A program made the translations under genes and the position numbers. The notes beneath the pieces are model-generated. The model searched no databases, had not been told where the DNA came from, and saw only the letters and a program-made list of their open reading frames with translations. A stretch of 19,069 nt of DNA from the NCBI GenBank assembly GCA_038740245.1, contig JAVYLZ010000009.1, positions 1-19,069 of the forward strand, in the 5' to 3' direction. Below, piece after piece: positions 1-19,069 of the stretch. This stretch comes from Candidatus Micrarchaeia archaeon. GTDB taxonomy: Archaea > Micrarchaeota > Micrarchaeia > CAILAH01. Positions within the stretch are counted from its first letter, which is position 1; every line of letters begins with the position of its first letter.

Positions 1-3000
1 CTGTGGTGGGGGGTTGCCTGCAATTTCATTTTCAATTTTTGCTATTTCATCCAGAAGTGAGCTCCTCCTTGCGCCAAGGCCGTTGATCGCAAGCAGCGCC
101 TTCCTGTGCACATCCCTCTCAGCATCAATTGCCTTGAGCAATCTCTCGCTTCCCAGCACATCGGTTATCTTTGCGGCTTTGCACGCATCGGTTATCTCAG
201 TTGCAATTTTTTTGGCCATCTCTTGGAAATGCTCAAGGTCTTTTCTCGCATAATCAATATGGGTGGCATATTCCTCAGCATACCTCGGGCTCATTGTAAT
301 CATGTCTGTAAGTCTTTCGCCCATCAGGAACTCGCCAACTTCCTCCCTAAGCTTTGCTATTAGTTCCTCAATTTTCACAATGTCTTTTTCCACGCCCTCT
401 CTCTTGGTGTAATACTCTATAGTCCTGCTGTTACTCAACTCCTTTGAGAGCGCATCAAGCCGCCTGTAGTCCTCTCTTAGGAGCGCAATCCTTTCGTCAA
501 TGCTGGCAACTGCCGCCTCACGCACATTGTCATCAAAGTACTTGCGGTTCTCCGCGGCCTTCTTATCCGCTTCCAATGCCGAAATCTCCTTTTCTATGCG
601 CACCTTCGCCTTGCTAATCGCTTTTACTGCATCGTCCAGGATTTTCTTGGGGCCAGCATCCCCTTCAATTTCACTAAGCGTATTTTCATCGAGCTTGCTG
701 AGCATCATCCTCCATTTGTAGGCATCCAGCACAGGGTCAACAAGCTCAGGATTCCTGTTGAGGCGCCAGTGCTCCGCAGTGCCTGCCTGCCCTGGCCCGC
801 CAACCTTGGTAAGCTGGCCGTGCCTGCCTAAAACCGTGCCGGTAAACGTCGCCTCAGCCATAAGACCTATTAAATGCCCGCCTATAAGGGAGCTGCCAAT
901 TTTCTCAAGCTCAATGTAGAATCTCTGCCACTTGCTCGGCGTTACCGGAGTAATGTTCCCTTCCTTATCCACCGCATAATTGATGAGCTTTTCGGTGTTG
1001 CTGAGCGTGTCGTAGAACACTTTCTTCTGTGGGAGCGCCATATAGCTGCTGTCGGCTTTCTGTATCCACGTGTATTTGAGTGCAGCCTCATACGGCAGGA
1101 ACAGGCCGGGGTGCAGTATGTCAAGCTTCTGGAGTGAATCATAGAACCCAAGGTAATTCTTAGCCATTTCAAGTGCCGATTTTCCTGCTGCAGCATCCTT
1201 TGCTACAATTCCCTTCTCCTGCAGTTCCTTGGCAATTTCCTTTAGCAGCTCATTCTCCAATACCTTGAACCCGCTCTTGTCAAAGAGCCTCTTAAACTGG
1301 GTTGGTGCATCAATTTCCGGATCAAGCCCAAGTATGAATTCCTTTTCCTTGCCGTTAACAATCCGCTTCTGGTAGTAGTTGCCATATACAGTTGGGCTGA
1401 AACCCCTGTCAGCATACTTTCCTTCGGCAACATCCTTGAAGAACCGTGTAAACGCCTTCCTGTAAATGTCCGCAACCTGCTCCTCCATCCCAAGTATGAT
1501 ATCCTCTGTATTGTCAATTAGCTTGCCCGCCTTGGCGGCACGCTCTCTTGCAATCCTCTTTGACTCGTTAAACGTCTTGTAAGTGCCCTTGGCAGCATCA
1601 TACTCATATTGCTCCGCCCCCTCCTCACTGCCGCCGACAAGGTAGCCGAGCGACCTGTTAAGCGCAAGTATCTCCGTCCGGCGGTTGCTGTTGAACTCAA
1701 TCGCATTCGCAAAATTTTCCTCCATGGAGAACTTCTCCCATTCCGCGCGGTTGGCAAGCTTTTCTATGTCCTCCTCAAGGTTGTACTGCTTTGCGCGCGA
1801 GGTAGCGCGGTTGAATGCCGCGGCACGCCTGAACTCTGCACGCGCCCTCTCTATAAGCCCGCCGCTCTTGTAATCATTTTCAAATTTCTGCCTGAGCTGG
1901 CTCTTAGTGTCTTCATAGTTTGCCTTTATCCGCATGAATTCGGCCGTGACGTCAGAATGCGTAATATTATTGAGCGACTTTAGCACCCGTGCCTGCAGCC
2001 GCGACGCGCGTGCATTGTAATCCTCCTGCGAAATTGAATTTGCACGCGAATCAATCTCGGCCATCTCACGGGCGTAATATTCACCAAGCTGCCGTATCTT
2101 ATCTTCGATTTCCTTTAGCCGGCGGACCTCTTCAAGCCGTTTCTCGTGCTCAAGGGCCGCCTCGGCATCGCCCCTCTTTTTTGCGGCCTCAATATTCTGC
2201 AGTTCGTCCCTGTACAGCTCAGAATACTTGCCAAACTCCTCAATTGTCATTTTTTCCGGCAGCATGCCCTTCTCAGCCAGCACATCCACAAGCGTCATAA
2301 ACTCGCGCTCGTGCAGCAGGAACTGCTTCATCTTCTGCGAGCTGCCAATGTCCTCAATGCGTTCGGCATACCTGTTGGGCGTGACAAACTTGGTGTGGGT
2401 CGCTTCAATTCCTTCCTCGGACTCAAGCCCCCTCCTGTAAACATCAATGGCCTTTTTGTATCCTTCCGTCTCAAGCGCCTCGCGCACTTCATCCCTTAGG
2501 TAGGGGTCAAGCTCAATCAGCCGCCGCAGCTGCTCGTCCTGCGTTGTGGGCGCAACATCGTATTTTATCGGGTCTGCGCCCACTATCTCCCGTGCAATGT
2601 AAATAAGCCTGCTGATTTCATCGTCAGTGCCCAGCGGGTACTGCACCTCGTTTGCCTCAACGCGCGCCGCAACCGAGGGGTCAAGCAACTCAAGCGCCGG
2701 CTTTGCAACAGTGCCGGCTTCACGTATCACATCCTCGCTCACACCTTCCTCACGTGCGATCTTGACCGCCTCTTCAAACCGCTCGGGGATTGAAAGCGCA
2801 GTAAGCCGGCCCCTCTCCTTATCGCTCTTTTCCTCAACTGATTTGTAAAGGCCCTCCAGCAGCACAGCTGCTGCTGTGTCATAATCCCCTTTTAATGCGT
2901 GCTGCTCCGCCTCAATCTTGGCACTTTTCCCAGCAGCCGTATCCTCAAATGCCGTAACCTTTTCCCTGAGCACCTCCACTGCAGCCTCTTGGTTCTTCTC

Positions 3001-4674
3001 GCGCGTTTTTTCGTACATCTCAAGCGTGTTTTTGAGCTCCTCGCGCCTCTTGCCCTCAATTTCAGAGTAAAGAAGGTGAATTCCTGCAAGTGCAGTATCA
3101 TTCGCAAGCCCGTTGAAATACAGCCAGCTGTCGGTATTCGCCCTTATTATGTCAGGCAATGAGCCCATGCTCGCCTCTTTTGATGTTTTTACTATCTCCT
3201 CGTCAAGGCCAATCAGCTTTTTCTGCAGCTCTTCAATCTGCTTGCGGCTTTCTTCGTCAAGCTCACGCTCCTTGAGCGACTTTATATCTTTTGCTATTTG
3301 GTCGCGCTCCTTCTTCAGGGCTTCATATTCGGCCCTTGCGGCTGATGCTTTGCGCATCGTCTTAATGGCAATGAACGGGCTGGCTAACATATCGCCTGTT
3401 GCGCGTGTGGTGACAGCTGTCTTGTAAAGCACATTGTAAATCGGTGAGCCGATAAGCGGCACCTTCGCAATTTTATCCAATGCACCGTGGCCCACCACGC
3501 CTTTTGAGTGTGTCTTGCGCAGCTCAACAAGCGTCATCAGGTCCACAGCCATTTTCGCATCTGCATATGCCACAACACTTCTCATCATGTCGGGCAGTGC
3601 CTTGTAATCTGAAAGGTCAAGGGGACCCGTACCCCATGCGCTAACAAGCGATCTGGTGGTGCCGTCTGATGTACCGAGCCTATTAGAGGAGATGCTTATA
3701 AGCAGCTGCCCAATTTCATAGCGCATCTCAATGTACTTGCCCTTTTCAATCTTGGCCGCATCGACCGAGTTAATATTGCTAAGCGATTTAATGGAAGACT
3801 CATACTTGGAAAGAATGGCATTAATCTTTCCTTCAATTTCGTTCCTAACCTGCTTCCAATTCTTGCCTTCCTTTTTTGCAATTTTCTTGGCAAGCACCTC
3901 AACCTGATTTTTTATTGAGTCCTCAATCTCCGCAGCCATACGCCGGGCTTTTTCCTTGGCCAGCATAGCCACGTCTTCGTGATGGGACAGCTGTATCTCA
4001 GGTTTTTTACGTGAGGCCGGCACACGCGGCGTTGTAATGTCAAGCAGCTTTAATGGGCTTGACCCGGCCGCGTACAGCCCAGCAATAAGGAATCCCATGA
4101 ATATGAAGAACAAGAGGCATATTTTCTGCCTGTCTTCATCCTCATTAAGGTAATCAAGCATTCCTTCTGTTGCTGCAGTGAGTTCCTGCGCCCGTGTTAT
4201 GCAATATATACCAGCCGATTCACTAACAGAGCCAAACAGGGGGTCTTTCTTTAGCTTTGCACGGACCTCTAGGCATCCCATCTCATCAAAAGGGCTTGTT
4301 GGAGCGGCTTTAAGCTCTGTCAAGTTCATCTTGGCAGTGAACTGGCCACGGATATCCGTATTGCCTTCACCTAAGCTCACGTCACCCGCGTAAATTTCAA
4401 TCTTCTTATCAGGCAGTGGCTCAAGCACGAGCCCCTGTGTTACCAATGTGCCTTCCTTTGGCAGCTGGTCCTCAACCGAACTCCCCATCATAATGCTTGC
4501 GTTGTAAAGGGTTACTGTAACATTATACACATCTGTTCCTATGGGGGTAACCCTGATTTTGAGCACGGCCATTGGCTTGTCATTTCCATAAGGGGAAATA
4601 AGCTCTGCACCGGAGAGGGGCAAAAGTAGCAATAATGCAAGTGCAAGTGCTGGTATGAGACCAAGGCGCCCCAT
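1..4674 (-). CDS. Giant membrane-anchored hypothetical protein (>=1558 aa, 3' end beyond the window): signal peptide, small extracellular Ig-like domain, one TM helix, very long charged alpha-helical/coiled-coil region
   Basis: Manual translation from ATG at 4674 stays open to base 1 with no stop. It starts MGRLGLIPALALALLLLLPLSGA|E (signal peptide), then a beta-rich ~160 aa with TDIRGQF, two Cys and sequons NVT/NAS/NLT, then TM ICLLFFIFMGFLIAGLYAAG (4122-4063), then SSPLKLLDITTPRVP and E/K/R/A-rich heptad-like segments (e.g. EYEALKKERDQIAKDIKSLKERELDEESRKQIEELQKKLIGLDEEI). Codon usage matches the other genes (CTT, GAG, AAG). TATA box upstream. Confidence 0.9.
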   Translation of the reverse strand, partial: MGRLGLIPALALALLLLLPLSGAELISPYGNDKPMAVLKIRVTPIGTDVYNVTVTLYNASIMMGSSVEDQLPKEGTLVTQGLVLEPLPDKKIEIYAGDVSLGEGNTDIRGQFTAKMNLTELKAAPTSPFDEMGCLEVRAKLKKDPLFGSVSESAGIYCITRAQELTAATEGMLDYLNEDEDRQKICLLFFIFMGFLIAGLYAAGSSPLKLLDITTPRVPASRKKPEIQLSHHEDVAMLAKEKARRMAAEIEDSIKNQVEVLAKKIAKKEGKNWKQVRNEIEGKINAILSKYESSIKSLSNINSVDAAKIEKGKYIEMRYEIGQLLISISSNRLGTSDGTTRSLVSAWGTGPLDLSDYKALPDMMRSVVAYADAKMAVDLMTLVELRKTHSKGVVGHGALDKIAKVPLIGSPIYNVLYKTAVTTRATGDMLASPFIAIKTMRKASAARAEYEALKKERDQIAKDIKSLKERELDEESRKQIEELQKKLIGLDEEIVKTSKEASMGSLPDIIRANTDSWLYFNGLANDTALAGIHLLYSEIEGKRREELKNTLEMYEKTREKNQEAAVEVLREKVTAFEDTAAGKSAKIEAEQHALKGDYDTAAAVLLEGLYKSVEEKSDKERGRLTALSIPERFEEAVKIAREEGVSEDVIREAGTVAKPALELLDPSVAARVEANEVQYPLGTDDEISRLIYIAREIVGADPIKYDVAPTTQDEQLRRLIELDPYLRDEVREALETEGYKKAIDVYRRGLESEEGIEATHTKFVTPNRYAERIEDIGSSQKMKQFLLHEREFMTLVDVLAEKGMLPEKMTIEEFGKYSELYRDELQNIEAAKKRGDAEAALEHEKRLEEVRRLKEIEDKIRQLGEYYAREMAEIDSRANSISQEDYNARASRLQARVLKSLNNITHSDVTAEFMRIKANYEDTKSQLRQKFENDYKSGGLIERARAEFRRAAAFNRATSRAKQYNLEEDIEKLANRAEWEKFSMEENFANAIEFNSNRRTEILALNRSLGYLVGGSEEGAEQYEYDAAKGTYKTFNESKRIARERAAKAGKLIDNTEDIILGMEEQVADIYRKAFTRFFKDVAEGKYADRGFSPTVYGNYYQKRIVNGKEKEFILGLDPEIDAPTQFKRLFDKSGFKVLENELLKEIAKELQEKGIVAKDAAAGKSALEMAKNYLGFYDSLQKLDILHPGLFLPYEAALKYTWIQKADSSYMALPQKKVFYDTLSNTEKLINYAVDKEGNITPVTPSKWQRFYIELEKIGSSLIGGHLIGLMAEATFTGTVLGRHGQLTKVGGPGQAGTAEHWRLNRNPELVDPVLDAYKWRMMLSKLDENTLSEIEGDAGPKKILDDAVKAISKAKVRIEKEISALEADKKAAENRKYFDDNVREAAVASIDERIALLREDYRRLDALSKELSNSRTIEYYTKREGVEKDIVKIEELIAKLREEVGEFLMGERLTDMITMSPRYAEEYATHIDYARKDLEHFQEMAKKIATEITDACKAAKITDVLGSERLLKAIDAERDVHRKALLAINGLGARRSSLLDEIAKIENEIAGNPPPQ

Positions 4675-4696
4675 CACTTCTTATAGGTGCGTTTTA

Positions 4697-4704
4697 TATA
4701 TAAA
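4697..4704 (-). promoter_or_regulatory. Archaeal TATA box (TTTATATA) for the giant gene
   Basis: Minus strand reads cgataaaaatatatTTATATAtaaaacgc...gaagtgATG. The box lies about 23-30 nt upstream of the ATG at 4674, in an AT-rich patch with an A-rich BRE-like stretch in front. Confidence 0.6.
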
Positions 4705-4736
4705 TATATTTTTATCGGGCAACATCGGCAAAGTGG

Positions 4737-5483
4737 TTATCCCTTTGGCTTGCGCCCGCGTATCCCGGGCAGCTTTATCTCAGGGAACGCCTTTTTCAGC
4801 ACGTCTGGTGATGGGACGGGGGAATACCCTATCAGTTCGGCAGCCGCAAGGAATGCGCCCATATCCCCCCCGCTCTCAGCATACGCTTGCCTGAGCGCCG
4901 GCAGGCCCTTCCTTTTTCCTTTTGCTATCCTTTCCCCCTGTGCGGCGTGCCCGCTCCCGAATTGCAGTGCATAGTATTTCCCCCATACAGATGCCTTAAT
5001 CCCGAGCAGGAAGGCCGCAGCTTCACGGGCAGTGGTTTCAGGCAGCACGCTCATTTTCTTTACGGCAATCCACCCCTTATCATCACTTACGAAAAATATC
5101 TTGCCTGCAATTGGGCGCCCGCCCTGTGCAGCACGCGGGGGCACAACCGGCCCGTGGAACCGCTTAATCAGCTCCTCAAACATTATTGATTCGCAGAGAG
5201 GCGTATAATCACATGTGATTGGCTCGTCATCTTCATTTTTCGGCGGGATGTCGGGAAGCTTGCCAAATTTCTGGAGCTCCTGCATCTTAACTGCACCGAG
5301 CGCCTCGCCAAGGTCTTTTGCGTTTATAGACGATAGATATTTGCAAAGCCCGTCAACATCAATCCCAAGAATCCTGTACGGCAGGTCGCCGATTGTGTTG
5401 TAGGCCATCTCAAGCCCCTCTTTAAGGCTCTGGGACTCGCACGCCCGCATCTCCTTGCCATACCCAATGTTAAGCCGCATCAT
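4737..5483 (-). CDS. DUF2666-like archaeal protein (extended, possibly two-domain)
   Basis: C-terminal half IFFVSDDKGWIAVKKMSV...EAAAFLLGI...FPEIKLPGIRGRKPKG resembles the DUF2666 family as I recall it. Start chosen at ATG 5483 behind GTGAT; the track's GTG at 5492 is the alternative. Confidence 0.6.
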   Translation of the reverse strand: MMRLNIGYGKEMRACESQSLKEGLEMAYNTIGDLPYRILGIDVDGLCKYLSSINAKDLGEALGAVKMQELQKFGKLPDIPPKNEDDEPITCDYTPLCESIMFEELIKRFHGPVVPPRAAQGGRPIAGKIFFVSDDKGWIAVKKMSVLPETTAREAAAFLLGIKASVWGKYYALQFGSGHAAQGERIAKGKRKGLPALRQAYAESGGDMGAFLAAAELIGYSPVPSPDVLKKAFPEIKLPGIRGRKPKG

Positions 5484-5503
5484 ACTTATCACGCATCATA
5501 TTT

Positions 5504-6085
5504 TCATACTGCAGCCGCTTCTGCACCGTTTCGTTCAACGAGCGCAAGTATTTCCTTGCACTTGTTTATGTATTCCTCCAGTGTGCCGTCGTTGACAATC
5601 ATAAGGTCCGCGAGCGATATTGCCTTGGATACGCCATACCCAAGCTCCATCTCGTCGCTCCACAGGAATTCGTCATAGCTTTTTGGGTCGTCAATCTTGC
5701 CGGTACGGCTCATTACGCGCTGGAACCGCATCTTGGGCGGGGAGTGTATGGCAAGCAGCACAACGTTCTGCTCGCCGAACGCCTCGCGGAACGCACGGAC
5801 CTCGTACATGCCCCGCACGCCGATTACAAGCACAACGCCCCTGCGTATGCCGGCGGCACGTATGCGCTCCGCCATCTTTCTTGCGACAATATCCTTCCCG
5901 TAAACCTCGCGTATCCCCTTTGCAAACTCGCGCATGTTCCTGTTGCTCATTATGATGTTTTCTGCAGCCATCATCTCTGCAACTATGTCGCGCATCTCAA
6001 ACACCGGCATGCCGCGCATCTTGGCAGCCTCGCCCAGCACGCTTTTGCCGCACCCTCTCATACCCGTAACACATACAATCTTCAT
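5504..6085 (-). CDS. UPF0200 / dephospho-CoA-kinase-like P-loop nucleotide kinase
   Basis: N-terminal Walker A GMRGCGKS; GVRGMYEV; RFQRVMSR..DDPKSYDEF..DEMELGYG...ADLMIVNDGTLEE pattern typical of the archaeal UPF0200 family. GGTGA RBS overlaps the carS stop. Confidence 0.85.
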   Translation of the reverse strand: MKIVCVTGMRGCGKSVLGEAAKMRGMPVFEMRDIVAEMMAAENIIMSNRNMREFAKGIREVYGKDIVARKMAERIRAAGIRRGVVLVIGVRGMYEVRAFREAFGEQNVVLLAIHSPPKMRFQRVMSRTGKIDDPKSYDEFLWSDEMELGYGVSKAISLADLMIVNDGTLEEYINKCKEILALVERNGAEAAAV

Positions 6086-6089
6086 AGCA

Positions 6090-6599
6090 TCACCACGGGA
6101 CCTTTTTCAGGCCAAGCCGGTTTGCTGCAATGTTGGCCGCGCGGTGCATAACATATGTAAGCACCATTATTGTAGCCACACTTTCCGCACGAAGCACTGC
6201 CGGGAGCTCATGCACGAGCACCGGCGCCGCAAGCACAAGCGCAAACACTATGAACAGCAGCTGGTCCATCACAAATGACGGCTTCCCACGCTCAATGCCC
6301 ATCCGCCGCTTTATGAAGCTGCCCGCCAAATCACCAAGCATTGCACCGCAGCTTGCAAGCGTGCCCATTAGCAGTATCCACGGTGCCGAGAGCAAGTAGG
6401 ACAGCAATGCGCTTGCAAGCGCACCTGCACCTACTCCCGCTGCCAGGCCGCGCCACGTCTTGCCGTCGCCCAGCCATCTCCTTTTGTCCCAGGCAACAGC
6501 CCCAAAATCAACCGGCGGGCCCCCGCCCAGCACCACAGGCGCCGCGTTTGCAATATACGGCGGGATTATGAACACGAGTATGGCCCACAAGTCAAGCAT
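6090..6599 (-). CDS. carS: CDP-archaeol synthase (CDP-2,3-bis-(O-geranylgeranyl)-sn-glycerol synthase, DUF46)
   Basis: PPYIANAAPV..GG.PVDFG...R.LGDGKTWRG, GAMLGDLAGSFIKRRMGIERG...DQL and C-terminal N...RLGLKKVPW; multiple TM helices. ATG at 6599 preferred over the track's TTG at 6608. Confidence 0.93.
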   Translation of the reverse strand: MLDLWAILVFIIPPYIANAAPVVLGGGPPVDFGAVAWDKRRWLGDGKTWRGLAAGVGAGALASALLSYLLSAPWILLMGTLASCGAMLGDLAGSFIKRRMGIERGKPSFVMDQLLFIVFALVLAAPVLVHELPAVLRAESVATIMVLTYVMHRAANIAANRLGLKKVPW

Positions 6600-6623
6600 A
6601 GTGCCCAATTCAAAATGCAGAAG

Positions 6624-6632
6624 CTTATATTA
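6624..6632. promoter_or_regulatory. Putative shared bidirectional TATA element between carS and sppA
   Basis: CTTATATTA sits in the 53-bp divergent gap, roughly 25-30 nt from both start codons (6599 and 6653). Confidence 0.4.
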
Positions 6633-6652
6633 CTTGATGGGCTCATAAGACC

Positions 6653-7606
6653 ATGAGGCAGGCGTCAGCTCAGTCCGGATACAGGTTTTCATTGCTCGGC
6701 ATAATAGTATTCTTGCTCATTGCAGTTGCAATAGGTGCAGTGCTGCTTGCAATCATAGGGCAGGTTTTAGGGCTATCACTTCTTTCCAGGCCCTGCATTG
6801 CAGAGGTGCGCATAGACGACTACATAACTGAATACAGGGAGGAGCCGTCCATATTCTCAAGCAGGCAGCGCCCGACCTCTGAGGATATAATAAAGCAGAT
6901 TGAGGAAGCCAACCGCCGCCCGGATGTTAAGGCGATTGTGCTTTACATAGATTCGCCCGGCGGCGAAGTGATTGCAAGCAGGGAGATTTATGAGGCCGCA
7001 AAGGCATCAAAAAAGCCGGTGGTTGCATACCTCCGCAACCTTGCCGCTTCTGGCGCTTATTACGCTGCAGTCGGCTCGGATTACATAGTATCTGAACCGG
7101 AAGCGATAACAGGGAGCATCGGTGTGCGTGCAACATTCATATCTCTTGAGGGGCTGTTTGAGAAGCTTGGTATAAATTATACTGTTGTTGCCTCCGGCGA
7201 CAAGAAAGCGATGGGGGACATAGACCGCCAGCTTACACCGGAGGAGCGCGAGATAGTGCAGGCATACATAGATGAAGTATTCTCGGACTTCAGGTCCGCG
7301 GTTTACGAGTCGCGGAAAGGCAACCCGCGGTTCACAGATGAGCGGTTCAGCCAGGCGCTTGACGCACGCATGCTCTCCGGAAGGATGGCATACTCGCTCG
7401 GCCTTGTTGATGAGGTGGGCAGCCGCAAGACAGCATTCAGGAAAGCGGCAGACCTTGCAGGCATTGAAGAATACAGCGAGTGCACGCTGTCAGGCCAGGG
7501 CGGCCTGCTTGAGGCGTTCATGGAGAGCGTTTCAGGTGTAATAAACGTGAATGTCAACATTGCGCCCCAGCTGATTGACCGGAGGGCTACGGTTTCTTAT
7601 ACCTAA
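6653..7606 (+). CDS. sppA: Signal peptide peptidase SppA (protease IV, S49)
   Basis: N-terminal TM; VKAIVLYIDSPGG, catalytic-Ser motif AASGAYY, TGSIGV, GDKK, and A..LGLVDEVG motifs. Confidence 0.93.
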   Translation: MRQASAQSGYRFSLLGIIVFLLIAVAIGAVLLAIIGQVLGLSLLSRPCIAEVRIDDYITEYREEPSIFSSRQRPTSEDIIKQIEEANRRPDVKAIVLYIDSPGGEVIASREIYEAAKASKKPVVAYLRNLAASGAYYAAVGSDYIVSEPEAITGSIGVRATFISLEGLFEKLGINYTVVASGDKKAMGDIDRQLTPEEREIVQAYIDEVFSDFRSAVYESRKGNPRFTDERFSQALDARMLSGRMAYSLGLVDEVGSRKTAFRKAADLAGIEEYSECTLSGQGGLLEAFMESVSGVINVNVNIAPQLIDRRATVSYT

Positions 7607-7619
7607 AAAATGAATCGGG

Positions 7620-8006
7620 TTATTGTTTCTTTATGAGGCGTGCATTGACCTGCCCGTCCTGTGCGGGCCTGTTAACCACGATTGCGTCACCGGCCTCCGT
7701 GGATATGTGCGCGCCCTTGGTGATGAACCCCTGCCTTGCATAGTTCCTGTTGTCGGGCGTTGAGATGACCTTGAGTATCTTGGCCTTGACACAGCGCCCC
7801 CTATCAACAACCACGTTCGCATATTGTATGCTCTTAACGTGAAGCTTGAGGCCGCCGCCCTTTACGGTTTTTTTCTCAGCCACTTTTTCCGAGCCCACCT
7901 TCGGGGCCGAGAAGTAGCCGCCCGCCTCATACTTCCTCTTATCCCTGCTTGGAACCCTGCGCCCGCCGCGCGGGTTTGTAAGTGACCTGCCGTGGAATTG
8001 GTCCAT
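7620..8006 (-). CDS. rps8e: 30S ribosomal protein S8e
   Basis: 128 aa, basic; GRS....GG......KRKYE.G, KGG..K, V..TPDN.NYARQG.ITKGA.I.TE.G.A.V.NRP.QDGQVNA.L signature. Confidence 0.95.
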   Translation of the reverse strand: MDQFHGRSLTNPRGGRRVPSRDKRKYEAGGYFSAPKVGSEKVAEKKTVKGGGLKLHVKSIQYANVVVDRGRCVKAKILKVISTPDNRNYARQGFITKGAHISTEAGDAIVVNRPAQDGQVNARLIKKQ

Positions 8007-8053
8007 ATGATTCCCTCTTATTCAAAAAGTGAGGTAGATTAAGCCAGCAAACC

Positions 8054-8061
8054 AATAAAAA
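8054..8061 (-). promoter_or_regulatory. Putative TATA box (TTTTTATT) upstream of rps8e
   Basis: Minus strand gaagttaaaggTTTTTATTgg with a purine-rich BRE-like segment; a GAGGGA RBS-like motif precedes the ATG at 8006. Confidence 0.4.
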
Positions 8062-8100
8062 CCTTTAACTTCTGGGCTGATGGTTTTGCCGTTGCATTTT

Positions 8101-10491
8101 TTAGAGCCCAAGCTCGGCCGCCAGGTCCTTGCGCGACACGCCCTCAATCCCCAGCAGCTCGTTTATCTCAAGTATTATCTCAATTGCCTTCTTCCTGTCA
8201 ACCTTTGAGAAGTCAACCATCTTGCGTATTGAGTCCATCTTGCCTATCAGCGCATACAGTATTACGCCGTCACGCCCGTACTTCTTGTATATTGAGAGTG
8301 CCTCGGCGCCGTACCTCCTCCGTATGTCATCCTCGGATAGCGTGGCAAACGTGCACCCGCCGCTGTTGCTTACCGAGTAAAGTATCTCGTCAAGCTCGTT
8401 CAGGTCAATGCCGTGCTCCAGCGACAGCTTCACAACATCCGACTCATTGTCAATCTTGCTCAGCAGGCGCAGCGATTTGGCGCCGAACTTTGCAAGCAGC
8501 TTGGCCTCCAGCGACATCCTCGCCGGCAGCGGAAGCTTCTGCAGAATCGGCACATCAAGTGGCACCAAATCCCTTATGATTATCTGCTTGCGCGGGCGCT
8601 CAATCGTCTCTGAAAGCGGCTGCGTGATTGCGCCCGCTTCGCGCATAGGAGGCGCCTTCTCCTCCTCTTCCTCCTCAAGCACGCGGTGCTGCTTGGGCCG
8701 TTCAAGGCGTATTATGCCCTTGGCCTCAAGGAACTCAAACAGCTTGATTATAAGCTCCTCGTCAACACCGGCCTCGTTCATTATCTGCTCGGCGGTCCGC
8801 CTCCCGTCTATGAGGCGGTATGCCATAACACCCTTGTCGCCAAACTCCTTCTGGATAAGCTCCTCAAACTCGCTGAGCCCTTCCTCTTCCGTTTCTTCTT
8901 CCTCACCTTCCTCGCCGATGCCAAACGGCTCCTCTTCCCCTGCCTCATGCGCTTCCTCCGCCTCAAGCCGCTCCTCTTCCTCCTCTTCTCCGGCCCCGCC
9001 TTTTTCCTCCTCTTCCTCACCTTCCTCCTCTTCGCCTACAACTAAGCCCTTTTCTTCCTCTTCTTCAGCTTCAGGCAGCTCCTTCTCTTCCTCCTCAGGG
9101 GGCGCAATCTCCTCTTTTGCAGGTTTAAGTTCCTCCTCTTCCTCAGCATGCGCCAGCATTTCTTCCTCCTTTTCCTCAGGGAGTGCCTCCTCTTTCGCGC
9201 TCTTCTCCGTTATTTCCTCTTTTATGGCCGGCGGTGCAATCTCCTCCTCTTCAATGTGGGGCCTTATTTCCTCCTCTTCCTCAGCTTTGGCGGATGGCTG
9301 CGGCTGCGCGGGCTTTTCCTCTTCGTGCGCAATCTTTGGCGCTGCCTTCTCCACAGGCCGTTCCTCAGGCTTCGGCGCGGGCCGCCCGGCAGCAATTTCC
9401 TCCTCACGCCCAACCCCAACCTTAGGTGGTGCCTTCTCCTTTGGCCGCTCAGCAGGGATTTCCTCCTCAATGTGCGGCTTTATTTCCTCTTCCTCCTCAC
9501 GCGGCGTTTCCTTGCGCACAGGCGGCTTTTCCTCAACGGGCTGCGGAGGCACGTACGGTGCGATATACTTTGCCTGCAGCATATAGCCCATAATCTCATT
9601 CACGCGCTCGGGCGGGATGCCTGCAAGCTCTGAAGCCCGCTTGGGGCTGGCGTGCACGGTGAGTATTGAATAGATGCGCAGGCCGTCCGCACCAAACCTG
9701 TCAAGCATATCCTTCTGCATCCTGTACTTGTCTGAAATGGGCGCGTCAACTATTCTGTAATCTGCTGATTGGTCAACGGCCTGAAGCGGTGGGGCCTTGG
9801 GCACTTCCTCACGCACAGCGGGCGGTGCAGGGGCCGCGGGCGGCAATTCCTCCTTTTTTTCAACGGGCAGGATTTGCTCAGGCGGCCGTGCAGGCACTTC
9901 TTCGCGCGCCCCGGGCGGCGCCACCTTCGCGGCAGGCGGCTGTATCTCCGGCCCCGCTTTTTGCGTGGGCTGTACAGTAGCCTCCTTTTTGGGCATCTCT
10001 GCACGCAGGTTCTCGGCCATCTGGTTTGCAAGCATGAAATCAAATATCTCCTGCACGCGCTTTGGCTCAATGCCGAGTGCGGACGATACCTCTTCCACAG
10101 TCGCAGGCTTCTTATGCAGCAGTTCATACACCTTTATGCCCGCAGATGAAAAGCTCTTGAAAAGCAGCTTTTGGTGCCTGAACCGCGCAAGCGAATCAGT
10201 CGCTGTAACCTGCAGCAGAGCGCCTTCCTCACTTTTGCGCTCGCTGAACTGCTCGGGTATCCCGCTTATGGTAATTAGGCCAAGCCGGCCCATAAAGTCA
10301 AGTATCCTGTATACCTTCTCCTCGCTTATGGGCTGCGCCTCGCGCATTATTTCATCTATGCTTGTGGTCTTCTCCAATATTGAGTAGATCCTGAGGCCGT
10401 CCGCACCGAACTTCCGGCTCACTTCCAGCTTCTGCTTGTACCTCGTAAGCGGGTCCACGCTCGCTATTGTTATCTGCACAATTGGGGGCAT
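8101..10491 (-). CDS. Hypothetical protein with six winged-helix-like repeats and Pro/Glu-rich disordered linkers
   Basis: 796-aa ORF with a GGTGAG RBS. Recurrent ~60-65 aa units with consensus [FY]GxxGxx[IV]YxxI...EI...G[IV]...V.[EK]I..F[ML]...G.I. Very acidic tract at about aa 332-538. No signal peptide or TM. Confidence 0.8.
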   Translation of the reverse strand: MPPIVQITIASVDPLTRYKQKLEVSRKFGADGLRIYSILEKTTSIDEIMREAQPISEEKVYRILDFMGRLGLITISGIPEQFSERKSEEGALLQVTATDSLARFRHQKLLFKSFSSAGIKVYELLHKKPATVEEVSSALGIEPKRVQEIFDFMLANQMAENLRAEMPKKEATVQPTQKAGPEIQPPAAKVAPPGAREEVPARPPEQILPVEKKEELPPAAPAPPAVREEVPKAPPLQAVDQSADYRIVDAPISDKYRMQKDMLDRFGADGLRIYSILTVHASPKRASELAGIPPERVNEIMGYMLQAKYIAPYVPPQPVEEKPPVRKETPREEEEEIKPHIEEEIPAERPKEKAPPKVGVGREEEIAAGRPAPKPEERPVEKAAPKIAHEEEKPAQPQPSAKAEEEEEIRPHIEEEEIAPPAIKEEITEKSAKEEALPEEKEEEMLAHAEEEEELKPAKEEIAPPEEEEKELPEAEEEEEKGLVVGEEEEGEEEEEKGGAGEEEEEERLEAEEAHEAGEEEPFGIGEEGEEEETEEEGLSEFEELIQKEFGDKGVMAYRLIDGRRTAEQIMNEAGVDEELIIKLFEFLEAKGIIRLERPKQHRVLEEEEEEKAPPMREAGAITQPLSETIERPRKQIIIRDLVPLDVPILQKLPLPARMSLEAKLLAKFGAKSLRLLSKIDNESDVVKLSLEHGIDLNELDEILYSVSNSGGCTFATLSEDDIRRRYGAEALSIYKKYGRDGVILYALIGKMDSIRKMVDFSKVDRKKAIEIILEINELLGIEGVSRKDLAAELGL

Positions 10492-10501
10492 AATGGCCTC
10501 A

Positions 10502-10532
10502 CCGGACCAAAAGGTTTATGTTAAAGGTCCGG
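10502..10532. repeat. Inverted repeat CCGGACC-N17-GGTCCGG abutting the RBS of the 796-aa gene
   Basis: Perfect 7-bp arms at 10502-10508 and 10526-10532. On the minus-strand transcript the 3' arm runs into GGTGAG. Confidence 0.5.
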
Positions 10533-10562
10533 CACCCTTATATCAATCGCAACCCTTAAATA

Positions 10563-10598
10563 ACTACACCACACACTTCGCCAAAATTGTGATGTAGT
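10563..10598. repeat. Inverted repeat ACTACACCACA-N14-TGTGATGTAGT in the divergent intergenic region
   Basis: 10/11 match between the arms at 10563-10573 and 10588-10598; the single mismatch is a G-U pair on the minus strand. Confidence 0.5.
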
Positions 10599-10652
10599 AT
10601 ATCTATTTTTCCCTAATGCCACAACTGCCCCTGCGCAGCCAGCATAGTTAGA

Positions 10653-10660
10653 TTTAAATT
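10653..10660 (+). promoter_or_regulatory. Putative TATA box (TTTAAATT) for the plus-strand gene run
   Basis: Lies 22-29 nt upstream of the GTG at 10682 with no RBS in between, consistent with a leaderless archaeal transcript. Confidence 0.45.
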
Positions 10661-10681
10661 AAAATTGCGCTAATTCCTTTT

Positions 10682-11866
10682 GTGTCATATGTTGATTCAC
10701 AGATTAGCACCGGTGTTGACCAGCTTATAAACCTGGTCTACAGGGAAAAGCGTGTGCCAATGGAGCGCGCAGCACGTGAGCTCGGTCTTGCGCAAAAAGT
10801 GATTGAGGAGTGGTCACGCATACTTGAGGAGGAGGGCATCATCCGCATTGAGTATCAGCTTACCTCCTCATACCTGGTATGGGCCGGCGAGCGGATAAAA
10901 GAGCCCGAAGGCCTTGGCGACCTGCGGCAGCAGCGCGACTCGCTGCTTGCCGAGGTTGAAGGGCTTGCGAACAGGGTGCTCGGCCTGCACGAGGATACAC
11001 AGAAATCCGAGAAGCGCCTCTCCCAGCTTATGAAGGAGATGTCCACCATAAGCACGGGCATAAGCAAGGCGGTTGACGCGCTTGAGGCCACAAAAAAGGA
11101 AGGCCAGGCCGCTTCGCAGGAAGCAAAGGAGATGGTTTCGCAGCTTGAGCAGATGATTGAAAGCGTGGGCTCAAAAATGAAGGAATACGAGCAGATGCTC
11201 AAGCAGGCAAGCAAGTCCGTTGAGGGCGATGTGAAGGCGGCTGGCGCGCTTGTTGAGCAGTCAAAATCGCTTCACGATGAGGTTGAGCGCCAGCTGCGTG
11301 CGGTTGAGGCGCAGAAAAAGCGCATTGACGCGTTATATTCCGATTTGCAGCGTGCCGAGGCGGACTTGCGCACGCGCATTGAGCAGTATTCACAGCTCCG
11401 TGAAGGCACTGTTGCCGCGGGGCTTGGCTCTGCACGCGAGGAGTTTGAGGGCATAAAGCAGATGTATAGTTCGCTTGATGACACGCTGCACCAGCGGCTT
11501 GAGGAGATGCGGCTTGCGCTCAAGACGCTTGACGAGTTCAGCAGGGACATACAGTCCCTTGAGGAAAAGATAAGCGAGGATGTGGTTGCGCAGCGGTATG
11601 CAGAGATAAAGCGCATGATGGAGTCGCTTTCAGAGATAAGCGATGAGGAGATGCGCATTGACAAGAAGCTTAAGCTGCTCATAAACGAGCTGCGCAGCCT
11701 CAGGATAGAGGTGCCGCCGACAGCCAGCAAGGAGGTTGCCGAGAAGGTTGAGGCTGCCAAGGAAAAGATTAAGGAAACCAAGCGTGAGGTTACGATGCTT
11801 GAGCAGAAGCGCAAGGAGCTGCTTGACCTTATGAGCCGCATGAAGCAGCAAAGCAAGAAGGGCTGA
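10682..11866 (+). CDS. Hypothetical protein: N-terminal winged-helix-like domain plus long coiled coil
   Basis: ISTGVDQLINLV...VPMERAARELGL...IEEWSRILEEEGIIRIEY (HTH plus wing), followed by ~320 aa of E/K/Q/L heptad-rich sequence. Ends 4 nt before the ATPase gene. Confidence 0.8.
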   Translation: MSYVDSQISTGVDQLINLVYREKRVPMERAARELGLAQKVIEEWSRILEEEGIIRIEYQLTSSYLVWAGERIKEPEGLGDLRQQRDSLLAEVEGLANRVLGLHEDTQKSEKRLSQLMKEMSTISTGISKAVDALEATKKEGQAASQEAKEMVSQLEQMIESVGSKMKEYEQMLKQASKSVEGDVKAAGALVEQSKSLHDEVERQLRAVEAQKKRIDALYSDLQRAEADLRTRIEQYSQLREGTVAAGLGSAREEFEGIKQMYSSLDDTLHQRLEEMRLALKTLDEFSRDIQSLEEKISEDVVAQRYAEIKRMMESLSEISDEEMRIDKKLKLLINELRSLRIEVPPTASKEVAEKVEAAKEKIKETKREVTMLEQKRKELLDLMSRMKQQSKKG

Positions 11867-11870
11867 TATA

Positions 11871-13370
11871 ATGAAACCCGATGTGAAGGAAGAAGGGCTG
11901 CTTGATTCATATACTCTTGATGTTGAAGGGATGGCTGTTGATGTGCGCATCACGCAGAGCACATCGCAGTACGTGCCCCTGTATTCCATAAAGATACCCG
12001 GCCTTGCCGAAGGCACCAAGATAATACTTGACACGCAGATAAAGGGGGAGCTTGTCGGCGAGGTCAACGTTGACATAAGCGAGATGCTTGATGCGCGCAA
12101 GAACAAGTATGTGCGCGACGCTTTCTTTTCAAAGACCTCTAAGGTGCTGCTGAGGCATTTCCCCAACCTGACGCACGAAAACCTGCGCGTGCTCACGGCA
12201 TACTTGATGCAGTATACGCTGGGCCTCGGCGACCTTGAGCCGTTTGTGCATGATGAGGGGCTTGAGGAGATAGTTGTAAACGGCTCTCAGCAGCCGGTAT
12301 GGGTGTTCCACAAGAAGTACGGCTGGTGCATCACCAACGTCGTGATAAAGGATGAGAAGCTGATACAGGATTACGCCGCGGGGATAGGCCGCCGCGTGGG
12401 CAGGCAGATTAACCTGCTCAACCCGCTTATGGACGCCCGGCTGTCAACCGGCGAGCGTGTCAACGCCACGCTTTTCCCAATATCAACATCAGGCAACACA
12501 ATCACCATCAGGAAGTTTGCACGGAACCCTTGGACGCCATCCCTGTTTGTCCAGCGCTCCACAATATCCGCAGAGGTAATGGCACTGCTGTGGCTGAGCA
12601 TACAGAACGAGATGTCTATCCTTGTTTCTGGAGGCACTGGCAGCGGTAAGACATCATTCCTGAACGCGCTGTCAAACCTCTTCCCGCCCAACCAGCGCGT
12701 AATCAGCATTGAGGATACTCGTGAGATTTACCTGCCGTCATTTTTGCAGTGGGTGCCGCTTTCAACACGCCTGCCCAATCCCGAAGGAAAGGGCGAGATA
12801 AGCATGCTTGACCTTATGGTGAACGCGCTCAGGATGCGGCCCGACCGCATAATAGTAGGCGAGGTTAGGCGGCAGCGTGAGGCCGAGATACTGTTTGAGG
12901 CGATGCACACGGGGCACTCTGTATATGCAACCCTGCACGCCGATAACTCAGAGCAGACAGTATCGCGCCTTACCAACCCGCCAATCAGCATACCCCAGAC
13001 GATGCTTGGCGCGCTTGACCTCATAGTTGTGCAGTACAGGAACCGCAGGACTGGCATCCGCAGGACGTTTGAGGTTGCCGAGATGACAGATACCGGCGGC
13101 TACAATGTTATATACAGGTGGAACCCGCGTACCGACAGGATTGAGAAGGTTCAGGAGATATCATCGCTTGCAGACCGCATAGGCCTTTACACGGGGATGA
13201 CGCTTAAGGAGGTGCGGCAGGACATCTCTGAAAAGGCGCAGGTCATAAACTACATGGTGCGCAACGACCTGCTTGACATTGAGTCGGTGGGCAAGATAGT
13301 GGCCGAATATTACAGGAATCCCGAGCAGGTGGTTGCGCTTGCCGCGCGCGGTGAGGGGGTGCGCCGCTGA
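11871..13370 (+). CDS. Type II/IV secretion system ATPase (TadA/CpaF/VirB11/FlaI superfamily)
   Basis: Walker A GGTGSGKT, Asp box SIEDTRE, LRMRPDRIIVGEVR (Walker B), His box AMHTGH..ATLHA, plus DARL..GERVNA and TITIRKF. Confidence 0.93.
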   Translation: MKPDVKEEGLLDSYTLDVEGMAVDVRITQSTSQYVPLYSIKIPGLAEGTKIILDTQIKGELVGEVNVDISEMLDARKNKYVRDAFFSKTSKVLLRHFPNLTHENLRVLTAYLMQYTLGLGDLEPFVHDEGLEEIVVNGSQQPVWVFHKKYGWCITNVVIKDEKLIQDYAAGIGRRVGRQINLLNPLMDARLSTGERVNATLFPISTSGNTITIRKFARNPWTPSLFVQRSTISAEVMALLWLSIQNEMSILVSGGTGSGKTSFLNALSNLFPPNQRVISIEDTREIYLPSFLQWVPLSTRLPNPEGKGEISMLDLMVNALRMRPDRIIVGEVRRQREAEILFEAMHTGHSVYATLHADNSEQTVSRLTNPPISIPQTMLGALDLIVVQYRNRRTGIRRTFEVAEMTDTGGYNVIYRWNPRTDRIEKVQEISSLADRIGLYTGMTLKEVRQDISEKAQVINYMVRNDLLDIESVGKIVAEYYRNPEQVVALAARGEGVRR

Positions 13371-13567
13371 TGCCGGACGTTGATTTTAATTCGCTGCGCA
13401 AGAAGGTGCGCGAGCTTGAGCAGCAGGCCGAGCAGCCCAAGTATGCCCCGCTGCAGACCACGAGGAAGGTTGATTTTGAGATTAAGCTGCTCTCGTTTGA
13501 GGATGTCGCCACCGAGCTTGATAAGCTTTATAAGGTGAAGGCGGCCAAAAAATACCTCAAGGCATAG
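13370..13567 (+). CDS. Small hypothetical protein (65 aa), translationally coupled to the ATPase
   Basis: TGATG stop/start overlap at 13370, GGTG-type RBS upstream, typical codon usage, amphipathic helical sequence; it fills the gap before hmgA. Confidence 0.65.
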   Translation: MPDVDFNSLRKKVRELEQQAEQPKYAPLQTTRKVDFEIKLLSFEDVATELDKLYKVKAAKKYLKA

Positions 13568-13579
13568 CTATATGCCAGT

Positions 13580-14842
13580 TTGGTGTTAGAGTTGCCTGAG
13601 GATGCATTTTCCGGGTTTTACAAGAGGACTGTTGAGGAGCGCATGCGCATAATTGAGCGGGAGTGCGAGCTTTCAAAGGAGGAAAGCAGTGTGCTGACTT
13701 CTGGCGGCCTCCCAATTCAGGAAGCGGATATGATGCGCGAGAATGTGATAGGCCTGTATTCGCTGCCGCTCAGTGTTGCGGTGGGCTTCCGCATAAATGA
13801 TAGGGATTATTTGGTGCCCATGGCCGGTGAGGAGCCCAGCGTGGTTGCCGCCGCATCAAAGGCCGCAAAAATGGCGCGCGAGTTCGGAGGGTTCAAGGCC
13901 GTATCCACCGAGCCGGTAATGATAGGCGAGATTGCGCTGCTCAAGCCCGACCCGGACGTTGCTGGGACAATAGCCGCGCACAAGCAGGATCTCCTTAAGA
14001 TAATGAATGAGATTGCACCGTCAATGGCTGCGCGCGGCGGCGGCCCGCGTGACATATGGGCCCGCGAGTATACATCTGCGCACGGCAAGTGTGCGGTTGT
14101 TTATTTCTCGGTTGACGTGCGCGATGCAATGGGCGCGAACACAGTCAACAGGATTGCCGAGGGCCTTTCACCGGCGCTTACAGCGCTTGTTGGCGGCACG
14201 GTGTTCATGCGGATACTTACAAACCTGTCAATAAAACGGATTTCACGGGCCAAAGCGTTCTTTACAGATGATATGGAGATGGCAAAGGGCATCCTTCTAG
14301 CACAGTCTTTTGCAGAGAACGATGTTTTCCGTGCGGTAACCCATAACAAGGGCATAATGAACGGGATAAGCGCGCTTGCACTCGCAACGGGCAACGATAC
14401 GCGCGCCGTGGAAGCGGGCGCTCACGGGTATGCAGCATACAGCTCGTTTTACAGGCCGCTCACAAAATACTACATTGATGATGGGAAACTTGCAGGCGAG
14501 ATTGAAGTGCCGCTTGCGCTTGGCATTGTTGGCTCGGGCACCAACCATCGCGCCGCACGCATATGCATTGACAGGATACTGCGCGTGAAATCGTCACAGG
14601 AGCTGTGCAATGTTGCCGCATCACTGGGCCTTGCACAGAACTTTGCGGCGCTTCGTGCGCTTACGCAGGAAGGCATAAACCGAGGGCATATGCTCCTGCA
14701 CTCAAAAACGCTTGCGCTCATGGCGGGTGCGACCCCAGAGGAGGCCGCACAGGTATACGACCATTTCAAGAATTACAACGGCGACATTACAATGACGCTT
14801 GTGAAGCAGGTGCTTGATGAGATGCGGAGGGCAAGGAGGTAG
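13580..14842 (+). CDS. mvaA: Hydroxymethylglutaryl-CoA reductase, class II ('degradative'/MvaA-type)
   Basis: ENVIG, VPMA.EEPSVVAAAS, DAMGAN, THNKGIMNG, GND.RAVEAGAH, GLAQNFAALRAL..EGI..GHM.LH; catalytic Glu, Lys, Asp and His present. The true start may be the TTG at 13592 behind GGTG. Confidence 0.93.
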   Translation: MVLELPEDAFSGFYKRTVEERMRIIERECELSKEESSVLTSGGLPIQEADMMRENVIGLYSLPLSVAVGFRINDRDYLVPMAGEEPSVVAAASKAAKMAREFGGFKAVSTEPVMIGEIALLKPDPDVAGTIAAHKQDLLKIMNEIAPSMAARGGGPRDIWAREYTSAHGKCAVVYFSVDVRDAMGANTVNRIAEGLSPALTALVGGTVFMRILTNLSIKRISRAKAFFTDDMEMAKGILLAQSFAENDVFRAVTHNKGIMNGISALALATGNDTRAVEAGAHGYAAYSSFYRPLTKYYIDDGKLAGEIEVPLALGIVGSGTNHRAARICIDRILRVKSSQELCNVAASLGLAQNFAALRALTQEGINRGHMLLHSKTLALMAGATPEEAAQVYDHFKNYNGDITMTLVKQVLDEMRRARR

Positions 14843-14852
14843 GAATGTTTGC

Positions 14853-14883
14853 ACAGGGGAGCAGGCACCCCGCCTGCCCCTGT
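14853..14883. other. GC-rich stem-loop between the HMG-CoA reductase gene and nmd3
   Basis: ACAGGGG(AG)CAGGC-ACCCC-GCCTGCCCCTGT: 12-bp stem with a 2-nt bulge and 5-nt loop, 10 nt after the TAG stop. Confidence 0.6.
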
Positions 14884-14919
14884 CATGGCCTCAAAATGCA
14901 AATGTGTTGGTGTGTTCAC

Positions 14920-15525
14920 ATGCGAAAACAATGCCCGCAGTGTGGTGCAGCAAGCGATTCCGTGAAATTCATTGGCAGCTTTTGCGAGCCGTGCTTTTTT
15001 TCACTGAATGCGCCCTGCTTGCCCGACCATATCACAATTTATGAGTGCAGGGAATGTGGCGGCGAGCGTATAAAGCAATGGGGTGAGGAAATCGCCACGG
15101 CGGTTGCTCATGCGCTGAGGAGTAAAGTGTTCGGGATACCAAAGGTGAGCATCAAGGGCGATGCGGCAAACATAAGGTATGAAGGCCTGCCGCGTGTGTT
15201 CACTGTAAGGCTGAAGCGCAAGGAATCACTGTGCGATGCGTGCTCGCAAAAATTCTCCGGCTATTATGAGGGCATAATACAATTGCGCGGCCGGTATGCG
15301 CGCGACCCGCAGTTCGTTGACTCGCTGCTCAGGAAGCTTGAGAGGGCTACGTTTGTGCAGAAGGTTGTTGAGCTCAAGGAAGGCATAGACATTTATTATG
15401 GGGACCGCGCAATCACGCGCTCAATACTCTCTGCCATGAAGCTCAAGCCCAAAGTTTCAAATAAATTGTATGGCGTGAAGGACGGCCAGCGCGTATACAG
15501 GACAACTTTTCTCATAAGGGATTAA
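14920..15525 (+). CDS. nmd3: NMD3-family protein (short archaeal form)
   Basis: Four CxxC pairs (CPQC, CEPC, CREC, CDAC), then GYYEGIIQLRG, G.DIY, and the KLYGVKDGQRVYRTTFLIR C-terminus. ATG at 14920 is preceded by GGTG and is preferred over the track's 14845. Confidence 0.85.
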   Translation: MRKQCPQCGAASDSVKFIGSFCEPCFFSLNAPCLPDHITIYECRECGGERIKQWGEEIATAVAHALRSKVFGIPKVSIKGDAANIRYEGLPRVFTVRLKRKESLCDACSQKFSGYYEGIIQLRGRYARDPQFVDSLLRKLERATFVQKVVELKEGIDIYYGDRAITRSILSAMKLKPKVSNKLYGVKDGQRVYRTTFLIRD

Positions 15526-15552
15526 ATTGGGTAAAAAATATCCAGTTAAAAA
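15526..15552 (-). terminator. Putative archaeal oligo-T terminator in the convergent gap
   Basis: Minus strand TTTTT-AACTGGATA-TTTTTT directly after the TAG of the 672-aa gene. Confidence 0.4.
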
Positions 15553-17571
15553 CTAGCCGAGATACACCTGGCAAAGGCCAACGAGTGCGCTCGGGCAATG
15601 TGTTGTGTACTTTGTGCCCGCCTTGTCCTCATACTCAACCTTGAACCCGGCAATCCTCGTGTAATCGTTTTCCTCGTCAACAGCATACGTACACTCAAAT
15701 ATAGTGTCATCCACAGTTTTGTAGCCCGCACCGGTGCCGCAGTCGTAGTAATACCTTATGCTTTCATACGGTCCAGTGTTCTCAAGCTGTGCCTCAAACC
15801 TGTATTTTTCTGTGCCCGGCACAATCTCAAGCACGTCGTAGTTGAGCGCGGTGCACTCAAGCGGCGGTATCACCGTATTAACGGGCGTGACACCCTCACC
15901 TGGTGTTTCCAGAGGCCCGAGCTTTGCCAGTACCGTGGCGCGTATGTCCGCAATATCGTTCACTCCAATCTTGCAGTCATCCTTCAGCATAAGGCTCTTG
16001 AACTCATAATTGCCGTCCCCCTTGGTAACATAAACGCCAGGCATATTGGATACGCAATCGCTTGAACACATATATTGGGGAGTATATGGCGGGAACGGGC
16101 TTGTGATGGTCCTGCACACCTGGACATCAGTTAATGTAACGTTCGGGCAGGGGTAGTTTGAGTTGCAGAACGCAACCGGCCCGTTAGTGCTCGTGTTTAT
16201 CAGCGATACAGTCCCATATACGCGTATCCCCTTCTCGTTGACATCCTCAAAGTTGTTGTAGTTAACAGTAGGCGGCTCCGCATTAATGCTTACCCCAAGA
16301 GCCAGCCCATCGTATGGGTTGGTCGGCTCATCACCCTTAATCACGGTGAACGGCACATAGATTGTACTTTCATTGTCAAACCCGTTGCCGCACACCGCTT
16401 TACTGTAATTCTTGTATTTGTATGTAATCTCAAACTTGTGGTCATTCACATCGGCCGAGCCGATGGGCGCAAACGCCGTTATGGTTATGTTGAATTCCTT
16501 GGTCTCTTCCGGCTTTATAACGCCCTGCGGATCGGAATATAGGACCTTTAGGGTGGGGTTAGGTGCAACCTCAAAGCTCTTTATCTGCACAGGTTTTGAT
16601 GATGTGTCCTTGCCCACGCCTATCTCATAAACATAAATCTTGGTTTCCGTGCTTGGGTTTTTTATACGCAGTTTCACTGTAATGGTGTCCGTTTGGTTAT
16701 CAATAAGGGTGTCCGGGAATAAGAAAAAGCCGCTGCCCTGCAGTGCAACCGACCCGGTAACCCCAGGCGCAACCTCGCCGGTTATCGCAGTGAACGTTAT
16801 CTCCTTGCTTACAGGTGCAGGGTATGAGCCGCTGACAAGCTTGAAAAATGGGTGCACATATGTATTGCCAACGTTTGTCTCCTCAATGAATAATGCGCCG
16901 CACCTGCTGATTGAGGCATCAACCTTGAGCGTGTGCTGGCCGGCACTATCTATTTCAACATTTTGCACAGCGTTTATCCCGCTTAGCCCGCCGCTTTTCA
17001 CTGGTTCCCCGTCAAGCGTGAGCGTGTAAGTGCCGTCGCACACCATCCCACCGCGGGATTTTGCATATTCAACAGTCACACGTTTATCCGGGGGCGGAGG
17101 CTGGCTGTTTATGTTAAGGAAGAGCAAATATGCTGAACCGATGTCCTTTGCAATAGCCGGTTCTTGCTTGCAGGTAGGCGGATAAGTGTATGTTGAATAA
17201 AGCTGCGAAGTTGTAATCTTACAGTCAAAATACTCATTTCCGCCAAGCGTGGCCAAGCCCTTAATGCCATTGTCACCAACAATGCTGTATCTTGCAGGGA
17301 TACAGTTTATAGTTTGGTGACCTTCCCCAAATTCGTACTCATTGCAGAATGTTGCCACCTTTGAGTCGTGGGTAATTGCATAGTCATAAAGTGTGCTTAG
17401 GTCATCCCCAACACAGATGGCGGTTCCCGACTGGGCAGTGCTTATAAGTGAGGGGGAGAGGCTTGAAGACCATCTGGTGTATGCATTCTCCTCGCCCTGG
17501 ACAGTATAATCCACAGCGCAAAGTGTGTTTGCAAGCACAAGCGCGAGCAATGCCAGCACATACATTCTCAT
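15553..17571 (-). CDS. Secreted Cys-rich multi-Ig-like surface (glyco)protein, hypothetical
   Basis: Signal peptide MRMYVLALLALVLANTLCA; beta-rich T/V/Y/G/N composition; 20 Cys; sequons NQT, NIT, NYS, NES, NTS, NVT; Ig-like segment (ITVKLRIKNP..IKPEETKEFNITI) and PKD-like tail (YYYDCGTG...CTY); no C-terminal TM; GAGGT RBS. Confidence 0.8.
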   Translation of the reverse strand: MRMYVLALLALVLANTLCAVDYTVQGEENAYTRWSSSLSPSLISTAQSGTAICVGDDLSTLYDYAITHDSKVATFCNEYEFGEGHQTINCIPARYSIVGDNGIKGLATLGGNEYFDCKITTSQLYSTYTYPPTCKQEPAIAKDIGSAYLLFLNINSQPPPPDKRVTVEYAKSRGGMVCDGTYTLTLDGEPVKSGGLSGINAVQNVEIDSAGQHTLKVDASISRCGALFIEETNVGNTYVHPFFKLVSGSYPAPVSKEITFTAITGEVAPGVTGSVALQGSGFFLFPDTLIDNQTDTITVKLRIKNPSTETKIYVYEIGVGKDTSSKPVQIKSFEVAPNPTLKVLYSDPQGVIKPEETKEFNITITAFAPIGSADVNDHKFEITYKYKNYSKAVCGNGFDNESTIYVPFTVIKGDEPTNPYDGLALGVSINAEPPTVNYNNFEDVNEKGIRVYGTVSLINTSTNGPVAFCNSNYPCPNVTLTDVQVCRTITSPFPPYTPQYMCSSDCVSNMPGVYVTKGDGNYEFKSLMLKDDCKIGVNDIADIRATVLAKLGPLETPGEGVTPVNTVIPPLECTALNYDVLEIVPGTEKYRFEAQLENTGPYESIRYYYDCGTGAGYKTVDDTIFECTYAVDEENDYTRIAGFKVEYEDKAGTKYTTHCPSALVGLCQVYLG

Positions 17572-17577
17572 ATCTCA

Positions 17578-19068
17578 TTACCTCGTGTGTGGAACCGCAC
17601 CATACCCCCCTATTGTTACGGTTATTGAGCCGATGCCTAACTGATTCTCAGGCAGCTTGAACTTAAGCCCAATATTGCCGCCTACAGTGGTTTCCTTGAG
17701 TAGCTTCCCATCCACCATCCCCTGAATAAACTCTGGGCGCAAATAGAGGTCCACTGTCTTGTTGATTTCCCATACAAGCTCGGTAAATGCCCCAAAATCG
17801 TGCCGAAGGGCCGCTTTCTGGTGTCTGAGCAGAATACCATACATCTGCTCAAGGTTGAACTCAGTAACCCTATAAGTAAAGCCCCCGCCAAGTTTCACGC
17901 CTTCTCTTGTAAATGAATACGCAGCATACGGTTCAGTGCTGAAAGTGAGTATGGAGGGCTTAAGCTTTCCTCCACTAATATTGGTCGCCTTGTTAAGGAC
18001 AGCAAGCGAGTTTCTCAACCCTACAATGCTGCCGCCTGCAAATTCCTTTGCGATGTTCGTATAAATCTCCCCAGAAACCGCAAGGTCCTCACTATTGTAT
18101 GTCCCAGATGCAACAACAGCAATTTTTGCATCAAACCGCCAGCCCTCATCACTCCTGTAGCCAAGCACGCCCCCGATCGCTCCCCTATAAACCATGAGCT
18201 CACTTGTGCCTTTCTTAAGCTTTTCCAAGTCTTCTTCCTTAATGCCGCCAGGCGGGAACTGCACCGCGGTTGTATATTCAAAGGCCATACCCATTACGAA
18301 TTTGCCCAACTCCTTGCTCCATCCAAATTCTATGGTGCTGAATGCATAGTTTGGGTTGTACCGAGGCACATTTTCGCGTATCGCAATTATTGCATCTGCA
18401 AACGCATTAAGTGCATTTAGTTGATTGTCAGTTAAACCACCAGATTTTCCTTGATTTCGCGCTTCACCAATCTGCTGCTTGGCGAGCTCAGGATACTTGG
18501 CTATAAAGTCCTTTATCGCATTTGCATCAGCCGGAACTGTGCTCCCATCCGGATACTTGAATATTGGGTTTTGTACGTATGCATCCATTACATCAGAGAG
18601 CTTAGAGCTCTCCATTGCCCTTACAAGGTCGCCTGCGCGTGCCCACGTGTTGTTATTTTCGTCAGTCCTAACGTTTTCAAACAAGCCATAGGTTCCTCCT
18701 ATTGGTATCCAGGGCTCCATTGCAAGACCCAAATTAGGCGGTGAAAACGGTGAGAACCTGCTATCACTGGGCCTTACCCTCTCAACAGCGGGCGGAAGTG
18801 TATGCTCATCACCAAGGCCGCCGCGATACTTTTCCAAAATTGCGCTGTATATCGTGTGCAGCGAGCCTATAAGCCGGCCAACTTCCTCTTCAGCCTTGTA
18901 TTCGGTGATTTGCGAGGCGCCTGTGCCCTCAGGTCTCTCTTCAAGGCAATCTGCAACTCTCATAAGCCGAAGGTATGAGATTATAACCAGGTTTTTTATG
19001 GCCTGAAGCTTGGTATCCTCGCTCCACATCCTGTTCTTGACTGCGACAACATTGGCAATCTCCCCGCT
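17578..19068 (-). CDS. Hypothetical protein (5' end beyond the window) with helical region and C-terminal putative transmembrane beta-barrel
   Basis: The frame remains open upstream of the track's ATG at 19029 (SGEIANVVAVKNR-M) to the window edge. The last ~256 aa are a series of alternating-polarity, Gly/aromatic-rich strands. Ends TAA TGA. Confidence 0.75.
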   Translation of the reverse strand, partial: SGEIANVVAVKNRMWSEDTKLQAIKNLVIISYLRLMRVADCLEERPEGTGASQITEYKAEEEVGRLIGSLHTIYSAILEKYRGGLGDEHTLPPAVERVRPSDSRFSPFSPPNLGLAMEPWIPIGGTYGLFENVRTDENNNTWARAGDLVRAMESSKLSDVMDAYVQNPIFKYPDGSTVPADANAIKDFIAKYPELAKQQIGEARNQGKSGGLTDNQLNALNAFADAIIAIRENVPRYNPNYAFSTIEFGWSKELGKFVMGMAFEYTTAVQFPPGGIKEEDLEKLKKGTSELMVYRGAIGGVLGYRSDEGWRFDAKIAVVASGTYNSEDLAVSGEIYTNIAKEFAGGSIVGLRNSLAVLNKATNISGGKLKPSILTFSTEPYAAYSFTREGVKLGGGFTYRVTEFNLEQMYGILLRHQKAALRHDFGAFTELVWEINKTVDLYLRPEFIQGMVDGKLLKETTVGGNIGLKFKLPENQLGIGSITVTIGGYGAVPHTR

Positions 19069-19069
19069 A

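Follow-up and report, generated by a model that had tools for sequence, protein, structure and literature searches.

A native Micrarchaeota gene encodes a putative outer-membrane-type β-barrel with an apparently inverted register

The window analysed here, a stretch of 19,069 nt, is the entire contig C9 of an archaeal genome (G000; 688 kb, 81% complete) and carries at one end a gene for a protein with a mainly helical N-terminal domain and a C-terminal domain predicted to form a 12-stranded amphipathic β-barrel. The gene is real and native to the archaeon; its product, judged from structural models, appears to be a variant of a known fold with a putative membrane location and function.

The barrel gene and its locus

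The barrel gene occupies the frame at 17578..19068 on the minus strand (496 aa) and runs open off the contig end. All 12 strand segments quoted in the first-pass annotation are present, in order, in this single frame. The predicted barrel domain, with short turns after the odd strands, covers residues 241–493, which correspond to window positions 17590..18348 (minus strand). The preceding N-terminal, mainly helical domain (18349..19068, minus strand) is truncated by the contig end and, compared with the 653–709 aa proteins encoded in the same slot of related genomes (hereafter slot-mates), lacks ~160–210 residues. A profile search of the G000 assembly for this missing N-terminus gave a best E-value of only 0.37. 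The helices at residues 182–233, located directly before strand 1, are the most similar part of the protein across the family.

Downstream, after a gap of 6 nt, lies the gene for a 672-aa secreted protein (15553..17571, minus strand), and the two genes are likely co-transcribed. The 672-aa protein has a short hydrophobic signal peptide, 18 Cys residues after residue 70 and no membrane anchor. The upstream partner in G000 is found on another contig (C12:16117-17473) and encodes a 413-aa protein with a signal peptide and a C-terminal TM anchor. Behind it a frame starts and runs off the contig; this is probably the missing 5′ end of the barrel gene, and C12 and C9 are likely neighbouring contigs with a few hundred bases missing between them. 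On its other side the locus is flanked by the convergent gene for the archaeal marker NMD3 (14845..15525, plus strand), a flank kept in 8/8 genomes with the 672-aa gene, and by the gene for HMG-CoA reductase (13580..14842, plus strand), also a conserved flank. The genes for CDP-archaeol synthase, an SppA-type peptidase and ribosomal protein S8e (6090..8006) are further markers tying the contig to an archaeon. Between these lies a conserved block (8101-13370) encoding a 796-aa multi-winged-helix protein with an acidic linker, a 394-aa coiled-coil protein and a type II/IV secretion ATPase, which adjoins the barrel locus in several genomes. The far end of the window (1-4677, minus strand) encodes a protein of at least 1559 aa, for which Pfam has no family; its N-terminus is signal-like, a single hydrophobic segment lies in its interior and its long remainder is helical.

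Conservation and origin

The barrel gene is a native, order-specific Micrarchaeota gene. Sequence searches found a single relative, 70% identical, in G047, a genome of another species of the genus labelled Candidatus Micrarchaeota, where the orthologue lies in identical gene order. The G000–G047 pair has a dS of ~1 and a pN/pS of 0.30 in the barrel, indicating that the barrel is under purifying selection. The GC3 of the barrel gene is 0.51 compared with 0.57–0.69 in four neighbours. Contigs of two studies bridge the barrel gene to the 672-aa gene and one bridges the latter to NMD3, no single piece of those contigs spanning the whole stretch.

The family comprises nine genomes, which are also the entire order within the collection used. 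The 672-aa gene was found in seven of the nine by a single-protein search and, in addition, was seen in its locus in G029. In G005, G023, G029 and G041, a gene of 653–709 aa lies directly upstream of the 672-aa gene and follows a 415-aa gene whose product carries a C-terminal TM anchor, the three genes being contiguous. In G011 the 675-aa gene is complete and lies at the end of one contig, with its partner at the end of another, and G017 has both ends of the gene, split over two contigs. Overall, the slot is filled in 8/9 genomes, some in pieces, and the slot search gave no match in G035 (84% complete, 120 contigs). A profile of the eight members found nothing among the other 392 genomes of the class that were sampled. 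Its matches to its own eight members are partly circular, although G029 and G011 were first found with a profile lacking them (E-values of 5.7e-14 and 8.2e-8, N-terminal part).

The barrel gene has diverged strongly: identity between G000 and G005 is 23%, compared with 67% for HMG-CoA reductase. BLASTP of the window protein against the G005 and G023 slot-mates was not significant. Alignment to the distant members with hhalign gave an E-value of 8e-5 and a probability of 61% over the pre-barrel helices and the first hairpin, and a leave-out profile ranked the window protein first of 12,824 segments, but with an E-value of 0.6. Since this sequence link is weak, it is mainly position and shared layout that suggest the window protein to be an orthologue of the six distant slot-mates.

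Wider searches returned little else. A longer-protein search confirmed 0 of 7,999 candidates, a near-length search recovered only the window protein itself and the G047 protein, phmmer gave one hit among 1.84 billion representatives, and the single hit of a profile search among 8,000 candidates was already a member of the alignment. Metagenome scans confirmed 0/494 and 0/594 stretches, PDB sequence profiles gave nothing below an E-value of 0.026, and neither Pfam nor NCBIfam has a family for the barrel protein. Thus, the taxonomic range of the gene is this order of Micrarchaeota (slot in 8/9 genomes, G047 as the sole sequence match), and the first-pass assignment to an archaeal, probably DPANN, chromosome is borne out by the genome being a member of Micrarchaeota and by the archaeal marker genes next door.

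Strand pattern and predicted fold

The first-pass annotation described about 12 consecutive amphipathic strands, and this count withstood a comparison with shuffled sequences. Using a simple home-made alternation score on 9-mers, a crude measure of amphipathy, we found 12 amphipathic segments in residues 241–496 versus 6.1 ± 1.7 in shuffles, none of the 1000 shuffles reaching 12. The protein ranks first among the 339 G000 ORFs of at least 200 aa without a helical TM segment (taken from 567 ORFs called in the genome). In the six testable slot-mates, amphipathy was matched by 0, 0, 1, 6, 0 and 0 of 300 shuffles each, and in a 117-aa slot-mate fragment by 81 of 300. The last 255 residues contain 13% Gly and 11% aromatics but neither Cys nor a helical TM segment. 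In its strands, which are consecutive, amphipathic and rich in Gly and aromatics, the domain shows the sequence features expected of the OMP type.

Structural models point in the same direction. For the 496-aa protein, the ESM Atlas model reaches a pTM of 0.70. The ten structural matches listed for it all fall in bacterial clusters, and those with an assigned family are outer-membrane barrels: an autotransporter (TM 0.68, the best), SlipAM (0.66) and OMP_b-brl (0.63). The G011 member, which is 16% identical, also matches SlipAM-type and barrel-type entries, from a weak model (pTM 0.34). AlphaFold2 reached a pLDDT of 32.5 with the single sequence and, at still low confidence, a pLDDT of 54 and a pTM of 0.42 with eight sequences. 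In the latter model the helices and strands 8–11 are fair, but model residues 144–217 (strands 4–7) score below 50; it has 11 long strands rather than 12, strands 5 and 6 being not separated and strands 5–7 unresolved. Foldseek with this model gave no match at E ≤ 0.001, its leading entries being membrane barrels, and a viral fold library likewise gave none at that threshold. In VIA-align against 48,161 chains, the best match was 4rl8 (Z 13.6, rmsd 3.8, 208 residues aligned), followed by BrkA (13.3), KdgM (13.1), AIDA-I (12.9) and FapF (12.8), and the best 50 entries are, by title, all membrane barrels or complexes containing them. These alignments begin at model residue 70, past the helices. 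The predicted structures resemble outer-membrane barrels, and we consider an OMP-type barrel fold probable on the strength of the models.

Register and topology

In bacterial barrels both termini are on the short-turn side. In the window protein, short turns follow the odd strands, which would place both ends and the long loops on one face, unlike in bacterial barrels. DSSP linkers in the AlphaFold2 model measure 4, 21 and 3 residues after strands 1–3 and 4, 15 and 4 after strands 7–9, with two exceptions to the pattern: the linker following strand 10 has 2 residues and that following strand 11 has 9. The alternation of short turns and longer loops noted in the first pass is therefore seen in the sequence and partly in the model, whereas the linkers after strands 10 and 11 deviate from it. 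By eye, the same turn/loop alternation is visible in the slot-mates, whose loop after strand 8 is long and helical. Placing all short turns on one face requires 12 strands, and the AlphaFold2 model has 11. A register offset of one strand would cause each Atlas alignment to lose one end strand, and this is what we observe: the alignments in rows 1, 2, 5 and 9, including that to the autotransporter (end at 474), stop at 470–474 and omit the last strand, and the alignment to OMP_b-brl (row 7) starts at 253 and omits the first. VIA-align alignments leave the last strand of the target unmatched, which may only mirror the strand missing from the 11-strand model; their ranges therefore do not decide the register. 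Collectively, the sequence, the DSSP linkers of a weak model and the Atlas ranges make the barrel look offset by one strand relative to autotransporter barrels, as had been suggested, and both termini and the long loops likely share one face, opposite to the bacterial arrangement.

By contrast, the likeness of strand 11 to a bacterial β-signal is only loose, and the β-signal reading of the first-pass annotation is not supported. According to the accessible text of PMC13067283, the β-signal is a C-terminal motif with an aromatic last residue. Strand 11 is internal, its motif is not conserved, and the last residues of the family members are W, K, K, K, R, R, F and R, that is, aromatic in only 2/8.

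Export and membrane insertion

The five full-length slot-mates begin with 20–25 residues containing 8–10 K/R, followed by an h-region from residue 21–26. The signal-peptide-like start sought in the first-pass annotation is thus present in these slot-mates, as called by pattern (basic n-region plus h-region), the corresponding N-terminus of the window protein being part of the missing segment. The h-regions of the slot-mates are weak (KD12 2.0–2.35, n = 5); those of two other barrel-like families of the order are weak as well (1.75–2.31, where the start could be called), and the seven downstream partners have 1–2 K/R and a KD12 of 2.75–3.38. TatC was not found in G000 (81% complete). From this sequence pattern, the barrel protein is likely exported by Sec, and a long, basic and weakly hydrophobic signal peptide would favour post-translational export of the unfolded chain.

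The insertion machine of bacterial barrels is another matter. The search for an Omp85/BamA-like gene came back empty: Omp85 (PF01103) was not found in G000 (81% complete) and matched 0/401 genomes of the class, a search in which controls scored 7/14 and which a remote structural analogue may escape. A 2014 survey likewise did not detect Omp85/TpsB in archaea, according to its accessible text (PMC4104836). As no bacterial insertion machine was found, the barrel would need an undescribed route to a membrane.

As to the envelope, G000 encodes an 867-aa probable S-layer protein (G000:C7:10086-12299, plus strand; L053), with weak matches to PF05123 (E 0.0077) and PF05124 (E 4.3e-4, below the cut-off) and with relatives in 9/9 genomes of the order. 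PF05123 exceeds its cut-off in only 3/201 genomes of the class and 0/9 in the order, and its absence was left unused because the profile is too insensitive here. An earlier description of ARMAN cells gave them two membranes (PMC4243693, accessible part). Passages of two later reports (bioRxiv 2021.04.28.441871; PMC11329633) describe S-layers in Micrarchaeum harzensis and ARM-1, two cultured Micrarchaeota for which a second membrane had been proposed.

Other barrel-like genes in the genome

A second barrel-like gene of G000 (C8:12243-14990, minus strand; L033:6244-8991) encodes 916 aa with about 16 amphipathic strands by eye, in an apparently normal register, and an invariant C-terminal Trp in 7/7 aligned sequences. 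It is matched in 9/9 genomes of the order, the G035 match falling outside the barrel part, was not found in other families among 251 genomes of the class, and has no Pfam or PDB match (nothing below an E-value of 0.99 with PDB sequence profiles). Profiles of this family and the window family show no similarity (probability 1.3%). The C8 barrel gene is followed by a gene for a 1217-aa secreted protein. On the opposite strand, the region C8:9369-12912 encodes a small pilin-like membrane protein and an ATPase-sized ORF, which by eye resemble a VirB2/VirB4-type module. A divergent second copy of the C8-type barrel, without the terminal Trp, is present in G011 (C44:9100-10238; L044). A third candidate in G000 (C36:1349-5623, plus strand; L034) is a 1425-aa protein with a signal peptide, a long Gly/aromatic-rich C-terminal half and a terminal Tyr, and relatives of 1400–1490 aa occur in 4/5 genomes tried. 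Either a large barrel or an insertase other than Omp85 is conceivable for this protein.

Comparison with known systems

The best structural matches are the 12-stranded channels COG4313 (4rl8), FapF (5o65) and KdgM/NanC (4pr7, 2wjr, 8xua), with Z scores of 12.0–13.6. The archaeal protein resembles them in being a predicted single-chain amphipathic meander of similar size, with a signal peptide in full-length slot-mates, but differs in sequence (6–10% identity), in its short turns after odd strands and in its helical N-domain of ~400 residues; moreover, the archaeal family lacks a conserved terminal aromatic residue and the host genome lacks an Omp85 match. Type Va autotransporters (BrkA 3qq2, AIDA-I 4mee, EspP, EstA 3kvn; PF03797) share the overall layout predicted for the archaeal family, with a long signal peptide, a large N-domain, a helix and a C-terminal 12-stranded barrel, and score a TM of 0.68 in the Atlas and a Z of 12.6–13.4 in VIA-align. 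However, the archaeal protein has no PF03797 match and no β-signal, and its register appears to be one strand off.

Slam (type XI) translocons have 14 strands and TPR repeats, and their secreted cargo is encoded next door. The combination of a helical N-domain and a barrel is similar to that of Slam (PF04575, SlipAM), SlipAM entries appear among the matches of two family members, and the secreted 672-aa gene adjoining the barrel gene is reminiscent of Slam cargo adjacency. By contrast, the archaeal barrel has ~12 strands and no sequence match to TPR (PF14559) or SlipAM (PF04575).

Toxin stems form β-pores by inserting hairpins. They and the BAM-independent pores CsgG and secretins, the latter two given in Table 1 of PMC7383365, keep their bulk on one side while short hairpin tips cross, and are comparable only in how they may work, since these are oligomeric barrels and the archaeal protein is a predicted single-chain barrel of OMP-like fold.

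Among archaea, Ihomp1 of Ignicoccus is a small helical oligomer. It and a tentative PopA relative of Altiarchaeales are archaeal envelope pores, to which the window protein may be likened, although its model aligns to PopA with a Z of only 7.4 (VIA-align). The possible distant PopA relative in this DPANN archaeon is raised in one sentence of the accessible text of PMC12228718. In that of PMC12153355, porins are mentioned only for CPR bacteria, and that of PMC4702898 added nothing on archaeal barrels. A literature search, with most subscription journals outside its scope, found no paper on such an archaeal barrel family, the sentence on the PopA relative coming closest.

A possible mode of insertion and its alternatives

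We tentatively favour the following reading of the models: an exported, Sec-dependent helical domain joined to a single-chain 12-stranded barrel that would insert with its short turns first and without Omp85 and would likely serve at the cell surface, as a pore for solutes or as an anchor. After post-translational export of the unfolded chain by means of the basic, weakly hydrophobic signal peptide, the barrel would insert from the side to which it is secreted, short turns leading, without Omp85/BAM. Given short turns after strands 1, 3, 5, 7 and 9, both the N-terminal domain and the C-terminus would remain on the arrival side, as would the long loops with their helices. Nothing but tight turns would then have to pass through the bilayer, making an insertase less necessary. 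In vitro, barrels are described to fold into bilayers unassisted and to insert in the absence of BAM (PMC7383365, accessible part). The bilayer would most likely be reached from the space under the S-layer, and may be the host membrane at the site of contact or the cell's own membrane from outside. The anchored 415-aa and secreted 672-aa neighbours may form a surface module with the barrel, as their gene order suggests. Two further points weigh against this reading. The C8 family, with its invariant terminal Trp and apparently normal register, is better explained by a shared insertion machine than by self-insertion, and a pore standing open in a cell's sole membrane would, unless gated, dissipate the ion gradients. 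It is also conceivable, if less readily, that the order makes several Omp85-free barrels of bacterial type with a distinct signal peptide, of which this family would be a circularly permuted, short-turns-first version.

A different reading is a true outer membrane, equipped with a non-Omp85 insertion machinery of its own. It is favoured by the three or more barrel-like families of this one genome, of which one ends in an invariant Trp and is matched in 9/9 genomes. The window protein would then be a porin, a Slam- or two-partner-like translocon for the 672-aa protein, or an autotransporter-like anchor displaying the helical domain. The Slam-like architecture of helical domain plus barrel and the large secreted gene directly following two of the barrel genes are consistent with this reading, and an S-layer is compatible with an outer membrane, as in Caulobacter and Deinococcus. 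The two membranes described for ARMAN cells fit as well. We nevertheless regard it as rather doubtful: Omp85 matches 0/401 genomes, an S-layer-like gene is present in 9/9 genomes of the order, the two cultured Micrarchaeota are reported with an S-layer on the cytoplasmic membrane (accessible parts of bioRxiv 2021.04.28.441871 and PMC11329633), and Pfam, NCBIfam and the PDB give no sequence link to the Slam, autotransporter or TpsB families.

The low AlphaFold2 confidence, and the fact that alternation alone does not tell which face points outward, would also suit a β-meander, soluble or peripheral, that forms an open groove or a barrel filled by a helix. Its hydrophobic face would bind lipid or lie against the helical domain, and its OMP likeness would reflect predictor bias. 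The family lacks a conserved terminal aromatic residue and no known insertion machine was found, as such a protein might lead one to expect. We consider it unlikely, as the best 50 of the 48,161 chains compared by VIA-align carry titles of membrane barrels or of complexes with them, the Atlas model has a pTM of 0.70, the Gly/aromatic-rich, Cys-free domain contrasts with its Cys-rich soluble neighbour, and the turns of the family members resemble, by eye, bacterial periplasmic turns.

Finally, bacterial DNA misjoined at the contig end or recently transferred from a diderm bacterium, as the terminal position of the gene, its GC3 below that of four neighbours and its bacterial structural look-alikes might suggest, is very improbable: the chimerism of which the first-pass annotation had warned is refuted as misassembly by the identical gene order in G047 (at a dS of ~1), the slot kept in 8/9 genomes and the bridging contigs of two studies, and moreover the upstream partner ends C12 of the same genome and no other relative occurs among the 1.84 billion representatives. 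An ancient bacterial origin of the gene is possible.

Implications

Single-chain membrane barrels are tied to Omp85. This tie would no longer hold with a barrel native to, and conserved in, an archaeon. On the bolder reading of several Omp85-free barrels in the order and a circularly permuted one in this family, nature would have produced a single-chain barrel whose topology is inverted, either as a pore for contact with the host or within an archaeal outer membrane that has so far escaped notice. The proposed inverted register would be directly testable in vitro on the 250-residue domain, without culturing the organism. The routes of metabolite exchange in DPANN archaea are described as unclear in the accessible text of PMC6349945, and an archaeal barrel would provide a handle on how DPANN archaea take host material and on whether any of them has a second membrane.
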